Positions 1 through 64,000 of a DNA stretch of 64,000 bases are shown one piece after another. Source of the DNA: Candidatus Latescibacterota bacterium (GTDB lineage: Bacteria; Latescibacterota; UBA2968; UBA8231). Below the pieces are notes generated by a model, which had not been told where the DNA came from, searched no databases, and saw only the letters and a list, made by a program, of their open reading frames with translations. The stretch is from the NCBI GenBank assembly GCA_965204725.1, contig OZ242005.1, positions 4,480,001-4,544,000 of the forward strand. The letters are read 5' to 3'. Both the position numbers and the translations under genes were made by a program. Numbering within the stretch: the stretch's first letter is position 1; the number at the start of each line of letters is the position of its first letter.

Positions 1-2
1 TC

Positions 3-668
3 TACTCCAACGTCATCTATCTCCGTCCAGACGCCGGCCGAAATGACCCGGGCTACTACGTCCAAGAACGACGCGGCTACCGCGTCTTAGTCCAATACAA
101 GGTCATCCGGCTGATCGAGATAGACGGCCAACGCATCCTCGACGCCGGACCTTCGGGCTTGCTGCCGTTTGCGCCGTTGATGCAGCCGCCGGTGGGCGTC
201 GATGCCGAGGGCTGGTTGCGCCAGTGTGTGAATCGGGCGCAACAGGTGCCGATGGACGAGAGCCGCAAGGCGAACTATCTGGCCGATCTTGCGATGTTGA
301 GCGGACTGGTGTATAACTTAGAGACGATTATGACCATCATCGAGGAGGAGACCATGTACGAATCGTCGGTAGTGCAGTATTTCACGGAACAGGGGATTAA
401 GCAGGGGATTAAGCAGGGGATTAAGCAGGGGATTGAACAGGGGATTGAACAGGGGATTGAACAGGGCATTGAGCGAGGCGGCAGAGAACGTGCCATTGAA
501 GACCTGCTTGAAGTACTAGAGATTCGCTTTGGGCTGGCTGCGTCGGACCCGTTGGCCGCTCGCATTGGGGCCACCGACGAGGTGCAGCACCTCAAGCAGT
601 TGTTTCGGGAGGCCATACAGGTGCCCAGCCTTGACGCCTTTAGACGCCTGTTAGACCGAGCCGAGTAG
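3..668 (+). CDS. Rpn-family (recombination-promoting nuclease/putative transposase-like) protein, 5'-partial
   Basis: Frame open from the window start (YSNVIYLRPDAGRNDPG...LLPFAPLM); C-terminal QGIK/QGIE repeats then 'LLEVLEIRFG' helical tail typical of Rpn/DUF4351-like proteins. Confidence 0.75.
   Translation, partial: YSNVIYLRPDAGRNDPGYYVQERRGYRVLVQYKVIRLIEIDGQRILDAGPSGLLPFAPLMQPPVGVDAEGWLRQCVNRAQQVPMDESRKANYLADLAMLSGLVYNLETIMTIIEEETMYESSVVQYFTEQGIKQGIKQGIKQGIEQGIEQGIEQGIERGGRERAIEDLLEVLEIRFGLAASDPLAARIGATDEVQHLKQLFREAIQVPSLDAFRRLLDRAE
289..356 (+). promoter_or_regulatory. Intragenic sigma70-like promoter and SD for a C-terminal (RpnS-like) product
   Basis: TTGCGA(289)-17 nt-TATAAC(312); GAGGAGGAG (342-350) directly before in-frame ATG 354. 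Confidence 0.55.
387..470 (+). repeat. 12-bp tandem repeat x7 (E/K-Q-G-I)
   Basis: GAACAGGGGATT/AAGCAGGGGATT units. Confidence 0.9.
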
Positions 669-755
669 GACGCCGCGTAATAGCGTTCTACCCGAACCCG
701 TTCAAGCCGTCCTGCCCGCGCAAGAACATTTCAGTTGTTGGAGCAGGACGCTTTT

Positions 756-803
756 CTGGCTTCCCGCCCCGTGTCGGGGCACGGGGTGGCGTTCTTGCGC
801 GGG
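756..803 (-). repeat. REP-like palindrome, right part (split by IS110)
   Basis: Minus strand CCCGCGCAAGAACGCCACCCCGTGCCCCGACACGGGGCGGGAAGCCAG; near-identical to copies at 9448-9501 and 18734-18786 but lacking the leading GTCATT, which lies at 1666-1671. Confidence 0.85.
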
Positions 804-820
804 AGTATCTGTGTTGCGGG

Positions 821-1444
821 TCAAGCCTTTTTGTGGCCTACTGGGGCGGGGTGTTGGACCCACGGGGAGCCTCGCTGGGCAATGGCGTTGAGCACCAGCA
901 GCAGCTTCCGCATCACCGCGATCAGGGCCACCTTGCCGGTCTTGCCCCGGGTACACAGTCGTTGATAGAACCGCTTGAGGTCGTCGTTGCAGCGGATCGC
1001 CACCAAGGCCGCCAAGTACAACACCTTCCGCCCCGGACCGAGCGATACCCCTGCTGTCGGCCGCTGTCGTTGGCCCAAGGGGCCAGCCCGACCAACGAGG
1101 TCACCTCCTTGCCGCTGTAGTGCCCTAACTCCGGCAGATACCCCACCAGCGTCGCCGCGGTCAACGCACCCACGCCCGGTACACTGCGGTGCTTGGGCGA
1201 AGCTGTGCACGCGATTGGGATGCACTACGTGGACCGGTCACCCTGTGGCCTGCACCCGACGCACCAGAGGCCGCTCATAGCCCCCCGTCGGTTCGCACAC
1301 CACCTCGGTCGCCCCCTGGCGTTCCAACCACCCCACCAAGGCCGTACGCCCCGCGGGGGTGTTGGCAAATCGACGCACCCGACCGGCCGACACCGACACG
1401 TCCAAGCTCGTCTTTCCTACGTCTATACCGGCCATAACTTTCAT
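821..1444 (-). pseudogene. IS110 DEDD recombinase/transposase pseudogene
   Basis: N-term GIDVGK...CEPTGGYE, stop at 1238-1240, large internal deletion, frameshifted C-term GLAPWANDSG...GGR / LYLAALVAIR...KVALIAVMRKLL. Confidence 0.9.
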
Positions 1445-1479
1445 GCTGACAGCCTCTTGGTTATCGTTAGCATGGTGCT

Positions 1480-1655
1480 GTCCTCCCCACTTGTAATACG
1501 GGCCTCGTGCCCCTGTATCGGTTCGGAGCGACAACTCAGCGTGAGGGGTGTCTTACTCCCGCACGGTGCCGCCGACACGGACGTGCCGGCGCACCCAATG
1601 ACGGACGACGCGCCCCGCACGCGGCCCTTTCAGAGTGGCCGATCTGAAAGGAATA
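1480..1655 (-). ncRNA. Putative IS110 bridge RNA (5' hairpin, target-binding loop, donor-binding loop)
   Basis: Hairpin 1626-1651; guide 1597-1606 identical to left target flank 1666-1675; hairpin 1565-1595; guide 1555-1562 complementary to right target; donor-like guides at 1515-1522 and 1490-1493. Confidence 0.75.
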
Positions 1656-1755
1656 CGCAACATCAAATGACGGACCCCGGATCTACGGCGTGTTCAACAT
1701 GCCCCAAAGTGGGTTTTCAGACCGCTTCTTAACAACTGAACGAAAGGAACATTCG

Positions 1756-3201
1756 ATGCGACACAGCTATTTGTCTGCTTTGCTCCTGCTGGTGGCAATC
1801 TACCCAGCGGCCGCAAACCGCTACGACGATCCGGGCTTCCTCACCAGCCACCTCGTCTCCGGCGGGGTGGCCAAAGATGGCATTCCGGCCCTAACCAATC
1901 CCACCTTTGTAGGACCGGACGAAGTGAACTATCTAGCGGAAGACGACGTGATTATGGGATTGGTCATCAACGGCCAACCGCGGGCGTACCCGCACAACAT
2001 TGGCTGGTGGAACGAGGTCATCAACGACCGCGTCGGCGATCAGTCGGTCGTCGTATCGCTGTGCCCGCTTACGGGGACCGGCCAAGTCTTCAACGCCACG
2101 GATGGCGATGGCTCGCAAATCGAGTTCGGGGTCTCCGGTCTGCTGATCAACAGCAACTTGGTCATGTACGATCGGCGCGATGGCGAAACCCTGTACCCCC
2201 AGATGATTTACACGGCCATCAACGGGCCTCAAGTCGGCGACCGCCTAGAGCTGATGCCGGTGGTGGAGACGACTTGGGCGTTGTGGAAGCGGATGTACCC
2301 GAGCACCACTGTAGTTAAGGCGACCACGGGCTGGGCGTACTACAACTCGCGGCCTGCTTACAACGAGAACCAATACACCTTCTATCCTTACGGCGATTAC
2401 CGCACCAGCCACGAGTACCTGATTTTCCTGCCGACGACCAATGGCGGCGCATTCGACCCGCGCTTTGAGACCAAGGACCTCGCGTTGGGATTGTGCCGCA
2501 ACGACCAGACAAAAGCCTTTCCCTTCGCCCGGATGCCCGACGAGGCCGTTATCAACGATCTCATCGGCGGCGATCCCGTAGTCGTCCTATTCGACGCTGA
2601 GTCGCGCACGGCCTTGGCCTATTTCAGCCAGCTCGACGACGCGCCATTGAGCTTTTACGGAGTGGAGTCTGAGGGGCCGCTGCCGGTCGAATTCATGGAT
2701 GCGGAGACGGGTTCGCGCTGGAACATGCTCGGAGAAGCTGTTGCGGGGCCGCTCGCGGGGCAGCGGTTGGCGCAAGTCCCGGCGTACAACGCCATGTGGT
2801 TTGCTTGGACCGCCTACTGGCCCGATACGGAGGTCTGGCAGCCGGGCGAGGGGATTCTCAGCCCAGCGGACATTGAGCAAGCCGCAACATCTATTGAATC
2901 CTTGGACGCCGCGCCTACGAGCTTTGCCCTGCGGCAAAACTTTCCCAACCCGTTCAACGCTCAGACCCTGATTCAGTATGAGTTACCAGCGGCCGGGCCG
3001 GTGCAACTCGGCGTGTTCAATGCGGCCGGGCAGCGGGTTCGCTCGTTGGTAGAAGGACACCAAGGGGCCGGGCTGTACTTGCAGCCTTGGGACGGCCGCG
3101 ATGATGCGGGGACAGCCGTAGCAAGCGGGACGTACTTGTGCAAGTTGGAGATGCCCGCGGCGCGGTTTAGCCAGACGCAGACGATGACGTTGGTGCGTTG
3201 A
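1756..3201 (+). CDS. Secreted DUF3179-family protein with C-terminal FlgD/Ig-like sorting domain
   Basis: Signal peptide; DGIPAL..P, AYP, CPLTG, GVSGLL.NSNLVMYDR, WFAW motifs; C-term QNFPNPFN...WDGRD...VASGTY; SD AAAGGA. Confidence 0.8.
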   Translation: MRHSYLSALLLLVAIYPAAANRYDDPGFLTSHLVSGGVAKDGIPALTNPTFVGPDEVNYLAEDDVIMGLVINGQPRAYPHNIGWWNEVINDRVGDQSVVVSLCPLTGTGQVFNATDGDGSQIEFGVSGLLINSNLVMYDRRDGETLYPQMIYTAINGPQVGDRLELMPVVETTWALWKRMYPSTTVVKATTGWAYYNSRPAYNENQYTFYPYGDYRTSHEYLIFLPTTNGGAFDPRFETKDLALGLCRNDQTKAFPFARMPDEAVINDLIGGDPVVVLFDAESRTALAYFSQLDDAPLSFYGVESEGPLPVEFMDAETGSRWNMLGEAVAGPLAGQRLAQVPAYNAMWFAWTAYWPDTEVWQPGEGILSPADIEQAATSIESLDAAPTSFALRQNFPNPFNAQTLIQYELPAAGPVQLGVFNAAGQRVRSLVEGHQGAGLYLQPWDGRDDAGTAVASGTYLCKLEMPAARFSQTQTMTLVR

Positions 3202-3249
3202 TCGGATATATTTCTCTCCATCTCATCCCCCTTTAGACGAAAGGCACCG

Positions 3250-3510
3250 ATGATGGCTAGCCTAGAAGAGTTTCCGATATTTGAGTGGGTGCGTAAGCGT
3301 GCGTGGGAGCAGGGGTTTCAGCAGGGGCTTCGGCAAGTGATCCAAGAAACCTTGGCGGTTCGGTTTGCGGAGGATGAAGTACAGGCGGTGGCTGATCGCT
3401 TGGCGGCGATTGAGCAGGTGGACCAACTGCAAGCCTTGCTGCGCATCGCTATACATGTGGAGCAACTAGCCGACTTCACCCGCTTGGTCGATGAGATCAC
3501 CGCCAAATAA
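3250..3510 (+). CDS. Stand-alone Rpn C-terminal-domain (RpnS-like) small protein
   Basis: EQGFQQG...LAVRF...LAAIEQVDQLQALLRIAI resembles the C-terminus of the ORF at 3-668. Confidence 0.6.
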   Translation: MMASLEEFPIFEWVRKRAWEQGFQQGLRQVIQETLAVRFAEDEVQAVADRLAAIEQVDQLQALLRIAIHVEQLADFTRLVDEITAK

Positions 3511-3685
3511 AAATCGCCAGCCCACCGCGAACCGAAGCCGCGCCCTGCAAGCTGGCGGTGTGCAATGGGCGGAGACCGCGACTGCCCAGCCCCGAGCGTT
3601 TCGCACTGACCGTTTGAACGCGATAGTTTCTAAGTAACTCCCACCGGCCGGGACACGAGGCCCGGCCCACCGCAAGGAGCAAGCC

Positions 3686-3916
3686 ATGACCGATCAACCC
3701 CAACCCCTAACGCAAACCCAAGACCACGACCGCCGCATTGGCCGATTAGAAGGCATTGTCGAGCAGTTAGACCGCCGACTGGACGCCATTGAACGGGCGA
3801 TTGCCGAACTGCGTGGCGAAGTGCGTGCGTCGATCCGCTGGCTCATCGGCATCCAGATAGCCAGCCTAATTGCCATTGGGAGCCTGTTGTTCAGCATCTT
3901 GGGCAAGCTACCCTAA
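3686..3916 (+). CDS. Small coiled-coil protein with C-terminal TM helix (DUF1640/XhlA-like)
   Basis: SD AAGGAG; RIGRLEGIVEQLDRRLDAIE heptads; hydrophobic WLIGIQIASLIAIGSLLF. Confidence 0.6.
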   Translation: MTDQPQPLTQTQDHDRRIGRLEGIVEQLDRRLDAIERAIAELRGEVRASIRWLIGIQIASLIAIGSLLFSILGKLP

Positions 3917-3986
3917 CCAAGTCGCCCTAGCTAGCCCTTATGCTGGCCGGGTCGAGCCAACCAAAGGAACGGAACCTGCCCTGCCC

Positions 3987-4049
3987 GTGCAGACTCAATC
4001 CTCTCAACCTCTTCACGCCTTGCCGCAAGGCTATCGGCTGCAAGAATAC
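3987..4049 (+). pseudogene. 5' stub of a Ser/Thr kinase gene (14306-type)
   Basis: QPLHALPQGYRLQEY matches QPLNALPQGYRLQEY of the kinase at 14306. Confidence 0.75.
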
Positions 4050-4116
4050 CTATTGTCATGTACCCTACTTGCGTCCCGACGCTGGTGGTGACGATTAGCA
4101 AAAACTAGGAAAAATT

Positions 4117-5538
4117 ATGAGTGAGCCACAGCAGCATCGCTTGGCTCTGCCGCAGGGGACGCGCATTCGGGATTTTGAGTTTCACCGCGTCCTCGGCCAC
4201 GGCGGCTTCGGCATGACCTATCTAGGCTGGAACCTTGCCTTGGATATTCCGGTGGCGATCAAGGAGTATCTGCCGGGCGACTTGGCCACCCGCGAACAAG
4301 ACGGGTCCGTTGTGCCGCAGTCGTCGCAGGCGGCGGCCGATTTCCAATGGGGCTTAGAGCGGTTTTTGGACGAAGCCCGGACGCTAGCGCGGTTCCAACA
4401 TCCCAACATCGTCCGCGTCCTTCACTTCTTTGAAGCGCACAGCACGGCGTATATCGTGATGGAATATGCCGAGGGCGAGACTTTGTCGGCGCATATTGAG
4501 CGCAAAGGGTCGCTGCAAGAAGCCGAACTCAAAGCGATTCTGTATCCGCTGCTGAGTGCCTTGGAGGTGGTGCATGGGGCGGACTTTTTGCACCGGGACA
4601 TCAAGCCGGGCAACATCGTCTTGCGCGATGTGGATGGTTCGCCGGTGTTGTTGGACTTTGGGGCGGCGCGGCAGGCGATTGGGGCGAAGAGCCGGTCGGT
4701 TACGTCTATCGTAACGCCGGGATATGCGCCTATTGAGCAGTATTCGAGCCGAGGACGTCAAGGGGCGTGGACGGATATATATGCGTTGGGGGGCGTGTGT
4801 TATCGGGCGTTGACGGGGGATGTGCCGGAGGACGCCACCGATAGGGTGCGGCATGATCCGCTCGTTCCGATAGCGCAGCGGTGTGCGGGTCGGGTGAGTG
4901 CGGCGTTTTTGTCGGCGGTGGATTGGGCGTTGTCGGTGGACGAGGGGGCTCGTCCGCAGAGTGTGGGAGCGTGGCGGGAGGCGATGGGGGCGGCAGCAGA
5001 GAAGGCGGTGGTGGACGCGCCAAGCGTGGGGCGGGTAGAGCAGGACGCGCCGCCGCTGGAGCAACCGCACGATCCTGACCCCGTGTTCAACGACGATGAG
5101 CTACAGCGTCAGGAACAGGCATTTTTCGCCGAGGTGGGGCGCCAGCCACATCCGAAAGGGAAGTACGGGGGTGAGACCGACCTGCACGTTGCAGCGAGAC
5201 TGAACCTGCCCGTGCTGGCCCGATCCCTGCTCACACAGGGCGCGGATGTCCACGCCAAAAACATCCGTGGCTGGACGCCGCTGCACTGGGCGGCGTATAA
5301 GGATGCTGCTATGACGGCGAAGGTGCTGCTGGAAAACGGCGCGGACGTAAACGCCAAAAACGACCATGGCCAGACGCCGCTGCGCGTAGCGATGGCAGAG
5401 GATGCTGTTGCGACAGTGAAGGTGTTGCGCCGCTCCGGTGGCCGCGTCAACAAGCGGAATGGCGAGGGGAATGGAGGTTGTATGATACTTGTAGGTATAG
5501 GTATGGGGACCATGATTTTGGGCCTTCTTGCCTGTTGA
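4117..5538 (+). CDS. Hanks-type Ser/Thr kinase with ankyrin repeats and C-terminal hydrophobic tail (K1)
   Basis: GHGGFG, VAIKE, HRDIKPGN, DFG, YAPIE; ankyrin TPLHWAA/GADVNAK. Confidence 0.92.
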   Translation: MSEPQQHRLALPQGTRIRDFEFHRVLGHGGFGMTYLGWNLALDIPVAIKEYLPGDLATREQDGSVVPQSSQAAADFQWGLERFLDEARTLARFQHPNIVRVLHFFEAHSTAYIVMEYAEGETLSAHIERKGSLQEAELKAILYPLLSALEVVHGADFLHRDIKPGNIVLRDVDGSPVLLDFGAARQAIGAKSRSVTSIVTPGYAPIEQYSSRGRQGAWTDIYALGGVCYRALTGDVPEDATDRVRHDPLVPIAQRCAGRVSAAFLSAVDWALSVDEGARPQSVGAWREAMGAAAEKAVVDAPSVGRVEQDAPPLEQPHDPDPVFNDDELQRQEQAFFAEVGRQPHPKGKYGGETDLHVAARLNLPVLARSLLTQGADVHAKNIRGWTPLHWAAYKDAAMTAKVLLENGADVNAKNDHGQTPLRVAMAEDAVATVKVLRRSGGRVNKRNGEGNGGCMILVGIGMGTMILGLLAC

Positions 5539-5567
5539 CCGCTAGCTTGAACGTACACGGAGAAGTT

Positions 5568-7160
5568 ATGAAACAATACCTGTTTTTTATCGCGTATCTC
5601 ACAATGGCTTGGCTCCTTTGCACAAGCCCGGTATCGGCGCAAATAGATGTGGATGTGGTCTCTGAAAGCATCGTGCGGGTGCGAGCTTATGACGATCACA
5701 AAGTCGCGGTTGAAGGGAGCGGTTTCGTCGTCGATGAAAAGGGGCACGTGCTGACGAATGCCCACCTCATCGCAAAGGCCGACGGCTTGACCGTATTGTC
5801 CCTGAAGACCGGGGCCGAACTCGTCGCACAACAGGTATTTGCCAGCCGCGCCACGAACTTGGCCCTGTTGCACGTACAGGGCTTGAACCTGCCGCCCCTC
5901 AGCTTGTCCGAGCAAGGAGCCGCTGTAGGCCGCGCTGTGCAAACGCTGCGGTTCGGCTCGGGCGGAAAGGTTCGGCTTTCTCACGGGACGATTGGCACCT
6001 ACCAAGACCTCCGCGACAAGAAAACAAGCCGTCCAATAGCGCACCTGTTACAACACAACGCCCTGATAACGGCCCAAGCCTTTGGCATGCCCTTGTTCAA
6101 CGAATGCGGCGATGTCGTCGCCATCAACCTGCCCGATCCGAGCAGCGGCTCGTGGCCGTTTCGCAAAGCAAAGCCGCAAGGAGCCATTTTTGCCCTGCGT
6201 AGCGGCGACATAATAGCCGCGCTCGAAGACCGAGAAGTCGCCCATACTGTAGTGGAAGCCGAATGCCTGAGTGCGGTTGAACGCGCTGAACGCGACAGAA
6301 AAGCGACCGCCGACAGCCTCCAAGCGGCCAAGGCGAAAGCCGATTCCGCAAGCCAAGCCGCGAAAAAGGCCAAGGCCCAAGAAAAGGCCGCTCGGCGGGC
6401 GGCAGAACGGGCCAAAGCGCGCGCCGATTCCGTAAAGAAAGCAGTGGCCGACAGCCTCCAAGCGGTCAAGGCCCACGCCGACAGCCTCAAGATGGCGAAA
6501 GCGCGCACCGACTCCGCGAGTAAGGCGACCGCCGACAGCCTCAAGACCGCGAAGGCCAAAGCCGACTCCGCGAGCAAGGCGACCGCCGACAGCCTCAAGG
6601 CCGCCCAAGCCCACGCCGATAGCCTCCAAGCGGTGGAAGCAAAGGCTGCGCAACAGTTGCAGTGGGTCCTCGTTGCGGGCGCGGGACTGGTGCTGCTCGC
6701 CCTGCTCGGTTGGTGGCTTTCCGCGCGGCGCAAACAGAAGCAATTACAGGAGGCCGAGGGCCGCGCGAGCGAAGCCGAACAAACGGCGGAAGCCGCGCAC
6801 CAAGCCGCGGCCAACGCCCCTCAACCCGCGCCTTTTAGATGTCTGTTGGAAGGCCAAGACCCCACGGGCCGACCATTCGCCTTGACCCTATCGGCCTTGG
6901 CCTTGAGCGAGCGGGCCGGCGTGACGCTCGGAAGAAGCCCGGCCAACGCCGAATTTATCATTGATCACGAAGAGGTCTCCCGCGAACACATCCGGCTCAG
7001 GTGTGATGACGGCGAACTCTACGCCGAGGATTTGAATGCCCTGAATGGCACCAAGGTAAACGGACGCCTGCTCAATCCCCGCCAACAAGTGCTATTGCAA
7101 AACAACGATCGGCTCGAAGTCGGACCCGTCGTTTTTACCGTGCGTTTGGTGCAGGAGTGA
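5568..7160 (+). CDS. Signal peptide-trypsin-like (degenerate triad)-coiled-coil repeats-TM-FHA protein
   Basis: GSGFVV...TNAHL, but NLALL and AFGMP replace DLA and GNSGGP; KATADSL repeats; TM; FHA GRS...VSREH...NGT. Confidence 0.85.
   Translation: MKQYLFFIAYLTMAWLLCTSPVSAQIDVDVVSESIVRVRAYDDHKVAVEGSGFVVDEKGHVLTNAHLIAKADGLTVLSLKTGAELVAQQVFASRATNLALLHVQGLNLPPLSLSEQGAAVGRAVQTLRFGSGGKVRLSHGTIGTYQDLRDKKTSRPIAHLLQHNALITAQAFGMPLFNECGDVVAINLPDPSSGSWPFRKAKPQGAIFALRSGDIIAALEDREVAHTVVEAECLSAVERAERDRKATADSLQAAKAKADSASQAAKKAKAQEKAARRAAERAKARADSVKKAVADSLQAVKAHADSLKMAKARTDSASKATADSLKTAKAKADSASKATADSLKAAQAHADSLQAVEAKAAQQLQWVLVAGAGLVLLALLGWWLSARRKQKQLQEAEGRASEAEQTAEAAHQAAANAPQPAPFRCLLEGQDPTGRPFALTLSALALSERAGVTLGRSPANAEFIIDHEEVSREHIRLRCDDGELYAEDLNALNGTKVNGRLLNPRQQVLLQNNDRLEVGPVVFTVRLVQE
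6300..6630 (+). repeat. Imperfect coding repeats (KATADSL.AAKA.ADS)
   Basis: Repeated GCGACCGCCGACAGCCTCAAG/CCAA units. Confidence 0.8.
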
Positions 7161-7163
7161 ACG

Positions 7164-8516
7164 TTGCACCGATTCAGACGCTGGCGTCTAGTCTTTTTTC
7201 TCTTCTTGCTGCTACAGCCGCGCCATGCCGTGGCCGCACCCGACTTTGACGCGCTCGAAAAGAGCGTGGTCCGCATTGTCCGGCAGACCGACCGAGGACT
7301 TAGTGCTGGCACGGGATTCGCCATAAACGACCAAGGCCATATTGCGACCAACGTCCACGTCATCGCCGACGCCCACGCAATCCAAGCCATCCCAACCAAC
7401 GCCAACGCGCTATACGACGTGGAGGTAATCGCCACATCCCCAGAACTCGACCTCGCAATCGCCTATACCCCCGACCTAGCCCTGCCGCCAATCGCGCTGT
7501 CGCTCGCCCCCGCCACAAAAGGGCAAAAGGTATGGGCCATAGGCTATCCCGGGGGGGCCGACCGCAACAAACTGGCGCACGACCCGACCGTGCAAGACGG
7601 CATCATCGGGCGGATTTTTTTAGGCGCGTGGCACACCCAACAACTCAGGATTATCCAGCACAATGCGCCGACCAACCCGGGCAACAGCGGCGGCCCCCTA
7701 TTGGACGATTGTAGCCGGGCGGTCGGCGTCAATACGCAGGCGTCGCTCGTGGTCATTAGCAGCCCGTCGAGCGGGGTGACGCGCGTGCCCCATGCCGCGG
7801 GCATTTACTGGTCTTCGCATATCGAGGAGTTGGCAACTCTGTTGGACGACCACAACATTGCCTTCCAACCGGAGCATGACGATTGTGTGGCGGCTGGGGG
7901 CACAGGAGGTTCGGGCAGTTCGGGTAGTTCGGGCGCGGCGGAAAAGGCGCGGCGAGAAGCAGAGAAGGCGCGGCGCGAGGCCGAACAAGCGCGAGCGCAA
8001 GCCGAACAAGCAAGCGATCAGTTTCTCGTCTGGCTGCTATTGTTGAGTGGGGTCGCCTTGGTCGCCTTGGTCGTTGCCTTAAAGAAGCCGCGCCAAATCG
8101 CCCAACAGACCTTGGAAAAGCCGCGCCAGATCGTCCAACACATCAGTCGGCGCGTGACCAAAAGGGAAGGGGCTGTTGCAAAACGTCCCCATCACGGCAT
8201 CGTGCTGGCTGGTTTTGACGGGCGCGGCAACCGCGTCTGCATTGAGCTATCACCCGCCCGATTTGCCGGTCAACGCTTGGGGCTTTCGCTTGGTCGGCAT
8301 CCCGAGTTGGTTGATGAAGTCGTAGCGGATGAAAACGTATCCCGGCGGCATCTGCGAATTGTAGCCGCGGGCGATCAATTTTACGTCGAAGATTTGAACT
8401 CCAGCAATGGGACGTTTCTGAACGAGCAACGTCTAGTCCCCTTTAAGCCGACGCGGTTGAACTACGGGGCCAACGTCGCGTTGGGCGATTTGGTCCTCAT
8501 GGCGTCCAAACTTTAG
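7164..8516 (+). CDS. Trypsin-like serine protease-TM-FHA protein (intact triad)
   Basis: TNVHV, DLAI, PGNSGGP; TM FLVWLLLLSGVALVALVVAL; FHA GRH...VSRRH...SSNGT. Confidence 0.9.
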   Translation: MHRFRRWRLVFFLFLLLQPRHAVAAPDFDALEKSVVRIVRQTDRGLSAGTGFAINDQGHIATNVHVIADAHAIQAIPTNANALYDVEVIATSPELDLAIAYTPDLALPPIALSLAPATKGQKVWAIGYPGGADRNKLAHDPTVQDGIIGRIFLGAWHTQQLRIIQHNAPTNPGNSGGPLLDDCSRAVGVNTQASLVVISSPSSGVTRVPHAAGIYWSSHIEELATLLDDHNIAFQPEHDDCVAAGGTGGSGSSGSSGAAEKARREAEKARREAEQARAQAEQASDQFLVWLLLLSGVALVALVVALKKPRQIAQQTLEKPRQIVQHISRRVTKREGAVAKRPHHGIVLAGFDGRGNRVCIELSPARFAGQRLGLSLGRHPELVDEVVADENVSRRHLRIVAAGDQFYVEDLNSSNGTFLNEQRLVPFKPTRLNYGANVALGDLVLMASKL

Positions 8517-8530
8517 ATGGGGTCTTGGGT

Positions 8531-9418
8531 GTGAAAAAACGCAGCCGCGAGCTCAACATCTTTAGCATGTCCGCGCTCGACCTGTTCGCATCGGCTCTCG
8601 GCGCCTTCATCCTCATTACCATCGTGCTGCTGCCCTTTTTTCCGAATCTAAGCCTATCGGGACAAGAAAAGGCCGAACTAGAGCAGGCCCAAGCCGAGTT
8701 GGCGCAGGCTCAGGCCGAGCTAGAAAAAGAGAAATCCAAGCAGGCCAAGCTGGCGAGAGAGAAGGCCAGACTAGAGCGAGAAAAAGCCAAGCTGGAGCAG
8801 GCCAAGGCCAAAGCTCCGAAAACAAAAAGTCAGCTCGAAAAACGGGTGGAGGCTTTGCAACAGGAGATCGACGACACCACCGTTTTATTGGGCATTAAGA
8901 CGAAGGCGAAAAAGTTCGCATTCGTCATAGACATGTCGGGCAGTATTTACCAGCCTGGGCAGAACGATTATCGCCCGTTCATAACCTTGTCCATCCAAGA
9001 CATGCTCGCGGCCTTTAAGTCGGAAATAGAGGTCTGTCTCATTGGGTTTCAAGGCTCGAATCCGTTGCGCTATTGGCCGCAAAACAGAGGGTACTTTCAA
9101 GTAAACAAGAATACGCGCAATCGCGTCGTCGAACAGGTAGAACGCTGGATGAGATTGGTGAACGGCGGCACGCCCACACGCGCCGCTTTGCTAGCGGCGA
9201 TTGCATTGCACCCCGAAGAGATCATCCTGTTGAGCGATGGTGCCCCCTCAGAGGATTGGGACATGGTCGTGCGGGCTGTAACCGCGGCGAATAGTCGGAG
9301 AATACCCATCCACGCCGTAGCCGTCGGCCATTACACGGCGGACCGGAACTTTATTGACTTTCTGGTGCAGCTAACTAAGCGGAACAAGGGGTCTGTCGTG
9401 GGAGCTAAACCGGGTTGA
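8531..9418 (+). CDS. Membrane-anchored vWA-domain protein with MotB/ExbD-like Asp-containing TM
   Basis: KKRSRELNIFSMSALDLFASALGAFILI; coiled coil; MIDAS DMSGS...GGTP...LSDG. Confidence 0.82.
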   Translation: MKKRSRELNIFSMSALDLFASALGAFILITIVLLPFFPNLSLSGQEKAELEQAQAELAQAQAELEKEKSKQAKLAREKARLEREKAKLEQAKAKAPKTKSQLEKRVEALQQEIDDTTVLLGIKTKAKKFAFVIDMSGSIYQPGQNDYRPFITLSIQDMLAAFKSEIEVCLIGFQGSNPLRYWPQNRGYFQVNKNTRNRVVEQVERWMRLVNGGTPTRAALLAAIALHPEEIILLSDGAPSEDWDMVVRAVTAANSRRIPIHAVAVGHYTADRNFIDFLVQLTKRNKGSVVGAKPG

Positions 9419-9536
9419 TATAGCAAGCAATTCTACATCATTCAGGACTGGATTCCCGCCCCGTGTCGGGGCACGGGGTGACGTTCTTTCGCGGGAATGA
9501 CGCCTCATAAACAAAAAGACGGTGCCGATGAACATT
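9419..9536. mobile_element. MITE-like element with nested REP (family of 51668-51786), one end truncated
   Basis: Starts TATAGCAA; aligns in reverse to ~51700-51786; REP at 9448-9501 carries an extra inner hairpin. Confidence 0.7.
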
Positions 9537-9905
9537 ATGAACAAATCGAGTTTTTCCGTGTATCGAATCGGGCGCGGCTCGGGTGTGGACATTCGGCTGG
9601 ACGATGATTCGGTCTCGCGCGTCCACGCCGAGCTTATTGCGACGCAAAGCGGCTCGTACTATCTCACGGATTGCGCCAGCAGCCGGGGGAGTTACGTGGC
9701 GCGCAACGGCGAGTGGTGCCGCATCCGGCAGGAATTCATAAGCCCGACCGACGCGCTTTTACTCGGTCACTATCAGACGACCGCCCCTGCACTCGTCGCA
9801 CTGGCGGCGCAAAAGGTACGCCGTTCAGGAGGCGGGGCATCCCTGCCCGAAGGGCTGGTGCGGCGCAACGCAGAAACGGGCGAGATCATGGGCGAGGAGA
9901 ACTGA
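9537..9905 (+). CDS. FHA-domain protein
   Basis: IGRG...DDDSVSRVHAEL...LTDCASSRGS; start codon uncertain. Confidence 0.82.
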   Translation: MNKSSFSVYRIGRGSGVDIRLDDDSVSRVHAELIATQSGSYYLTDCASSRGSYVARNGEWCRIRQEFISPTDALLLGHYQTTAPALVALAAQKVRRSGGGASLPEGLVRRNAETGEIMGEEN

Positions 9906-9906
9906 C

Positions 9907-10692
9907 ATGGCAACAGGGCAAGGGGCCGAGCTGGAGCAACGCCTCAAAGCAAGCGGCGTCAGCCTCATTGGAGGCGTCGTATCCATCGCGATTATGAGCC
10001 TTATTTTCGCGCATCCCGATTCGGCGGCGGGCGCGTTCCTGCTCGACCGCCACACTGAGAATTTTCCCTACCCGTTTACGATCCAAAACGTCATGTGGCT
10101 CATGTTTTGGATTGGCTGCGGCGAACTCTGGGTGCGGTTTAACCAAGCCAAGCTGGAAATGGAGCAGATGTCGAAACGCTATCTGCCGGAAGACGATGAG
10201 GTCATGTTGCGGGCGCGAGATTTGGGGGCCTTTTATCAAAAGGTGCGGCCGAGGGCCGAGGAGCGTCCCTCCTTCTTACAACGTCTGATCGCGCGCTGCA
10301 TCTTGCAATTTCAGGGGAGCCGCTCGGTCAATCAGGCCAACTCGCTGCTGAATTCTTCCCTCGAATTATTCCAACACGAGCTCGAACTCAAATACGCGAT
10401 GTTGCGCTATCTCGTCTGGCTGATACCCACGTTGGGGTTTATTGGCACGGTGGTCGGCATTGCGTTTGCGCTGGATTATGCGGCCAACGTTGACGATCCC
10501 CAAGACCCGACCTTGCTGGCCGAGATCACGGGTCGGCTGGGCGTTGCGTTTTACACTACTTTGCTCGCGTTGGTTCAGTCGGCCCTCTTGGTGTTTGCGC
10601 TGCACATTGCCCAAGGCCGCGAAGAGATGGCCTTGAACCAATCCGGCCAATACTGTTTGGACAACCTAATCAACCGGCTTTACGAAAAGTAA
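9907..10692 (+). CDS. MotA/TolQ/ExbB proton-channel family protein
   Basis: IPTLGFIGTVVGI and LGVAFYTTLLAL signature helices plus N-terminal TMs. Confidence 0.88.
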   Translation: MATGQGAELEQRLKASGVSLIGGVVSIAIMSLIFAHPDSAAGAFLLDRHTENFPYPFTIQNVMWLMFWIGCGELWVRFNQAKLEMEQMSKRYLPEDDEVMLRARDLGAFYQKVRPRAEERPSFLQRLIARCILQFQGSRSVNQANSLLNSSLELFQHELELKYAMLRYLVWLIPTLGFIGTVVGIAFALDYAANVDDPQDPTLLAEITGRLGVAFYTTLLALVQSALLVFALHIAQGREEMALNQSGQYCLDNLINRLYEK

Positions 10693-10722
10693 GTGGCCGG
10701 ATAACCCCAATAGGAGGGCACT

Positions 10723-11418
10723 ATGCCTGTTTATCGCGGACCCGATGGCAAAATCATTGAAGAGAAAACCGATGCACGGAAAGAGGATACCAAACCAACA
10801 GACGTGGCCAATAGGCCGCTGCCGCCGGCCCCACAGGGCGGCGAGCAACCCGCTGGCGGCGGGCGTTTAGACGCGCCTACGCAGCGGATGGGTGAACGCC
10901 CGGCGCCAGCCGATGTCGGCGAAGAGGAAAGGGGCGAGAGCCAAGCGCCGGCCCGTGTCGGCGAGGAGGAAAGGACGCGCTTGGTGGGCGGGCGACCGCG
11001 GCGCGAAGACGAGGAGCGGCGGCAGGAGCGCGCCGTAGCGGATCGCGGCATGGACGATCCGGTTGTGGGGTGGTTGGTGGTGGTCGAGGGGCCGGGCAAG
11101 GGGCGGGCCGTGCCGCTAGGCTATGGGTCCAATTCGATTGGGCGCGGGGCCACCGACCGCATCAAGCTCGATTTTGGCGACGAGCAGATTTCGCGTAGCG
11201 GCCATGCCGTTGTCACGTATGACCCGCGCGGCCGGCAGTATTACGTGCAGCACGGCGGCGGCACCAACCTGACGTATCTCGGGGATCAGCCCGTGCTCGC
11301 TCCGACTGGGTTGCCGGCGCTGAGCCACATTAGCATCGGCCATACGGTGCTCCGGTTCGTGCCCCTGTGCGGTGCGGAGTTCGACTGGCAGGATACCGAA
11401 GGAAACGAGGCGCGATGA
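10723..11418 (+). CDS. FHA-domain protein with disordered Thr-containing N-terminus
   Basis: PVVGWLVVVEGPGKG...IGRG...DEQISRSGHA; SD GGAGGG. Confidence 0.85.
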   Translation: MPVYRGPDGKIIEEKTDARKEDTKPTDVANRPLPPAPQGGEQPAGGGRLDAPTQRMGERPAPADVGEEERGESQAPARVGEEERTRLVGGRPRREDEERRQERAVADRGMDDPVVGWLVVVEGPGKGRAVPLGYGSNSIGRGATDRIKLDFGDEQISRSGHAVVTYDPRGRQYYVQHGGGTNLTYLGDQPVLAPTGLPALSHISIGHTVLRFVPLCGAEFDWQDTEGNEAR

Positions 11419-12503
11419 ACGAATTAGACGGGCGTTTTGCCGCGCGGCAAATTCCCGGCCAACGGGATTATCAAGAGGATGATTACGGCCTGTTGGATGG
11501 CCGCGACCTCGGCTTGGATGGCCGCGAGCACTCCATGTTGTTGGTCGCTGACGGCATGGGCGGTCACGTGGGCGGCGCAACGGCCAGCGGCCTTTTGAGC
11601 AAGACCTTTGTCGAGGCGTATTCGCAGGCGACCGGCCCCATTGTCGATCGGCTCCGCACCTGCCTCGACGAGGCCAATGCCGCTCTGGCCTCCGCCATTG
11701 CCGAAAACCCCGAACTCGATAGCATGGGTTCGACTTTGGTCGCGGCGGTGGTTTCCGGCGAAGGGCTGAACTGGATCAGCGTGGGCGACTCGCCGTTGTG
11801 GTTGTTCCGCGGGGAGCAACTGGAGCGTCTGAATGCAGACCATTCTATGGCACCCGTTCTGGCCGACTTGGTGGCAACCGGGCGCATGACCGCTGAGGAA
11901 GCGGCTCAGGACTCAAGCCGACATTCGCTGCGGTCGGCGGTCATGGGCGACGACATCGCTATGATTGACGTGTCGTCGCAGCCGGTGACCGTGCAGCCGG
12001 GCGACCGGGTGCTCTTGGCGAGCGATGGGTTGATGACCCTCAGCGATCAAGAGATTTCGGCTATTCTCGTGCAAACGCAGGACGCGCCTTTGGAGGATAG
12101 CGTCGCAGCCCTTATCCAAGCGGTGGAAGCGGCCGACCATCCCCATCAGGACAACACGACCGTCCTGTTGTACGAACCGGCCGAGGGCACGGACACGGAG
12201 TTGGGCGCGGCGGCTCAGGGCGCGGGGGAAGCGGTGCAGGATAAGCCGCGTTCCAAACGCTGGGGCAGGGTCGGGCTGTTGGGGGTGTTGCTCTGCGTTG
12301 TCGTCGCATTGGGGGCGATGATTTATTGGTTTGAACAGCAGGGCGAATCGGTGCCTGTTGAGATGCAGGCCGCCCCGGCTGTTGAACCCGCTGAAGAGGC
12401 TGCACCGGCTTCTCAGGAGGAGGCGACAGAGGACAGCGAGAAAGCCGTGCTTGACGAGCCGCAAACAGAGAAAGAAGAACGCGTTGGGGCGGAGGAGGAG
12501 TAA
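11415..12503 (+). CDS. PP2C-family Ser/Thr phosphatase with C-terminal TM
   Basis: RDYQED, VADGMGG, GST, VGDS, ASDG, DNTT; ATGA overlap with the upstream gene. Confidence 0.92.
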   Translation: MNELDGRFAARQIPGQRDYQEDDYGLLDGRDLGLDGREHSMLLVADGMGGHVGGATASGLLSKTFVEAYSQATGPIVDRLRTCLDEANAALASAIAENPELDSMGSTLVAAVVSGEGLNWISVGDSPLWLFRGEQLERLNADHSMAPVLADLVATGRMTAEEAAQDSSRHSLRSAVMGDDIAMIDVSSQPVTVQPGDRVLLASDGLMTLSDQEISAILVQTQDAPLEDSVAALIQAVEAADHPHQDNTTVLLYEPAEGTDTELGAAAQGAGEAVQDKPRSKRWGRVGLLGVLLCVVVALGAMIYWFEQQGESVPVEMQAAPAVEPAEEAAPASQEEATEDSEKAVLDEPQTEKEERVGAEEE

Positions 12504-12548
12504 TGGGTTGCCCCAAGGACCGGCGATGTCCTTTGTCTTGGTACGCCA

Positions 12549-12671
12549 ATCGGATATATTTCTCCCGCTTACAGCCTCCTCCTCAGACGAAAGGCACGGA
12601 TGGCTGAATTTGATAGCGTTTCCAAGTTGCTTTTGAGCACCCATCCGCAAGGCTTTTTGGCCTTTCTACTC
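12549..12671 (+). pseudogene. Leader and 5' stub of an Rpn-family gene
   Basis: ATCGGATATATTTCTC...AGACGAAAGGCAC leader shared with 3201-3247; MAEFDSVSKLLLSTHPQGFLAF from ATG 12600 resembles Rpn N-termini. Confidence 0.55.
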
Positions 12672-12687
12672 AAGAATAGGAAAAATT

Positions 12688-14286
12688 ATGAGTGAGACAC
12701 AGCAGCATCGCTTGGCCCTGCCGCAGGGGACGCGCATTCGGGATTTTGAGTTTCATCGCGTCCTCGGCCACGGCGGCTTTGGTATTACCTATCTGGGATG
12801 GAACCTATCCTTGGATATTCCGGTGGCGATCAAGGAGTATCTGCCGGCCGACTTAGCTACCCGCGAACAAGACCTATCTGTCGTCCCGCAGACGTCGCAA
12901 GCGGCGGCCGATTTCCAATGGGGCTTGGAGCGGTTCGTGGACGAGGCCCGCACACTGGCGCGGTTCCAACATCCCAACATCGTCCGCGTCCATCAATACT
13001 TTGAAGCGCATAGTACGGCGTATATCGTGATGGACTATGTCGAGGGCGAGACCTTATCGGCGCATCTTGAACGCAAGGGGACGCTGAGCGAAGCGGAGCT
13101 TACGGGCATTCTGTATCCGCTGCTGAATGCCTTGGAGGTGGTGCATGGGGCGGACTTTCTGCATCGGGACATCAAGCCGGGCAACATCGTCCTGCGCGAT
13201 TCGGATAGTTCGCCGGTGTTGCTGGACTTTGGCGCGGCGCGTCAGGCTGTCGGGGCGAAGAGCCGGTCGGTAACGTCTATCGTGACGCCGGGGTATGCGC
13301 CGCTGGAGCAGTATTCAAGCCGGGTGCTTCAAGGGCCTTGGACGGACCTTTATGCGTTGGGGTGTGTGTGTTATCGGGCGTTGACTGGTCAGATTCCGGC
13401 AGATGCGACCGATAGGATGCGGGATGATCCGCTCGTTCCGGTTTCTCAGCGGTGTGCAGGTAGTGTGAGTGGTGCGCTTTTGTCGGCGATAGATTGGGCG
13501 TTGTCGGTGGATGAGCGGGCTCGTCCGCAGAGTGTGGGGACATGGCGGGCGGCGATGGAGGGGACGGCAGCGGCAGGGCAGCAAGCGCACCGCCGAGACG
13601 AGGAGAGGCACGGTACGGGAGACGAAATCGCTGATGCGCCGGTTGCTGCTCAGGCTGCCTCCAGAGTTAAAGACGCGAAGCGGTTAAACAGGTGGTTTAA
13701 GCTCCACTACATTTGCCTTGCTGCCGTCATACCACCGACTGCATTGTTTGCTGTCATCGCTGGGTTTTTAGAGTCGCAGGGGTTGAAGCCGGATGTCACA
13801 TTCGGACTACTTGGCATCATAGTCGCTATCGTTGATGTCGTGTTTTTGGTACTTACTATCGTGTTCGGTTTACGCATCCTACATAAGTTGTGGTCACTCA
13901 TCCCCACTCACAAAGCAAGGACGACACCGGGGAAAGCAATCGGATTTCTCTTCATACCGCTATTTAACCTCTACTGGAACTTCGTTGCAATTTACGGTCT
14001 CGCCAAAGCTCTCAATACCGAAACGGGTCGAAGATCCGTCAGTGAGGTAACCAGTTTTATTTATTGCTGCTCATTTTGGGTGTATCTGGTGGATCTTTTA
14101 TGGGCAATAACGAAAGAGAGTAAGAGGATGGGGGTGGGAGAATTTTTATGGGCGATAGTGGCAGGGCGAGAGGATCAGGCTTGGATAGTCTATATTGGAT
14201 ATATTGTCGGGTTTGTGCTCTGGTTCGTCATGCTAAGGCAAATGAAGAACGCTGGCAGACTCATCTTACAAGGGGACAAGGCGTAG
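12688..14286 (+). CDS. Ser/Thr kinase with multi-TM C-terminal domain (DUF4328/DUF4234-like) (K2)
   Basis: Intact kinase motifs; TPGKAIGFLFIPLFNLYW motif; about 5 TM helices; visibly lower-GC 3' half. Confidence 0.9.
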   Translation: MSETQQHRLALPQGTRIRDFEFHRVLGHGGFGITYLGWNLSLDIPVAIKEYLPADLATREQDLSVVPQTSQAAADFQWGLERFVDEARTLARFQHPNIVRVHQYFEAHSTAYIVMDYVEGETLSAHLERKGTLSEAELTGILYPLLNALEVVHGADFLHRDIKPGNIVLRDSDSSPVLLDFGAARQAVGAKSRSVTSIVTPGYAPLEQYSSRVLQGPWTDLYALGCVCYRALTGQIPADATDRMRDDPLVPVSQRCAGSVSGALLSAIDWALSVDERARPQSVGTWRAAMEGTAAAGQQAHRRDEERHGTGDEIADAPVAAQAASRVKDAKRLNRWFKLHYICLAAVIPPTALFAVIAGFLESQGLKPDVTFGLLGIIVAIVDVVFLVLTIVFGLRILHKLWSLIPTHKARTTPGKAIGFLFIPLFNLYWNFVAIYGLAKALNTETGRRSVSEVTSFIYCCSFWVYLVDLLWAITKESKRMGVGEFLWAIVAGREDQAWIVYIGYIVGFVLWFVMLRQMKNAGRLILQGDKA

Positions 14287-14305
14287 AAATCACATTGGAG
14301 ATGCT

Positions 14306-16105
14306 ATGAGCGAATCACCCCAACCGCTCAACGCCTTGCCGCAAGGTTATCGGCTGCAAGAATACGAACTGGTACGCGTGTTAGGTTTTGGCGGCTTCGG
14401 CATGACCTATTTGGGCTTTGACCACAACTTGGACAAGCCCGTCGCCATCAAGGAATATCTGCCATCGGACATTGCCACCCGCACTGCCGCCCGCAGCGTC
14501 TCCCCGCAAGCCAGCGAGTTTCGCGGCGATTTTCAATGGGGGCTGGAGCGGTTCGTGGACGAAGCTCGCACTTTAGCTCGCTTTGACCATCGCCACATCA
14601 TCAAGGTGCATCGTTTCTTTGAAGCGCATGGTACGGCGTATATCGTGATGGAATATGCCGAGGGCGAGACCTTATCGGCGCATCTTGAGCGCAAGGGGCC
14701 ACTGCAAGAAGCCGAACTCAAAGCGATTCTGTATCCGCTGCTGGATGGTTTAGAGGTGGTGCATGGGGCTGATTTTCTGCATCGGGACATCAAGCCGGGT
14801 AACATCGTCTTGCGGGATTCGGATGGTTCGCCGGTGTTGCTGGACTTTGGGGCAGCGCGGCAGGCGGTTGGGGCGAAGAGCCGGTCGGTAACGTCTATCG
14901 TGACGCCGGGGTATGCGCCGATTGAGCAGTATTCAAGCCGAGGACATCAGGGGGCGTGGACGGATATATATGCGTTGGGGGGCGTGTGCTATCGGGCGTT
15001 GACCGGGCAGGTGCCGGAGGACGCGACCGATAGAGTGCGGCATGATCCGCTCGTTCCGGTGGCGCAGCGGTGTGCGGGTCGGGCGAGTGCGTCGTTTTTG
15101 TCGGCGGTGGATTGGGCGTTGTCGGTGGACGAGGGGGATCGTCCGCAGCGTGTGGGGGCGTGGCGGGAGGCGATGGAGGGGGCGGCGGCAGAGGAGGTGG
15201 TGGTGGACGAGACTAGCGTAAGGCGGGTGGAGCAGGATGCGCCGCCACTGGAGAGGCCGAATAAGACCCGATTTAAGTGGCTTGCTGTCTTGGGCGCGGT
15301 TGCTCTCTTGGGTGGGGGCGTAATATATGTTGAGCATGCTGCCGAGCAGCGGCGGGAACAGGCGGCGTTAGAAAAGCAGCGGCAGGAGCAAGCGGCGTTA
15401 GAAAAACAGCGGCGGGAGCAAGCGGCATTGGAAAAACAGCGGCGGGAACAGGCGGCGTTGGAGCGGCAGGAACAGGCATTTGTCGCCGAGGTGGGGCGCA
15501 AACCAGATCCGAGAGGGATATACGAGGGTGCGACTGATCTGTTCGTTGCAGTGAGCCTGAACCTGCCCGTGCTGGTCCGATCCCTGCTCACACAGGGCGC
15601 GGAGCTAAACGCCCAAGACAGTGACGGCTGGACGTCGCTGCACTACGCGGCGTATAATGATGCGTCTGCAGCGGCGAAGGTGCTGCTGGAAAACGGTGCC
15701 CAAGTAAACGCCCAAGACAACGAGGGCCTGACGCCGCTGTACTACGCGGCGTCTAATGATGCGTCTGTAACGGCGAAGGTGCTGCTGGAAAACGGTGCCC
15801 AAGTAAACGCCCAAGACAACAATGGCGCGACGCCGCTGCACTACGCAGCATATAATGATGCGTCTGTAACAGCGAAGGTGCTGCTGGAAAACGGTGCCCA
15901 AGTAAACGCCCAAGACAACAATGGCGCGACGCCGCTGCACTACGCAGCGTATAATGATGCGTCTGTAACAGCGAAGGTGCTGCTGGAAAACGGTGCCCAA
16001 GTAAACGCCCAAGACAACAATGGCGCGACGCCGCTGTCCGTGGCGATGGAGAAGAATGCGTTTGAGACCGCCGCGGTACTGCTCCTCTACGTTGGGCGAG
16101 AGTGA
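14306..16105 (+). CDS. Ser/Thr kinase-TM-coiled coil-ankyrin repeat protein (K3)
   Basis: Intact kinase motifs; TM WLAVLGAVALLGGGVIYV; QRREQAALEK x4; tandem ankyrins. Confidence 0.92.
   Translation: MSESPQPLNALPQGYRLQEYELVRVLGFGGFGMTYLGFDHNLDKPVAIKEYLPSDIATRTAARSVSPQASEFRGDFQWGLERFVDEARTLARFDHRHIIKVHRFFEAHGTAYIVMEYAEGETLSAHLERKGPLQEAELKAILYPLLDGLEVVHGADFLHRDIKPGNIVLRDSDGSPVLLDFGAARQAVGAKSRSVTSIVTPGYAPIEQYSSRGHQGAWTDIYALGGVCYRALTGQVPEDATDRVRHDPLVPVAQRCAGRASASFLSAVDWALSVDEGDRPQRVGAWREAMEGAAAEEVVVDETSVRRVEQDAPPLERPNKTRFKWLAVLGAVALLGGGVIYVEHAAEQRREQAALEKQRQEQAALEKQRREQAALEKQRREQAALERQEQAFVAEVGRKPDPRGIYEGATDLFVAVSLNLPVLVRSLLTQGAELNAQDSDGWTSLHYAAYNDASAAAKVLLENGAQVNAQDNEGLTPLYYAASNDASVTAKVLLENGAQVNAQDNNGATPLHYAAYNDASVTAKVLLENGAQVNAQDNNGATPLHYAAYNDASVTAKVLLENGAQVNAQDNNGATPLSVAMEKNAFETAAVLLLYVGRE
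15347..15466 (+). repeat. 30-bp tandem repeat x4 (QRREQAALEK)
   Basis: CAGCGGCGGGAACAGGCGGCGTTAGAAAAG-like units. Confidence 0.88.
15608..16036 (+). repeat. 99-bp tandem ankyrin repeats
   Basis: AACGCCCAAGACA recurs at 15608, 15707, 15806, 15905, 16004. Confidence 0.93.
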
Positions 16106-16121
16106 ACGGATCGAAGCGGCT

Positions 16122-16276
16122 ATGATCGAAGTCCCCCAACCTCTCAACGCCTCGCCCCAAGGCCCTCGGCTGCAAGAGCGCGTGTTGGGCTTTGGCGGCT
16201 TTGGCACGACCTATCGGGGCTTTGACCACAACTTGGATTTGTCGCCGAAGTGGGGCGCAACCCACATCCGCGAGGG
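16122..16276 (+). pseudogene. Internally deleted kinase-ankyrin gene remnant
   Basis: MIEVPQPLNASPQGPRLQE-RVLGFGGFGTTYRGFDHNLD joined to TTGTCGCCGAAGTGGGGCGCAACCCACATCCG, the pre-ankyrin linker of K1/K3. Confidence 0.8.
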
Positions 16277-16291
16277 AGGAACAGGAAACAG

Positions 16292-18649
16292 ATGATCAAT
16301 TTTCTCAGTCGCTATCTACATTGGATGCACCTGCGGTGGCCCGCCGGCGTAGTCGAGAAATTGCCGCGGGTGGATGAACACGGGCAAAGCAATGTCTCCG
16401 GGCTGTACATCGTCGGCGACCTAACCGGGATTCCCCTGTTGAAGTTCTCGGCCGATACGGGCGCACGGGCCGTGCAGCACATCGCGGCCGACGAGACATT
16501 CCAGCGCGATAAGGGCCGAGAGGATGTCTTGGACTTGGCGATTGTCGGCGCGGGCGTCTCCGGCATGTCCGCGGCCTTAGAGGCGCGCGAGGCCGGGTTG
16601 TCGTTTGTGTTGTTGGAGGCGACCGAGCCGTTCTCCACGCTGGTCAACTTTCCCAAAGAGAAGCCCATTTACACCTATCCCACCGAGATGGAGCCGGCCG
16701 GACAACTCCGCTTTGCCGCCGAAGTCAAGGAACCTCTAATCAACGAACTGCAAGCGCAGACCCTCGCCCAAGGCATCGAGCCGACTCTGGCGCGGGTTGA
16801 GCAAGTAAAAAAGCAGGGCGATCACTTTGAATTGGAAATTCCGCGCCAAGAAAACATCAGGGCCAGCCGAGTCATCGTCGGGATTGGCCGCTCGGGCAAC
16901 TTTCGCAAACTAGGGGTGCAGGGCGAGAATTTGGCCAAGGTCTCCAACCGCTTGCACGACCCGGTTGACTTCTGCGACAAAGACGTGCTAGTCGTGGGCG
17001 GCGGCGACAGCGCGTTAGAGGCGGCCATTGCCATCGCCCAATGCGGGGGGCGCGTGACCGTTTCCTACCGCAAGCCCGAGTTTTCTCGCCCCAAGCCCGA
17101 AAACGTCGAAAAGCTGAACGCGCTCGCCGCCGATCCCATGGCGGCCGTAGCCGTGGATACTCCTTCTTCCGAGCGGGTGACGACCAGCAGCGGGGCCTTT
17201 ATGGAGGAAGGCCGCCAAGCGGGTTCGATCCGCCTGCTGATGGCCAGCCAAGTACAGCGCATCAAGGAAGACGCGGTCGCGCTCAAAGACGCCGAAGGCG
17301 AGGAATTGAGCCTGCCCAACGACGCGGTGTTTTCCATGATTGGGCGCGAGGCCCCGCTCAACTTTTTCAGACGCAGCGGCGTGGAGATCAACGGCGAGTG
17401 GCGACCGGGCCGCTGGCTGTCTTTGGGGTTCATCATGCTGGCGGCAGTTTTCATCTACCACTGGAAGACCGACGCGGGCATTCCCATCAAGCGCTGGTTC
17501 CAAGAAGCCAATTTCTTCCCCTTCAACCTAGCGGCACCGCCAGCCGCCCATACCTTGTGGGACACAGTCCAAGTGTCAATGACCCAGCCGAGTTTCTACT
17601 ACTCGCTGGCTTATTGCCTGTGCGTCGTCCTATTCGGCTTGCAGCGCATAAAGCGGCGACGCACACCGTACATCAAAGTGCAGACCCTGACGCTGATGGC
17701 GATCCAGTGCATTCCGCTCTTTCTGCTGCCCTATCTGGTTTTGCCTTGGGCCGGGTACAATGGCTGGTTTGACGAGGGTGCTTGGCTCAAGCCGCTGGCC
17801 GACGCCTTGTTCCCCGAGTCGCAATGGGCCGAACACGGGCGCGAGTACTGGCGCTCGCTGGGGCTGATTCTCGCTTGGCCGCTGTTCTTCTGGAACGTCT
17901 TTACCAGCGAGCCGCTGTGGTGGTGGCTGGCGATTAGTCTAGTGCAGACCTTTGTCATCATACCGCTGATCATCTACTTCTGGGGCAAAGGGGCGTACTG
18001 CGGCTGGATCTGCTCATGCGGTGCCCTAGCCGAAACCATGGGCGACAATCACCGGCACAAGATGCCGCACGGCATGGTGTGGAACAAGGCGAACATAGTG
18101 GGGCAGGTCGTGCTGCTACTGGCTAGCGTACTGCTCATTGCGCGCCTAGTGGGCTGGGCTTTGCCGCACGATCACTGGATCAACGGGTTCTACATGGGGC
18201 TGTTTATGGGCAAAGGCACAAACTGGGGTAACCTGCCCTTCCCACTAACCTTTCTCAACTACGTGTGGTCGGTTGATCTGCTGCTCGCTGGCATCTTAGG
18301 CGTCGGGTTGTACTGGCATTTTAGCGGCCGGGTGTGGTGCCGCTTCGCCTGCCCACTGGCGGCCCTGATGCACATCTACACGCGCTTCAGCCGCTTCCGC
18401 ATCCTCGCCGACAAGAAAAAGTGCATCTCCTGCAACGTCTGCACCTCGGTATGCCACCAAGGCATCGACATTATGAACTTCGCCAACAAGGGGCTACCGA
18501 TGGCCGACCCAGAGTGCGTCCGCTGTAGCGCGTGTGTGCAGTCTTGTCCGACAGGTGTGCTGGAATTCGGTCAGGTTGACAAAAGCGGCGCAGTGATAAA
18601 GACCGACGAACTGGCGGCGTCGCCGGTGCGGATGCGGGAAGATAAATAA
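16292..18649 (+). CDS. FAD/NAD(P) TrxR-like oxidoreductase fused to membrane 4Fe-4S (NapH/Fer4_5-like) domain
   Basis: GAGVSG, VGGGDSA; CGWICSCG, CRFACP, two CxxCxxCxxxC motifs; many TMs. Confidence 0.85.
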   Translation: MINFLSRYLHWMHLRWPAGVVEKLPRVDEHGQSNVSGLYIVGDLTGIPLLKFSADTGARAVQHIAADETFQRDKGREDVLDLAIVGAGVSGMSAALEAREAGLSFVLLEATEPFSTLVNFPKEKPIYTYPTEMEPAGQLRFAAEVKEPLINELQAQTLAQGIEPTLARVEQVKKQGDHFELEIPRQENIRASRVIVGIGRSGNFRKLGVQGENLAKVSNRLHDPVDFCDKDVLVVGGGDSALEAAIAIAQCGGRVTVSYRKPEFSRPKPENVEKLNALAADPMAAVAVDTPSSERVTTSSGAFMEEGRQAGSIRLLMASQVQRIKEDAVALKDAEGEELSLPNDAVFSMIGREAPLNFFRRSGVEINGEWRPGRWLSLGFIMLAAVFIYHWKTDAGIPIKRWFQEANFFPFNLAAPPAAHTLWDTVQVSMTQPSFYYSLAYCLCVVLFGLQRIKRRRTPYIKVQTLTLMAIQCIPLFLLPYLVLPWAGYNGWFDEGAWLKPLADALFPESQWAEHGREYWRSLGLILAWPLFFWNVFTSEPLWWWLAISLVQTFVIIPLIIYFWGKGAYCGWICSCGALAETMGDNHRHKMPHGMVWNKANIVGQVVLLLASVLLIARLVGWALPHDHWINGFYMGLFMGKGTNWGNLPFPLTFLNYVWSVDLLLAGILGVGLYWHFSGRVWCRFACPLAALMHIYTRFSRFRILADKKKCISCNVCTSVCHQGIDIMNFANKGLPMADPECVRCSACVQSCPTGVLEFGQVDKSGAVIKTDELAASPVRMREDK

Positions 18650-18697
18650 GGGAAACGGCGCATGCACATCCGTCTTGAGAAACCCGATAACCTCGTT

Positions 18698-18786
18698 TTG
18701 CTTCTGGCATAGTCTCGCATGACGACGCTAGGGGTCATTCCCGCGAAAGAACGTCACCCCGTGCCCCGACACGGGGCGGGAATCCA
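18698..18786 (+). repeat. REP-containing repeat with nested hairpin
   Basis: GTCATTCCCGCGAAAGAACGTCACCCCGTGCCCCGACACGGGGCGGGAATCCA at 18734-18786; left flank matches 55801-55847. Confidence 0.85.
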
Positions 18787-18817
18787 AAAAGGGACCAAGC
18801 CGAATTAGAGACTGAGA

Positions 18818-18955
18818 CCTTACTACACGACACCAGCCTTCAGCCTTCCAAGGATCGAGGGCATCTTGCCCTCGTCGAGGGCGGGACGCCCTCGATCCCG
18901 GACGCAGTGGGAGCAGCAGAAAATGCGTACACAAAGCAGGTGTCGCGTACTTAGG
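18818..18955. mobile_element. 138-bp MITE-like element with internal GAGGGC palindromes
   Basis: TIR CCTTACTACACGACACC / GGTGTCGCGTACTTAGG (14/17); flanks ACTGAGA/ACTGAAA; partial copies at 46059 and 55030. Confidence 0.75.
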
Positions 18956-19001
18956 ACTGAAACTTTACTTTTAAGAACGCCTCTAACATTTCACAAAGGA
19001 G

Positions 19002-19253
19002 ATGATCGTGAAAGACATTACCCTACATGCCGACGAAAACTTGATCGCATCGGCACACCGATGCGCGGAGGCGAACCGCACGACCTTAAACGAGCAATTT
19101 CAGTTGTGGCTGAAAGACTACGTTCAGCGCAACGAGGACTGCGTTCAGCGCGAAAACCAGGCCGCCGAAGCCATGGAAGTCATCCGCGACCTGCAAGGCA
19201 GCATCTTCACTGGCGGGCGAAAATTTACGCGGGAAGAGATGAATGAGCGTTGA
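19002..19253 (+). CDS. Antitoxin (VapB/DUF6364-like)
   Basis: KDITLHADENLI...TTLNE...GRKFTREEMNER; overlaps the downstream PIN gene. Confidence 0.75.
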   Translation: MIVKDITLHADENLIASAHRCAEANRTTLNEQFQLWLKDYVQRNEDCVQRENQAAEAMEVIRDLQGSIFTGGRKFTREEMNER

Positions 19254-19659
19254 AAATTTTTTTGACACCAATGTTCTCATTTACCTGTTTGATGGAACCG
19301 ATGACGCCAAACGCGAAAGAGCAGAACTTCTAATTCAACAGGCTTTGGATAACGAGACCGGTTGTATCAGTTATCAGGTCGTCCAAGAGACGATGAACGT
19401 CATAACCCGAAAACTCAATGCAACGCCCGAGAAAGCTCTCCAATTATTAGATAGGGTGTTGGTGCCTCTTTGGCAGATTAACCCGACCCGGACGCTTTAC
19501 CGACGTGGCCTTGATCTGCAAGCTCGCTATGGGTTCAGTTTCTACGATTCGCTGATCATTGCCGCCGCGCTCGAAGCGGGCTGCACCTGTCTTTACAGTG
19601 AAGACATGCAGGATGGCCAGCAGATACAGAGCTTGACCATTCAAAATCCATTCGCGTAA
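19243..19659 (+). CDS. vapC: PIN-domain toxin (VapC-like)
   Basis: FDTNVLIY, QVVQE, FSFYDSLIIAAA, LYSEDMQ. Confidence 0.9.
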   Translation: MSVENFFDTNVLIYLFDGTDDAKRERAELLIQQALDNETGCISYQVVQETMNVITRKLNATPEKALQLLDRVLVPLWQINPTRTLYRRGLDLQARYGFSFYDSLIIAAALEAGCTCLYSEDMQDGQQIQSLTIQNPFA

Positions 19660-19776
19660 CCATTGCAAAAAGAATCGCGCTGGACCATGAGCAGTTTGCT
19701 GATAGCACTTTTGTATTGGGCGCGAGCAGAGGCGCGAAAATAACGATACACAGACCGGCCCCTCCCGTCTGGCACT

Positions 19777-21216
19777 TTATTTAAGTGCCCGCTCTAGCTG
19801 CTGGCAAAGCGTCTCGATGACCTTGAGACGGGCGAATCGTTTGTCGTTGCCCTCCACCAAAGTCCAACGAGCAGTCGTCGTGTGAGTGCGAGCTATCATG
19901 TCGTCAACCGCGGCCTCGTAGTCGTCCCATTTCTCTCGGTTGCGCCAGTCTTCGGCGGTGATCTTCCAGTGCTTGTGCGGGGTCGCCTGACGCGCCTTAA
20001 AGCGCCGGAGCTGCTCGTCCTTGTCTATGTGAATCCAGTACTTGGCCACCACTATGCCGTGGTCCGTTAGCTGCTCCTCAAAATCGTTGATTTCGCCGTA
20101 CGCTCGCTGCCAAGCCGCTTCGTCGGCAAAGCCCTCAACGCGCTCGACCAGCACTCGGCCATACCAACTGCGGTCAAAAATCGTCATCCGACCGGCGCGC
20201 GGCAGGTGCCGCCAAAAGCGCCAAAGATAGTGTTGGGCGTGTTCCTCTTCCGTGGGGGCGGTGATTCGGACGATCTGATAGGTACAAACGTCGAGGGCAG
20301 CAGTCAGGCGCTGGATGACCCCACCCTTGCCCGCTGCATCGGCCCCCTCGAAAACCAAGACGGTAGAGACGCCTTTGCGGCGGGCCTTCTGAGTCAAGCG
20401 ATAGAGCCGGCCTTGGTATTGCTCTAGCAGGTCCCGGTACTCCTTTTTGGGCACCCGCTTTTTCATGTCCAACTCGGTCAGCACGTGGGGCGCGGCCGGC
20501 CAGTCTGAGCCAACCAGCTTGGGGCGGCTCTTTTGGGCCAAGTGCCGGCCAATGGCGTCGCGCACGGCGCGGCCCATCACCAACGTGTAGTGAGGATCGC
20601 GGCCTTCGACGACCTGCCAATGAGCACCGCTGAGGTTGGTCTTTTTCAATAAGCGGTCGGCCGCTCGCTTGAACTCGTCGTAGTACTTCAAGCCCTCTCT
20701 TGCGCCCGCGGTCACCCGCCAGCGGGTCAGCGGGTTCCGCTCCAAGGCCGCAATGCGGTGCTGCCGCGCCTCTTTGTCTAGGTGAATCCACAACTTGATC
20801 AGCAACGCCCCATCGACGACGAGCGCGTTTTCAAAGGCCGCGATGCGCTCGCTCTCGTCCCTGCGCCCATGCGCTAGGTCCCGCAACGGGCGGTCGTACC
20901 AGCCGTTCAAGTATAGGCCGATTGTTCCCTTCGGCGGCAGAGACAGCCAATAGCGCCAGTACTCTGGGCGCTCGCGCTCCTCTGCGGACGGCGGCTCAAA
21001 GGCGCAGACCGCTAGGCGGTGCGAGCCTAGCCACTGCCTGAGCACATTGCTCGCCTCGCCCGTACCAGCACCGACGAAACCACCCAAGACGATGAGAGTT
21101 GGAAACGGAGCTTGCTGCAATCGCTCTTGAGCCGCGAGCAGTTCCATGCACAACTCGGCTTCGAGCTTTTTGTATTGGCGGGTCGGAACGCCACAGTCCA
21201 ACTCGTTGGTTGCCAT
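19777..21216 (-). CDS. pap: Polyphosphate:AMP phosphotransferase (two-domain PPK2)
   Basis: FEGADAAGKGG, YLWRFWRHLP, FDRSWYGRVLVERVEG; duplicated degenerate N-domain. Confidence 0.9.
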   Translation of the reverse strand: MATNELDCGVPTRQYKKLEAELCMELLAAQERLQQAPFPTLIVLGGFVGAGTGEASNVLRQWLGSHRLAVCAFEPPSAEERERPEYWRYWLSLPPKGTIGLYLNGWYDRPLRDLAHGRRDESERIAAFENALVVDGALLIKLWIHLDKEARQHRIAALERNPLTRWRVTAGAREGLKYYDEFKRAADRLLKKTNLSGAHWQVVEGRDPHYTLVMGRAVRDAIGRHLAQKSRPKLVGSDWPAAPHVLTELDMKKRVPKKEYRDLLEQYQGRLYRLTQKARRKGVSTVLVFEGADAAGKGGVIQRLTAALDVCTYQIVRITAPTEEEHAQHYLWRFWRHLPRAGRMTIFDRSWYGRVLVERVEGFADEAAWQRAYGEINDFEEQLTDHGIVVAKYWIHIDKDEQLRRFKARQATPHKHWKITAEDWRNREKWDDYEAAVDDMIARTHTTTARWTLVEGNDKRFARLKVIETLCQQLERALK

Positions 21217-21348
21217 TGATCGCCTCTCTCCCTTAAAAATAGCAAAAAAAGCACCGCTGATGTCCAGTCGGCAATCCGCAACACACCAATTGCCGATCAC
21301 AGGGCAAAGCCGTAGATTTTTGCCCCCTTTGGCAAAGGAGTTTTTGGC

Positions 21349-22599
21349 ATGGAAGTACTCGGCGGTCCGCTTTTTGGCGTTGCCGGAGCAGGAGAATCGC
21401 ACGGGCCGGCGATTGTCACCACGGTCTTTGGCTGTCCCCCCGGCCTGTGGGTGGAGCGCGACCAGATCCAGCACTATCTCGACCGCCGACGCCCCGGCGG
21501 CAACAAGCTGGGCACCCCTCGGCGCGAAGACGACCAAGTCGCCCTGCTGTCCGGCCTCTACTCAGAAGATCACGACCGGCTCCTATCCGGCCCGGCACTG
21601 CACTTGCACCTAGGCGAAGGCGAGAAGCCGGTGCGCACCTATGAAGCGGGCTTTACTACGGGCGAGCCAATCGCCGCGGCCGTGCTCTCGGCCGCCAAGC
21701 GCTCGGGCGATTACAAGCAATTCGCCGGGCCGCAGGGCCACGTCCGCCCCGGGCATACCGACCTAGTCAAGCACTACAAATCGCGGGGCTTTGTCGATGT
21801 GCGCGGCGGCGGGCGATCCAGCTATCGCTCGACCATCTCCGATGTCATCGGCGGCACCATTGCGCGCCTCTATCTGGCCGAGCACTTTGGCACGGCCATT
21901 TTTTCTTCAATCTGCCAAGTCGGGCCGCTAGAGACAGGTAGCTTCCTAGCAGCCCGAGTCGCCAAACTAGTCGGCGAGGCCAATGGGCAGCCCCTGTCTG
22001 CCGCAACGTGTGCCGCCCTCGAAAGCGACCTAGAGCGCGGACCGCTCCGTGCGGTGGATGCGGATTTCGCTCGCCAAGCGGCCGCACTGATTGCCAAGAC
22101 CCGCAAGGAGCAGGACTCCATCGGCGCTGCGCTCGAAGTAGTGGCCGTCAACGTGCCTCCCCTCGTCGGCGAACCCCTGTACCAAAGCCTGAAGTCGCGC
22201 CTTATGGGCAGCCTCGGCGGCCTGCACGCCGTGCAAGCCTGCGAAATAGGATCGGGCCGCGCCGCGTCTGCACGCCGCGGCAGCGAGCACAACGATCCCA
22301 TCCGCACGAGCGGGTACCAGAGCAACAGCCACGGCGGCCTGCTCGGCGGCGTGACGACGGGTATGCCGCTAGTATGCCGCTTGAGTTTCAAGCCCACGGC
22401 CACCATCGCCCGGCCCCAAAATTCCGTGCGCAAGGACCTCGAAGAAATCGAGTTCCAGCTCGCCAAGGGGCGACACGATCCCTGCGTGGGAGTGCGCGCC
22501 GGCGCGACCTTAGAGTCGCGGCTAGCCATCGAGCTGATGAACGCCGTGCTCGCGCACCAAGCGCACTGCATGGATGCGGAAAATTTCAAACTTTTCTGA
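21349..22599 (+). CDS. aroC: Chorismate synthase
   Basis: GESHG, RRRPG, RPGHTD, RGGGRSS.R, GG.TTG, KPT, GRHDPC. Confidence 0.92.
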   Translation: MEVLGGPLFGVAGAGESHGPAIVTTVFGCPPGLWVERDQIQHYLDRRRPGGNKLGTPRREDDQVALLSGLYSEDHDRLLSGPALHLHLGEGEKPVRTYEAGFTTGEPIAAAVLSAAKRSGDYKQFAGPQGHVRPGHTDLVKHYKSRGFVDVRGGGRSSYRSTISDVIGGTIARLYLAEHFGTAIFSSICQVGPLETGSFLAARVAKLVGEANGQPLSAATCAALESDLERGPLRAVDADFARQAAALIAKTRKEQDSIGAALEVVAVNVPPLVGEPLYQSLKSRLMGSLGGLHAVQACEIGSGRAASARRGSEHNDPIRTSGYQSNSHGGLLGGVTTGMPLVCRLSFKPTATIARPQNSVRKDLEEIEFQLAKGRHDPCVGVRAGATLESRLAIELMNAVLAHQAHCMDAENFKLF

Positions 22600-22616
22600 T
22601 TGTCTGCTTCCAACGC

Positions 22617-23663
22617 TCACAACGCCGGCATCTCCACGCCCAGTTCCGCCGCCACTTTGCCGATCTCATTCCAAGTAGGTTGGGGCAAATCGATGCCTTC
22701 GACCAGCAGCCGCGCCCTAGTCTGCTGTTCGAGCTCGCCGGGCGCATAGACTTTCTCAAACCCGGGCAAGGGACGAGCCGAGCACACCCATTGGGCCATC
22801 GCTTCGACTTCGCGCTCGTACGAGTCCACGTCGATAAAGTCTTCGATATTGATCGCTAGGACCATGATTCCGTTGCCGCTGCTGCCGCTGTTTTTGGTGC
22901 AGCCAGCATGCGAGAGCGGCCCCACCAACATTTCTACCATCATGGCCAGTCCGCTGCCCTTGTGGCCAAACTGTAGGCCACCCAACGGCAAGACGCCTGT
23001 GCCCTCGGCGTCGTCTAAATAACGCTGGGCGTCGGTGACCGGCTGGCCTTCCTGATCGATAACCCAACCTTCGGGCATCGGCTCCCCGCGAATATTCTTC
23101 TGCACGATTTTGCCACCGGCCACGACGGTCATGGTCATGTCGAGCATGAAAGGCGGACCATTTTGGCGCGGAGCGGAAAAGGCGATAGGCTCGGGACGCA
23201 GGCGGCGGTCGGCCGAGCCAAAGGGCGATAGGAAGAGGCCGCCGCCATTGAGCCAAACCATGCCGATCATGCCCCTTTCGGCGATCCGCGGCGGATAGTC
23301 GCCGAGCCGGCAGATATGGCTGACGCTATTGAGGCCGACAAAGCCGAAGGTGGCGTTTTGGGCTTTTTCAACGGCAATATCGAGGGCGCGATTGACGGCG
23401 ACGATGCCGTTGGCCCCCTTCCCGTTGACGACCCTGAGCACGGGGGTGTCGCGCACGACTTGGGTCTCTTCCCAGCGGATGTAGTTGTTCTGCATACTGC
23501 GGGCGTAGTTGGGGACTAGCCAAGTGCCGTGGGAATCGTGCCCGTGCAGGTGGCTTTCGACGACGTGGTCGGCGACGATGCGAGCGTCGGCTGCGGGGAT
23601 ACCAGTAGCGGCAAAAATGCGGTAGCAGAGGTCGTTGAGGACGTCGTGTTGGACTACGGGCAT
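22617..23663 (-). CDS. Ldh_2-family (malate/L-lactate-like) oxidoreductase
   Basis: GHDSHG, PIAF, LDM, LPLGG...HKGSGL, PGE. Confidence 0.88.
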   Translation of the reverse strand: MPVVQHDVLNDLCYRIFAATGIPAADARIVADHVVESHLHGHDSHGTWLVPNYARSMQNNYIRWEETQVVRDTPVLRVVNGKGANGIVAVNRALDIAVEKAQNATFGFVGLNSVSHICRLGDYPPRIAERGMIGMVWLNGGGLFLSPFGSADRRLRPEPIAFSAPRQNGPPFMLDMTMTVVAGGKIVQKNIRGEPMPEGWVIDQEGQPVTDAQRYLDDAEGTGVLPLGGLQFGHKGSGLAMMVEMLVGPLSHAGCTKNSGSSGNGIMVLAINIEDFIDVDSYEREVEAMAQWVCSARPLPGFEKVYAPGELEQQTRARLLVEGIDLPQPTWNEIGKVAAELGVEMPAL

Positions 23664-23691
23664 GAGAGGGATCCTTTGGCTGGGTGCGCTC

Positions 23692-24774
23692 CTAGGAGGT
23701 GTGCATTTCCATTAACTCGGCGAAGTAGCTAAACAGATGGAAGCTGTCGTGCGGCCCGGGCGAGGCCTCCGGGTGGCACTGGATGGAAAAAATGGGGAGT
23801 TCGCGGTGGTGTAGGCCCTCGACGCAATTGTCGTTGAGGTTGAGGCGAGTGATTTCGAGGTCGCTCGGCAGCGAGTCGGCCGCAATGCCCCAGCCGTGGT
23901 TTTCAGCGGTGATCAGGACCCGGCCGCTAGCGCGTTCCTTGATCGGCTGATTGGCCCCGCGGTGCCCGAACTTGAGGCGGTAAATTTCCGCTCCAAAAGC
24001 CAAGCCGAGAATCTCGTGGCCCAAGCAGATGCCGAAGATCGGCTTTTTGCCGATGAGACCCTTGCAAGTCTCTATCGCGTAGTTGAGGGGCCGGGGATCG
24101 CCCGGGCCGTTGGAGAGAAAGACGCCGTGCGGCTCCAAAGCCAAGACTTCGTCCGCCGTGGTTTTGGCCGGCACGACCGTCACTTTGCATCCCGCGGCCA
24201 CCAAGCAGCGGACGATATTGCGCTTGATTCCGTAGTCTAGAGCGACGACGTGGAAGCGCGGAGCTTCGGGGCTTTCGACATAGGGCGCAGAGCAGCTAAC
24301 GGCGGCGACCATGTCCACTCCGGTGAGCCCGGGCCAAGCGCGCGCCTTCTCGACTAAGCTGTCGGGGTCGAGATCGGTGGTGGAAATGGCGGCGTCCATC
24401 ACGCCCTTGGTCCGCACTCTGCGGGTCAACTCGCGGGTGTCGATGCCCTCAATGCCCAAAACGCCGTGCTCGTCGAGGTACTCGGGCAAGCTCTGACGCG
24501 CCCGCCAGCTACTCGGCATACGGCAGCACTCCTTCATCAGGAAGCCGCGGACTTGGGGCCGCGCCGATTCGTCGTCTTCGGGCGCGACCCCGTAATTGCC
24601 TATAAGTGGGTACGTCATGGTGACGATCTGGCCGGCATAGGAGGGGTCCGTGAGAATTTCTTGATAGCCGGTCATGCTGGTATTGAAGACTATCTCACCG
24701 AGGCACTCACCTCCGCGGCCGAGGGCACGGCCCTTAAAGACGGTGCCGTCCTCGAGCGCGACGAGTGCTTTCAT
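23692..24774 (-). CDS. carA: Carbamoyl-phosphate synthase small subunit
   Basis: FNTSMTGYQEILTDPSY, LSNGPGDP, GICLGHE, HPEASPGPHD. Confidence 0.96.
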   Translation of the reverse strand: MKALVALEDGTVFKGRALGRGGECLGEIVFNTSMTGYQEILTDPSYAGQIVTMTYPLIGNYGVAPEDDESARPQVRGFLMKECCRMPSSWRARQSLPEYLDEHGVLGIEGIDTRELTRRVRTKGVMDAAISTTDLDPDSLVEKARAWPGLTGVDMVAAVSCSAPYVESPEAPRFHVVALDYGIKRNIVRCLVAAGCKVTVVPAKTTADEVLALEPHGVFLSNGPGDPRPLNYAIETCKGLIGKKPIFGICLGHEILGLAFGAEIYRLKFGHRGANQPIKERASGRVLITAENHGWGIAADSLPSDLEITRLNLNDNCVEGLHHRELPIFSIQCHPEASPGPHDSFHLFSYFAELMEMHTS

Positions 24775-24851
24775 CTCCGTAGATACTCCTTTTGGGCGGG
24801 TTTAATAGTGAATAAAACTTAGACAAAAAAAGACGCGATGGACAGGCAGCC

Positions 24852-25901
24852 TCATTCCGGTGCTGAGTCGGTCAGGTCTTGGCGCTCCTGCCGGGCGCGC
24901 TCCTGCATATCGACGGCCGGATCGAATTCGCCGACGATTTCTTGGCCGACGATTTCTTCAATCACGTCCTCTAGCGTGACGATGCCAGCGAAGCCACCGT
25001 ATTCATCGACGACGGCAAAAAGGTGCTCGCGCCGTTGGATGAACTCTTCGAGCAGGCGGCTGGCGCGCGCGGACTCGGGCACCGCATGGATGGAGCGGCC
25101 CACCTCAAAGAGCTTGGCTCGATCGCGACCATCGGCCAAGGCACTAAACGCATCGCGCCGCAACACTAAGCCGACGATGTTTTCTCGCTTTTCCTGATAC
25201 AGGGGCACCCGGCTGTGGGACCAGCTACCGGACTGCTGGCGGGCTTCGGCCAAGGTCAAATCGCGGTCGAGGCAGTGGACTACTGTGCGAGGGGTCATAA
25301 TATCGCGGGCGCGCAGATCGTCGAGCGTGAGGATGTTTTGGATGATGCGCTCTTGGTCGGGCGATATGGCACCAGAGCGCCGGCTCATCTGCGCGGTAAT
25401 CTCAATCTCTTCCGGTTCCACCATCGGTACGTCTGGTCCCTCAGGGGTGATGAGCCGAACGATGAATTTGTTGAGCCAGATAAAGGGCGCAAGCAGCCAT
25501 ACCAGCCATTGGATCGGGCGGGCAATAAACCGAGCGAGAGCGCGGGCATGCACCACACCCACTGTCTTGGGAAGAATTTCCGTAAAGATGAGTACTGCCA
25601 GCGAGAAGGCGATAGTGAAATACGTCTCTGGGGTCTGCGGAAACACGCCGACAAAGGCGGCCCCGGCGATGGTGGCACCGCCGGTATGAGCCAAGGTATT
25701 CAGCGTGAGGATGGCCGAGATGGGGCGCTGGATATCCGCGTGCAAGCGCTTGAGGATCTTGCCCGAAGTACGCCCTTGGCCGGCCAGCATTTCGATCTGA
25801 CTGGCGGGCAGCGAGTAGAGCGCGGCTTCCAAGAGCGAACAAATACAGGATACGACGAGGACGGTGCTGACCGCTAGGATCAACTCGGAGTAAGGGGACA
25901 T
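24852..25901 (-). CDS. CNNM/DUF21-CBS domain (hemolysin-like) membrane protein
   Basis: CSLLEAAL, EILPKT, IMTPR, HSRVP, VVDEYGG...TLEDVIEEIVG. Confidence 0.9.
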   Translation of the reverse strand: MSPYSELILAVSTVLVVSCICSLLEAALYSLPASQIEMLAGQGRTSGKILKRLHADIQRPISAILTLNTLAHTGGATIAGAAFVGVFPQTPETYFTIAFSLAVLIFTEILPKTVGVVHARALARFIARPIQWLVWLLAPFIWLNKFIVRLITPEGPDVPMVEPEEIEITAQMSRRSGAISPDQERIIQNILTLDDLRARDIMTPRTVVHCLDRDLTLAEARQQSGSWSHSRVPLYQEKRENIVGLVLRRDAFSALADGRDRAKLFEVGRSIHAVPESARASRLLEEFIQRREHLFAVVDEYGGFAGIVTLEDVIEEIVGQEIVGEFDPAVDMQERARQERQDLTDSAPE

Positions 25902-25987
25902 AGACGCGAGGGCAATTTTACAAAGAGAGAGACTCCCGGCTGGGAATCCCTCTCCAATGGTACTGATGACGTCTTGCTCAGGAGTAC

Positions 25988-26398
25988 CTATTCCATGTGC
26001 TGGTTGACCTGTTTGGTCAGCTCAAACATACTCACTCGCTTCGCGCCACCTAAGACGGCCTGGAGTTTGTCGTCGGCGTTGATCATGCGCTTGTCTTGCT
26101 CGTCTTGCAGGCCATTCTTCTTGATATACGCCCAGATTTTCTTGGTAACCTGAGTGCGCGGCAACGGCTTGTTGCCGACTATGGCCCCGAGCGCGGCGTC
26201 GGGCTGCAAGGGCCTCATAAAGGCGGGATTGGGCTTGCGCTTCGCCTTCTTCTTGGCGGCGGGTTTCTTGGCAACAGCCTTCTTAGGAGTGGCCTTCTTG
26301 GCAACAGCCTTCTTGGCACTAGCCTTCTTGGGCGCGGATTTCTTGGCAGCGGCCTTCTTGGCACTAGCCTTCTTCGCAGCAGGTTTTTTCTTAGCCAT
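25988..26398 (-). CDS. SWIB/MDM2-domain protein with histone-H1-like Lys/Ala N-terminus
   Basis: KKPAAKKASAKK repeats; NPAFMRPL...RTQVTKKIWAYIKKNGLQD...INADDKL; SD AAGGAG. Confidence 0.9.
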   Translation of the reverse strand: MAKKKPAAKKASAKKAAAKKSAPKKASAKKAVAKKATPKKAVAKKPAAKKKAKRKPNPAFMRPLQPDAALGAIVGNKPLPRTQVTKKIWAYIKKNGLQDEQDKRMINADDKLQAVLGGAKRVSMFELTKQVNQHME

Positions 26399-26528
26399 CA
26401 AAATTCTCCTTTGGCTGATGGGGTAACACCTACGAGAGGGGGTTGAAAATTCGGCTTCTCGGCCTCTTTCGCCTCGTGAATTAAAGCCAATTTTACCCGT
26501 TTTGTGAAGCTGCAATAACTATCTTTCC

Positions 26529-26560
26529 AATATAGTACAAGGGCAGTATAAGTCAAGCAA
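26529..26560 (-). promoter_or_regulatory. sigma70-like promoter of SWIB gene
   Basis: TTGCTT-17-TACTAT / TTGACT-16-TATATT in an AT-rich divergent intergenic region. Confidence 0.5.
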
Positions 26561-26613
26561 AAATGTAGCTTTTTCATAGGAGAAAAAGGAGAAAACGCTC
26601 TCGCTATGGGCGT

Positions 26614-26642
26614 TTGACATAATTTACTAAAACAGTCATTTT
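26614..26642 (+). promoter_or_regulatory. sigma70-like promoter of proC operon
   Basis: Perfect TTGACA, 17 nt, weak -10 CATTTT. Confidence 0.4.
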
Positions 26643-26695
26643 AATTTTGCGATTGGGATTTGTCGTATTTCGCGGGTCTAACGGGTCTAAAATTG

Positions 26696-27502
26696 ATGAT
26701 CGCAAAGAGCAAATTGGGTTTTGTGGGCACCGGCAACATGGGGCGGGCACTGATTGAAGGTCTGGTCGGCCAGCTTCCTTCAGGTCAGATAACCGCGGCC
26801 GACATCCGGCCAGAAGCACTCGAAGGCTTGGCGGCTTTGGGCGTACGCACTAGCACCGACTCCGCAGATGCGGTTCGCGGCCAAGACTTGGTCGTTTTAG
26901 TGCTCAAGCCGCAAGCGGCTGCTCCCGTATTGAAGGGGCTAGCCGCTCATTTTAGTCCCCAGCAGGTCGTCGTCTCGCTCATGGCCGGCGTATCGACCGC
27001 CCGGCTCGAAGCGCTACTGCCCGCGCAAACGCCCGTGGTGCGCGTCATGCCGCAGACCCTAGTGAAGATCAAGGGGGCGGCTTGCGCCCTCTGCGCCGGT
27101 CGCGCTGCCAGCGCGGAGCAGGTAGGCCAAGTGCGGTCTCTCTTCGACTTGGTCGGCACGACGGTCGAGGTCGCCGAAAATCTCATGGACGCGGTTACTG
27201 GGCTTTCCGGCAGCGGCCCCGCTTGGGCTTACACGGTCGTCGAGGCGCTCACCGACGGGGGCGTATGCGCCGGCCTGCCGCGCGAAACCGCCTTAAAGCT
27301 GGCCGCGCAAACTCTGCTCGGGGCCGCCCGCCTCGTGCTCGAAGGGGGCGCGCATCCGGCCGTGCTCAGAGACCAAGTTACCTCGCCGGGCGGGACTACG
27401 GCCGCCGGGTTGCACAAGCTAGAAGAAAAGGGCCTGCGCGACGCCCTGATCAGCGCCGTGCTCGCCGCGGCCGCGCGCTCGGCCGAGCTGGGGCAGTCGT
27501 GA
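26696..27502 (+). CDS. proC: Pyrroline-5-carboxylate reductase
   Basis: GTGNMG, VRVMP, TGLSGSGPA, VTSPGGTT. Confidence 0.95.
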   Translation: MIAKSKLGFVGTGNMGRALIEGLVGQLPSGQITAADIRPEALEGLAALGVRTSTDSADAVRGQDLVVLVLKPQAAAPVLKGLAAHFSPQQVVVSLMAGVSTARLEALLPAQTPVVRVMPQTLVKIKGAACALCAGRAASAEQVGQVRSLFDLVGTTVEVAENLMDAVTGLSGSGPAWAYTVVEALTDGGVCAGLPRETALKLAAQTLLGAARLVLEGGAHPAVLRDQVTSPGGTTAAGLHKLEEKGLRDALISAVLAAAARSAELGQS

Positions 27503-28101
27503 TTGCAGTCATCGACTACGGCATGGGGAATTTGCGGAGTGTGCAGAAAGCCTTTGAATTTCTCGGCTATGACGCCGAGGTCGTCGAAGCCCCCGAGTGC
27601 CTAAACGCGGCCACCCATCTCGTGTTGCCCGGCGACGCGGCCTTTGGCGATGCCATGCACAACTTGCAAACGGCCGGTTGGGACGCGGCCATTGCGCAAG
27701 GTCTCGCGGCCGGCAAGCCCTTCTTAGGTATCTGCGTGGGGTTACAGCTCATGTTCGAGGAAAGCGAGGAAATGGGAAGGCATCGCGGCCTCGGAATCCT
27801 GCCGGGCGCATGCGTCCGGTTCCCTCCCACCGAGCGGGTGCCGCACATCGGCTGGAACCAAATCGCCATCAAGCGCAAGGTCTCGCTCTTAGAGGGCATC
27901 CCCGAAGGGAGTTTTTTTTACTTTGTGCATTCCTACTACGTGGTAGCCGCAAACAAAGACGATTGCGTCGCCACGACCGACTACGGGATTGACTACACCT
28001 CAATCGCCGGAAACGGTCGCGTCTTTGGCGTACAATTTCATCCAGAAAAAAGCCAAACCTACGGCCTGCGCCTGCTCGACAACTTTGCGCGTCTGCGCTG
28101 A
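27499..28101 (+). CDS. hisH: Imidazole glycerol phosphate synthase, glutaminase subunit
   Basis: IDYGMGNLRSV, LGICVGLQ, PHIGWN, YFVHSY, QFHPEKS. Confidence 0.96.
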   Translation: MIAVIDYGMGNLRSVQKAFEFLGYDAEVVEAPECLNAATHLVLPGDAAFGDAMHNLQTAGWDAAIAQGLAAGKPFLGICVGLQLMFEESEEMGRHRGLGILPGACVRFPPTERVPHIGWNQIAIKRKVSLLEGIPEGSFFYFVHSYYVVAANKDDCVATTDYGIDYTSIAGNGRVFGVQFHPEKSQTYGLRLLDNFARLR

Positions 28102-28104
28102 AAT

Positions 28105-28878
28105 ATGCTCGCCAAGCGAATCATTCCCTGTCTAGATGTCAAAAACGGCCGCAACGTGCGCGGGGTGCGCTTTTCGGCTGACCGCGACGCCGGCGACCCC
28201 GTCGAGCTAGCCACGCGCTACGACGCCGAAGGCGCAGACGAGCTCGTCTTCTACGACATCACGGCTTCGGCCGATGGTCGCGCCATCGTCATGGACCTCG
28301 TGCGCCAAGTCTCCGAGCGGGTCTTTATTCCCCTGATGGTCGGCGGCGGCATTCGCACCCTCGCAGACGTGCGCCACATTCTCAAGACCGGGGCCGACAA
28401 GATCTCGATCAACTCGGCCCATGTATATTCGCCGGAAATCATCAACCAAAGTGCGGAGAGCTTCGGCTCGCAGTGCATCGTCGCGGCGATCGACGCGCTC
28501 AGGCGGCCGACCGCGCCCGACGAGCCGCCAGCGTGGGAGCTATACATCAACGGCGGGCGCAAAGCCACCGGCATCGATGCCCTAGAGTGGGTGGAGGCTC
28601 TCGTCGATCGCGGGGCGGGCGAGTTGGTGCTCAACAGCATCGACGCCGACGGGACGCGCACTGGGTACGACCTCGCACTAAACCGCGCAGTGGCGCGCCG
28701 CGTAGATGTGCCCATTGTCGCCTCGGGCGGCGCCGGCAACCTTGAGCACATCCACGAGGTCCTGACCACGGGCGAGGCCAGCGCCGCGCTGGCGGCCTCC
28801 ATCTTCCACTTCGAGCAGTACTCGATTCCCCAAGTCAAGCACTTCCTGCGCGAGCGCGGGGTGATGGTGCGCCCGTGA
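28105..28878 (+). CDS. hisF: Imidazole glycerol phosphate synthase, cyclase subunit
   Basis: [39 protein letters not shown]. Confidence 0.97.
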
Positions 28879-30020
28879 CCAAGGCAAGCGAAGTGCCGCG
28901 ACAGGCACTGATGAGCAAGGTGCAGCGGCTGGTCGTCAAAATTGGTAGCAGCACCCTGACCACGCAGAGCCACAAGCTCGACGATGAGGTCGTCACCCAG
29001 CTCGTCGAAGATGTAAGCGAGTTGCGCTCACAGGGATTGGAGGTGGCGATCGTCACCTCGGGAGCGGTGGCCGCGGGCATGGGGCGGATGGAATTGACCA
29101 AACGCCCGGACGACATCGCCCAACTGCAAGCCCTCGCGGCCATCGGCCAAGTCCTGTTGATGGATAGGTACAAGGACCAGTTCCACCGCCGCGGCGTACC
29201 GGTCGGCCAAGTGCTCTTAACCGCCGAGGATATCCTCGGCGACCGCCATCGCTACGTAAATCTCGAAAACACCTTTCGCAACCTCTTTGCTTATGGGGCC
29301 GTGCCCCTAATCAATGAAAACGATAGCGTCGCCGTGGCCGAGCTCCGGCGGCAGCTCGGGGAAAACGACATGCTCGCCGCTTATGTGACCAACCTGATCC
29401 GGGCGGATATGCTGGTCATTTTCTCGGATGTCGAGGGGCTTTACCCCGCCTTCGGTCCGCACGGCCCCGAAGGCACCCTCGTCAATCAAGTGACCCCAGA
29501 CAGCCTCGACCTAGAGGGGATGATTGGCCGTTCACTCAACGGCCGCGGCCGGGGCGGCATGGCAACCAAACTACGGGCCGCACGGCTCTTGATGACCTGC
29601 GGCGAAATGGCGGTCATCGCGCACGGGCGCAAGCACCGATTGCGCCACATTCTTGCGGGCCGCGAGCAAGGGACGCTCTTTCTGCCAACCGGCCCCAAGC
29701 TCAACAGCCGGCATCGCTGGATCGGCTTTGCCAGCCAGTGCCGGGGCAGCGCGGTGATCGACCGAGGTGCCCAACGCGCCATCGCCGAGCAAGACAAGAG
29801 TCTGCTCCCGGTGGGAGTCGTCGCCTGCGAGGGCGAGTTTGCCGCCGGCGACGTGGTGCAGGTAATCGGCAAGCACGGCGAGAAGTTGGGGCGGGGCTTG
29901 TGCCGTTACTCCTCCTCTGATTTACGCCGCATCCTGGGCCTGAGCTCGCCCGAAGTCGCAAGCGCGCTGGGGCACCCCGCCCGAGCGGTCATCCACCGCG
30001 ACGACCTCGTCTTATTCTAA
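28875..30020 (+). CDS. proB: Glutamate 5-kinase
   Basis: [32 protein letters not shown] domain, IHRDDL. Confidence 0.96.
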
Positions 30021-30029
30021 AAACCGACC

Positions 30030-30311
30030 GTGACTAAAACGGCCAAGATCTTGCTAATCGCCTTCTTCGCTTTGGTGGCTTACGTGGCCTTTGGCAATGG
30101 GCTGTTCTACAAGGTGTGGCAGGAAGAGAAAACCCTAACGGAACTCGAAGTGCAGGTGCAACAACTAGAAGCCGAAACCGACAGCTTGCGCCGAGTGCTA
30201 AAGCTACTCAAGGGCGACCTTGACTTCATTGAAAGGGTCGCGCGCGAAGAGCTCGGCTTGGTCAAACCGGGCGAGGTGGTCATTCCCCTGCCGGCGGAAG
30301 AGAGCGATTAA
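30030..30311 (+). CDS. ftsB: Septum formation initiator (FtsB/DivIC family)
   Basis: TM + coiled coil + IERVAREELGLVKPGE. Confidence 0.85.
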   Translation: MTKTAKILLIAFFALVAYVAFGNGLFYKVWQEEKTLTELEVQVQQLEAETDSLRRVLKLLKGDLDFIERVAREELGLVKPGEVVIPLPAEESD

Positions 30312-30315
30312 CTCA

Positions 30316-31083
30316 ATGCCGCGCACCATCGTCAAAACGCACGCCATCGTGCTGCGCACCATGCGCCTCGGCGAGACCAGTAGCCTCGTGACGTTATACG
30401 CTCAGGAGTGCGGCAAACTCAAGGCCATGGCCCGAGGTGCCCGCAAGCCCAAGAGCCGGTTCGGCGCCGCGCTCGGCTTGATGACCGAGGTGCAAGCCGT
30501 CTGCTACATCAAAGAAACCCGCGATCTGCAAACCCTGAGCGAATGCACCCTGCTCAAGCCAGCCCCCGATTTATCGCAAAGCCTAGAGCGGCTTTCCTTT
30601 GGCAGCGCCGCCTGCGAGTTGGTCGATCGCCTGACGATCGAAGGCGAGGGCAACCCCCGGCTCTACCAGTGCCTATCTGGGGTATTGCGCGGCCTTGCTG
30701 AAGTAGAGTCCGAGCAAGTCGAATCCCTGTTCTGGTACTTCCAGTTGCGCGCCGCGGCGGCCCTCGGCTACCGCCCGGAGCTGCGCCAGTGCATTACCTG
30801 CCAACGCGCACTAGGCGGTCCCTCGGCGTGGTTCAGCGCGGCCCTAGGGGGCAGCCTGTGCGCCGCCTGTGGGCCTGGGCACGGCATGCGTCTAGCCGAG
30901 CACAACTTGCGCTTTCTCGCCGCCCTCCAAGGGCTTAGGACCTACAGCAAGGAAGCACTCCCCCAAGCCCCTTCCCAGCGCGGCGAGATCCGCATGGCGT
31001 TGCGCGGCTTTCTAGAGTACCACGGCGGCGAGCACAGCCGGCTCAAATCGCTCGATTTTCTCGATGGCCTCCATAGTCAATAG
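30316..31083 (+). CDS. recO: DNA repair protein RecO
   Basis: AIVLR...GETS, ARGARKPKSRFG, CxxC...CxxC, LKSL. Confidence 0.93.
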   Translation: MPRTIVKTHAIVLRTMRLGETSSLVTLYAQECGKLKAMARGARKPKSRFGAALGLMTEVQAVCYIKETRDLQTLSECTLLKPAPDLSQSLERLSFGSAACELVDRLTIEGEGNPRLYQCLSGVLRGLAEVESEQVESLFWYFQLRAAAALGYRPELRQCITCQRALGGPSAWFSAALGGSLCAACGPGHGMRLAEHNLRFLAALQGLRTYSKEALPQAPSQRGEIRMALRGFLEYHGGEHSRLKSLDFLDGLHSQ

Positions 31084-31119
31084 ATCGGCCCTACCTACCT
31101 AAACGTACTGGAGAGTTTC

Positions 31120-32493
31120 ATGTCCGACGACGCAATGGAAAAACTAGTATCCCTGTGCAAGCGCAAAGGCTTCATCTTTCAAAGCTCGGAAATCTACGGC
31201 GGCCTCAACGGCTGCTGGGACTACGGCCCTTTGGGCGTCGAGTTGTTGCGCAACATCAAAGAGGCTTGGTGGAAGGCCATGACCTACCGAGAGGACATCG
31301 AGGGCCTCGACGCCAGCATCCTCATGAATCAGCGGGTGTGGGAGGCATCGGGCCACGTCGCCAGCTTTACCGACCCCATGGTCGAAGATCGCAAGACCAA
31401 CGAGCGCTTCCGGCTCGATCAGCTCCTCGAAGAAAACGGCCTCGACGTAGCCGGCCTGAGCGCCGAGGAGATGGAGACGCTGCTGCGCGAGCGCGACATC
31501 AAAAGCCCCAAGGGCAACGAATTGAGCGACCCGCGGCAATTCAACCTAATGTTCAAAACCTTCGTCGGCCCGCTCGAAGACGACAGCGCACGGGTCTTTC
31601 TCCGCCCAGAGACCGCGCAGGGCATCTTCGTCAACTACCTCAACGTGCAGGCCGCGGCGCGCCAGAAGTTGCCCTTTGGCATCGCCCAAATCGGCAAGGC
31701 ATTCCGCAACGAGATCAACACGAAGAACTTTCTCTTCCGCACTCGGGAATTCGAGCAGATGGAGATGCAGTACTTCGTCGCGCCGGGCACACAAGACGAG
31801 TGGTTCAATTATTGGCGCGAGGAACGCTGGAAGTGGTTTGGGCAAATCGGCCTGCCCGAGCGCAAGCTGAGCTGGCACGAACACCAAGGCGACGAACTGG
31901 CCCACTATGCCCGCGCCGCCTTCGACATCCAGTACGAGTTTCCCTTTGGCCGCGGCGAGATCGAGGGCATCCACAATCGCGGCGACTACGACCTGTCGCA
32001 ACACGAAAAATTCTCGGGCAAACAACTCAAGTACTTCGACGAGCAGCAGCGTACTAGGTTTGTGCCCTACGTGGTAGAGACCTCAATAGGAGCCAGCCGC
32101 ACGCTAATGGCCTGCCTAGTCGAAGCATACTACGAGGAAGAGGTCCGCGGCGAGACCCGGGTGGTGATGCGCTTTCACCCGCGCATCGCGCCGATCAAAG
32201 CGGCGGTATTGCCCTTGGTCAAGCGCGACGGCATGCCCGCCATTGCCCGGCAAGTTGCTGCGGATCTCCGGCCGTACATGCGGGTTTTTTACGACGAGGG
32301 CGGCGCGATCGGCCGCCGCTACCGGCGCATGGACGAGGTGGGGACGCCGTTTTGCCTAACGGTCGATTCGGATACCCTAAAGGACCAGACCGTCACCGTG
32401 CGCGTCCGCGACACCATGGCCCAAGAGCGAGTGCCCATAGCTGAGTTGCGCCCCCACCTTGAGAGCGGCATGGACGCTTGGCAAATCCCTTGA
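31120..32493 (+). CDS. glyQS: Glycine-tRNA ligase (alpha2 type)
   Basis: SSEIYGG, LRPETAQGIF, GKAFRNEI, FRTREFEQME, IGRRYRRMDEVGTP. Confidence 0.96.
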   Translation: MSDDAMEKLVSLCKRKGFIFQSSEIYGGLNGCWDYGPLGVELLRNIKEAWWKAMTYREDIEGLDASILMNQRVWEASGHVASFTDPMVEDRKTNERFRLDQLLEENGLDVAGLSAEEMETLLRERDIKSPKGNELSDPRQFNLMFKTFVGPLEDDSARVFLRPETAQGIFVNYLNVQAAARQKLPFGIAQIGKAFRNEINTKNFLFRTREFEQMEMQYFVAPGTQDEWFNYWREERWKWFGQIGLPERKLSWHEHQGDELAHYARAAFDIQYEFPFGRGEIEGIHNRGDYDLSQHEKFSGKQLKYFDEQQRTRFVPYVVETSIGASRTLMACLVEAYYEEEVRGETRVVMRFHPRIAPIKAAVLPLVKRDGMPAIARQVAADLRPYMRVFYDEGGAIGRRYRRMDEVGTPFCLTVDSDTLKDQTVTVRVRDTMAQERVPIAELRPHLESGMDAWQIP

Positions 32494-32574
32494 CCCAATA
32501 GTATAAATCCTGATATTATCTTCGCGCTTGGGACTTGGGATTTACCCTCGCGTTGCGATGCTGTATCCGGTATA

Positions 32575-32661
32575 GCGAAAGTGGCGAAATTGGTAGACGC
32601 GCTAGACTTAGGATCTAGTGCCCGAAAGGGCTTGGGGGTTCGAGTCCCCCCTTTCGCACCA
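32575..32661 (+). tRNA. tRNA-Leu(TAG)
   Basis: GCGAAAG/CTTTCGC acceptor stem, CTAGA-CTTAGGA-TCTAG anticodon arm, long variable arm, GTTCGAG, 3' CCA. Confidence 0.96.
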
Positions 32662-32724
32662 TAAATAAACGAGCGCACGACCGGCGATTAGGCGGTGCGC
32701 CCTAGCCTTGTAGGATTGCATTTC

Positions 32725-33966
32725 GTGAAGACTCAGGTAACAGAGAAAGGCCAGTGGGCACGCGAGCTAGCCGTTGAAGTCGAGGCTGCACGCATTGACG
32801 AAGCCTTCAATAAGGCCCTGCGCCAATACCAAAAGCGGCTGGAGATTCCGGGCTTTCGCAAGGGCAAAGTGCCGCTCAGAATCGTCAAGGCACGCTTTGG
32901 CCCTTCCATTCGCGGCGAGGTTCTCGGCGATCTCCTCCCCTCCTTGCTAGAAGAAGCCACGCAGGCGGCCGGCCTCCGCCCAGCCGCACCCCCCAGAATC
33001 TCCCAGCTCGACCCCGAGGCACAAGGGGGCCTGACGTTTACGGCAGACCTTGACATCTGGCCCGAGATCAAAGCCGAGCACTACGAAAACCTCGCCGCCA
33101 CCCGCATGATTCACGAGGTGACCGACGAGGAAGTCGGCGCGCATCTAGAAGAGCTGCGTCGCCGCCACGCCACCGAACGAGTCGTCGAGCGGCCATCGGC
33201 CCAAGGCGATGTGCTCGTCGCGGATTTGCAGCGGCTCGACGACAGCGGCCTGCCCGTCATTGGCGATAAGTACGAGAAGCGCCACCTCCTCATCGACGAG
33301 AACGAGCTCGGCCCCGAGTTTGCAACGGCCCTCGTCGGCATGGGTGCTGGCGAAGAGCGCAAGGTTCGCTTCACCGACCGCGAGGACCCGGCCGACGACC
33401 AGCGCGCTAGCCGGCCCATGCACTTCGCGGTGGCAGCCCACGAGGTGCGCGAACGCACCCTGCCCGAGCTCGACGACGAGTTCGCCAAAGACCTCGGCGA
33501 GCAGTTCCAGACCCTCAGCGACTTGCGCCAGTTCGTCGGCGAGCAAATCCGCGATCATTGGGCATACATGGCCCAACAGCGCCTGCACAGCGAGTTGATC
33601 AGCCAGCTCATCGAAAAAAACGACTTTGAACTGCCCGAGAGCATGGTCGATAACTACCTCTTCTCGCTCGAGCGGGAGCATGCCGATCACGACCACGACG
33701 ACCACGACCACGACCATAGCTACAGCGACGAAGAGCGCACTCAAGCCACGCGCCAGCTCAAGCGCTACATACTGCTCGAAAGCGTGCGCCAACAAGCCGG
33801 GATCGAAGCAACGGACGAGGAAGTTGCCCAATTCACCGCCATCGCCCACGCCCACGGCCAAGCGGCCGATTTACCAGACGAGGATGGAGTGCGGCGCGAA
33901 TTAGAAGACCAAAAGGTCTTTGACTTGCTCGTCGCCAAAGCCGAAATCAAAGAGGAAAAGGTATAA
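32725..33966 (+). CDS. tig: Trigger factor
   Basis: IPGFRKGKVP; position tRNA-Leu-tig-clpP-clpX. Confidence 0.93.
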   Translation: MKTQVTEKGQWARELAVEVEAARIDEAFNKALRQYQKRLEIPGFRKGKVPLRIVKARFGPSIRGEVLGDLLPSLLEEATQAAGLRPAAPPRISQLDPEAQGGLTFTADLDIWPEIKAEHYENLAATRMIHEVTDEEVGAHLEELRRRHATERVVERPSAQGDVLVADLQRLDDSGLPVIGDKYEKRHLLIDENELGPEFATALVGMGAGEERKVRFTDREDPADDQRASRPMHFAVAAHEVRERTLPELDDEFAKDLGEQFQTLSDLRQFVGEQIRDHWAYMAQQRLHSELISQLIEKNDFELPESMVDNYLFSLEREHADHDHDDHDHDHSYSDEERTQATRQLKRYILLESVRQQAGIEATDEEVAQFTAIAHAHGQAADLPDEDGVRRELEDQKVFDLLVAKAEIKEEKV

Positions 33967-33969
33967 TTC

Positions 33970-34578
33970 ATGTCGCTGATTCCAATGGTCATCGAACAGA
34001 CGGGCCGGGGCGAGCGCTCATACGACATCTACTCGCGGCTGCTCAAGGACCGCATAATTTTCGTGGGCACTCCGATCAACGACGCGATTGCCAACCTCGT
34101 TATTGCCCAGATGCTCTTCCTCGCTTCTGAGGATCCCCAAAAGGACATCGCGCTTTATCTCAACACCCCCGGCGGGCTGATCTCGGCGGGCATGGCCATC
34201 TACGACACCATGCAATACGTAGCCTCCGACATATCCACTATTTGCATCGGCCAAGCGTCCAGCATGGGCGCCGTGCTGCTGGCCGGCGGCGCCAAGGGCA
34301 AGCGCCAAGCCCTGCCCAACGCCCGCGTCTTGCTGCACCAGCCCATGGGCGGGATCGGCGGCCAAGCGGCCGACATGGAGATCCACGCCCGCGAGATCAT
34401 CGCCATGCGCCAGCAGATCAACGAGGTCCTAGTTGAATGTACCGGGCAGCCGCTAGCGCAAATTGAGCAGGACACCGAGCGCGACTTCTTTATGTCGGCC
34501 GCAGCAGCCGTCGAATACGGCATCATCGACGAAATCGTCGCTCCATCGCGCGTCGAGGTAGCCCCTTCCTCAGTATAG
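33970..34578 (+). CDS. clpP: Clp protease proteolytic subunit
   Basis: [31 protein letters not shown]. Confidence 0.97.
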
Positions 34579-34587
34579 GAGCCTGTT

Positions 34588-35838
34588 TTGCGTCGCCGCC
34601 CTCCCAAAAGCGATCCGCGCTGCTCGTTCTGTGCGCGCAGTAGCAACCAAGTTGACAAGATCATAACCGGCCCGCAGGTCTATATCTGCAACGAGTGCGT
34701 CAAGCTATGCAACGACATCATGGTCGAAGAGCGGCAAAAGACCCTCCCTTGGGAGACCGCAGAGATGCCCAAGCCGACCCAAATCAAGGATTTCCTCGAC
34801 GAGTACGTCATAGCCCAAGAGCGGGCCAAGAAAATTCTCGCGGTCGCCGTGTACAACCACTACAAGCGCATCCGCACCAAAGTTGACTTAGACGAGGTAG
34901 AACTCGAAAAAAGCAACGTAATGCTCATCGGCCCCACCGGCACCGGCAAGACCGAACTGGCCAAAACCTTGGCAAAATTTTTGCAAGTCCCCTTCTCCAT
35001 TGCCGACGCGACCATTCTCACCGAGGCCGGCTACGTGGGCGAGGACGTGGAGAACATCCTCGTGAGCCTTTTGCAAGCGGCCGATTACGACGTGCCCCGC
35101 GCCGAAAAAGGCATCCTCTATCTCGACGAGGTTGACAAGATCTCCCGCAAGGGCGCGACGCCTTCGGTTGGCCGCGACGTGTCGGGCGAGGGCGTCCAGC
35201 AAGCCCTGCTCAAAATTTTGGAAGGCACCACCGCCAACATCCCACCCAAGGGGGGCCGCAAGCACCCTGAGCAGCCGATGATCCAGATGGATACCCGCAA
35301 CATCCTCTTCGTCTGCGGCGGGGCTTTCGAGGGGCTAGACAAGGTCATTAGCCAACGGGTCGGCAAGCGCACCATGGGCTTTGGGGCCGACGGCGACGAC
35401 GAGCCCAACTCCGACACCCCAGACATATTATCGCTGGTGCAGCCCGAAGACCTGCTCGCCTACGGCATGATCCCCGAATTTGTCGGCCGCGTCCCGGTAA
35501 TCACCACTATGGACTCTCTCGATGCAGACGACTTGCTCCGCATCCTCACCGAGCCGCACGACGCCATCATCAAGCAATCGCAGCGGCTCTTTGCCATGGA
35601 CGGCGTCGAGGTCGAGTTCACAGAGGAATCCCTGCGCAAGATAGTGGCCCTGACCGTTCACAAGGGCACCGGGGCCCGCGGCCTGCGCTCCGTCTTAGAG
35701 CAGGCCATGATGGACATCATGTTCGACGTCCCCTCTCAGAAGGGCGTAACGCGCCTGCAAGTTACGGGCGAAATGATCGAGAGCGGGATCGAGCAGTACA
35801 GCAGCGAAGACGAAGCAATGCAGCGCAAACGCGCCTGA
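34588..35838 (+). CDS. clpX: Clp protease ATP-binding subunit ClpX
   Basis: CSFC...[39 protein letters not shown]. Confidence 0.97.
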
Positions 35839-35884
35839 TCTCCCAGCTTCTGGCGATGCGCTTTTCCTCGGTCGAATTCAAAAT
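35824..35884 (+). repeat. 61-bp direct repeat, left copy
   Basis: Identical to 38108-38168; covers clpX 3' end and engB 5' end. Confidence 0.95.
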
Positions 35885-36044
35885 TGGCACTGGGGCGCAC
35901 GTGATCTCGGATGGGAACGAAGAAACGGCGCGGGTGGGGCGAGCGCATACGCGGCGGGCGATGCCAACGTAAGTAGCGTAAGAGCGTTATCGAAAATTGT
36001 ACAAAAGACGCGACTCTTTTCATCCTAACCATTGGAGAAGACTG

Positions 36045-37049
36045 ATGATTTTCGCACTAAGGGGGCCTAACTTCCAAAAAGATCCAGAAGGATACCGTAA
36101 TTGGACATCTCTTATCTCCACGTCTCTGCAAGAAGGTCTGGGGCGTTTTGGTTGGAGCTATGTCGAAACCGCCGACTTACACCAGTTAGAGAGGAGGATA
36201 CAGGAGAAAGGCTGGGATGACCTAAGCGATTGCGAACAGGATTGTTATCAAGAATTCCTACTCAACCTTAGCCAAGACGATTATGTGGTTTACATCAACT
36301 TGCCAGAGCCGGGTAAATGTACTCTCGCTCGCGTCACCACCCCTTATTTTTGGGAGTGGGATGGCGAAGGCAGTGATTTCAACCATCGTTTTTACGTTGA
36401 TCCCGACTCAGTTTTTGATTTTGATAGCAACGATGCAATCGTTCAGCGTTCCTTATCTGTGAGGCTGAAACTCCCACCGAAGTATTGGCGCATCTACCTG
36501 TATGAGGAGTTTGAACGTCTTGTAGAGGCACTAAAAGAGGGGAAAGGGGGTACGCCTAGTACAAAAGAGACAAGACTTGATTCTCTCAGAGAGACAATCA
36601 AGCCATCCCTCGCAGAGATTACAAAGCAAGTTCAATACAATTATCCAAGAAAAGATCTTGAAGAATTGATTGCCGAAGTCTTCAGGAACGTCCCTAGTGT
36701 CAAAGAAGTAAGGGAACAAGGTGGTTCTGGAGAACGTGGTGCAGACCTGATCGTGACCTATGAATCGGGGATGCCCATTCTGGAACTTCAAGGACAACAT
36801 ACCTGCGTTGTCCAAGTGAAATCGTACAAAAACGAGCAGTGGGACACCCACGCCGTAAAACAAATTCGAGAGGCACTCGAGCATTGGGACGCAGATGCAG
36901 GATTGATTGTATCTACTGCGTCCTCCAGAACCACAGCACTTGACGATGCCCTTGATCAACTCCGGGAAGAAACGGGAAAACCGGTTGGCTTGCTTATCGG
37001 CGAAGACCTCGCCGCGTTCGTGCTGCGTTTCGGCAAGGTCACCTACTGA
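36045..37049 (+). CDS. Mrr-like (type IV) restriction endonuclease with uncharacterised N-terminal domain
   Basis: C-term LEELIAEVF...ERGADLIV...VVQVKSY...GLIVST...LLIGEDL; SD GGAGAAG. Confidence 0.8.
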   Translation: MIFALRGPNFQKDPEGYRNWTSLISTSLQEGLGRFGWSYVETADLHQLERRIQEKGWDDLSDCEQDCYQEFLLNLSQDDYVVYINLPEPGKCTLARVTTPYFWEWDGEGSDFNHRFYVDPDSVFDFDSNDAIVQRSLSVRLKLPPKYWRIYLYEEFERLVEALKEGKGGTPSTKETRLDSLRETIKPSLAEITKQVQYNYPRKDLEELIAEVFRNVPSVKEVREQGGSGERGADLIVTYESGMPILELQGQHTCVVQVKSYKNEQWDTHAVKQIREALEHWDADAGLIVSTASSRTTALDDALDQLREETGKPVGLLIGEDLAAFVLRFGKVTY

Positions 37050-37103
37050 TATAGCCCCCTGCTGAGACACGTTCCAACGATATGCGAATATATAAATAAT
37101 GTC

Positions 37104-37361
37104 ATGACGGGCGACGACGAGAAGCTCCGCAGCGCGGCGTGGTTTGGCGACCAGTTGGCACCAAGGGTTTGTCTCCCGCGGCTGGGCCAAAAACCAAGGC
37201 CATCCCGAGCAAATGTTCGACGGCCGGCCCGTGATCGGGATCTGCAATACGTGGTCGGATTTGAACCCTTGCAATGCCCATCTGCGGATTTGGCCGAGCA
37301 GGTCAAGCGCGGGGTGTACGAGACCGGGGGCTTTCCGCTCAAATTTCCGGTCAACTACTAG
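37104..37361 (+). pseudogene. IlvD/Edd-family dehydratase 5' fragment, frameshifted
   Basis: KLRSAAWFG / FDGRPVIGICNTWSDLNPCNAHLR / LAEQVKRGVYETGGFPLKFPV split over two frames. Confidence 0.85.
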
Positions 37362-37433
37362 AGGCCGAGGCCGGGATTTCGCGCTCAGACGGGCACTGCA
37401 TGACCATGGGCACGGCCTCGACAAAACAAAAAG

Positions 37434-37958
37434 GTGATTCGCCTTATGACTGTATTACGTTTTTTCACCCTACTGGCATTAGCGGCCCCGGGCTGGAGCC
37501 AGAACGTCGGCACGAAGTGGGATGTGCTTGAAGCCAGCGGCGTCGCCATTGCACGGTCGCCTATCACCATGACCTACAAGTTGGACGAAGAAGCCAAGGC
37601 GGTTAAAGGGCCTACGGGAGCAAGCATCTATGTGATCGGCCCGACGCCCAAGTACAATTATTGCTCCGTCGCCCTCCTCGTATCTGACGACGGTGAGTCG
37701 GCGCACGTGAGCAAAAGCCGACCGGTTAGTGCCGAATGGTGGGGTGCGACGGTGACGGCACAAAAAACCAGCCAGCATAGGCTTTTGCTTACTTCACAAA
37801 AGCCCATGATCAAAGACCCGGCGCAGTTTATCAAGAGGCTGAAAGCATACCGGGAAGTCGTTCTCACTTTCTACCTTGACAGCACCAAACAAACCCACGT
37901 TAGGGTTTCGCTGAAAGGCTCAACCAAAGCCATCAACCGCGCTTGCCAAACGCCTTGA
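37434..37958 (+). CDS. Hypothetical secreted protein
   Basis: Signal peptide LLALAAPGWSQ; C-term SLKGSTKAINRAC. Confidence 0.65.
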   Translation: MIRLMTVLRFFTLLALAAPGWSQNVGTKWDVLEASGVAIARSPITMTYKLDEEAKAVKGPTGASIYVIGPTPKYNYCSVALLVSDDGESAHVSKSRPVSAEWWGATVTAQKTSQHRLLLTSQKPMIKDPAQFIKRLKAYREVVLTFYLDSTKQTHVRVSLKGSTKAINRACQTP

Positions 37959-38107
37959 GTCGGAACGCTATATGGTCGGCTGCTGCTATCAAAACTCGTG
38001 CGCCCGACCTTAATCTCATAGAACACGAGTTCGTAGGGTCGTGCCTCTCATGCTACGACGACCGCTACTATTTGACGGCTGGATCCGAGCCGCCCGTCTT
38101 CGACTGC

Positions 38108-38168
38108 CGCAAACGCGCCTGATCTCCCAGCTTCTGGCGATGCGCTTTTCCTCGGTCGAATTCAAAAT
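38108..38168 (+). repeat. 61-bp direct repeat, right copy
   Basis: Identical to 35824-35884. Confidence 0.95.
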
Positions 38169-38733
38169 AGGTGCCGTCCGCACGGCCGATCTGCCCAAGG
38201 ATGGCTTGCCCGAAATCGCCTTAGTAGGCCGCTCCAATGTCGGCAAGTCCTCGCTGATCAACCGGCTGGTGCAGCGCAAGAAGTTGGCGCGCACCAGCAC
38301 CGTACCCGGCAAGACCCAGCAGTTAAATTACTACCTAGCCAACGGGCAGTTCTACTTGGTTGACTTGCCCGGCTACGGGTACGTGCGCGGCGGCGTGGGC
38401 TTGCGCTTGCAGCTCGGCCAGCTCATCCGCAGCTACATGGCCGATCGCGCGGCATTGTGTGCCGTGTTGCAGCTCGTCGATGCGCGGCACGGCCCCACCG
38501 ATTTGGACCGGCAGATGATTGACCATTTACGCACCCTCGACAAGCCCTTCCTGCTGGTCTTTACCAAGGCCGACAAACTGTCGCGCAGCAAGTTGCAGCA
38601 TCTGTTCGACCAACTCGATGCCCAAGGATCGCTCGCCGGCCTCTCTTTTGTACCCTTCTCGGCGGTCAGTGGCCGCGGGCAGAACGACATTGCGGGGTGG
38701 ATCGCCGAAGCACTGGGCGGCAACGCAACCTAA
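38140..38733 (+). CDS. engB: Ribosome biogenesis GTP-binding protein YihA/YsxC
   Basis: GRSNVGKSSLIN, PGKT, DLPGYG, TKADK. Confidence 0.95.
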   Translation: MRFSSVEFKIGAVRTADLPKDGLPEIALVGRSNVGKSSLINRLVQRKKLARTSTVPGKTQQLNYYLANGQFYLVDLPGYGYVRGGVGLRLQLGQLIRSYMADRAALCAVLQLVDARHGPTDLDRQMIDHLRTLDKPFLLVFTKADKLSRSKLQHLFDQLDAQGSLAGLSFVPFSAVSGRGQNDIAGWIAEALGGNAT

Positions 38734-38741
38734 AGAGGACC

Positions 38742-40322
38742 ATGAAAGTACTGATCAGCGACAAGATGGACCCGCGCTGCGTCGAGATTCTCCAAGCCAA
38801 TGCCGGGGTCACAGTGGACGTGTGTAGTGGGTTATCGCCGAGCGCACTCATAGACTGCATCGGCCACTACGAGGGCCTCGTCGTGCGCAGCGCGACCAAA
38901 GTGACGGCCGAGGTGCTCGCCGCCGCGTCGCGCCTGCGGGTCATTGGCCGCGCCGGCACCGGCTTCGACAACATCGACGTACAGGCGGCAACGCGCCACG
39001 GCGTCATCGTCATGAATACCCCAGGCGGCAATTCTCTATCGACCGCCGAGCACACTTTCGCGCTCATAGCCTCCTTGGCGCGGCATGTCCCACAAGCGAC
39101 GGCCTCGCTTAAAAAGGGGTTGTGGGAACGGAGCCAATTCGTCGGCGTCGAGCTCGCGGGCAAGACCCTCGCCGTGATCGGCTTGGGCCAAGTGGGGCGC
39201 GAAGTGGCGGCCCGCGCGGCGGCCTTTCAGATGCAGGTCCTCGGCTACGATCCCTATATCGGCCAAGAGGTCGCCCTTTCCTGCGGCGCACAACTCGCGT
39301 CCCTTGACGACATCTACGCCACCGCGGATTTCATCACCGTCCACACCCATCTCAACGACCAAACCCGGCACCTGATTTCCGACGCCGAGATCGCCCAGTG
39401 CAAAGCCGGAGTCTATCTAATCAACTGCGCCCGCGGCGGCATCCTCGACGAGCACGCCCTCCTGCGCGGCTTGCACTCGGGCCAGGTCGCCGGCGCCGCC
39501 TTAGATGTCTTTGAGGAGGAGCCGCCGACGCTCGTGGACCTCTTGGTTGACGAGCGCGTGATCTGCACACCGCATTTGGCGGCCTCCACCAAAGAAGCCC
39601 AAGCCAATGTCGCCTTGCAGGTCGCCGAGCAGGTCGGCGACGTGCTAATGGGCCGCGTCATTCGCAACGCGGTCAACGCCCCTTCGGTCGATCCTGAAAC
39701 CCACGGCAAACTACAGCCGTACCTCGTGCTGGCCGAGCGGCTAGGTCGCCTGCAAGCCCAACTCGGCGTGGGCCAGCTAGAGCGCATCACCATCGAATAC
39801 CAAGGGGCCGTCACCGCCTACCCGACCTCGCCGCTGACCTCGGCCGTCCTCAAGGGCATTATGGAGACCGTGTCGGAAGCGTCCGTCAATGTGGTCAACG
39901 CGCTGCTTTTCGCGCAGGAGCGCGGCGTGCAAGTCGATGAGCGGCTCAATAGCGAGCACGAGGATTACGCCAGTCTCATCACGGTGGTATATCACACCAA
40001 CCTAGGGCAGCGCCTGCTCGCCGGCACGCTCTTTGGCAAGAGCGACCCGCGCCTCGTGCGCCTCGACGAGTACAGCTTCGACGCCGCCCCAGAGGGACAC
40101 ATGCTCTTTTACGTCAACGACGACGTGCCGGGGATCATCGGCCAAATCGGCACGGTCATGGGGACTCACAAGGTCAACATCGCCCAAATGTCGTGCGGGC
40201 GTCGCCAAATGGGTGGCCAAGCACTGACCATCCTCAACGTCGATGACCCCATCACCGCCGACGTAGTTGACGATATTCTCTCCCGGGAGTACATCTCCTG
40301 GGCCAAACAAGTCAGTCTTTAA
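38742..40322 (+). CDS. serA: D-3-phosphoglycerate dehydrogenase
   Basis: VVRSATKV, GRAGTG.DNID, GLGQVG, INCARGG, TPHLAAST; ASB and ACT domains. Confidence 0.96.
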   Translation: MKVLISDKMDPRCVEILQANAGVTVDVCSGLSPSALIDCIGHYEGLVVRSATKVTAEVLAAASRLRVIGRAGTGFDNIDVQAATRHGVIVMNTPGGNSLSTAEHTFALIASLARHVPQATASLKKGLWERSQFVGVELAGKTLAVIGLGQVGREVAARAAAFQMQVLGYDPYIGQEVALSCGAQLASLDDIYATADFITVHTHLNDQTRHLISDAEIAQCKAGVYLINCARGGILDEHALLRGLHSGQVAGAALDVFEEEPPTLVDLLVDERVICTPHLAASTKEAQANVALQVAEQVGDVLMGRVIRNAVNAPSVDPETHGKLQPYLVLAERLGRLQAQLGVGQLERITIEYQGAVTAYPTSPLTSAVLKGIMETVSEASVNVVNALLFAQERGVQVDERLNSEHEDYASLITVVYHTNLGQRLLAGTLFGKSDPRLVRLDEYSFDAAPEGHMLFYVNDDVPGIIGQIGTVMGTHKVNIAQMSCGRRQMGGQALTILNVDDPITADVVDDILSREYISWAKQVSL

Positions 40323-40337
40323 GCACGGGAGTACGCA

Positions 40338-41615
40338 ATGCCCGCGAAAATAGTATTAGGAACGCAGTGGGGCGACGAAGGCAAGGCCAAGGTCGTTGAT
40401 TACCTCACGCCCGCAGCCGATGTGGTGGTGCGCTATCAGGGGGGGGCTAACGCCGGCCACACGGTCATCGCCGCCGATACGGAATTCATCTTCCACACCA
40501 TTCCCTCGGGCATCATGCACGAGGATAAAATCTGCGTGGTGGGCAACGGAGTGGTCGTCGACCCAGCTACTATGCTCCATGAGATCGCCGGGCTGGAGGC
40601 CAAGGGTTTTTCAGTGGCCGGCCGCTTCTTCGTCAGCCAAGTGGCCCACGTCGTACTGCCCTACCACAAGGTCTTGGAAAAGGCCGGAGAAGAGAGCGAA
40701 AACGGCGTCGCCATCGGCACGACTCTCCGCGGCATCGGCCCGGCTTATCGCGACAAGGTTGAGCGCAGCCACGGGGTGCGCGTCATGGATTTGTGCGACC
40801 CGGCGCGGTTGCGCGACAAACTCCGGGCCAGCATCTGCGCCAAAAACGAAATCCTGACCAAGGTATTCGGCCAAGAGCCGCTCGAAGCCGCCCCCATCAT
40901 CGACGCGTACATCGGCTATGGCGAGCAGATCGCCCCTTATGTCGTCGATACCTCGGTCCTGCTCAACCGGGCCCTTGACCAAGGCCAAACGGTCCTTTGC
41001 GAAGGAGCGCAAGGAACCTTGCTCGACATCGACCACGGGACCTATCCCTACGTAACCTCCTCAAACACCACGGCGGGTGGGGCCTGCACCGGTGCTGGCA
41101 TCGGCCCGACGCGGGTCACCGAGGTCGTCGGCGTGGCCAAAGCGTACACCACGCGGGTCGGCAACGGGCCTTTTCCCACGGAGTTACTCGGGGAAGAAGG
41201 CGAGCGGTTGCGCCGCTTGGGCCGCGAGTTCGGTGCCACTACGGGCCGGCCGCGGCGCTGCGGCTGGTTCGACGCCGCCATTTTGCGGGTCTCGGCCCGC
41301 ATCAACGGCCTGACCAGCATCGCCCTGACCCGACTCGACGTCCTCGACCAATGCGACCGTCTCAAGCTGGGCATTGGCTACCGCTGCGGCGACCAAGTGT
41401 TGGAGGAATTTCCCGCCGACCCGCAGGTCCTCGACCAATGCGAACCGATTTACGAAGAAATGCCGGGCTGGCGCACTCCGACTACTGCTGCCCGCTGTTT
41501 TGACGACCTGCCCCGGCCGGCGCAGGCTTATGTAAAGCGGATCGCCGAACTGAGCCGAGCGTCGGTCTCCCTGATTTCCGTCGGGCCGGAGCGCGAAGCC
41601 ACCATCGACATTTAA
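40338..41615 (+). CDS. purA: Adenylosuccinate synthetase
   Basis: QWGDEGKAK, GGANAGHT, EGAQG, GATTGRPRRCGWFD. Confidence 0.97.
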   Translation: MPAKIVLGTQWGDEGKAKVVDYLTPAADVVVRYQGGANAGHTVIAADTEFIFHTIPSGIMHEDKICVVGNGVVVDPATMLHEIAGLEAKGFSVAGRFFVSQVAHVVLPYHKVLEKAGEESENGVAIGTTLRGIGPAYRDKVERSHGVRVMDLCDPARLRDKLRASICAKNEILTKVFGQEPLEAAPIIDAYIGYGEQIAPYVVDTSVLLNRALDQGQTVLCEGAQGTLLDIDHGTYPYVTSSNTTAGGACTGAGIGPTRVTEVVGVAKAYTTRVGNGPFPTELLGEEGERLRRLGREFGATTGRPRRCGWFDAAILRVSARINGLTSIALTRLDVLDQCDRLKLGIGYRCGDQVLEEFPADPQVLDQCEPIYEEMPGWRTPTTAARCFDDLPRPAQAYVKRIAELSRASVSLISVGPEREATIDI

Positions 41616-41616
41616 T

Positions 41617-42531
41617 ATGCTCCTCAAGGGCCGTTCCGCATCAAAGCCGCGCACCTTGCGCCGCCTCATCGCCGAAAAAACCTTGGCCTTGCCCGGGGCC
41701 TTTAACGCGCCCGTGGCCATGCTGGCCGAGCGCACTGGGTTTGAGGCCGTGTACATTTCTGGGGCTGGGCTGGCCAACGGCACGGCCGGCTACCCGGATG
41801 TCGGCCTGTTGGGCCTAGACGAAATGGCGCGCCAAGCCGGCTACATTGCCAACGCCGTGCAAGTGCCCTGTATATGTGACGCAGACACCGGGTTTGGCGA
41901 GGTCTGGCAGGTGATGCGCACGGTGCGTACTTATGAGCGCGAGGGCTTGGCCGGGTTGCACTTAGAGGACCAAGTCATGCCCAAACGCTGCGGCCACCTC
42001 GACGGCAAGGCCCTGATCGGGGCGGCGGACATGGAGCGCAAAATCGCCGCTGCTTGCGCGGCACGGCAAGACCCGGACTTTTTGATCATCGCCCGCTGCG
42101 ATGCCCGCGCTGTCGAGGGGTTTGAGCAGAGCGTCGAGCGCGGCCAACGCTACTTGGCAGCCGGCGCGGACGCGGTCTTTCCCGAAGCCATGCAGAGCCG
42201 CGAGGAATTTGCCCGCTACGCCGAGCAAGTCCAAGGCCCGCTCCTCGCCAACATGACCGAATTCGGCAAATCGCCGCACCTGTCGGTCGCGGAGTTCGCC
42301 GCCCTCGGCTATCGCCTCGTGATCTTTCCGATGAGCGCGTTCCGCACCATGATGAAGGCCGTCGAAGGACTGTTCCGCGAACTCAAGGAAAAGGGCACTT
42401 TAGAAGGTGCCCTCGGGCAGATGCAGACGCGGGACGAGCTCTACGAGCTGCTCGGCTACGACGAGTACACCGAGCTAGACGTGGCGTTGGCCGCCCGCTT
42501 TCCAACACTTCCCATAGAGAGACCCCAATGA
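41617..42531 (+). CDS. prpB: Methylisocitrate lyase
   Basis: DADTGFG, EDQVMPKRCGHL, LLANMTEFGKSP. Confidence 0.93.
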   Translation: MLLKGRSASKPRTLRRLIAEKTLALPGAFNAPVAMLAERTGFEAVYISGAGLANGTAGYPDVGLLGLDEMARQAGYIANAVQVPCICDADTGFGEVWQVMRTVRTYEREGLAGLHLEDQVMPKRCGHLDGKALIGAADMERKIAAACAARQDPDFLIIARCDARAVEGFEQSVERGQRYLAAGADAVFPEAMQSREEFARYAEQVQGPLLANMTEFGKSPHLSVAEFAALGYRLVIFPMSAFRTMMKAVEGLFRELKEKGTLEGALGQMQTRDELYELLGYDEYTELDVALAARFPTLPIERPQ

Positions 42532-43658
42532 CCGATCAATCCTATAGCCCCGGCCTCGAAGGCGTCATCGCCGGCGAGTCCGCCCTTTCGCGCATCGATG
42601 TCGAAATCAACCGCCTAATCCTGTACGGGTACGACCTCGTGGAGCTAACCGAAAACGCCTGCTACGAAGAGGTCGCTTACTTGCTGCTCTACGGCGAGTT
42701 GCCAACCGTTGCCGAGCTGGCGGCGTTCAACCAACAACTGCGCTCGCAGCGCGACCTGCCCGGCCCGGTGATCGAGCTGTTGCGCTCCGCTCCGGCGGAC
42801 GCCCATCCGATGGACCTGCTGCGCACGGCCGTGTCGGCACTGGCGTTTTTCGACGCTGAGACCCGCGACAATTCCCATCAGGCCAACGTGCGCAAGGCCG
42901 TGCGCCTGCTGGCCAAAATTCCCACCGCCCTCGCCTATGGCTATCGCTTCTCGCAAAACCTCGCGCCCATCGCCCCCAGCACCGAGCTGGACCACGCGGC
43001 CAATTTGCTCTTTATGCTGCGCGGCGAACAACCGCCCGCGTACGAAGTGGAGGCTCTGAACGTCTCCCTGATACTCTACGCCGAGCATGGGTACAACGCC
43101 TCGGCGTTTACCGGGCGGGTGGTGGCCTCGACCTTGGCCGATCTCTACGCGGCCGTGACCGCGGCCATCGCCGCCCTGCACGGCCCCCTGCACGGCGGTG
43201 CCAACGAGGCGGCCATGCAGATGCTGTTGGAGGTGGGTTCGCCCGCAGCGGCCGAGCAGTGGGTCCTCGACTCGCTGGCGCAAAAGAAGAAGATCATGGG
43301 CTTTGGCCATCGGGAGTACAAAAGCGGCGACTCGCGGGTGCCGACGATGAAGAAGGTGGGCCGTCAGGTTGCCGCGGCCGTTGGCGACACTAAGTGGCCC
43401 GACCTAGCCGATGTGGTCGAAGCGACGATGATGCGCGAAAAAGGAATCTTCCCCAATGTCGATTTCCCCTGCGCGTACACCTACTACATGATGGGCATTC
43501 CGATTCCGCTCTACACGCCCATCTTTGTGGCCAGCCGCGTGGTGGGCTGGGCGGCGCACGTGATTGAACAGCACGACGCCAATCGGCTCATTCGCCCCAA
43601 CCACATCTACACCGGGCCGGAACACCGCGCATTTGTCGCGCTCGACGAGCGGGGCTAA
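42528..43658 (+). CDS. prpC: 2-methylcitrate synthase/citrate synthase
   Basis: GLEGV, YAEH, GPLHGGANE, MGFGHR, PNVDF; follows prpB. Confidence 0.88.
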   Translation: MTDQSYSPGLEGVIAGESALSRIDVEINRLILYGYDLVELTENACYEEVAYLLLYGELPTVAELAAFNQQLRSQRDLPGPVIELLRSAPADAHPMDLLRTAVSALAFFDAETRDNSHQANVRKAVRLLAKIPTALAYGYRFSQNLAPIAPSTELDHAANLLFMLRGEQPPAYEVEALNVSLILYAEHGYNASAFTGRVVASTLADLYAAVTAAIAALHGPLHGGANEAAMQMLLEVGSPAAAEQWVLDSLAQKKKIMGFGHREYKSGDSRVPTMKKVGRQVAAAVGDTKWPDLADVVEATMMREKGIFPNVDFPCAYTYYMMGIPIPLYTPIFVASRVVGWAAHVIEQHDANRLIRPNHIYTGPEHRAFVALDERG

Positions 43659-43660
43659 CC

Positions 43661-44185
43661 TCAGCCGCGCACGGCCAGCAACCAAGACCGCACCTCGAGC
43701 AAGAAACGCTGCACTTCATCGCCCCGGTAGTCGGGATACGTCCATTCCAGGGGCCGGTAGCGTCCCCGCTGATAGAGCAAGGTCACCTCGGCGTAGAGTT
43801 GCGGGGCAATGCACACTCGGTGGCCAGCACACTTGGTCGTAGCCAACACCAAGCTCTCGATTGAGAGCAGCCCTGGGTCGATATTGGCGCGGCGGCCCCG
43901 CCCTTGGCTCATCGCCCGCTCCAGTGCCATGGTCTGCGCCTTGACGGCCGCCAGCTCGGCCGGGTCAATCCGCTCGGCAAAGCACACGAGCTGTTTGCGG
44001 AGTCCTGCGCCCATTTCCGCTTCGTAGTACGAGGTAAAATCAAAATTATAGGTCGCACTTGCCGCCCGCAGGGGGCCGAAGCATTCGGCGAGGCGTTCTT
44101 TGGCGTCGGCGAGCGTCTCTACAGAATCCGCTAATACCGCGCAGACTCGTACGACGGGCGTGGAGGGTTGGAGATCAATGGGCAT
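43661..44185 (-). CDS. DUF4416-family protein
   Basis: FDFTSYYEAEMG, RRANIDPG, LATTK, WTYPDY. Confidence 0.8.
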   Translation of the reverse strand: MPIDLQPSTPVVRVCAVLADSVETLADAKERLAECFGPLRAASATYNFDFTSYYEAEMGAGLRKQLVCFAERIDPAELAAVKAQTMALERAMSQGRGRRANIDPGLLSIESLVLATTKCAGHRVCIAPQLYAEVTLLYQRGRYRPLEWTYPDYRGDEVQRFLLEVRSWLLAVRG

Positions 44186-44287
44186 CTTGCAACAAAGGGC
44201 CAAGGACCCAATCGCGTCAATTTCTGTGACGGGATTGCTTTGCTATTTTATCGCCGCGGCTCCCACCTTCATTCAGGAAAGGCCATT

Positions 44288-45346
44288 ATGCGCATAGAAG
44301 ACCTCGATACACCTGCCCTCCTCGTCGATCTCGATGGCTTGGAGGACAACCTTGACCGCTATCAACGCTACTTTGACGAGCACGGCATTGGCTTGCGGCC
44401 CCACATCAAAACCCACAAGTGCGTGGCCATTGCCCATCTGCAAATGCGGCGCGGCGCGATCGGCATCACCTGCCAGAAGCTCGGGGAGGCCGAGGTCATG
44501 GCGGCGGGCGGGGTCGGTCGCGACATTCTGATTCCCTACAACATCATCGGCGCACAAAAACTGGCGCGGCTGGTCGCGCTGGCGCGGCAAACCCGGCTAA
44601 CGGTGGCAGCCGATTCCGCATACACCGTGCAGGGGCTGGCCGAGGCCACCGCGGAAGCGGGGGTCACCTTGGGCGTGGTCGTCGAACTCGATCGCGGTCG
44701 CACGGGCGTAGGCTCGCCCGCGGCCGCGGTCGCCCTAGGCGAAAAAATTGATCAGGCCCCCAACCTCGAGCTCCGAGGCATCATGTCCATGCCAGCGACT
44801 CCAGACATGCGACCGCTCATCCAAGAGACGTTAGCGCATTTCGACCGCAAGGGCCTGCCGCATCCCATAGTCAGCGGCGGCAGTACGCCGGGTGCATTTA
44901 TGGCGCACGAGATTCCCGAACTGACCGAGTACCGAGCCGGCGAGTACCCAGTCGGTGGCGTCGGCCATCTCCGCAGAGGCACTCACAGCGTCGATCAGTG
45001 CGCTGGCCGGGTGCTGATGACCGTGGTCAGCCGACCGGCTGCGGACCGCGCCATCCTCGATGGGGGCAGCAAGTCGCTCAGCGCAGCGGTTCATCGTGCG
45101 GAGGACGGCTCGTCCATCATGGGCCACATCGTCGAGTACCCTCAAGCTGTCTTCTGCGGGGCCTCGGAGGAGCACGGGCAGGTCGATCTATCGGCCTGCG
45201 ACGACGAGCTCCAAATCGGCGAACAGGTGCAGGTCTTGCCCGTTCATCCCTGTCCCTGCTTCAACGAACACGACCAGATCTTTGCCGTGCGCGGCGGCCG
45301 AGTGGAAGCCGTCTGGCCGGTGGACGCCCGCGGGCAGATACGCTGA
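44288..45346 (+). CDS. PLP-dependent D-threonine aldolase/D-serine dehydratase-like (alanine racemase fold) enzyme
   Basis: DTPALLVD, LRPHIKTHK, SGGSTP, DGGSKSL, SEEHG, PVHPC. Confidence 0.88.
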   Translation: MRIEDLDTPALLVDLDGLEDNLDRYQRYFDEHGIGLRPHIKTHKCVAIAHLQMRRGAIGITCQKLGEAEVMAAGGVGRDILIPYNIIGAQKLARLVALARQTRLTVAADSAYTVQGLAEATAEAGVTLGVVVELDRGRTGVGSPAAAVALGEKIDQAPNLELRGIMSMPATPDMRPLIQETLAHFDRKGLPHPIVSGGSTPGAFMAHEIPELTEYRAGEYPVGGVGHLRRGTHSVDQCAGRVLMTVVSRPAADRAILDGGSKSLSAAVHRAEDGSSIMGHIVEYPQAVFCGASEEHGQVDLSACDDELQIGEQVQVLPVHPCPCFNEHDQIFAVRGGRVEAVWPVDARGQIR

Positions 45347-45358
45347 AAGGAGCGAATT

Positions 45359-46063
45359 GTGGATTTTGCCGCACTGAGCGAAAAATTACAAATGGCGAGC
45401 ACGGCGACCCTGACGTCCGTGCTCCGCAACAAGGGACTGCACAACACCTTTATGCACCAAGTCGCGCCCCTCAAGCCCGACATGCAGATGGTCGGCCGGG
45501 CCTTTACCCTGCGCTACATACCGGCGCGCGAAGACCTCGACGAAGGGCCGATAGACAACCTGAAAGACGTGCAGCGGATCGGCATTGAGCAGGTGACCGC
45601 CGGGGCCGTGTTCGTCATTGATGCACGCGGCGACACCCGGGCCGGGACTATGGGGTCCATCCTAGCGGCGCGGCTGCAAGTGCGGGGCTGCGCGGGCATC
45701 GTCACCGATGGGGCCTACCGCGACTCCCCGACCATTGCCGCGTCGGGATTGCCCGCATACTCGGCAGCCATGAACGCCCACACTAACAAAACCATCCACC
45801 ACCCCAGCGAAATCCAAGTGCCCATTGCCTGCGGCAGCGTGGCGGTCTTCCCCGGCGATGTCCTCGTCGGCGATGGTGAAGGGGTCGTGGTCATCCCGGC
45901 GCATCTAGCCGAGGAGGTCGCTGTCGAGGCCATGGCGATGGAAGAAAAGGAGCGCTTCATCGCAGAGAAAATCCGCGCCGGAGCCAGTATCGTCGGCACC
46001 TATCCCCCCGATGAGCAGACCTTGGCCGAATACCAAGCCTCGAAAACAAGCCAATCCACCTAA
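45359..46063 (+). CDS. RraA/HMG-aldolase family protein
   Basis: GRAFTLRYIPARED, GIVTDGAYRD, VFPGDVLVGDGEGVVVIP. Confidence 0.88.
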   Translation: MDFAALSEKLQMASTATLTSVLRNKGLHNTFMHQVAPLKPDMQMVGRAFTLRYIPAREDLDEGPIDNLKDVQRIGIEQVTAGAVFVIDARGDTRAGTMGSILAARLQVRGCAGIVTDGAYRDSPTIAASGLPAYSAAMNAHTNKTIHHPSEIQVPIACGSVAVFPGDVLVGDGEGVVVIPAHLAEEVAVEAMAMEEKERFIAEKIRAGASIVGTYPPDEQTLAEYQASKTSQST

Positions 46064-46146
46064 GTACGCGACACTTGCGTTGCGTAGGCATTTTCTGACG
46101 TTGCCGCCCTCGGCGAGGGCAAGATGCCCTCGATCCTTGTACTTAG
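46059..46146. mobile_element. Short MITE-like copy between convergent genes
   Basis: CTAAGTAC...GTACTTAG termini; aligns in reverse with 18849-18955 with an internal deletion. Confidence 0.7.
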
Positions 46147-47483
46147 CCCAGCCGGCGGCGCAAACAGCGCGCTAGATCGGCGACCCTAGCCGGATCGGTG
46201 GCGGCGATGTTGTGCAACTCGTCGGGGTCCTGCTCAAGGTCGTAGAGTTCGTCGCAGTCGTTGTAATTCTCAATGTATTTGTGGGTAGCCGTGCGAATGC
46301 AGCGGAAGTTGTGCAGGGCGGCGACGGTCGCTTGGCGGTGCGCGTCGGTCTGAGCGGCGAGGATCGGTTGCAGCGAGCGGGCATCCACGTTTTGCTGCGG
46401 CGTTAGCCCGGCGAAATCGCATATCGTGGCATTGAGGTCGATGAGTTCGCACAGCGCGTCACAGACGCGGCCCCCGGCAATATCCGGCCCGGCCATGATC
46501 AGGGGTATGCGCAAGCTGGCCTCGTAGGCCGCGCTCTTGGTGTACAGCCCGTGGTCGCCGAGCAGCTCGCCGTGGTCGGAAGAGAAGATGATGTAGGTGT
46601 TGTCGAGCTGACCGCGTTTTTCGAGTGCGTTGAGGATCTGGCCGATCTGGTCGTCAATAAGTTCGATGGCAGCGCAGTACTGGCGACGGGTTTGGGTGAT
46701 TTGGTCGGGCGTGAAGTCGGCGGCGCGTTGCTTGATCCACTCGGGTTTGCCGGCGAGGGAGCCGCTGATGGCCGGGGGCATGGCCGCGTTGCGATAGCGG
46801 TCGCCGTATTTGGCAGGCGGGTCAAAGGGATCGTGCGGGCCGACGAAGCTGACGAAGTAGTGCCAAGGAAAATCGTCGGGCACATTGGCAATCCACTCGG
46901 CAGCGCGACGGCCAATATAAGCGTCCTCAAAGTCCTCGCTGGCCAGCGGCGAATCGCGGCAGTCGGCAACCCAGCCCGCCGCGGCGCGTTGCCGATAGTC
47001 TTGGTGAAACGTAGCCAACTGCCCTTTGGCGGCTAGGTAGTGCGTATAGGGGCCAATCGGCGTGGGCGAGGAGCCGGCGTGCATTTTGCCCTCGCATTCC
47101 TCTGGATGGGTAAAGCCCCAGCTATAGGCATAAGGTCGGTCGCCGTAGCGGCCATTGTAGCCGTCGGATTTGCGGAGGTCGAGCTTGCCGACGCAGCCGA
47201 CGCGGTAGCCAGAGTCGCGCAGTCGCTGATAGTACGTGGTAGTGCCCAAGGGCAGCCGCCCCAAATTGCCTAGGCAGCCGAGACGGCTCGGTTGCAAGCC
47301 AGAGGCCAAGCCGATCCGCGCTGGGGCGCAGATGGGTGCGTTGGTCGTGCATTGGGTAAAGCGGACGCCCGCGGCCGCGAGGCGATCGAGGTGGGGCGTC
47401 CGCACGAAATCGGCACCGGCCGCGCCGAGGTAGTCGTGGCGGTGCTGATCATCCATGATGAAGAGTATATTGGGACGAGGCAT
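46143..47483 (-). CDS. Formylglycine-type sulfatase
   Basis: PNILFIMDDQH, CAPAR (CxPxR), GPHDP, SDHG, ELYDL..DP.E. Confidence 0.92.
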   Translation of the reverse strand: MPRPNILFIMDDQHRHDYLGAAGADFVRTPHLDRLAAAGVRFTQCTTNAPICAPARIGLASGLQPSRLGCLGNLGRLPLGTTTYYQRLRDSGYRVGCVGKLDLRKSDGYNGRYGDRPYAYSWGFTHPEECEGKMHAGSSPTPIGPYTHYLAAKGQLATFHQDYRQRAAAGWVADCRDSPLASEDFEDAYIGRRAAEWIANVPDDFPWHYFVSFVGPHDPFDPPAKYGDRYRNAAMPPAISGSLAGKPEWIKQRAADFTPDQITQTRRQYCAAIELIDDQIGQILNALEKRGQLDNTYIIFSSDHGELLGDHGLYTKSAAYEASLRIPLIMAGPDIAGGRVCDALCELIDLNATICDFAGLTPQQNVDARSLQPILAAQTDAHRQATVAALHNFRCIRTATHKYIENYNDCDELYDLEQDPDELHNIAATDPARVADLARCLRRRLG

Positions 47484-47640
47484 TGGGCGTTCCTTGGGGT
47501 TTAGGCGTTGGACGTGCGAGTCCAGCCCAATCTATCCAGCCGCCAGTCTCGCTTCAAGGGCGGCCATTGTGCGGCGACCCAAGCGGGCGGATATTGAAAG
47601 AGCGCACTCTCGTTCAGATTGCAGCAAAGGAGAGATATAA

Positions 47641-48105
47641 ATGGCCAAACTACTTGAAGAGATACTCAAGCAGAAGCGAGCGCAACAGGAAGCGTCGGAG
47701 TTTGCACATATAGCAGTTCGTCAGGAATGGATATCCAACTGCGAAAATCTCATGTCGAGGATAACTGAGTGGTTGCAGCCCCTTGAAGCCAAAAACTGGC
47801 TGGCGATCCAGTCAGAGGATATTCTGATTCGGGAAGACCAGCTTGGGGATTACGCAACCCGATCTTTACGACTCACCTTTTTAGACAGCCAGATTCTCAC
47901 CTTCAGACCGGTTGGGCGTCGCATTATAGGAGCTCAAGGACGTGTCGATGTGGTCTCGGGCAGCACCCTTCTCGCAATGCTGCTGCATAAAGAAAATGAC
48001 GAGTGGGATTTTGCGAGGCGAGAGGGCAGATATGGGAAACCCGTCCGGTGGGCATTCAATAGAAGTACCTTAGAGGAATTTCTGGTTGAGTTCCTAGAAG
48101 AGTAA
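47641..48105 (+). CDS. Hypothetical protein
   Basis: SD AAGGAG, 154-aa ORF with IIGAQGRVD motif, visibly lower GC. Confidence 0.7.
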   Translation: MAKLLEEILKQKRAQQEASEFAHIAVRQEWISNCENLMSRITEWLQPLEAKNWLAIQSEDILIREDQLGDYATRSLRLTFLDSQILTFRPVGRRIIGAQGRVDVVSGSTLLAMLLHKENDEWDFARREGRYGKPVRWAFNRSTLEEFLVEFLEE

Positions 48106-48136
48106 AAATGCGCGAGTTCACTTGTGAGTAGCCGCT

Positions 48137-49123
48137 ATGCAGGCCAACGACCCAATCCCATTTGCAGCATTCGCCCGCTTCGAGCGGCTCACCGCCGATA
48201 AGCCGCTGCTGTACTGCGATCCCCCCGCGTGGGCCGCTGCCAGCCATGCCATCGTCGTGGGCAGCACCGTGCATTATCTGTGGGCCAAAAAGGGAGGGGA
48301 CAATAGCTGGGTACACATGCACAGCTCTGCGCCAGTCGCCGGTCCTACGGAGGTGACGCACGACCCACGCAATCCCATACTCCTGCCTTCCGCCGCCGAC
48401 TTCGACAACCAAGGAGTGGAATACCCATTCCCGTTCTGGAATCCCGCCGACCAGCGCTACTATGCCTATTACCTCGGCAGCCAAGGCAAGGGCAAGCCCC
48501 GCCGCAAACAGACCGGCCTACTAGTCAGCAACGGCGATTTAGGGGCGTGGACGCGGATTGGCAATGAACCGATAGTCGCAGTCGGCGGCGCACACGAGCA
48601 ACACGGCTCTTCCCATCCGTCCGTAGCCGTGTCGGGCGATGTCATTCACATGGTTTATACCGGCGAGTCGCCAGCCCCTCCTGAACGGCGCGATATTCTC
48701 TACAACGTGCCGACCATCTGTCACGCCACCGCACCAATCAGCGATCCGGCGAAAGTCACCAAGAATCCCGCCAATCCCGTATTCAGCGGATCGGGGCAGG
48801 CGTGGGACCGCTATGGCGTACGCGAAGCCGAAATCCTCAAAGGACCGAGCTACTTCCACCTGTTCTACGGAGGGTACGACGGCGAGGCTTGGGCTATTGG
48901 ACATGTCCGCACATGCGACTTCCGCACCTTCGAACCCAACCCACACAACCCAATCTTCACGCCGGCGACCAATGCCGATGCTTGGGATTGCGATGGCCTC
49001 CTAACCCCTCAGGTGTTCGCAATGAATGGGACCTATTACATGATTTATGCCGGTCTCAGAGGATCGGGATGGAATCGCGTGTCAGCAGTCGGGACGGGCT
49101 TAGCCGTGGCAAGCCCGATATAG
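48137..49123 (+). CDS. Five-bladed beta-propeller glycoside-hydrolase-like protein
   Basis: Repeated NP(I/V)(L/F)...(W/F)D...P blades. Confidence 0.65.
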   Translation: MQANDPIPFAAFARFERLTADKPLLYCDPPAWAAASHAIVVGSTVHYLWAKKGGDNSWVHMHSSAPVAGPTEVTHDPRNPILLPSAADFDNQGVEYPFPFWNPADQRYYAYYLGSQGKGKPRRKQTGLLVSNGDLGAWTRIGNEPIVAVGGAHEQHGSSHPSVAVSGDVIHMVYTGESPAPPERRDILYNVPTICHATAPISDPAKVTKNPANPVFSGSGQAWDRYGVREAEILKGPSYFHLFYGGYDGEAWAIGHVRTCDFRTFEPNPHNPIFTPATNADAWDCDGLLTPQVFAMNGTYYMIYAGLRGSGWNRVSAVGTGLAVASPI

Positions 49124-49153
49124 GGGCAACTCTTGTGGCCCCCCTCACCCACG

Positions 49154-50536
49154 CTATTCAACCCGCTCAATAACCCGCATACTCTTCCAGCGGCCCGTGC
49201 GAAAGCGCAAGTAGAAAGCCGCGCCCATGACGCATACATAGGCGCAGGCAAAGCTCCATATCAGGTATAGCCCCCCGTCGAAATAGGTTAGGACGATGAA
49301 AGACGGCATGACCATGAGCGCCCAAGCCAACGCGATCGACATCCACATGACGAAGCGGGTGTCGCCCGCGCCCTTCAAGGTTGCCGTGAAGATCATGTAG
49401 GCCGCGTCGGAGACGCAGTACAGGGCCACGAAGCGCAGCAAGACCACGGCGATCTGATGCGCGGCCGCAAAGTGGGCGTCTCGATCCTCGCCAAAGGGCG
49501 CCAAGAAAAACTCCGGCACGACGACGTAGCCCACGGACATCGTCCCCATGTACAGCATGGCCAAGTGCAAGCCCGTCCATGTGCAGTACTCGGCGGCTTC
49601 GGGCTGATCGCGCCCCAAGCGTTGGCCGACCATCGTCGAGACGGCGATGCTACAGCCAATGAGCGGCATAAAGGCGAGGCTGTTGATGTGAAAGGCCAAA
49701 TTCGTCGCCGCCAGCGGAATTGGCCCCAAGCGGCCCACGATAAACAAAAACAACGTAAAGGCCATGATGTCGAGCATGAAGTTGACGCCATTGGGGCCGC
49801 CAAAGCGCAATAGGCGCAGCAGCAGCTTGAGGTCGGGCTTCCAGCCGCGCAAGGTGGCGTATTCGTTGCGATACCGCGGCCCCAAGAACAGCAGCGCGAA
49901 GGACAGGGCCGAAACGACCAAGCCGATATTGGTAGCCCACGCCGCCCCGACAATGCCCAGCTCAGGCAATCCCCAGTGCCCAAATATCAAGCCGTAGTCG
50001 CAGACGATGTTGACACTGATCGCCACGGCGTTGACCGCCAGCACCACCCACGTCTGACCTCGCCCACTGAAAAAGCACGAGAAGGCCGTGGATAAGACCT
50101 GCGGCCCCGTGCCGTAGCAAAGGATGCGGAAGTACTGGGTCTCGGCGGCACGGATGGCTGGATCGTGGCCGATGAACGCGAAGAGTTCGCCGGCCAAGGC
50201 GGCCGGCAGCAAGGCCAAGAAGCCGCTGAGCAGGGCCACGTACGCCCCTTGCCACACGGCCGGCCCCACGCGCGTCAGCCGCCGCGCCCCCATGTATTGG
50301 GCGACAAACGTGTTGGCGTATTGGGCCGTGCCCATGAAGAGGCTGATGAACGTGAAACTCGCCATGCCCGCCGGCATCGCGGCCGCCAACGCCTCGGTGG
50401 AATACCAAGAGAGAAAAATCCGGTCGACAAAGTGCTGGATGCTCCAGCTAGCCGTGCTCAGAATCAGCGGCAGGGCGATCCGCAAAAACTCTCGGTATCC
50501 GCCAGCGGCCCCCCACCGCCTAGCCACGCGGCCCAC
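49154..50536 (-). CDS. MATE-family efflux transporter
   Basis: IALPLILS...FVDRIFL, VAQYMGA, VGQRLG, LKGAGDT; about 12 TMs. Confidence 0.92.
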   Translation of the reverse strand: MGRVARRWGAAGGYREFLRIALPLILSTASWSIQHFVDRIFLSWYSTEALAAAMPAGMASFTFISLFMGTAQYANTFVAQYMGARRLTRVGPAVWQGAYVALLSGFLALLPAALAGELFAFIGHDPAIRAAETQYFRILCYGTGPQVLSTAFSCFFSGRGQTWVVLAVNAVAISVNIVCDYGLIFGHWGLPELGIVGAAWATNIGLVVSALSFALLFLGPRYRNEYATLRGWKPDLKLLLRLLRFGGPNGVNFMLDIMAFTLFLFIVGRLGPIPLAATNLAFHINSLAFMPLIGCSIAVSTMVGQRLGRDQPEAAEYCTWTGLHLAMLYMGTMSVGYVVVPEFFLAPFGEDRDAHFAAAHQIAVVLLRFVALYCVSDAAYMIFTATLKGAGDTRFVMWMSIALAWALMVMPSFIVLTYFDGGLYLIWSFACAYVCVMGAAFYLRFRTGRWKSMRVIERVE

Positions 50537-50538
50537 GC

Positions 50539-51558
50539 TTAGCTCGCCATAACTTCGGCCACAGCAATCAATTCGCCGCCGCGCCGCGCCGACTCCCACC
50601 CCGCCAGTACCGGGGCCAGCGAATAGAGGCCATCGGCATAGTCGTTGAGGAGCAGGGCGCGGTTGCCGGTGCGCACGGCCTCAATGAAGACGCGGTCTTG
50701 CTCAAACCACGGGTCGAATTCCTCCGGCTCATACACGACTTCGCCATTGACTTCAATCCGGTCGTACATCCACAGCGCCAAGTATCCCCCTTCGTAAAAA
50801 ACAGTGAAGCGCGGCTCGTCGCCCGGGCTCGCGGGCGTGGTAGCGAGGAACGTCGAGGTCATGGTCGCCCCGTTGGCCAACAAAAAGTTAAACGAACACG
50901 ACAATGGCGTGTTGTACCGAGGGGGATGGTAGTAAAACGCTTGGGCTTGGGTAATATCGAGGCCGCTCATAAAGCGTGCGTAGTCAACGGCGTGAACTCC
51001 CCAATCGAAGGCCGTGCCGCCGGCCTTGTCCATCTGATAGTGCCAACTGTCCGGGTCGGGGACCTCGGCTTCGAGCAGGGGCAGGCCGGACGTGCTTTGG
51101 AAGCGGATGTGGGTGATGGCCTTATCCGCGAGCAGGCGACGGGCTTCCTGAAAGAGCGGGCGATAGCGCTCGCGGAAACAGACTGTTGAGATCGCGCCGC
51201 CCTCGGCGACCGCATCGGCGATGCGCCGCGCCACGGCCATGCTGGTTGCTTGCGGCTTCTCGCTGAAGAGGTGGATGCCCCGCGCTGCGGCCGCCGCTTC
51301 CACATCGGTGCGCGCAAAGGCTGGTACGACCGAGTAGAGCGCGTCGAGCGGCTCTTCCGCGAGCATCTGGTGCGGATCTAGATACGTGCGGGCGATAGAG
51401 AATTTTTGCGCGGTAGCGGCGAGGTTATCCGAGTTGGGATCACTCGCCGCGACGAGCTCGACGTCGGCTAGCGTACTCAGGTTGGGCAGGTGCGTTTGGT
51501 TGGCGAAACGGCCCGTGCCATAGATGCCGACGCGCACCGGGCGATTGTTTGCAGACAT
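50539..51558 (-). CDS. Gfo/Idh/MocA-family oxidoreductase
   Basis: GIYGTG, SEKP, DWGVH. Confidence 0.9.
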   Translation of the reverse strand: MSANNRPVRVGIYGTGRFANQTHLPNLSTLADVELVAASDPNSDNLAATAQKFSIARTYLDPHQMLAEEPLDALYSVVPAFARTDVEAAAAARGIHLFSEKPQATSMAVARRIADAVAEGGAISTVCFRERYRPLFQEARRLLADKAITHIRFQSTSGLPLLEAEVPDPDSWHYQMDKAGGTAFDWGVHAVDYARFMSGLDITQAQAFYYHPPRYNTPLSCSFNFLLANGATMTSTFLATTPASPGDEPRFTVFYEGGYLALWMYDRIEVNGEVVYEPEEFDPWFEQDRVFIEAVRTGNRALLLNDYADGLYSLAPVLAGWESARRGGELIAVAEVMAS

Positions 51559-51667
51559 GGAGAATCCTTTGTTGATTTGTTGAGCCGCCTATGTAGCGGA
51601 GTGAAGTGGGCAAGAAAAGCAAAAAGAGACGCATGCGCCAGACCGCTTTGAGACGGTCGCGGGGCGA

Positions 51668-51786
51668 TATAGCTGTCCTAAATGCCTCGAAAGCATGGAA
51701 TGTTGATCGGCCCGGTCTTTTTTGCCTACGAGGCGTCATTCCCGCGAAAGCGGGAATCCAGTCTTGAAGGATGTAGGGTTGCTATA
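51668..51786. mobile_element. 119-bp MITE-like element containing a REP palindrome
   Basis: TIR TATAGCTGTCCTAAAT / ATGTAGGGTTGCTATA (12/16); GTCATTCCCGCGAAAGCGGGAATCCAG at 51735-51761. Confidence 0.72.
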
Positions 51787-51845
51787 TTAGAGATTAGGTG
51801 GTCGATGCAAAGACCTTGCGTCCTATATATCATTGGCGCATACTA

Positions 51846-52028
51846 GATGCTTAGTACACTCGTAAAGGAGTATCTGGCATGAATGAGCGCGATTTTGACC
51901 AACTTATAGCTAGCGTTAAGCAAGCCGGAGCAATCAAGCGCGGCAAGATGAGGCCGGGGCGTAGGATCCATATAAATCCCGCCGATATCAAGATGATTCG
52001 CAAGAAACTGGATAAATCTCAATCTTAA
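51846..52028 (+). pseudogene. Remnant RelE/HigB-HigA-type TA module (toxin tail and truncated HTH antitoxin)
   Basis: MLSTLVKEYLA* overlaps ATG 51879 MNERDFDQLIASVKQAGAIKRG...DIKMIRKKLDKSQS*, which stops inside the HTH. Confidence 0.65.
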
Positions 52029-52110
52029 ACGACCATGAAGGGCGACTCTGTGGATGCAAGGGCGTTCATCGGCAAAACGTAACACGCGAAGCACTTTAGA
52101 AAAGAAACCT

Positions 52111-52773
52111 ATGCCATTTAACATTGCTGACGATCCGGCCGTTGATTATCGGGAGTTGGTACGGACCGCCTATAACCGATGTGCGATGGATTACGCACGG
52201 CAAAGACGTACCACACCCGGAGCAGAACTCCGCTTCATAACGGAACACCTGACCCCCGGTTCAACGATCCTTGATGTTGGATGCGGTGCGGGTATTCCGG
52301 TCGCCCAACATCTTGCGACGACGTTCAGCCTCACTGGGATCGACATTTCCGCGAGCATGATCGCGCTAGCCCGGAAAAACGTCCCTGCGGCCAAATTCGT
52401 CATCGCCGACGTGGTAAAGACCGAATTCCCCGCATGCAGCTTGGACGCAATTGTCAGCTTTTACGCCATCTTCCATATCCCAAGACAGGAGCATCTAAAC
52501 CTCTTTCGTCAATTTGCACAGTGGCTTCGACCCGGTGGCCTATTCCTGTTTACGGTTGCCAGCAAAGACGACGGGCCGGGATACACTGAAGACGACTTCT
52601 TCGGCGGGACCATGTACTGGAGCAACTTTGGCCCCTCGACTTATAGGGAGTTTCTTACTGAGACTGGATTTCGGATTGAACAGGAAGGTATCGTCGGCGG
52701 AGGGTTCGGAAGTGTTGAGGTGCCGGAGGGAGTGGGGGTTCACCCATTTTTCTGCGCCGTTAAAAGCACGTAA
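52111..52773 (+). CDS. Class I SAM-dependent methyltransferase
   Basis: ILDVGCGAG, GIDIS, YAIFHIP, LRPGG. Confidence 0.9.
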   Translation: MPFNIADDPAVDYRELVRTAYNRCAMDYARQRRTTPGAELRFITEHLTPGSTILDVGCGAGIPVAQHLATTFSLTGIDISASMIALARKNVPAAKFVIADVVKTEFPACSLDAIVSFYAIFHIPRQEHLNLFRQFAQWLRPGGLFLFTVASKDDGPGYTEDDFFGGTMYWSNFGPSTYREFLTETGFRIEQEGIVGGGFGSVEVPEGVGVHPFFCAVKST

Positions 52774-52796
52774 CCCAATCTAGAAAGGACTACCAA

Positions 52797-53210
52797 ATGC
52801 CGCTAACAGGTCGATGTCTTTGCGGGGCGGTCCGCTATACAAGCGACGCGGAGCCCCAATCTGTGACCTATTGCCACTGCGACGACTGCCGTAGGGTCAC
52901 AGGCAGTGCTTTCAATGTTGGAGTTAGCGTCCCAGCGTCCACGTTTCAGCTAAGCGGTAAAACCAAGGGATACGAATCTACCAATGACGAGGGCCACACA
53001 AAAATTCGCGAATTCTGCCCAGAGTGTGGTTCGCAATTATTCACACGGTATCCCGACTTGGTGTTTATCAAGGCGGGCACTCTAGACCATTCTGAAGGTC
53101 TGCAACCCACTCGGGAGATTTGGACCGAAATGGCAGTCCCGTGGTCTAAAATTCCCGACGGCCTGCACAAATTTCCTCGTGGGACAAGTTCGCAACCGAT
53201 AGCACGTTAG
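52797..53210 (+). CDS. GFA/CENP-V family protein
   Basis: GRCLCGAVRY, CHCDDCR, FCPECGS. Confidence 0.92.
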   Translation: MPLTGRCLCGAVRYTSDAEPQSVTYCHCDDCRRVTGSAFNVGVSVPASTFQLSGKTKGYESTNDEGHTKIREFCPECGSQLFTRYPDLVFIKAGTLDHSEGLQPTREIWTEMAVPWSKIPDGLHKFPRGTSSQPIAR

Positions 53211-53219
53211 AGGGGTCAG

Positions 53220-53798
53220 GTGAGGGTTTCAATCGTCAGCAGTAGTCTCAAGGCCGATAGTCACAGCCGGGTGCTTGCTACTATATGTCAGACTGCTCTA
53301 GAGGACAAAGGCGTCTCTGTTGACTTCATCGATCTTCGACAACTTGATCCGCCAAATTTCGACGACGACCAGATCTATTCATCCGAGGCGTACCAATCGT
53401 GCCACAGATTCATTGCGGCGTCTGATGCCATCATCTTAGCGAGTCCAGTGTACAACTGGGCGTGTTGCGCTGAACTCAAGAAATTCGTCGAGTACATAGG
53501 CTCTACGCCACCAGACGGGTCGTTCAAAGGTGCTTTGTACGACAAAGTAGTGATGTTCGTCAATGCCGGCGGGTTGCCGCACAGCTATATGGCGTTTGCA
53601 TCGCTGGCAACATCCCTCATGTTGGATTTCAAGTGCATCATTAGCCCGTATAACGTGTATGCCCACGACGGCAATTGGGTTGACGGCGGCGAACTCGACG
53701 ACGGCACGACGGCACGATTAAATAGGTCTCTAGCGGTACTGACTGAACTTGCAGAACGACTCAAGAGCCGGTCCTATACATCGAACTGGGAAATCTGA
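53220..53798 (+). CDS. NADPH-dependent FMN reductase
   Basis: SSLKADSHS, SPVYNW, LKKF, AGG. Confidence 0.85.
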   Translation: MRVSIVSSSLKADSHSRVLATICQTALEDKGVSVDFIDLRQLDPPNFDDDQIYSSEAYQSCHRFIAASDAIILASPVYNWACCAELKKFVEYIGSTPPDGSFKGALYDKVVMFVNAGGLPHSYMAFASLATSLMLDFKCIISPYNVYAHDGNWVDGGELDDGTTARLNRSLAVLTELAERLKSRSYTSNWEI

Positions 53799-53803
53799 TT
53801 CTG

Positions 53804-54208
53804 TTGGATTGCGACTACAGTCTTACGTGGTATCACGGCTCTCAGCAAGAGCTGACCAAACTTCGGGTTGGAAGTTCGGTCACCCAGAGTAGAAGTGTGG
53901 CGAAGGCGTTCTCGCACAGGCCCTCGCTCGTCTCTTGGTCTGACAGGGGTGAGGTTAGACACAACGGCGTAACGCCCGGTTATCTCTATGTCGTTTCCGA
54001 TGACATTGCTCCTGACGATGTGTATCCCCATCCCCACCCGGCAAATGCCGATCACTGGGAGTGGCTGACGAACCGAGAACTGAAACTGGAGCTTATTGAA
54101 CAGACTATCGCAACCGACAAAGAACGCCTGACAGACGAAGAGATCGCAGCCATACGGCAGAAACAACAGGAAAAAGGCGAGTTGACATTCACGGAGTGGT
54201 CTGTTTGA
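53804..54208 (+). CDS. Hypothetical protein, possible ADP-ribosyltransferase fold
   Basis: WYHGS...GSSVT...GYLY...PHP...EWLT. Confidence 0.6.
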   Translation: MDCDYSLTWYHGSQQELTKLRVGSSVTQSRSVAKAFSHRPSLVSWSDRGEVRHNGVTPGYLYVVSDDIAPDDVYPHPHPANADHWEWLTNRELKLELIEQTIATDKERLTDEEIAAIRQKQQEKGELTFTEWSV

Positions 54209-54236
54209 GAAAGTGCAACCCAAGAGAGGCTACCAA

Positions 54237-55016
54237 ATGCTGATAATCGACACCCACTGCCACGCCGGCAACAACTGGTTTGAACCTATCGAGACCCTTG
54301 AGTTTGCGATGAACCGCAACGGCGTCGCCCAGGCCGTGCTCATCCAACACGGCGGAGTATATGACAACACGTACCTCTTCCAAGAAGCCGCCAAGCGCTC
54401 GGGCCGGTTCAAGGTTGTAGTCCTCGTCGATCCCGAGTCCCGCGATCCACTCGGCGATCTTGCGCGGCTCGCAGAGCAAGGGGCGGCTGGTATTCGCATG
54501 GCCCCGGATGGCCGGTTCGTCAACGCAGGGCCTTACGACCTCTGGCGCAGAGCCGGCGAACTCGGTCTCGTCGTCTCGAGCATCGGCAAGGCATCCCAGT
54601 TCGCGGCCGACGGCTTCTCGCGGGTGCTCGATGCGTGCCCCGACACGCACGTCGTCCTAGAGCACCTCGCCGGAGTGGGCATTGCCGAGCCGCCCTACGC
54701 GGAGTACGTTGAGGCACTGCGGCACGGCGAGCGCGACAACACCAGCATCAAAGTTCCCGGCTTAGGCGAAATCTGCGCCCGCCCACCGCGCCTGCGGCCT
54801 GAACTCAAATTCGACGGCGTACCGCCTCTTTTTGAGATGGCCCAGGACGCATTCGGCGTGCAACGCATGATGTGGGGCAGCGACTTCCCGCCCAGCGCGG
54901 GTAGAGAGGGCTATGCCAATGCGCTGCGCGGCGTCCTCGATCATCCGGCTTTTGCCAACGGCGACGATAGCGAATGGGTCATGGGAAAAACCGCGGCGCA
55001 CGTGTGGGGATTCTAA
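54237..55016 (+). CDS. Amidohydrolase_2 family protein
   Basis: IDTHCH, LEHLAG, FGVQRMMWGSDFP. Confidence 0.9.
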   Translation: MLIIDTHCHAGNNWFEPIETLEFAMNRNGVAQAVLIQHGGVYDNTYLFQEAAKRSGRFKVVVLVDPESRDPLGDLARLAEQGAAGIRMAPDGRFVNAGPYDLWRRAGELGLVVSSIGKASQFAADGFSRVLDACPDTHVVLEHLAGVGIAEPPYAEYVEALRHGERDNTSIKVPGLGEICARPPRLRPELKFDGVPPLFEMAQDAFGVQRMMWGSDFPPSAGREGYANALRGVLDHPAFANGDDSEWVMGKTAAHVWGF

Positions 55017-55029
55017 GGATTGGGATAGT

Positions 55030-55122
55030 TCCCGTTGCGTCCGGGATCGAGGGCGTCCCGCCCTCGACGAGGGCAAGATGCCCTCGATCCTTGGCAGGCG
55101 GAGGGCTGGTGTCGTGTAGTAA
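55030..55122. repeat. Partial copy of the 18818-18955 MITE
   Basis: Reverse-complement match to 18820-18912, including the GGTGTCGTGTAGTAA terminus. Confidence 0.85.
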
Positions 55123-55155
55123 ATGTAACTTCCCGGTGGGAACTAGCAGAGCAAA

Positions 55156-55779
55156 ATGGCTAAAGAAAAAAAGAAGACCGTGCGCCAAGCCTATGGCATC
55201 ACAGTCCTCAAAGCCGCGGACCCTCGGGTGCGCGCCTACAAAAAGAAGCACGAACCCTGCATCCACGGCAACAAATTCTGGAATGTAAGCTGGTGCGTGA
55301 TGGACTTCCTCTCGCATCAGGGCCTACCGCCAAAGACGCGGGTTTTGGATATAGGCTGCGGTTGGGGCCTCGCCGGGATATACTGCGCCAAAAACCACGA
55401 CGCCAAAGTCACGGCCATGGACGCGGACGCAGCAGTCTTTCCCTACTTGCAGCTACACGCCGAGATCAACGGCGTCGAGATAGACACTTGGCACTGCAAG
55501 TTCAAGAACGTCAAAAAGAAAGACTTGCGACGAACCAACCTGATCATCGGAGCCGACATTTGCTTCTGGGACGATATGGTTAAGCCGCTCTACAAGCTCG
55601 TCAAAAAGGCGGTCGAGGCTGAGGTCGGTCAGGTCATCATCGCCGACCCGGGCCGACCGCCCTTTCACGAGCTAAGCGAGAAGGTCATCGCAAGGCTCGG
55701 CGGCGAGCTCAAGGAATGGGAAATCAACGGCGCAGTCAAAGCCGACGCATACCTACTCATCGCCGGTGCGCTGCCCTAA
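55156..55779 (+). CDS. SAM-dependent methyltransferase (Methyltransf_16-like)
   Basis: HGNKFW, VLDIGCGWG, GADICFW, ADPGR. Confidence 0.85.
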   Translation: MAKEKKKTVRQAYGITVLKAADPRVRAYKKKHEPCIHGNKFWNVSWCVMDFLSHQGLPPKTRVLDIGCGWGLAGIYCAKNHDAKVTAMDADAAVFPYLQLHAEINGVEIDTWHCKFKNVKKKDLRRTNLIIGADICFWDDMVKPLYKLVKKAVEAEVGQVIIADPGRPPFHELSEKVIARLGGELKEWEINGAVKADAYLLIAGALP

Positions 55780-55800
55780 GAAGCGTCCTTAAAACTCCTG

Positions 55801-55847
55801 TTGCTTTTGGCATCGTCTTGCATGACGACTCGTGTGGTCATTCCCGC
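55801..55847 (+). repeat. Truncated REP-containing repeat
   Basis: TTGCTTTTGGCATCGTCTTGCATGACGAC...GTCATTCCCGC matches 18698-18744. Confidence 0.75.
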
Positions 55848-55853
55848 AGAAAA

Positions 55854-56822
55854 TCAGAACCAATTTTCTTTATCCACCACATTCACCAACGCCGCGCCGC
55901 GGGCGAAACGCCGGCAATTTTCCACCAGCAGATCGCGCCGGCGCTCTTCCAGATAAGGACCGGCCGCGGCCACGTGCGGGGTCATCAGGAAGTTCGGGGC
56001 TGTCCACAGCGGGTGCTCCGGCGGCAGCGGCTCCTCCTCAAACACATCTAGACCGGCCCCGGCGATCTGGCCTTCGCGCAGGGCTTGATCGAGATCGGCC
56101 AACCTGACGTTCGCGCCGCGACCGATGTTGACGAAATACGCGCTGGTTTTCATCTGCTCGAACTGGGCACTGGTGAAAAGGCCCTCCGTCTGCGGCGTCT
56201 GCGGCGCAGTAACCAAGACGAAATCCGCCCTCGGCAGGAGCGAGTTGAGCATCTCCGGGCGGTATAACTCGTCAACGCCCGGCAGCGGCGACTCAACGCG
56301 GGGGTCAATGCCAATGGTCGTCATGCTCCAATGCTTGCACTGACGCGCGGTCTCTGCGCCAATCCCGCCGACGCCGACGATCAGCGCGGTGGCTTCGGGC
56401 AGGTAGGTCGCGGGGCTCGATTCCCCTCCGCTGCGCCAATGGCCGGCAAACTGGTCGCGGAAGTAGCGGTGCATACCGCGCGCGAGCGCGAGCACAAAGG
56501 CCATGATATGGGCCGAGATGTGGTCGTTGAAGATGCCGCGAAAATTGGTCACCACCACGTCGCTGGCGACGAGTTCCGGGAAGTAATACCCCTTGGGCGG
56601 GCCAGCGGCTGGGGCAGCCAACCACTTGAGCTGGGCGGCTGCGGCCAACAACTCTGGGTCTAAGGTGCCGAAACAGGCGTGCGCCGTGGGGAGAGCGGCT
56701 AGGGCTTGGGCGCGGCTTTCGCAATGGACGATCGCCATCGCGGGGACGGCCTCAGACATGGCAGCGGCTAGGGCGCGGGTGCGCTCGCTGGCGGGTGACA
56801 AAAAGACGAACTCGAAAGACAT
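55854..56822 (-). CDS. D-2-hydroxyacid dehydrogenase
   Basis: GVGGIG, VNIGRG, GLDVFEEEPL, TPHVA. Confidence 0.92.
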   Translation of the reverse strand: MSFEFVFLSPASERTRALAAAMSEAVPAMAIVHCESRAQALAALPTAHACFGTLDPELLAAAAQLKWLAAPAAGPPKGYYFPELVASDVVVTNFRGIFNDHISAHIMAFVLALARGMHRYFRDQFAGHWRSGGESSPATYLPEATALIVGVGGIGAETARQCKHWSMTTIGIDPRVESPLPGVDELYRPEMLNSLLPRADFVLVTAPQTPQTEGLFTSAQFEQMKTSAYFVNIGRGANVRLADLDQALREGQIAGAGLDVFEEEPLPPEHPLWTAPNFLMTPHVAAAGPYLEERRRDLLVENCRRFARGAALVNVVDKENWF

Positions 56823-56986
56823 TTGGCTCCTTTCGCGGGGGCGTGATTAAGAGGCCCGGCGTCGCGACAGCCGCGCGTTTTGGTTGAGCCTCTAAGTGTT
56901 GGCGCAATATACCGCTCAGCACCAGCGGCGACAATCAGGTTGACCGGATGGGCCTTTGGCGCGACTATTTCCCTACGAGACAACCG

Positions 56987-57373
56987 ATGAGACACGCGAC
57001 CTGTTCCCAAATACCACCGGCTGAAATGGCGGCCTACCGAGCCGCCGCCCGCCAGCGCCACCGCGCCGAAAAGGAGCGTCTGCACATCCGTCGTCAGCGT
57101 GCTTGGAAGCTAGCGCGGCAGGCCGCTCGCCTACTCGAGGAACGCTTCAACGCCGAGCGGGTGGTGCTCTTCGGCTCGCTGGCGCACGAGGATCGGTTCA
57201 ATCGCTGGTCCGACGTGGATATCGCCGCTTGGGGCCTCCGGCCCGAGGACACTTGGCGAGCACTCGGAGCGGTCATGGACCTCGACTCAGAGATCGCAGT
57301 GAATTTGGTCGATATGGCCTGCTGCCGCCCCTCTATAAGAGCGGTTATCGAGCGCGAAGGAGTTGAGCTATGA
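56987..57373 (+). CDS. Minimal nucleotidyltransferase (MNT) antitoxin-like protein
   Basis: VVLFGSLA...SDVDIA...VNLVD; start codon uncertain. Confidence 0.85.
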   Translation: MRHATCSQIPPAEMAAYRAAARQRHRAEKERLHIRRQRAWKLARQAARLLEERFNAERVVLFGSLAHEDRFNRWSDVDIAAWGLRPEDTWRALGAVMDLDSEIAVNLVDMACCRPSIRAVIEREGVEL

Positions 57374-57435
57374 TCGCCCGCCACCTCGTCAACGCCGAAC
57401 GCATCTGCCTCAAGGGATTGGCCGACGCCGACTAG
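57370..57435 (+). pseudogene. Probable 5' stub of the HEPN partner of MNT
   Basis: ATGA-coupled 21-aa MIARHLVNAERICLKGLADAD* at the position where a HEPN toxin is expected. Confidence 0.4.
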
Positions 57436-57446
57436 CCCCTCGTCCA

Positions 57447-58817
57447 ATGAACGACCCCGCATTCCCAACCCCAGCCCTGCTCTACCGCAAGGTTGCCCTG
57501 CCTCCCGCGTTCACCCGTCCCGACGCAAGCGGCCGGCGGGTAGGGGGCGACCTCCGCATCGGCGATCTGACTGGAGACGGGCAAGCCGATTTTTTGGTGT
57601 ACAACGCCTTGGGGGGCATCAAGCCTTGCTTCCTTGGGGCCTTTTCGCTCGCTGGCGAGCCGCTCTGGGCCGTGGGGGATCGGGACTTGACCGCTCTCGA
57701 CGCCGATGGCTTGGGACACCTCGCGACGATTGCGCCCGATCGCCCGGGACCGGTAGCCATCTGCGACATCGACCAAGACGGGCAGCAAGAAGTCCTCTGC
57801 TTCCTCGTCGATCCCCACGTAAAACGCACCAGCAAATGGAACCTCGCAGACGTTCACATCGCCATCCTCGACGGGCGCACCGGCGGGGTCAAACGCTGCG
57901 CCGCGCCCGAGGAACTGACGCGCTGCAACGCCTACGCAGACGGGGAAATGCACATCCCCAACTACGTGCATCAGCGGCTGGTGATCGCCAACTTCTCTGG
58001 GCACGACCAGCCGCGGGATTTCGTCGTCAAGCTGGGCAGCGATGTCCTCGCGTTCAACGACCGGCTCGAAGTGCTGTGGCACTATCGCAGCAAGTGGCAC
58101 CGCTATCCGGGGCACGCGGCGTACATTCCGGCCGTCGGCGACTTGGACGGCGATGGGTGCGACGAGGTCAACGGCGGCCACTTTGGCCTCGACCACGACG
58201 GGCGCGTCTTGTGGGAAACCTTCTTGGGCGATCATGCAGACAGCGTGTTGGTCGATCGTTGGGGGACGGAGGCCGCGGCCATGGTCTCGGGCGAAGGCCA
58301 AGTGCTCGACGGCAGCGGGCGACGCTTGCTGCACTTGGGGGCAAACGCGGTGCCGCACGGGCAGGAGGTGCGCTGCGGCAATTTGCGGCCCGAGCGACCG
58401 GGCCGCGAACTAGCCATCCGCTACAACGGGCACCATGCAGACGTCCTGATCGTCGCGCACAGCGGCGCGGTGCTCAGCCGCTTTCGGGTGGATGAGTCGC
58501 CAAACAACACCGGGTTAGAAATCGTGCGCTGGAATGGGCCGGAGCAAGGGGATTTGCTGTACAGTCCCGCCGCCCTGTTCAATGGCCGCGGCCACAAGGT
58601 CGTCACCTTCCCGGACTTGCCCGCGCCGACCGGCGGCAAAATGGGGTGGTATCACTGCTTTCCGGCCGATGTGTGCGGCGACGAGCGCGAGGAAGTGGTG
58701 CTGTACGATCCGTACAGCGATGCCGCATACATCTACACGCCCGCGCCGCTCGACGAGAGCCAGTTTGGCCGCTACCACCACGGCCCGCGCCAGTACAACG
58801 CCCGTCTAATCAATTGA
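57447..58817 (+). CDS. FG-GAP/rhamnogalacturonan-lyase-like beta-propeller protein
   Basis: GDLTGDGQAD, DIDQDGQQE, GDLDGDGCDE, DVCGDEREE Ca-loop repeats. Confidence 0.7.
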   Translation: MNDPAFPTPALLYRKVALPPAFTRPDASGRRVGGDLRIGDLTGDGQADFLVYNALGGIKPCFLGAFSLAGEPLWAVGDRDLTALDADGLGHLATIAPDRPGPVAICDIDQDGQQEVLCFLVDPHVKRTSKWNLADVHIAILDGRTGGVKRCAAPEELTRCNAYADGEMHIPNYVHQRLVIANFSGHDQPRDFVVKLGSDVLAFNDRLEVLWHYRSKWHRYPGHAAYIPAVGDLDGDGCDEVNGGHFGLDHDGRVLWETFLGDHADSVLVDRWGTEAAAMVSGEGQVLDGSGRRLLHLGANAVPHGQEVRCGNLRPERPGRELAIRYNGHHADVLIVAHSGAVLSRFRVDESPNNTGLEIVRWNGPEQGDLLYSPAALFNGRGHKVVTFPDLPAPTGGKMGWYHCFPADVCGDEREEVVLYDPYSDAAYIYTPAPLDESQFGRYHHGPRQYNARLIN

Positions 58818-58836
58818 CCCAGAGCGATTGGCAGCC

Positions 58837-60084
58837 ATGGCAAAAATCCTGATCGTATCCATCGACTGCTGGCGCTACGACGCCCTGAGCCGGACGAACC
58901 CGCGCTTTAATACGCCCAAATTCGACTTGCTGACGCGGGATTACGCCTTTGCCGAGCGCTACTTTGTCACCGCGCCGGCGACTCGTCCTTCGCACACCTC
59001 GCTGTTTACCGGGCTGTATCCTTTTGAGCACGGGCTTTTTGGGCAGACCTACCTCAAGATGTTCGCTGGCGTGGTCAACCTGTTCGACGTTTTTGCCGCG
59101 GCCGGGTACAGCGTGCGGGGGTTTTCCGAACGGCCGGACGTCTTCCGCTTCCTCGACTTCGCGCCTTTTATCGGGCCGGTTGATCCACGAGCCACCCAGC
59201 AGCACTTGGGGTCGCTCGAACGCCTGTGCGCCGAGCTGATCGAGCCGAGTGGGCCGCAGTTTAAGTTCCTCCACTTTTGGTACACGCACGGCGGCTACGG
59301 CTTGGGCGGCATACCCCATCCGCCCGATTTGCGGCAGTTGGTGGCCGCCGGGCAGGTGGGCGAAGCCCTGCGCTACTACGAAGCGGCTGTGACCCACGTG
59401 CTGGAGTTTTCCCTCGTCGAGCTAGTCAAGCGAATCGACCTCGACGAGTGGGCGGTCTTTATCTGCGGCGATCACGGCGAGGGATTTTGTGGGGAGGTTA
59501 TGGCGCACGGCGACCGGCTGCATCCCAACGTGGTTCACGTGCCCATGCTGGCGCACGTGCCGGGCGGGTTCTCCTTTCCGTGCGACCGAGCGATTTCCGC
59601 CATCGATCTGTTTCCAACCATCGCGGCGTTGGCCGACCTGCCGGTTGACTACCGGGGATTTGGGCAGAACTGGCTGGAGCCGAGCGCGGCGTCAGCCGAG
59701 CGTTGGGTCCTATCTGAGCTAGACAGCCTGTACGGGGTGGGCTTTCTCAACCCGGCCAATCTGCGCCTGCCCGAGGAGCGCGTCACTGCGCCTACGGCTA
59801 TCAACGGGGAGGAAATAGCGCGCTGTGCCGAGGGCATCCGCGAGTGGTGCCTGTGCGATGGACGGCATTTCTACCGCGAGAACGAACAGACGGGCGAATA
59901 TGTCCTGCGCGACCTGCGCCACGGCGACGACAACTTGGCTTGCGCGGAACCATCGTCCTATCGCGCGCAATACCGCGCCCTGCGGGAGCACTCCTCGTAT
60001 CAACAGATGCCGGCGCAAGGGGCGGTCGCTGGCGAGGCCGAGCTCCTCAAAGAGCGCCTGCGCGCCCTCGGGTATCTAGATTGA
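58837..60084 (+). CDS. Sulfatase-like hydrolase/transferase (Thr nucleophile)
   Basis: SIDCWRYD, ATRPSHTSLFTG, GDHGE, HVP, ERLRALGYL. Confidence 0.85.
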   Translation: MAKILIVSIDCWRYDALSRTNPRFNTPKFDLLTRDYAFAERYFVTAPATRPSHTSLFTGLYPFEHGLFGQTYLKMFAGVVNLFDVFAAAGYSVRGFSERPDVFRFLDFAPFIGPVDPRATQQHLGSLERLCAELIEPSGPQFKFLHFWYTHGGYGLGGIPHPPDLRQLVAAGQVGEALRYYEAAVTHVLEFSLVELVKRIDLDEWAVFICGDHGEGFCGEVMAHGDRLHPNVVHVPMLAHVPGGFSFPCDRAISAIDLFPTIAALADLPVDYRGFGQNWLEPSAASAERWVLSELDSLYGVGFLNPANLRLPEERVTAPTAINGEEIARCAEGIREWCLCDGRHFYRENEQTGEYVLRDLRHGDDNLACAEPSSYRAQYRALREHSSYQQMPAQGAVAGEAELLKERLRALGYLD

Positions 60085-61163
60085 CTGCCGCGGCTCACCT
60101 ATTCGTCTGGTTGCTCGTCTTGGCCGGGTGCGGCGAGGATCCGAGCGTGGATAGCACCCCAAGCGGCGACTGTGCCGGCAACATTCTGCCGGGCAACCAC
60201 ATCGTGCGCTCGCGCGGAGATGCGGACGCGCTGGAGAAGGAGGGCCGATGCAATTACACCATTGCCGGCGACCTCGAAATTACGCGCCTAAACCTCGCTC
60301 TTTTTGAGGGCTTGAACCAGCTCAGCACCGTGGATGGCAACCTCACTATCCACGACAACGACGAACTCAAAAACTTTGAGGGACTAAACGACCTCGCCTC
60401 CGTGGGGGGAGACGTCGCCATCTACGACAACGGCGAACTCGTCAACCTCAAGGGGCTATCCTTCCTCCACACAATCGGCGGGCACTTTAGCGTCTCCCAC
60501 AACGACAAGCTGGTCGCCGTAGATGGCCTCATCAAACTCAATGCCGTCGCCGGCGACGTCCGCATCGACAACAACAACCAACTGGCCGATGTCAACGGCC
60601 TGTTCGGCCTCACCGCGGTCGGCGGCAGCTTCACCATTGCGTTCAACCCCTCGCTCGCGCTCGTAGAAGACCTCTCGAATCTCAGCAGCGTGGGCGGCGA
60701 CCTCGTCGTCGAGGACAACGGGGCCCTCACCGCGCTGGAGGACATATCGGCCCTAAAGGAGATTGGCGGCAGCTTGCGGATTGGACGCAACGCCGCGTTG
60801 GACCTCGTCGAGGACGTATCGAGCCTAACGCACATCGGCCAAGACCTGAGCGTGCATAGCAACCCGCGGCTGACGAGCATCGCCGGGCTGGCCCAGCTCA
60901 GCCGGGTTGGCCGGGACCTCAACCTCTACAACAACGAAAAACTGACCTCTTTGACGGGATTGGAAAGCCTTGAGCAGGTTGGCCGGGACCTCAATCTCTA
61001 CGACAACGAAAAACTGACGAGTCTCGCCGGGCTGGCCCAGCTCGTCGGCATTGGGCGCAACGTGCTCATCGTCGAAAACGGCAACGTCCCTACGAGCGAG
61101 GCCCAAGCCTTGGCCGATCGGGCCGCGACGGGCGAGGTGTCCATCGCCAACAACGCGGATTAA
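60081..61163 (+). CDS. Lipoprotein with receptor L-domain/leucine-rich repeats
   Basis: Lipobox LAGC; ~24-aa repeats L..VGGDL.I.DN..L..L.GL; TTG start overlapping the upstream stop. Confidence 0.8.
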   Translation: MTAAAHLFVWLLVLAGCGEDPSVDSTPSGDCAGNILPGNHIVRSRGDADALEKEGRCNYTIAGDLEITRLNLALFEGLNQLSTVDGNLTIHDNDELKNFEGLNDLASVGGDVAIYDNGELVNLKGLSFLHTIGGHFSVSHNDKLVAVDGLIKLNAVAGDVRIDNNNQLADVNGLFGLTAVGGSFTIAFNPSLALVEDLSNLSSVGGDLVVEDNGALTALEDISALKEIGGSLRIGRNAALDLVEDVSSLTHIGQDLSVHSNPRLTSIAGLAQLSRVGRDLNLYNNEKLTSLTGLESLEQVGRDLNLYDNEKLTSLAGLAQLVGIGRNVLIVENGNVPTSEAQALADRAATGEVSIANNAD

Positions 61164-61906
61164 GCCATCCCAGTAATAACTTGCTCCACCTCGGCAACGG
61201 TCGTCTCCTTGGGATCGATGTCGTCGGCGACGACGCGGCCTTGGCGCAGCACCACGATCCGGTCCACAACCTCAAAGACGTGGTGGATGTTGTGCGCGAT
61301 GAAAATGCAGGAGTGGCCCGAATCGCGGGCGTTGCGGACGAAGTGCAAGACGCCTTGGGTCTCGGCGACTCCTAGGTTGTTGGTCGGCTCGTCGAGAATG
61401 ATTAGCTCGCTATCGAAGTGCATGGCCCGCGCAATGGCCACGGATTGACGCTCGCCGCCCGACAACGCACCGATGGGCGTCGTGGGGGGAATGTCCTTTT
61501 CAATGCCCACCTGCTTGAGCAAGGCACGGGCCACATTGGCCATGGCGTCTTGGTCCATGCGCCCTAAAAACCTCGGGCCTTTTAGGGGTTCGCGGCCCAA
61601 GAAAAAATTCCGCGCAATGGACAATTCCGCTACGAGGGCGGAGTCTTGGTAGATGGTTTCAATGCCGTAGCTAATGGCGTCGGCCGTGCTCTTTATGTCG
61701 GCTCGCGCACCGCGAATGAAGATGGCGCCGCTGCTGGCGGGGACGGCCCCGGAGAGAATTTTGATCAGCGTGGATTTACCGGCTCCATTGTCGCCGAGCA
61801 AGCCGACGATCTCGCGCTCGTTGACCGTCAGGTGGACGTTTTCGAGGGCATGCACCCGGCCGTAGGACTTGCTGATGTTTTTCATCTGGACTAGTGCCGC
61901 TGTCAT
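61160..61906 (-). CDS. Monosaccharide ABC transporter ATP-binding protein
   Basis: GDNGAGKST, LSGGERQ, ILDEPT. Confidence 0.92.
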   Translation of the reverse strand: MTAALVQMKNISKSYGRVHALENVHLTVNEREIVGLLGDNGAGKSTLIKILSGAVPASSGAIFIRGARADIKSTADAISYGIETIYQDSALVAELSIARNFFLGREPLKGPRFLGRMDQDAMANVARALLKQVGIEKDIPPTTPIGALSGGERQSVAIARAMHFDSELIILDEPTNNLGVAETQGVLHFVRNARDSGHSCIFIAHNIHHVFEVVDRIVVLRQGRVVADDIDPKETTVAEVEQVITGMA

Positions 61907-61909
61907 CGG

Positions 61910-64000
61910 CTAGTCTCCCTTGATGAAGTCGGCGATGGCGCGAATTTCCGCTTGAGTGAGGTCCAACGACTCCTTGGATGTGCCCGGGGCAAACTGCTTG
62001 GGATCGGCGAGAAACCGTTCCAAGTCGGCTGGCGTCCACACCATGTCTAGCGAGCGGAGCGCGTCTGAGAACAGGTAGCCGTTGACCGCACCCACACGCC
62101 GCCCAAGCACCCCGACGAGGTGCGGACCCATGCCGTGTTTCTCGGCATTCAGGCTGTGACAACCGCTGCAATATGCGTCGTATAGCTGAGCACCGGTCGC
62201 CGCGACCGTACCCACCGTATCCTCGCAGTCGATCGCATAGACGTTGCGGTTCCACTTCGATTCATCGGCGCAGTGGGCGTAGGATCGGCTCAGGAAATGG
62301 ACCCATCCCTCATCGACCAACAGCGCGAGACGTCGATCCGGCATTTGCGCGAGATCCCGGATCCGAGAGCCTACTTCAATGCGCTCGACGTATTGCACGT
62401 CCGTGCCGTCGCGCCGAACTCGAAAGAGCGCGTAGCCGCTCCCCTGTGTACCGGAAAGCGAACCGATCAGCAGATCGTCTCTCCACAGCGGGAACAGGTG
62501 CTCGTCATTGACGATGACGCTGGAGATGCCGATGGACGGCACCCAAGCGAAAACGGGCTTGATGAAGCCATCGTGTAGCCCCACCGCTTCGGCACGGGAC
62601 ATTCGGGACACATTGACCGTGCTTCCATACCCGACGCCATAGGAGACCTGCGGCCAACCGTAATTGCCGCCTGCTACCAGCACGTTGAGTTCACCGCCGC
62701 CTTGCGGTCCGTGCTCGGTTTCCCACAAGTGGCCGGCCGCATCCCGGATCAGCCCTTGCGGATTGCGAAGGCCGAACGCCAGCGTCTCCGCCCGGCCGGT
62801 CTTGATTTCAACGCGGACGAGCTTGCCCAAGTGTGAGGCCGGGTCTTGAGCATACTCACCTTGACCATGATCGCCAGTTACGACCAGCAAGTGGTCGGGC
62901 CCGTCCGTCAACATCCGGCCGCCCGCGTGGTCTCCTCCTCCCGTGGCGTCTGCGGTTGGTAGGCAGGGTTCGGCGTCGAATACCGTTCTCCACTCCGGCG
63001 ACACTGAAACGTCCGCGCCTTGTTGCAAAAGCGTCGTCGCGGACAACCGGAACCGCAGGCACTCGCCAGTGAAGTAGTGATGCGTCACAAACAGTTCATA
63101 CCGCCCGGCCGAATGCCGTTTCAACAAAATGTCGGCCACTCGAAACCGGTCCGAGCGGAAATTTGCTTGGTCCGGGTGCGCGAGGAGTTCGGCCTTGTTC
63201 ATCGGCACGTTCCCCTCTAGATACGCCACCTCCCCGGTTGGCCGCACCAGCGCGAACCGCCCGTGCGGCGTGGCCACGAGCAAGTCGTTGCCCAACGGTG
63301 CGATAGCCCCACCCCAAGCGCGATCCCAGCGGAGCCGGACCCACAACGATTGCAGATCATACAGGTGCGTCGTGAGCATCTCAGGGTGGGGGCGTGGAGC
63401 AGGGGGCGGGCTACCGCATCCCGGCGTCGTGGACGCCTCGGCCGCGACGACGCCCAACACCGCTGTCGCGGAGTACGACACGCCACCTTGGTCATAGTCC
63501 ACCTGCACCGACAAGCACTTCCCTTGCAGTTCGGGCTCCATGAAGTACTGATAAGACGGTCCACCTCCACGCTTGGGCAATACCTTGCAATCAGACCCGT
63601 CCGCGTTGCACATAAACCAATGCCACGGCGACCGACGTACAAATGGATATAGGCTTTCCATGCTAACTTTTGCGAATTTTCCCATCAGGGGCTGGTCGCT
63701 GCTAATCGTGGCGGCTGAGGACGCTTGGAGCACAGGGGCTGTTATCGGAACCGGGAACGACCACTCAGAGGACCTCGCGGTGTTGACTGCGGCCACCCGA
63801 ACCTCGTACTGCATCCCGCTCATCGCCCACATATTCGCGATGGTATAGGGCGAGGAGGGTGCAGGGTATTCGCGCCATGCAGGGACGAGTTGGTTTTTCG
63901 GCCGGACGGCGATCTTGTAACTCGTCGCGCCGGGAATTTCGCGCCAAGAGATCGTAAGGCGTCGGTTGGCAGCACTCACGGCAACGTCGGTGGGCGTACC
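61910..64000 (-). CDS. FN3-PQQ-dependent glucose/sorbosone dehydrogenase-cytochrome c fusion, 5'-partial
   Basis: Frame open to the window end (GTPTDVAVSAA); FN3 YEVRVAAVN; GLRNPQG, TEHGPQGG, GGNYGWP; CSGCH heme motif. Confidence 0.85.
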   Translation of the reverse strand, partial: GTPTDVAVSAANRRLTISWREIPGATSYKIAVRPKNQLVPAWREYPAPSSPYTIANMWAMSGMQYEVRVAAVNTARSSEWSFPVPITAPVLQASSAATISSDQPLMGKFAKVSMESLYPFVRRSPWHWFMCNADGSDCKVLPKRGGGPSYQYFMEPELQGKCLSVQVDYDQGGVSYSATAVLGVVAAEASTTPGCGSPPPAPRPHPEMLTTHLYDLQSLWVRLRWDRAWGGAIAPLGNDLLVATPHGRFALVRPTGEVAYLEGNVPMNKAELLAHPDQANFRSDRFRVADILLKRHSAGRYELFVTHHYFTGECLRFRLSATTLLQQGADVSVSPEWRTVFDAEPCLPTADATGGGDHAGGRMLTDGPDHLLVVTGDHGQGEYAQDPASHLGKLVRVEIKTGRAETLAFGLRNPQGLIRDAAGHLWETEHGPQGGGELNVLVAGGNYGWPQVSYGVGYGSTVNVSRMSRAEAVGLHDGFIKPVFAWVPSIGISSVIVNDEHLFPLWRDDLLIGSLSGTQGSGYALFRVRRDGTDVQYVERIEVGSRIRDLAQMPDRRLALLVDEGWVHFLSRSYAHCADESKWNRNVYAIDCEDTVGTVAATGAQLYDAYCSGCHSLNAEKHGMGPHLVGVLGRRVGAVNGYLFSDALRSLDMVWTPADLERFLADPKQFAPGTSKESLDLTQAEIRAIADFIKGD

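Follow-up and report, generated by a model that had tools for sequence, protein, structure and literature searches.

A probable IS621-type bridge-RNA gene in a decayed IS110 element inserted into a REP-like palindrome

In the IS1111 group of insertion sequences, the seekRNA lies downstream of the recombinase gene, in the right end of the element. The bridge RNA of IS621, an IS110-group element of Escherichia coli, is about 177 nt long (PMC11208160 and PMC11208158, parts consulted). For ISPpu10 of Pseudomonas putida, the consulted part of the literature reports a stem-loop adjoining the paired target as a second specificity determinant, and a recombinase that acts in trans. Here we describe an IS110-group element whose left end, judged from its sequence, is very probably a bridge-RNA gene of the IS621 type.

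The window analysed, by which we mean the whole stretch of 64,000 nt, belongs to a genome (G000) of 5.43 Mb in 2 contigs. The host is a sponge-associated bacterium. On the minus strand, window positions 1665-804 hold an IS110-family element, which is a defective IS110-group insertion sequence lying inside one arm of a REP-like palindrome, TCCGTCA-TT-CCCGC. The putative bridge-RNA gene occupies its left end (1665-1479), and the element as a whole has decayed. The parts of the element and of its insertion site are as follows.

1668-1674, minus strand: left target (LT, 7 nt) TCCGTCA, the left flank, identical to positions 1-7 of the left target guide (LTG)
1666-1667, minus strand: left core TT, of the target type found at uninterrupted genomic sites
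1479-1665, minus strand: left end, putatively encoding the bridge RNA (covariance model R1 matches 1666-1479 with 223 bits)
821-1444, minus strand: remnant of a DEDD/Tnp recombinase gene, broken, with its ATG at 1444 (MKVMAGIDVGK...)
806-812, minus strand: left donor (LD) ACAGATA, the final 7 nt of the right end, identical in 9/9 right ends read
804-805, minus strand: right core CT, of the donor type; ACAGATA-CT in 9/9 right junctions
756-803, minus strand: right target CCCGC (803-799) and the remaining REP-like palindrome, matching the long REP variant

Because both flanks of the window copy belong to REP-like families with uninterrupted paralogues, the insertion point could be fixed to within one T (1 nt). 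Uninterrupted copies of the left-flank family read ...TCCGTCATTCCCGC, and the long REP variant CCCGCgcaagaacg.caccccgtgccccgacacggggcgggaa.ccag was seen at many uninterrupted sites; the uninterrupted sites are REP-like palindromes of the form CGTCATTCCCGC-GNAA-GCGGGAATCCAG, or the longer variant with an inner hairpin. With a slash marking the junction, the left side reads ...GTCCGTCATT/TG-ATGTTG in the window copy, ...CGTCATT/TGTATGTTG in two sister copies (A and B) and ...CGTCATT-A-TGTATG in a fragment (C), and the right junction common to the window copy, A and B is ACAGATACT/CCCGCG; the right flank is TCCCGC in eight of nine cases. The boundaries resolved in this way are TCCGTCA-TT-CCCGC for the target and TGTATG...ACAGATA-CT for the element. 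It is a site-specific insertion into a repeat, without terminal inverted repeats and without target duplication beyond the core. The genome has 95 occurrences of the sequence CGTCATTCCCGC (CGTCA-TT-CCCGC), where base composition would predict about 1.2, and the 14-mer TCCGTCATTCCCGC occurs 37 times, each occurrence being an unoccupied perfect site; ACAGATATTCCCGC has 0 occurrences in the genome.

The preliminary description of the locus had set a donor core CT against a target core TT, and the genomic sites agree: among the 122 CGTCANNCCCGC sites, 95 have a TT core and 2 a CT core, and CT stands at none of the 19 left junctions examined. The core thus differs between the left end (TT) and the right end (CT) of the element, with the second base T kept. 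In IS621, the first core base is the less conserved one and TT cores support recombination (PMC11208160 and PMC11208158, parts consulted); the TT/CT mismatch is a variant that does not exclude the element from the IS621 type. This uniform pattern, TT at left junctions and CT at right ones, is consistent with inheritance of the top strand, for which two preprints, in the parts consulted, argue experimentally. As a proof of single-strand transfer this pattern was dropped, since the published model likewise predicts top-strand junctions: the bottom-strand cut of IS621 lies 4 nt from the top-strand cut once the strand numbering is converted (PMC11208158, parts consulted), so that positions 6-7 are already mismatched after exchange.

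Four related copies or fragments and two short left-end remnants are present in this genome. Model R1 matched four of these places, namely the window copy and the following three.

C1:149745-150956: sister copy A, full-length, 92% identity, with a 1-nt frameshift
C1:2014327-2015537: sister copy B, full-length, 92% identity, with an open frame of 317 aa
C1:5015012-5015253: fragment C, left end only, 89%

The comparison with copy B, to which the window copy is 93.5% identical across 862 aligned bases, revealed the damage. Missing from the window copy are 1 nt after 1664 (position 3 of its left end) and 1 nt after 1473, and larger losses comprise 314 nt after 1191 and 16 nt after 1032. The joint 1191/1190 left by the 314-nt deletion is spanned by contigs from X1, X3 and X4, three public runs of which X1 may be the source sample, so the deleted form is real and no assembly slip; one 899-nt contig of X3 covers window positions 767-1663 with 7 differences. 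The base missing after 1664 is present in one 80-nt X3 contig (1644-1722), so that the 1-nt deletion may be confined to a strain or stem from faulty assembly. Joints in X3 that resemble an empty site at the window locus (e.g. 803 to 1666) were discounted, their sides being 20-29 letters long and lying within repeats.

The recombinase gene of the window copy carries a premature TGA at 1240-1238. Its N-terminal piece scores 28.7 bits against PF01548, for which the cut-off is 29, and a search of the C-terminal piece gave no Pfam match. The recombinase of this copy is dead, owing to the stop codon and two frameshifting deletions. The 317-aa protein of copy B matches both PF01548 (DEDD_Tnp_IS110; 2.2e-22) and PF02371 (Transposase_20; 5.3e-16), and its residues 5-305 align with the recombinases of IS621 (PDB 8WT6; 3e-35) and ISCro4 (PDB 9T56; 6.9e-37). 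For its mobility in this genome, the family depends on this one intact copy, whose guides are identical to those of the window copy.

The structure of the putative RNA was obtained by writing the IS621 layout onto an alignment of nine left ends, from which a covariance model was then built. The predicted elements, including a target-binding loop (TBL) and a donor-binding loop (DBL), are as follows.

1626-1651, minus strand: 5' stem-loop of 9 bp with an 8-nt loop (CCTTTCAGA/loop/TCTGAAAGG); helix 1
1611-1622, minus strand: 5' arm of the TBL basal stem, GCGTGCGGGGCG, pairing with 1550-1539
1565-1595, minus strand: hairpin of 31 nt separating the target guides; helix 4
1539-1550, minus strand: 3' arm of the TBL basal stem, CACCCCTCACGC, pairing with 1622-1611
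1525-1533, minus strand: arm of the DBL basal stem, pairing with 1486-1479
1500-1512, minus strand: DBL hairpin GGGC/GCCC; helix 6
1479-1486, minus strand: 3' arm of the DBL basal stem, pairing with 1533-1525

In the nine aligned copies, 92.2% of cells were paired and 10 pairs had changed on both sides, and neither value was reached by any of 500 shuffles. The covariance model found four further full copies in other genomes; for the resulting 13 copies, from 5 genomes of one genus, the values were 91.2% of cells and 12 both-side-changed pairs, with 1/500 shuffles as good. When the partners were slid by 1-3 columns as a control, 45-53% of cells were paired. All 13 full-length matches start at the first base of the element, and a recombinase-gene match adjoins the RNA in 10 of them, those without one being fragment C, G027:5378 and G027:1975. 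In the window, the region lies upstream of the recombinase ATG (1444) and on the same strand.

The support differs from helix to helix. Both-side changes were found in 3 of the 9 pairs of the 5' stem-loop (88-89% of cells paired), in 3-5 pairs of helices 2 and 3, which make up the TBL basal stem and in the window copy consist of ten standard pairs and two mismatches, and in 4 of the 11 pairs of helix 4. The preliminary description had pointed to a G-U pair in the hairpin 1595-1565 that is valid on one strand only; this pair is G-U in 6/13 copies and G-C in 4/13, and would be C-A if read on the opposite strand, so that its variation among G-U, G-C, C-G and U-A fixes the strand. In the donor loop, no pair of the basal stem changed on both sides (94% of cells paired), and helix 6 is invariant, with 98-100% of cells paired and no covariation. 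Both donor-loop helices being invariant, covariation is silent on them and conservation is their only support. The invariance of the donor loop agrees with the much stronger conservation of the second loop of bridge RNAs (PMC11208160, parts consulted).

A single-sequence fold (z = -2.0) and RNAalifold both pair the left target guide with the right target guide (RTG). This pairing was rejected as the working structure, because compensatory changes are missing from it and the guides stay open in the known architecture. In a scan against Rfam 15 (cmscan, window 1-4000, E up to 10), no family matched 1479-1665, and membership among bridge RNAs therefore rests on the model built here and not on a curated one. 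The same scan gave 3 weak matches elsewhere (nhaA-I, Actino-ugpB and mgtE).

The candidate guides were assigned with the definitions given in PMC11208160 and PMC11208158 (parts consulted), and the two handshake assignments are a reading of sequence only.

1597-1605, minus strand: LTG UCCGUCAUU (UCCGUCA+UU), 9 nt, comprising 7 LT and 2 core positions
1556-1562, minus strand: RTG GCGGG with core-binding AG, invariant in 13/13 copies
1554-1555, minus strand: TBL handshake guide UA, complementary to donor positions 6-7 (TA of ACAGATA)
1515-1522, minus strand: left donor guide (LDG) ACCGAUAC (ACCGAUA+C), 8 nt, comprising 7 LD positions and the first core base
1490-1495, minus strand: right donor guide (RDG) UACA with core-binding AG, complementary to CT-TGTA
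1488-1489, minus strand: DBL handshake guide UG, complementary to target positions 6-7 (CA of TCCGTCA)

The results showed that the LTG is identical to the left flank 1674-1666 at 9/9 positions, and the longer version given in the preliminary description (1606-1597, GTCCGTCATT) is likewise identical to the 10-nt flank 1675-1666. Elsewhere the LTG fits its own flank at 7/9 positions in A and B, at 8/9 in C once the extra A is skipped, and at 5-7/9 in genomes G023, G014 and G027, one G027 copy having 5/9; the LTG of G027:5378 lacks one base and was left out of this in-register scoring. On the right side, the RTG (GCGGGAG) is complementary at 7/7 positions to CT-CCCGC at the junction, and with the empty site TT-CCCGC it would form 6 pairs and one G-T wobble. 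The RTG with its handshake, GCGGGAGUA, is complementary to the right junction TACTCCCGC, the RTG with one handshake base forms a 9-nt complement of that junction, and the guide proposed earlier at 1562-1555 (GCGGGAGT) does have its reverse complement, ACTCCCGC, at the right junction, in the 810-799 region.

For the donor, the LDG of the window copy fits the right end ACAGATAC (ACAGATA+C, 812-805) at 7/8 positions, which is also the fit that had been claimed for 1522-1515 (ACCGATAC). Position 3 of the LDG is mismatched in all four G000 copies; in the G023 and G014 orthologues the fit is 8/8 (ACAGAUAC), and the four G027 copies carry ACGGAUAC. The RDG, UACAAG, matches the circle junction CTTGTA of the sisters at 6/6 positions. 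Because of the 1-nt deletion, the match in the window copy is reduced from 6 to 4 nt, CAAG with CTTG; the CAAG noticed earlier at 1493-1490 is present and pairs as described, and belongs to the full RDG UACAAG in the register of the sisters. The DBL handshake reads GG instead of UG in the copies of genome G008. All four guides of the window copy are identical to those of copy B, and A has the same guides.

Overall, the nine segments listed in the preliminary description all read as stated on the minus strand, and its assignment to the IS621 architecture stood up in the recombinase family (through the intact sister B), the left-end position, the two loops with compensatory changes and the four guides, with the two handshake dinucleotides, which it had not named, fitting as well. 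It had also named sister copies inserted at unrelated sites as evidence against it; when their flanks were tabulated, all sisters were found at ...(C)GTCATT/CCCGC sites, an outcome in its favour.

Two further features concern expression.

819-824, minus strand: -35 hexamer TTGACC in the right end, part of the putative junction promoter in the sisters
1659-1664, minus strand: damaged -10 hexamer GATGTT, which is TATGTT in the sisters

When right and left ends were joined in silico, the sequence spanning the circle junction was TTGACC-17-TATGTT for sisters A and B and TTGACA-17-TATGTT for G014. By the sigma-70 consensus rule, which may not be that of the host, a junction promoter is absent in G023 and in the window copy, and promoter scans of the integrated copies on the RNA strand gave no promoter-like site. 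In the window copy, the 1-nt deletion changes the right donor (RD) from TGTATG to TGATG and the -10 hexamer from TATGTT to GATGTT (3/6).

The sisters suggest how such an element may work. In the excised circle, the -35 box of the right end would be joined to the -10 box of the left end, and the resulting junction promoter would then yield an RNA of about 175 nt, which would fold to give the 5' stem-loop along with two internal loops. The LDG (ACCGAUA+C) and the RDG (UACA+AG) of the donor-binding loop would hold the junction of right and left ends (RE-LE) of the circle, and a tetramer of the DEDD/serine recombinase would recombine donor and target at the core. With TT as target core and CT as donor core, and with the LTG predicted to read UU and the RTG, RDG and LDG the CT form, one G-T wobble would bridge the difference. 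The handshake dinucleotides UA and UG would fit the opposite DNA following top-strand exchange, and every junction shows the top-strand pattern, with TT to the left and CT to the right. The window copy itself is a relic, its 1-nt deletion hitting both the -10 box and the donor end. The earlier claim of an intact RNA beside a dead recombinase therefore held for the recombinase and for the body of the RNA, and not for the -10 box and donor end, where 1 nt is lost.

In genome G008 the guide varies along with its target, which speaks for the bridge-RNA reading; the variation also bears on the question of whether such RNAs act across copies. Two copies there have GUGGAU in the LTG and one has GUGGUU, where the usual form is GUCAUU. 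G008 also has a second repeated motif, CCCCGGTGGAT/TCCCGC, with about 10 uninterrupted copies; it has the core and the right half in common with the usual target, and in the palindrome of this genome a near-identical CTGGAT stands on the opposite arm. Copy C233 is concordant, with GUGGAU in the LTG and GGTGGAT in the flank, and C80 is a poorer fit, with GUGGUU and GTGGATT. The other two appear swapped, the GUGGAU guide of C43 lying in a CGTCATT site and the GUCAUU guide of C336 in a GGTGGAT site. Altogether, 2/4 copies fit their own flank and 2/4 fit each other's. All four look decayed, with stop codons in their recombinase matches. The two swapped cases fit trans guidance by the RNA of the other variant; gene conversion or homologous recombination between copies could also have produced them. 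That the bridge-RNA family has been naturally retargeted within the genus, with RNAs acting across copies, is accordingly a tentative proposal, which we hold to be somewhat doubtful. If true, the G008 swaps would be population-genomic evidence of the RNA of one copy guiding the insertion of another, dead copies with intact RNA genes, including the window copy, could still steer the landing of live copies, and the TT/CT core difference would be a natural marker of junctions inheriting the top strand.

For the window copy in particular, it is unlikely that its bridge RNA is still made, loads onto the recombinase of the intact sister and guides insertions in trans, although several observations speak for this. 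The RNA body is nearly identical to that of B, differing only at the 5' hairpin loop, at one G-U/G-C pair and at two positions by the donor-loop hairpin (the positions specific to the window copy are the 1641-1639 region, 1513 and 1506), and the two copies share all four guides. In E. coli assays, bridge RNAs function in trans (PMC11208160, parts consulted); for IS621, the consulted parts of PMC13626964 state that trans action of one genomic copy on another 'cannot be excluded' and that read-through gives weak transcription of integrated copies. The two swapped G008 copies, which carry each other's LTG type, are also what trans guidance would produce. Against this, the -10 hexamer is damaged and no promoter-like site was found upstream on the minus strand. 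The neighbouring upstream gene (1756-3201), which encodes DUF3179 and FlgD-Ig domains, lies on the strand opposite to the RNA and hence offers no read-through into it. Among the 23 sequencing runs listed, 1 is recorded as RNA (share 0.04), and 4 were examined as assembled contigs; the sole RNA run, X20, gave two contigs of 90-95% likeness whose contact with the window is limited to 1358-1408 and 1539-1557 and which diverge from it beyond, leaving the bridge RNA uncovered. Moreover, the guides add nothing to those of A and B, and since the intact sister B has the same ones, any trans action of the window copy would be redundant. Trans action of this RNA is therefore possible but weakly fed and redundant.

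Far less probable is that the region is a mere structured 5' leader of the recombinase mRNA, resembling its flanks through REP sequence that was carried in. Older work, cited in PMC11208160 (parts consulted), did assign IS110 ends a role in regulating transposase expression, and the thermodynamic folds that pair the LTG with the RTG would suit a leader, but these pairs lack compensatory change. A leader also sits poorly with two flank matches that border one internal loop in opposite strand sense, with handshake dinucleotides that fit too, with donor-loop guides that match the ends of the element itself and not REP sequence, and with the LTG variant of G008, which matches a different flank; furthermore, a strong AGGAGG precedes the ATG at normal spacing, well downstream of the folded part. 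As for the 10-nt and 8-nt matches being chance products of a GC-rich, repeat-rich genome, this can be dismissed as having next to no likelihood: when the 221-nt left end was shuffled 20,000 times with dinucleotides preserved and the positional placement of matches ignored, single matches were not very rare (10-nt identity to the 20-nt left flank in 96 shuffles, 9 nt reverse-complementary to the 22-nt right junction in 343), but both came together in only 4, and 5 genomes share these guides together with flanks of this kind.

The distribution of this putative IS621-type bridge-RNA gene was narrow in the genomes sampled. Matches to the RNA covariance model were found in 5 of 151 genomes sampled across the phylum, all in one genus, in which 4 of 22 other genomes had them, and a recombinase search (E up to 1e-30) matched 7 of 61 genomes, again in one genus only; these 151 and 61 genomes are samples and no proof of absence elsewhere.

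The locus indicates that the rules of IS621, namely its guide lengths, handshake, junction promoter and REP targeting, are readable from raw sequence in a distant uncultured lineage. It also provides a natural substrate set, consisting of one intact copy, three decayed copies, two footprints of 33-35 nt and 37 unoccupied perfect targets, with donor and target cores that differ at the first base. Such a set could address the tolerance of core mismatches, the strand that determines the junction and the action of RNAs across copies. For the window, the practical gain is the annotation of a defective IS110 copy and an RNA gene in an intergenic REP.

Among the known systems, the IS1111 group with its seekRNA, as far as its description was consulted, shares the recombinase family and an RNA with target and donor guides, but the RNA of the window element is in the left end, upstream of its gene. 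The Pseudomonas putida elements ISPpu9 and ISPpu10, likened here by description from the parts consulted, are also multi-copy IS110 elements within repeated palindromic intergenic sequences; the insertion point of the window element differs in lying inside the left arm of the palindrome. ISCro4 (PDB 9T56) has the solved recombinase closest to that of copy B, a comparison of proteins only, in which the D/E/D/D region and the SG serine motif are aligned.

The likeness to IS621 of the E. coli IS110 group is the most extensive. Both Pfam domains are shared, with the recombinase aligning over residues 5-305, and so is the order of RNA in the left end and gene downstream. The consulted parts of the IS621 description further agree with the window element in the 5' stem-loop and, after it, two loops of stem, guide, hairpin and guide, in an LTG of 9 nt including the core and an LDG of 8 nt whose last position is the first core base, with A next to it, in handshake dinucleotides after the RTG and after the RDG, and in a predicted promoter whose -35 box lies in the right end and whose -10 box lies in the left, as well as in a REP target. 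Measured against the same parts, the RTG of the window element extends 5 nt beyond the core, compared with 2 in IS621, its inter-guide hairpin is longer (31 nt), its RDG pairs contiguously whereas that of IS621 pairs discontiguously, and its cores are TT in the target and CT in the donor, where both are CT in IS621; its host, moreover, is an uncultured Latescibacterota-type bacterium. Where tested, the element has the defining features of the IS110 group, and its departures, a longer RTG, a contiguous RDG and the TT/CT cores, are departures of degree. The window element is thus, with no new mechanism, very probably a clean new example of the known IS621 system.

The REP-like palindrome targeted by the IS110-type element forms a family across the whole genome holding the window (G000), with members that read CGTCATTCCCGC-GNAA-GCGGGAATCCAG or belong to a longer version that has a GGGGC/GCCCC hairpin inside. 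There are 95 copies of its left-arm 12-mer and 146 of CTGGATTCCCGC in the whole genome, and several larger repeat families of G000 contain the palindrome. Examples in the window flank its element copy, and two left-end remnants of the element lie in REP targets elsewhere in the genome:

Window 756-803: REP-like palindrome.
Window 1666-1720: REP-like palindrome.
C1:3366070-3366111 (-): left-end remnant in REP target, 33-35 nt.
C1:1854869-1854909 (+): left-end remnant in REP target, 33-35 nt.

Both remnants read CGTCATT/TGTATG...GGCCACT(CT)/CCCGC (slashes, joints), and in each, the joint comes after an internal CT that the 5' stem-loop carries in its loop. They look as though the right junction had taken part in an aberrant recombination of the core type. 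Both carry the loop variant of the window copy and retain the T missing from it. This base, absent at window 1663/1664, is also present in an 80-nt contig of the public sequencing run X3 (1644-1722), which is otherwise identical to the window; the 1-nt deletion in the left end may be peculiar to one strain or result from misassembly.

A truncated element was found in another genome of the genus:

G027 C13:1172802-1172950 (-), locus L061: truncated element, the DNA encoding its left target guide (LTG; ...GGGTCATT) fused directly to CCCGCGAACGCGGGAATCCAG.

Here, the gene for the guide itself appears to have acted as a pseudo left junction during excision.

Guide variation was seen among the four element copies of G008 (L052, L054, L058, and L060). 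The LTG variant GUGGAU or GUGGUU matches a second repeated motif of that genome, CCCCGGTGGAT/TCCCGC, which is similar to the opposite arm of the REP in G000. The guide type in two of the four copies suits the flanks of the others, and the left junction is one T shorter in two copies.

The window copy and copy B, its intact sister, adjoin paralogous genes (YSNVIYLRPDAGRNDPGYY...), for which Pfam gave no match:

Window 3-668 (+): gene beside the window copy.
L003 307-1506 (-): gene beside copy B.

The gene contains a tandem GI(K/E)Q repeat; the underlying DNA repeat has a 12-nt unit and lies at about 395-470. Within the recombinase remnant, the nhaA-I Rfam match at window 1068-1143 (-) scored 26.6 bits (E 0.02), below the gathering threshold of 37, and is most likely due to chance.

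A second IS110 family (45% protein identity) is present in the same genus:

L028 (G002), L029 (G013), and L034 (G014:C138): elements of the second family.

Its guides are distinct (LTG GCGUCCCUU or GCAACUCUU; right target guide CCACAAG) and match the elements' own flanks (GCAACCCTT or GTACCTCTT; CTTGGGG or CTTGTGG), the target being another GC-rich palindrome.

What the first reader, a model, noticed from the sequence alone, without database searches (positions are those of the whole stretch)
4117..16276. Candidate undescribed transmembrane phospho-signalling and protease system coupled to an ion-driven motor
Seen: about 12 kb of co-directional, mostly tightly spaced genes. Order is kinase-ankyrin, pseudo-trypsin-TM-FHA, trypsin-TM-FHA, Asp-TM-vWA, FHA, MotA/ExbB-like channel, FHA, PP2C-TM, kinase-multiTM, kinase-TM-ankyrin. 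Known: FHA binds pThr; Hanks kinase/PP2C/FHA modules switch T6SS; vWA-PP2C-kinase triads (TerY-P) and MotAB-like ZorAB act in stress and phage defence. Inference: the locus has writer, eraser and four reader FHAs, extracytoplasmic proteases and a PMF motor, but no secretion-system or Zorya effector genes. It could be a sensor-diversifying envelope surveillance, conflict or host-interaction machine. I know no description of this exact combination.
Basis: partly seen in the sequence, partly recalled or inferred. Interest (0 to 1): 0.85.

Follow-up and report, generated by a model that had tools for sequence, protein, structure and literature searches.

The report
Kinase-wired proton motor with tethered proteases
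This is a real ten-gene cluster, kept together in bacteria from at least five phyla, that joins a small proton-driven membrane motor to its own protein-phosphorylation switch and a pair of membrane-tethered proteases; nobody has tested what it does.

Summary
All ten genes and their domains are present at the stated coordinates.

The genes are not chance neighbours. In 57 related loci with full 10-kb flanks, the motor gene A sits with:
- F2 in 56
- a kinase in 56
- B in 54
- PP2C in 54
- a protease-FHA gene in 51
- all six families in 48

These loci are titled Latescibacterota, Gamma- and Alphaproteobacteria, Acidobacteriota, Binatota and Gemmatimonadota.

What the parts are:
- **Motor core:** a TolQ-like channel protein (A) plus a single-pass protein (B). 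B has an invariant membrane aspartate, a roughly 70-residue stalk and a vWA head.
- **Phospho-switch:** three catalytically intact Hanks kinases, a PP2C phosphatase and four FHA domains.
- **Proteases:** one trypsin-TM-FHA protein keeps its His-Asp-Ser triad (42 of 42 orthologues). Its partner never does (0 of 53).

What is already known:
- A 2025 paper (PMC12204202) predicted tolQ-like channels paired with Asp-helix vWA proteins.
- It does not mention the kinase, FHA or protease wiring.
- My six literature searches found no description of the whole cassette.
- This scan has already noted the same cassette on other genomes.

The function is untested. My best reading is a phosphorylation-gated envelope motor whose output is in the periplasm.

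Verdict: a new variant of a known kind, interest 0.68.

The parts
3999..4049 (+). Remnant of a kinase gene's 5' end, 17 codons long, matching the N-terminus of K3. It runs into a stop about 40 bases later.
   Evidence: Frame translation compared with the K1-K3 N-termini; sequence read.
4117..5538 (+). K1: Hanks Ser/Thr kinase, then ankyrin repeats, then a C-terminal membrane anchor. The ankyrin repeats are inferred to be cytoplasmic.
   Evidence: Pfam Pkinase 4.9e-37 and Ank 2.1e-16. G-loop, VAIK, HRD and DFG motifs are present, and there is a hydrophobic segment at 455-473.
5568..7160 (+). T1: catalytically dead trypsin-like domain (periplasmic, signal-like N-terminus), repeat-built stalk, membrane helix, cytoplasmic FHA domain.
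   Evidence: Pfam Trypsin_2 9.4e-17 and FHA 1.5e-15. Triad positions read H-N-F, and 0 of 53 orthologues have a full triad. Membrane helix at 367-385. Stalk built of a 54-bp unit x 2.7.
7164..8516 (+). T2: active-looking trypsin-like protease (periplasmic), short stalk, membrane helix, cytoplasmic FHA domain.
   Evidence: Pfam Trypsin_2 3.2e-26 and FHA 2.8e-16. The H-D-S triad is kept here and in 42 of 42 orthologues. Membrane helix at 288-306.
8525..9418 (+). B: proposed motor axle. It has an N-terminal membrane helix with invariant Asp19, a single long helix (residues 46-117) and a vWA head with an intact metal-binding (MIDAS) motif.
   Evidence: Pfam VWA 6.8e-6. Weak ZorB/MotB N-terminal hit, 2.8e-4. 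Asp19 is invariant in 67 of 67 and in alignment A4. D136, S138, S140, T218 and D238 are invariant in the vWA clade. Model pLDDT 78. Fold matches integrin-type vWA domains, best E 1.2e-8.
9457..9480 (+). Terminator-like hairpin (10 pairs, 7 of them G-C) between B and F1. It might attenuate transcription or split the cluster into two transcripts.
   Evidence: The number of such sites in the region does not exceed the shuffled expectation, so this is weak evidence.
9522..9905 (+). F1: small cytoplasmic FHA protein with a conserved C-terminal tail motif that contains a near-invariant Thr. Its stop lies one base before the start of A.
   Evidence: Pfam FHA 9.8e-13. Alignment A3: G17, R18, S32, R33 and H35 are invariant, and T119 is at least 90% conserved.
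9907..10692 (+). A: TolQ/ExbB-like channel subunit and the most conserved gene of the cassette. It has an extra N-terminal membrane helix, giving an inferred total of four.
   Evidence: Pfam MotA_ExbB 6.1e-10. 2842 homologues. Model pLDDT 81. Best folds are TolQ 9avi/8vlw, with TM-scores (query/target-normalised) of 0.53/0.62 for 9avi_A and 0.60/0.70 for 8vlw_B. 57-95% identity to orthologues, where the other parts show 31-91%.
10723..11418 (+). F2: cytoplasmic FHA protein with a conserved N-terminal motif and a disordered linker carrying invariant Thr85. Its end overlaps the start of P by four bases.
   Evidence: Pfam FHA 9.7e-6. Alignment A2: T85, G140, R141 and N182 are invariant; S157, R158 and H161 are near-invariant.
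11415..12503 (+). P: PP2C phosphatase, membrane helix and an acidic tail.
   Evidence: Pfam PP2C_2 6.7e-12. NCBIfam Stp1/IreP type 4.7e-39, below its cut-off. Metal-binding motifs are conserved across 75 sequences. Membrane helix at 286-304.
12688..14286 (+). K2: Hanks kinase fused to a five-helix membrane domain.
   Evidence: Pfam Pkinase 8.1e-38. Catalytic motifs and five hydrophobic segments.
14306..16105 (+). K3: Hanks kinase, membrane helix, repeat-built stalk and an ankyrin array inferred to lie outside the cytoplasm.
   Evidence: Pfam Pkinase 9.5e-38 and Ank_2 1.6e-66. Membrane helix at 325-343. 99-bp unit x 4.4 at 93% identity and 30-bp unit x 3.8.

Best explanation
The cluster encodes one accessory envelope machine, not ten independent genes.

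**Shown**
- A is a TolQ/ExbB-type channel protein.
- B supplies the aspartate-bearing helix that such channels need. It replaces TolR/ExbD/MotB, and no such gene is present.
- Three kinases and the PP2C look catalytically intact.
- Four FHA domains keep their phosphothreonine-binding residues.
- T2 is a live protease and T1 a conserved dead one.
- The gene set is inherited together across phyla.

**Inferred**
- A and B form a 5:2 proton-driven motor. B's stalk carries an integrin-like vWA head into the periplasm.
- The membrane kinases sense conditions through their variable non-catalytic domains.
- They phosphorylate conserved threonines in the disordered tails of F1 (Thr119) and F2 (Thr85), and probably themselves.
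- The FHA domains of T1, T2, F1 and F2 then dock on these sites. This assembles or gates the motor and the protease pair, and PP2C resets the state.
- No DNA-binding component is present. The output is therefore most likely periplasmic: force or proteolysis applied to an envelope or surface ligand held by the B head.
For: - **Domains and motifs:**
- **No ExbD/TolR/MotB domain** in any of the ten proteins.
- **B:** the first 42 residues are the conserved part across phyla, with Asp19 invariant. The heads differ.
- **A:** folds like TolQ and keeps Pro/Thr/Gly positions in its last two helices.
- **Synteny, 57 full-flank loci:** A 57, F2 56, K 56, B 54, P 54, T 51, all six 48.
- **Detached B:** where B was missing near A, it was found elsewhere in 3 of 3 genomes.
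- **Gene order:** F1-A-F2-P is nearly fixed.
- **Protease pair:** live and dead together in 34 of 60 loci.
- **Protease swap:** SAR86-type loci replace the live trypsin with a thermolysin-TM-FHA protein. This sits beside a PP2C fused to a thermolysin propeptide domain. So 'outside protease, inside FHA' is the conserved idea.
- **Precedent:** in Myxococcus Agl-Glt, an FHA domain next to GltG's membrane helix is predicted to sit on the TolQ-like AglR pentamer (PMC11761067, passages).
Against: - Nothing here shows any protein-protein contact or any phosphorylation.
- A has no invariant cytoplasmic threonine. The link from the FHA proteins to the motor therefore rests on gene adjacency alone.
- The membrane helices of T1 and T2 are poorly conserved, which argues against TolA-like docking.
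- 19 of 60 loci carry only the dead protease. Four of these have a thermolysin-FHA neighbour. One (L085) also carries a second protease-FHA gene cut short by the contig end and therefore left out of the alignment. So proteolysis may not be the universal output.
- 18 of 38 B homologues have no detectable vWA domain. The vWA head is therefore not essential to the design.
- F1 is absent from 14 of 57 full loci.
Confidence: 0.5

Rival explanations
1. Anti-phage or other conflict system of the Zorya type. The motor senses envelope disturbance and the kinases or proteases execute a defence response.
For: - Weak partial hits of A to ZorA (9.8e-6) and of B's N-terminus to ZorB (2.8e-4).
- Patchy presence: 16 of 30 genomes in the genus and 35 of 168 in the phylum, with closed genomes that lack it.
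- Two or three copies in some genomes.
- Kinase arrays show signs of turnover.
Against: - No nuclease, NTPase or other known effector is present, and PADLOC has no system-level match.
- A is 261 aa and lacks the long ZorA tail. B has a vWA head, not a peptidoglycan-binding domain.
- A is unusually conserved, 57-95% across phyla, unlike typical fast-evolving defence genes.
- The neighbours are housekeeping genes.
Confidence: 0.15
2. Trans-envelope adhesion, gliding or host-contact machine. The motor moves or tensions a vWA adhesin, as Agl-Glt does with CglB, and the kinases read host or matrix cues. This matters most in sponge symbionts, where the sensors carry ankyrin repeats.
For: - B's head is an integrin-type vWA with an intact MIDAS motif.
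- PMC12204202 suggests a gliding role for vWA force transducers.
- Kinase ectodomains are eukaryote-like repeats (Ank, Sel1).
- Nearly identical DNA is held by runs labelled sponge metagenome, at shares of about 0.4 that I did not lay on the sequence. That is weak evidence.
Against: - No outer-membrane or secreted partner is conserved across the loci. The largest non-core neighbour family occurs in 12 of 80 loci.
- The vWA head is replaced in many lineages.
- K1's ankyrin repeats are inferred to be cytoplasmic.
Confidence: 0.15
3. A phospho-switch that controls a machine encoded elsewhere, as PpkA/PppA/Fha1 control type VI secretion.
For: Kinase, PP2C and FHA domains are together, and the FHA domains give weak TagH-type hits.
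Against: - No TssC (PF05943) was found in this genome, which is 94% complete.
- The switch genes travel with A and B across phyla, so the controlled machine is most simply the adjacent motor.
Confidence: 0.05
4. Unrelated signalling and envelope genes that happen to lie side by side.
For: Hanks kinases, FHA and PP2C genes are common and often cluster.
Against: The same seven families recur around A in 37 of 57 full loci, and six families in 48 of 57, across phyla and with rearranged order. Whole-cassette duplicates occur within one genome.
Confidence: 0.02

Closest known systems
tolQ-like genes paired with 'transpore-helix' vWA proteins (TPH-vWA), predicted in Mol Biol Evol 2025, PMC12204202. 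[quoted passage not shown] 4.
   Same: A TolQ-like channel gene with no tolR/exbD partner. A single-pass vWA protein lies beside it whose membrane helix carries the conserved aspartate. The predicted role is the inner dimer of a 5:2 motor.
   Different: - The paper's main text has 0 occurrences of 'kinase' and 'protease', and its single 'FHA' word-start match is the name FhaC. The phospho-switch and protease pair are therefore not part of that description.
- It reports TPH-vWA genes mostly as heterologous pairs. Here B is single, and I saw two full-length B genes in 3 of 80 loci (L044, L045, L068).
- I could not test whether the paper's Idiomarina-based family is the same clade. I did not open its supplements, including Fig. 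S1.7.
TolQR-TolA, ExbBD-TonB and MotAB (5:2 ion-driven motors)
   Same: The fold of A (TolQ is the best match), the Pfam family and a partner helix with an essential-type aspartate.
   Different: - Sequence similarity is very remote: profile against PDB sequences gives E 0.57 at best.
- A has an extra N-terminal helix.
- There is no TolR/ExbD/MotB periplasmic domain and no TolA/TonB-like partner.
- The T1 and T2 membrane helices have no His, hence no SHLS-type motif (read).
Zorya ZorAB
   Same: A MotAB-like pair used for something other than flagella or uptake, with weak profile hits.
   Different: There is no ZorA tail, no ZorB peptidoglycan-binding domain and no ZorC/D/E-type effector.
Type VI secretion threonine-phosphorylation pathway (PpkA, PppA, Fha1, TagH)
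   Same: A membrane Hanks kinase, PP2C and FHA readers acting at the inner membrane. A vWA domain is part of the module. That PpkA carries a periplasmic vWA domain is recalled, not from a call.
   Different: The locus has no T6SS genes, and no TssC was found in the genome. Here the vWA is on the motor subunit, not on the kinase.
Myxococcus Agl-Glt gliding complex (AglRQS motor with GltG)
   Same: A TolQ-like motor associated with a membrane protein that has a cytoplasmic FHA domain and a periplasmic extension (PMC11761067, passages).
   Different: - T1 and T2 have the opposite orientation, with the periplasmic part N-terminal, and they carry protease folds.
- NCBIfam GltG hits are far below its cut-off: 28.5 and 15.7 bits against 650.
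- No other Glt genes are present.
vWA / Ser-Thr kinase / FHA / PP2C operons without a motor: the Deinococcus DRA0331-0334 operon (bioRxiv 10.64898/2026.01.23.701218, search listing and start of abstract only), and the TerY-P triad (recalled)
   Same: The same four domain families lie in one operon.
   Different: Those operons have no TolQ-like channel, no aspartate helix on the vWA protein and no protease-FHA proteins.

Membership tests
MotA/TolQ/ExbB channel family (PF01618) | Pfam model match above the curated cut-off | tested here: met
   39.4 bits against a cut-off of 22.9, E 6.1e-10.
MotA/TolQ/ExbB channel family (PF01618) | TolQ/ExbB-like helical fold | tested here: met
   Model pLDDT 81. 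The top Foldseek rows are all TolQ, ExbB or stator chains with probability 1.00. TM-scores (query/target-normalised) are 0.53/0.62 for 9avi_A and 0.60/0.70 for 8vlw_B, but the best E is only 1.3e-3.
MotA/TolQ/ExbB channel family (PF01618) | Conserved polar and Pro/Gly positions lining the last two membrane helices | tested here: met
   P174, T175, G177, G180, T181, T217 and T218 are invariant in 14 sequences. Their equivalence to the TolQ/ExbB pore threonines is recalled, not aligned here.
MotA/TolQ/ExbB channel family (PF01618) | 5:2 assembly with a dimeric aspartate-helix partner | not testable with these tools
   Five copies of A exceed the size limit of the complex tool. Stoichiometry is inferred from homology.
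TolQ-like / TPH-vWA motors (PMC12204202) | Membrane-tethered vWA protein next to a tolQ-like gene | tested here: met
   B (8525-9418) lies 489 bases upstream of A. B is within 10 kb of A in 54 of 57 full loci.
TolQ-like / TPH-vWA motors (PMC12204202) | No tolR/exbD/motB gene in synteny | tested here: met
   No ExbD or OmpA/MotB domain in the ten proteins.
TolQ-like / TPH-vWA motors (PMC12204202) | Conserved aspartate in the vWA protein's membrane helix | tested here: met
   Asp19 in 67 of 67 sequences and invariant in A4.
TolQ-like / TPH-vWA motors (PMC12204202) | TPH-vWA genes predominantly in heterologous pairs | tested here: not met
   One B gene in the window. Two full-length B genes in 3 of 80 loci (L044, L045, L068). 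The paper words this as a tendency, not a rule.
TolQ-like / TPH-vWA motors (PMC12204202) | Same protein clade as the paper's Idiomarina-seeded family | not tested
   The main-text passages I read give no accession. Supplements were not opened.
Zorya | ZorA with a long cytoplasmic tail | tested here: not met
   A is 261 aa. The ZorA2 profile (505 positions) matches only positions 37-124.
Zorya | ZorB with a peptidoglycan-binding domain | tested here: not met
   B's C-terminal domain is a vWA fold.
Zorya | Effector genes (ZorC/ZorD or ZorE-type) | tested here: not met
   No such PADLOC hit among the ten proteins.
T6SS threonine-phosphorylation pathway | T6SS structural genes in the same genome | tested here: not met
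   PF05943 (TssC): 0 matches in G000, completeness 94%.
HtrA/DegS-type serine proteases | Trypsin fold with a His-Asp-Ser triad | tested here: met
   T2 reads H-D-S, as do 42 of 42 orthologues. T1 does not.
HtrA/DegS-type serine proteases | C-terminal PDZ domain(s), and a score above the family cut-offs | tested here: not met
   No PDZ in Pfam. NCBIfam HtrA/DegS models score 43-68 bits against cut-offs of 250-470.
Agl-Glt gliding machinery (GltG) | Match to the GltG model | tested here: not met
   15.7 bits (T2) and 28.5 bits (F1) against a cut-off of 650.

The most novel reading that the evidence does not exclude
The cassette is a proton-powered periplasmic protease machine. On this reading the TolQ-like motor, through B's stalk and head, grips and pulls on a protein substrate. 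The tethered live/dead protease pair then cuts it. That would do for the ATP-free periplasm what AAA+ unfoldases do for cytoplasmic proteases. Threonine phosphorylation would decide when the machine runs.
Probability: 0.12. Interest if true: 0.9.

Novelty: new variant of a known kind. Interest (0 to 1): 0.68.

Why it matters
Ion-driven 5:2 motors are known to power flagella, uptake, envelope integrity, gliding and one phage defence. None of them is known to be wired to its own kinase, phosphatase and phosphothreonine readers, or to membrane-tethered proteases.

The family is large:
- 2842 sequence clusters matched A.
- 475 confirmed loci were found among about 185,000 species genomes.
- It spans at least five phyla.
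- It occurs in cultured marine bacteria, including Nioella ostreopsis Z7-4 and Gammaproteobacterium LSUCC0112, so it can be tested directly.

If the wiring is real, it shows how eukaryote-like phosphorylation can gate mechanical work across the bacterial envelope.

Tried and rejected
- **Complex prediction of A with F2** (alignments A1 and A2): score 0.00, verdict 'no answer'. This is not evidence either way. The tool's queue was full six times before the job was accepted.
- **RNA evidence:** no RNA holder was listed for 7164-12503, so expression could not be examined.
- **Apparent natural FHA-MotA fusion** (P0019): its sequence shows a frameshifted F1 read into A, so it is an artefact.
- **Regex test for a shared motif in the F1 tail and the F2 head:** it also hit the kinase catalytic loop and is not a valid test. 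The resemblance stays an observation by eye.
- **MIDAS count over all B homologues**: unreliable, because many B heads are not vWA. I replaced it with a vWA-clade alignment.
- **Profile of A against PDB sequences:** only E 0.57. The fold search was needed.
- **Promoter and terminator scan:** counts do not exceed shuffles.
- **Search for further conserved neighbours:** none spans the family. The largest occurs in 12 of 80 loci.
- **Literature searches for the combined cassette**: none describes it. Two earlier searches had term-syntax errors and were re-sent.
- **NCBIfam:** no cassette protein reaches any curated cut-off.

Full report
**Observation**

Six-frame ORF listing and Pfam confirm ten co-directional genes between 4117 and 16105.
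- K1: kinase-ankyrin.
- T1: trypsin-like-TM-FHA.
- T2: trypsin-like-TM-FHA.
- B: TM-coiled coil-vWA.
- F1: FHA.
- A: MotA/ExbB family.
- F2: FHA.
- P: PP2C-TM.
- K2: kinase with a multi-helix membrane domain.
- K3: kinase-TM-ankyrin.

Hydropathy places the membrane segments as described. All three kinases keep the glycine loop and the VAIK, HRD and DFG motifs. PP2C keeps its metal-binding motifs across 75 homologues. The likely starts are 5568 for T1 and 11415 for P. The second gives a four-base overlap with F2, and F1 stops one base before A starts.

**Where it lives**

- The window is part of a 5.43-Mb genome in two contigs.
- The closest public records are titled Candidatus Latescibacterota MAGs.
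- The flanks are ordinary chromosome: a DUF3179 protein upstream; then an oxidoreductase, a PIN-toxin pair, PPK2, chorismate synthase, carA, hisHF, proB, recO, glyS, tig, clpPX, serA and purA downstream.
- I saw no mobile-element or defence-island signature.

**Is it a unit?**

A has 2842 homologues at E <= 1e-3 in the protein collection. None carries a name beyond 'MotA/TolQ/ExbB family' or 'hypothetical'.

A scan of one genome per species found 501 candidate stretches, of which 475 were confirmed. I fetched the best 80 with up to 10 kb on each side and searched their ORFs with the ten window proteins.

| Family | All 80 loci, overlaps removed | 57 loci with full flanks |
|---|---|---|
| A | 80 | 57 |
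| Kinase | 73 | 56 |
| PP2C | 72 | 54 |
| F2 | 69 | 56 |
| B | 65 | 54 |
| Protease-FHA | 62 | 51 |
| F1 | 58 | 43 |
| Six families together | 49 | 48 |
| All seven | 40 | 37 |

- The order F1-A-F2-P is almost fixed. The protease, B and kinase genes move from one side of it to the other between lineages.
- The titles span Latescibacterota, Gamma- and Alphaproteobacteria, Acidobacteriota, Binatota and Gemmatimonadota. One contig is labelled Acidimicrobiaceae.
- In three genomes whose locus lacked B, a B gene was found elsewhere on the same contig in 3 of 3, about 17, 29 and 120 kb away.

**The motor pair**

*A.*
- Its profile barely recognises solved TolQ or PomA sequences (E 0.57).
- Its AlphaFold model (pLDDT 81) is matched best by TolQ, then by ExbB and flagellar stator chains. 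Probability is 1.00. TM-scores (query/target-normalised) are 0.53/0.62 for 9avi_A and 0.60/0.70 for 8vlw_B. The best E is 1.3e-3.
- Compared with TolQ it has one more N-terminal helix. I infer four membrane helices and a strongly conserved periplasmic loop (invariant D47, R48, Y55-T58, Q60, N61).
- The last two helices keep P174, T175, G177, G180, T181, T217 and T218.

*B.*
- Its first 42 residues are nearly invariant from Latescibacterota to Rhodobacterales, including Asp19 inside the helix and a P-x-x-x-N motif just after it. Asp19 is present in 67 of 67 sequences.
- The model shows a membrane helix (16-38), a single helix of 72 residues (46-117) and a confident alpha/beta domain.
- That domain matches integrin I-domains, ITIH1 and CMG2 (best E 1.2e-8; 183 matches at E <= 1e-3).
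- The MIDAS residues are invariant within the vWA clade of 13 sequences.
- No ExbD, TolR or MotB domain exists in the cassette.
- I therefore read B as the aspartate-bearing inner subunit of a TolQ-like motor. The 5:2 stoichiometry is inferred, not tested.

*The head is exchangeable.* Of 38 representative B homologues, 20 have a Pfam vWA match at E <= 1e-3 and 18 do not. Several of those 18 (for example L048, L054, L057, L060, L072) carry a different domain of about 110 residues. Its only hint is DUF2135 at E 0.055 in one of six scanned. The constant part of B is the pore helix, not the vWA.

**The protease pair**

I aligned the protease domains of the + strand T-family ORFs of at least 330 residues.
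- All 42 T2-type proteins keep His-Asp-Ser.
- None of 53 T1-type proteins does; 30 read H-N-F, as in the window.
- Of the 60 loci represented, 34 have both forms, 7 have only the live form and 19 have only the dead form.
- Four of those 19 are SAR86-type loci. On the opposite strand they carry a thermolysin (Peptidase_M4_C 3.6e-34)-TM-FHA protein and a PP2C fused to a thermolysin-propeptide domain (FTP 3.2e-10).
- One more of the 19, L085, also carries a second protease-FHA gene cut short by the contig end (239 aa). It fell below the 330-residue limit.
- The recurring idea is a protease outside, one membrane helix, and an FHA domain inside.

**The phospho-switch**

- All four FHA domains keep the Gly-Arg, Ser-x-x-His and Asn positions. 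That these are the known phosphothreonine-binding residues is established knowledge of the fold, not a tool result.
- F2 has a conserved N-terminal motif. It also has an invariant Thr85 preceded by acidic residues in an otherwise variable linker.
- F1 has a conserved C-terminal motif with a near-invariant Thr119 followed by Gly-Glu-Ile. This fits the pT-x-x-I/L/V preference of many FHA domains (recalled).
- These two threonines are my candidate kinase targets (inference).
- By eye, the F1 tail and the F2 head resemble each other (P-V-x-R-x-P...G-x-I-I). I could not test this properly.
- A has no invariant cytoplasmic threonine.

**Kinases as variable sensors**

- K1-K3 share 76-86% identity in the catalytic domain but differ beyond it.
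- K1 has ankyrin repeats before a C-terminal anchor, so they are probably cytoplasmic.
- K2 has a five-helix membrane domain.
- K3 has ankyrin repeats after the membrane helix, so they are probably outside the cytoplasm.
- Kinases elsewhere in the family carry Sel1, PG_binding_1 with beta-helix, giant ankyrin arrays, or nothing recognisable.
- Loci hold from one to six kinase genes or gene fragments.
- A 17-codon remnant of a K3-like start lies at 3999-4049, just upstream of K1.
- The K3 ankyrin array is 4.4 copies of a 99-bp unit at 93% identity. The periplasmic stalks of K3, T1, T2 and B are all built from short tandem DNA repeats, so stalk length is evolutionarily labile.

**Distribution**

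- The A profile (E <= 1e-30) is found in 35 of 168 genomes of the phylum: families f1 22/75, f2 10/31, f4 2/22, and the other eleven families 0/39.
- In the window's genus it is found in 16 of 30. Five single-contig genomes of 93-94% completeness lack it.
- Some genomes have two or three copies. In one genome the three whole cassettes are 86-96% identical part for part.
- A is always the best-conserved part: 57-95% to the window, against 31-91% for the others.
- In a tree of 81 A sequences the phylum labels cluster: 9 changes where 5 is the minimum, and 0 of 200 shuffles as low. The Latescibacterota sequences sit inside a larger, starred clade shared with gammaproteobacterial groups.
- A few short contigs labelled Gemmatimonadota or Acidimicrobiaceae fall among Latescibacterota and may be mis-binned.
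- I read this as an accessory cassette, mostly inherited vertically within lineages, with some old transfers. The tree covers only the 80 best of 475 loci.

**What is already known**

- A note from this scan led me to PMC12204202 (Mol Biol Evol 2025). I read its passages myself.
- It predicts tolQ-like genes that lack tolR/exbD and are tightly linked to membrane-tethered vWA proteins. Those proteins have a 'transpore helix' carrying the conserved aspartate. AF3 models place the aspartates within the threonine ring.
- Its main text has 0 occurrences of 'kinase' and of 'protease'. Its single 'FHA' word-start match is the name FhaC.
- The mBio 2025 survey of MotAB relatives (PMC12505986) has no 'FHA' either.
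- Six full-text searches combining motor, FHA, PP2C, kinase, vWA and trypsin terms returned no paper describing the cassette.
- The nearest are a Deinococcus vWA-kinase-FHA-PP2C operon without a motor (listing only) and the Agl-Glt model in which an FHA domain of GltG sits on the TolQ-like AglR pentamer.
- PADLOC and NCBIfam have no model for the system.
- This scan has noted the same or sister cassettes on other genomes at least ten times. Those notes are unchecked leads. I re-derived the points I use.

**Mechanism**

My best reading, at about 0.5, has these steps:
- A and B form a proton-driven motor whose head reaches into the periplasm.
- Membrane kinases with interchangeable sensor domains phosphorylate the tails of F1 and F2, and probably themselves.
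- The FHA domains of F1, F2, T1 and T2 read these marks and assemble or gate the motor and the protease pair.
- PP2C resets the state.
- The output is periplasmic, because no transcription factor belongs to the set.

The parts list, their intact catalytic or binding residues and their co-inheritance are shown. Every contact, the stoichiometry, the phosphosites and the output are inferred.

Against a purely proteolytic output, 19 of 60 loci have only the dead protease. Against a vWA-specific role, about half of the sampled B heads are not vWA.

Rivals:
- Zorya-like defence, 0.15.
- An adhesion or host-contact machine, 0.15.
- Control of a distant machine such as T6SS, 0.05. No TssC was found in this genome.

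**Verdict**

It is a new variant of a known kind: a predicted TolQ-like/Asp-helix motor, here shown to travel with a complete phospho-switch and a live/dead protease pair. Interest is 0.68. The function remains experimentally open.

Noticed in passing
window 3999-4049 (+): A 17-codon remnant matching the N-terminus of K3 lies about 70 bases upstream of K1 and runs into a stop. It looks like the scar of a lost or recombined kinase gene.
   Followed up: partly
window 15606-16036, 15347-15459, 6476-6619, 7941-8011, 8742-8797: The ankyrin array of K3 (99 bp x 4.4, 93% identical) and the periplasmic stalks of K3, T1, T2 and B are all made of tandem DNA repeats. Stalk and sensor lengths can therefore change easily.
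   Followed up: partly
L062-L064, L067, L079 (SAR86-type loci), e.g. L063:5317-7665(-) and L062:7704-9452(-): A thermolysin-family protease fused to a membrane helix and an FHA domain sits next to a PP2C fused to a thermolysin-propeptide (inhibitor-type) domain, divergent from the motor genes. In these loci the live trypsin is missing.
   Followed up: partly
B homologues in L048, L054, L057, L058, L060, L072, L075: They have the same aspartate helix and stalk as B, but the head is a roughly 110-residue domain with no significant Pfam match (DUF2135 hint, E 0.055, in L046 only).
   Followed up: partly
window 9837-9905 (F1 tail) and 10723-10770 (F2 head): The conserved C-terminal motif of F1 and the N-terminal motif of F2 look alike (P-V-x-R-x-P...G-x-I-I). 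They may be two copies of one docking peptide flanking the motor gene.
   Followed up: partly
window 18866-19659 (+): A small ORF overlaps a PIN-domain gene (PIN 1.3e-15) by four bases. This is probably a VapBC-type toxin-antitoxin pair, 2.7 kb downstream of the cassette.
   Followed up: no
L035:14219-17788 and neighbours in 11-12 loci of the 'T B A F2 P K' subtype: This subtype lacks F1 and the live protease. It carries extra conserved neighbours: a 1189-aa WD40 and LRR protein, and 613-aa and 523-aa proteins with no Pfam match.
   Followed up: partly
G000:C1:1786244-1786468 (locus L095): A fifth MotA_ExbB-family gene in this genome (371-aa ORF) has a 139-aa ORF just downstream. It is probably an ordinary ExbB/ExbD-type pair with an N-terminal extension.
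   Followed up: no
window 3250-3510 (+): An 86-aa ORF with no family match lies between the DUF3179 gene and the cassette's upstream gap.
   Followed up: no
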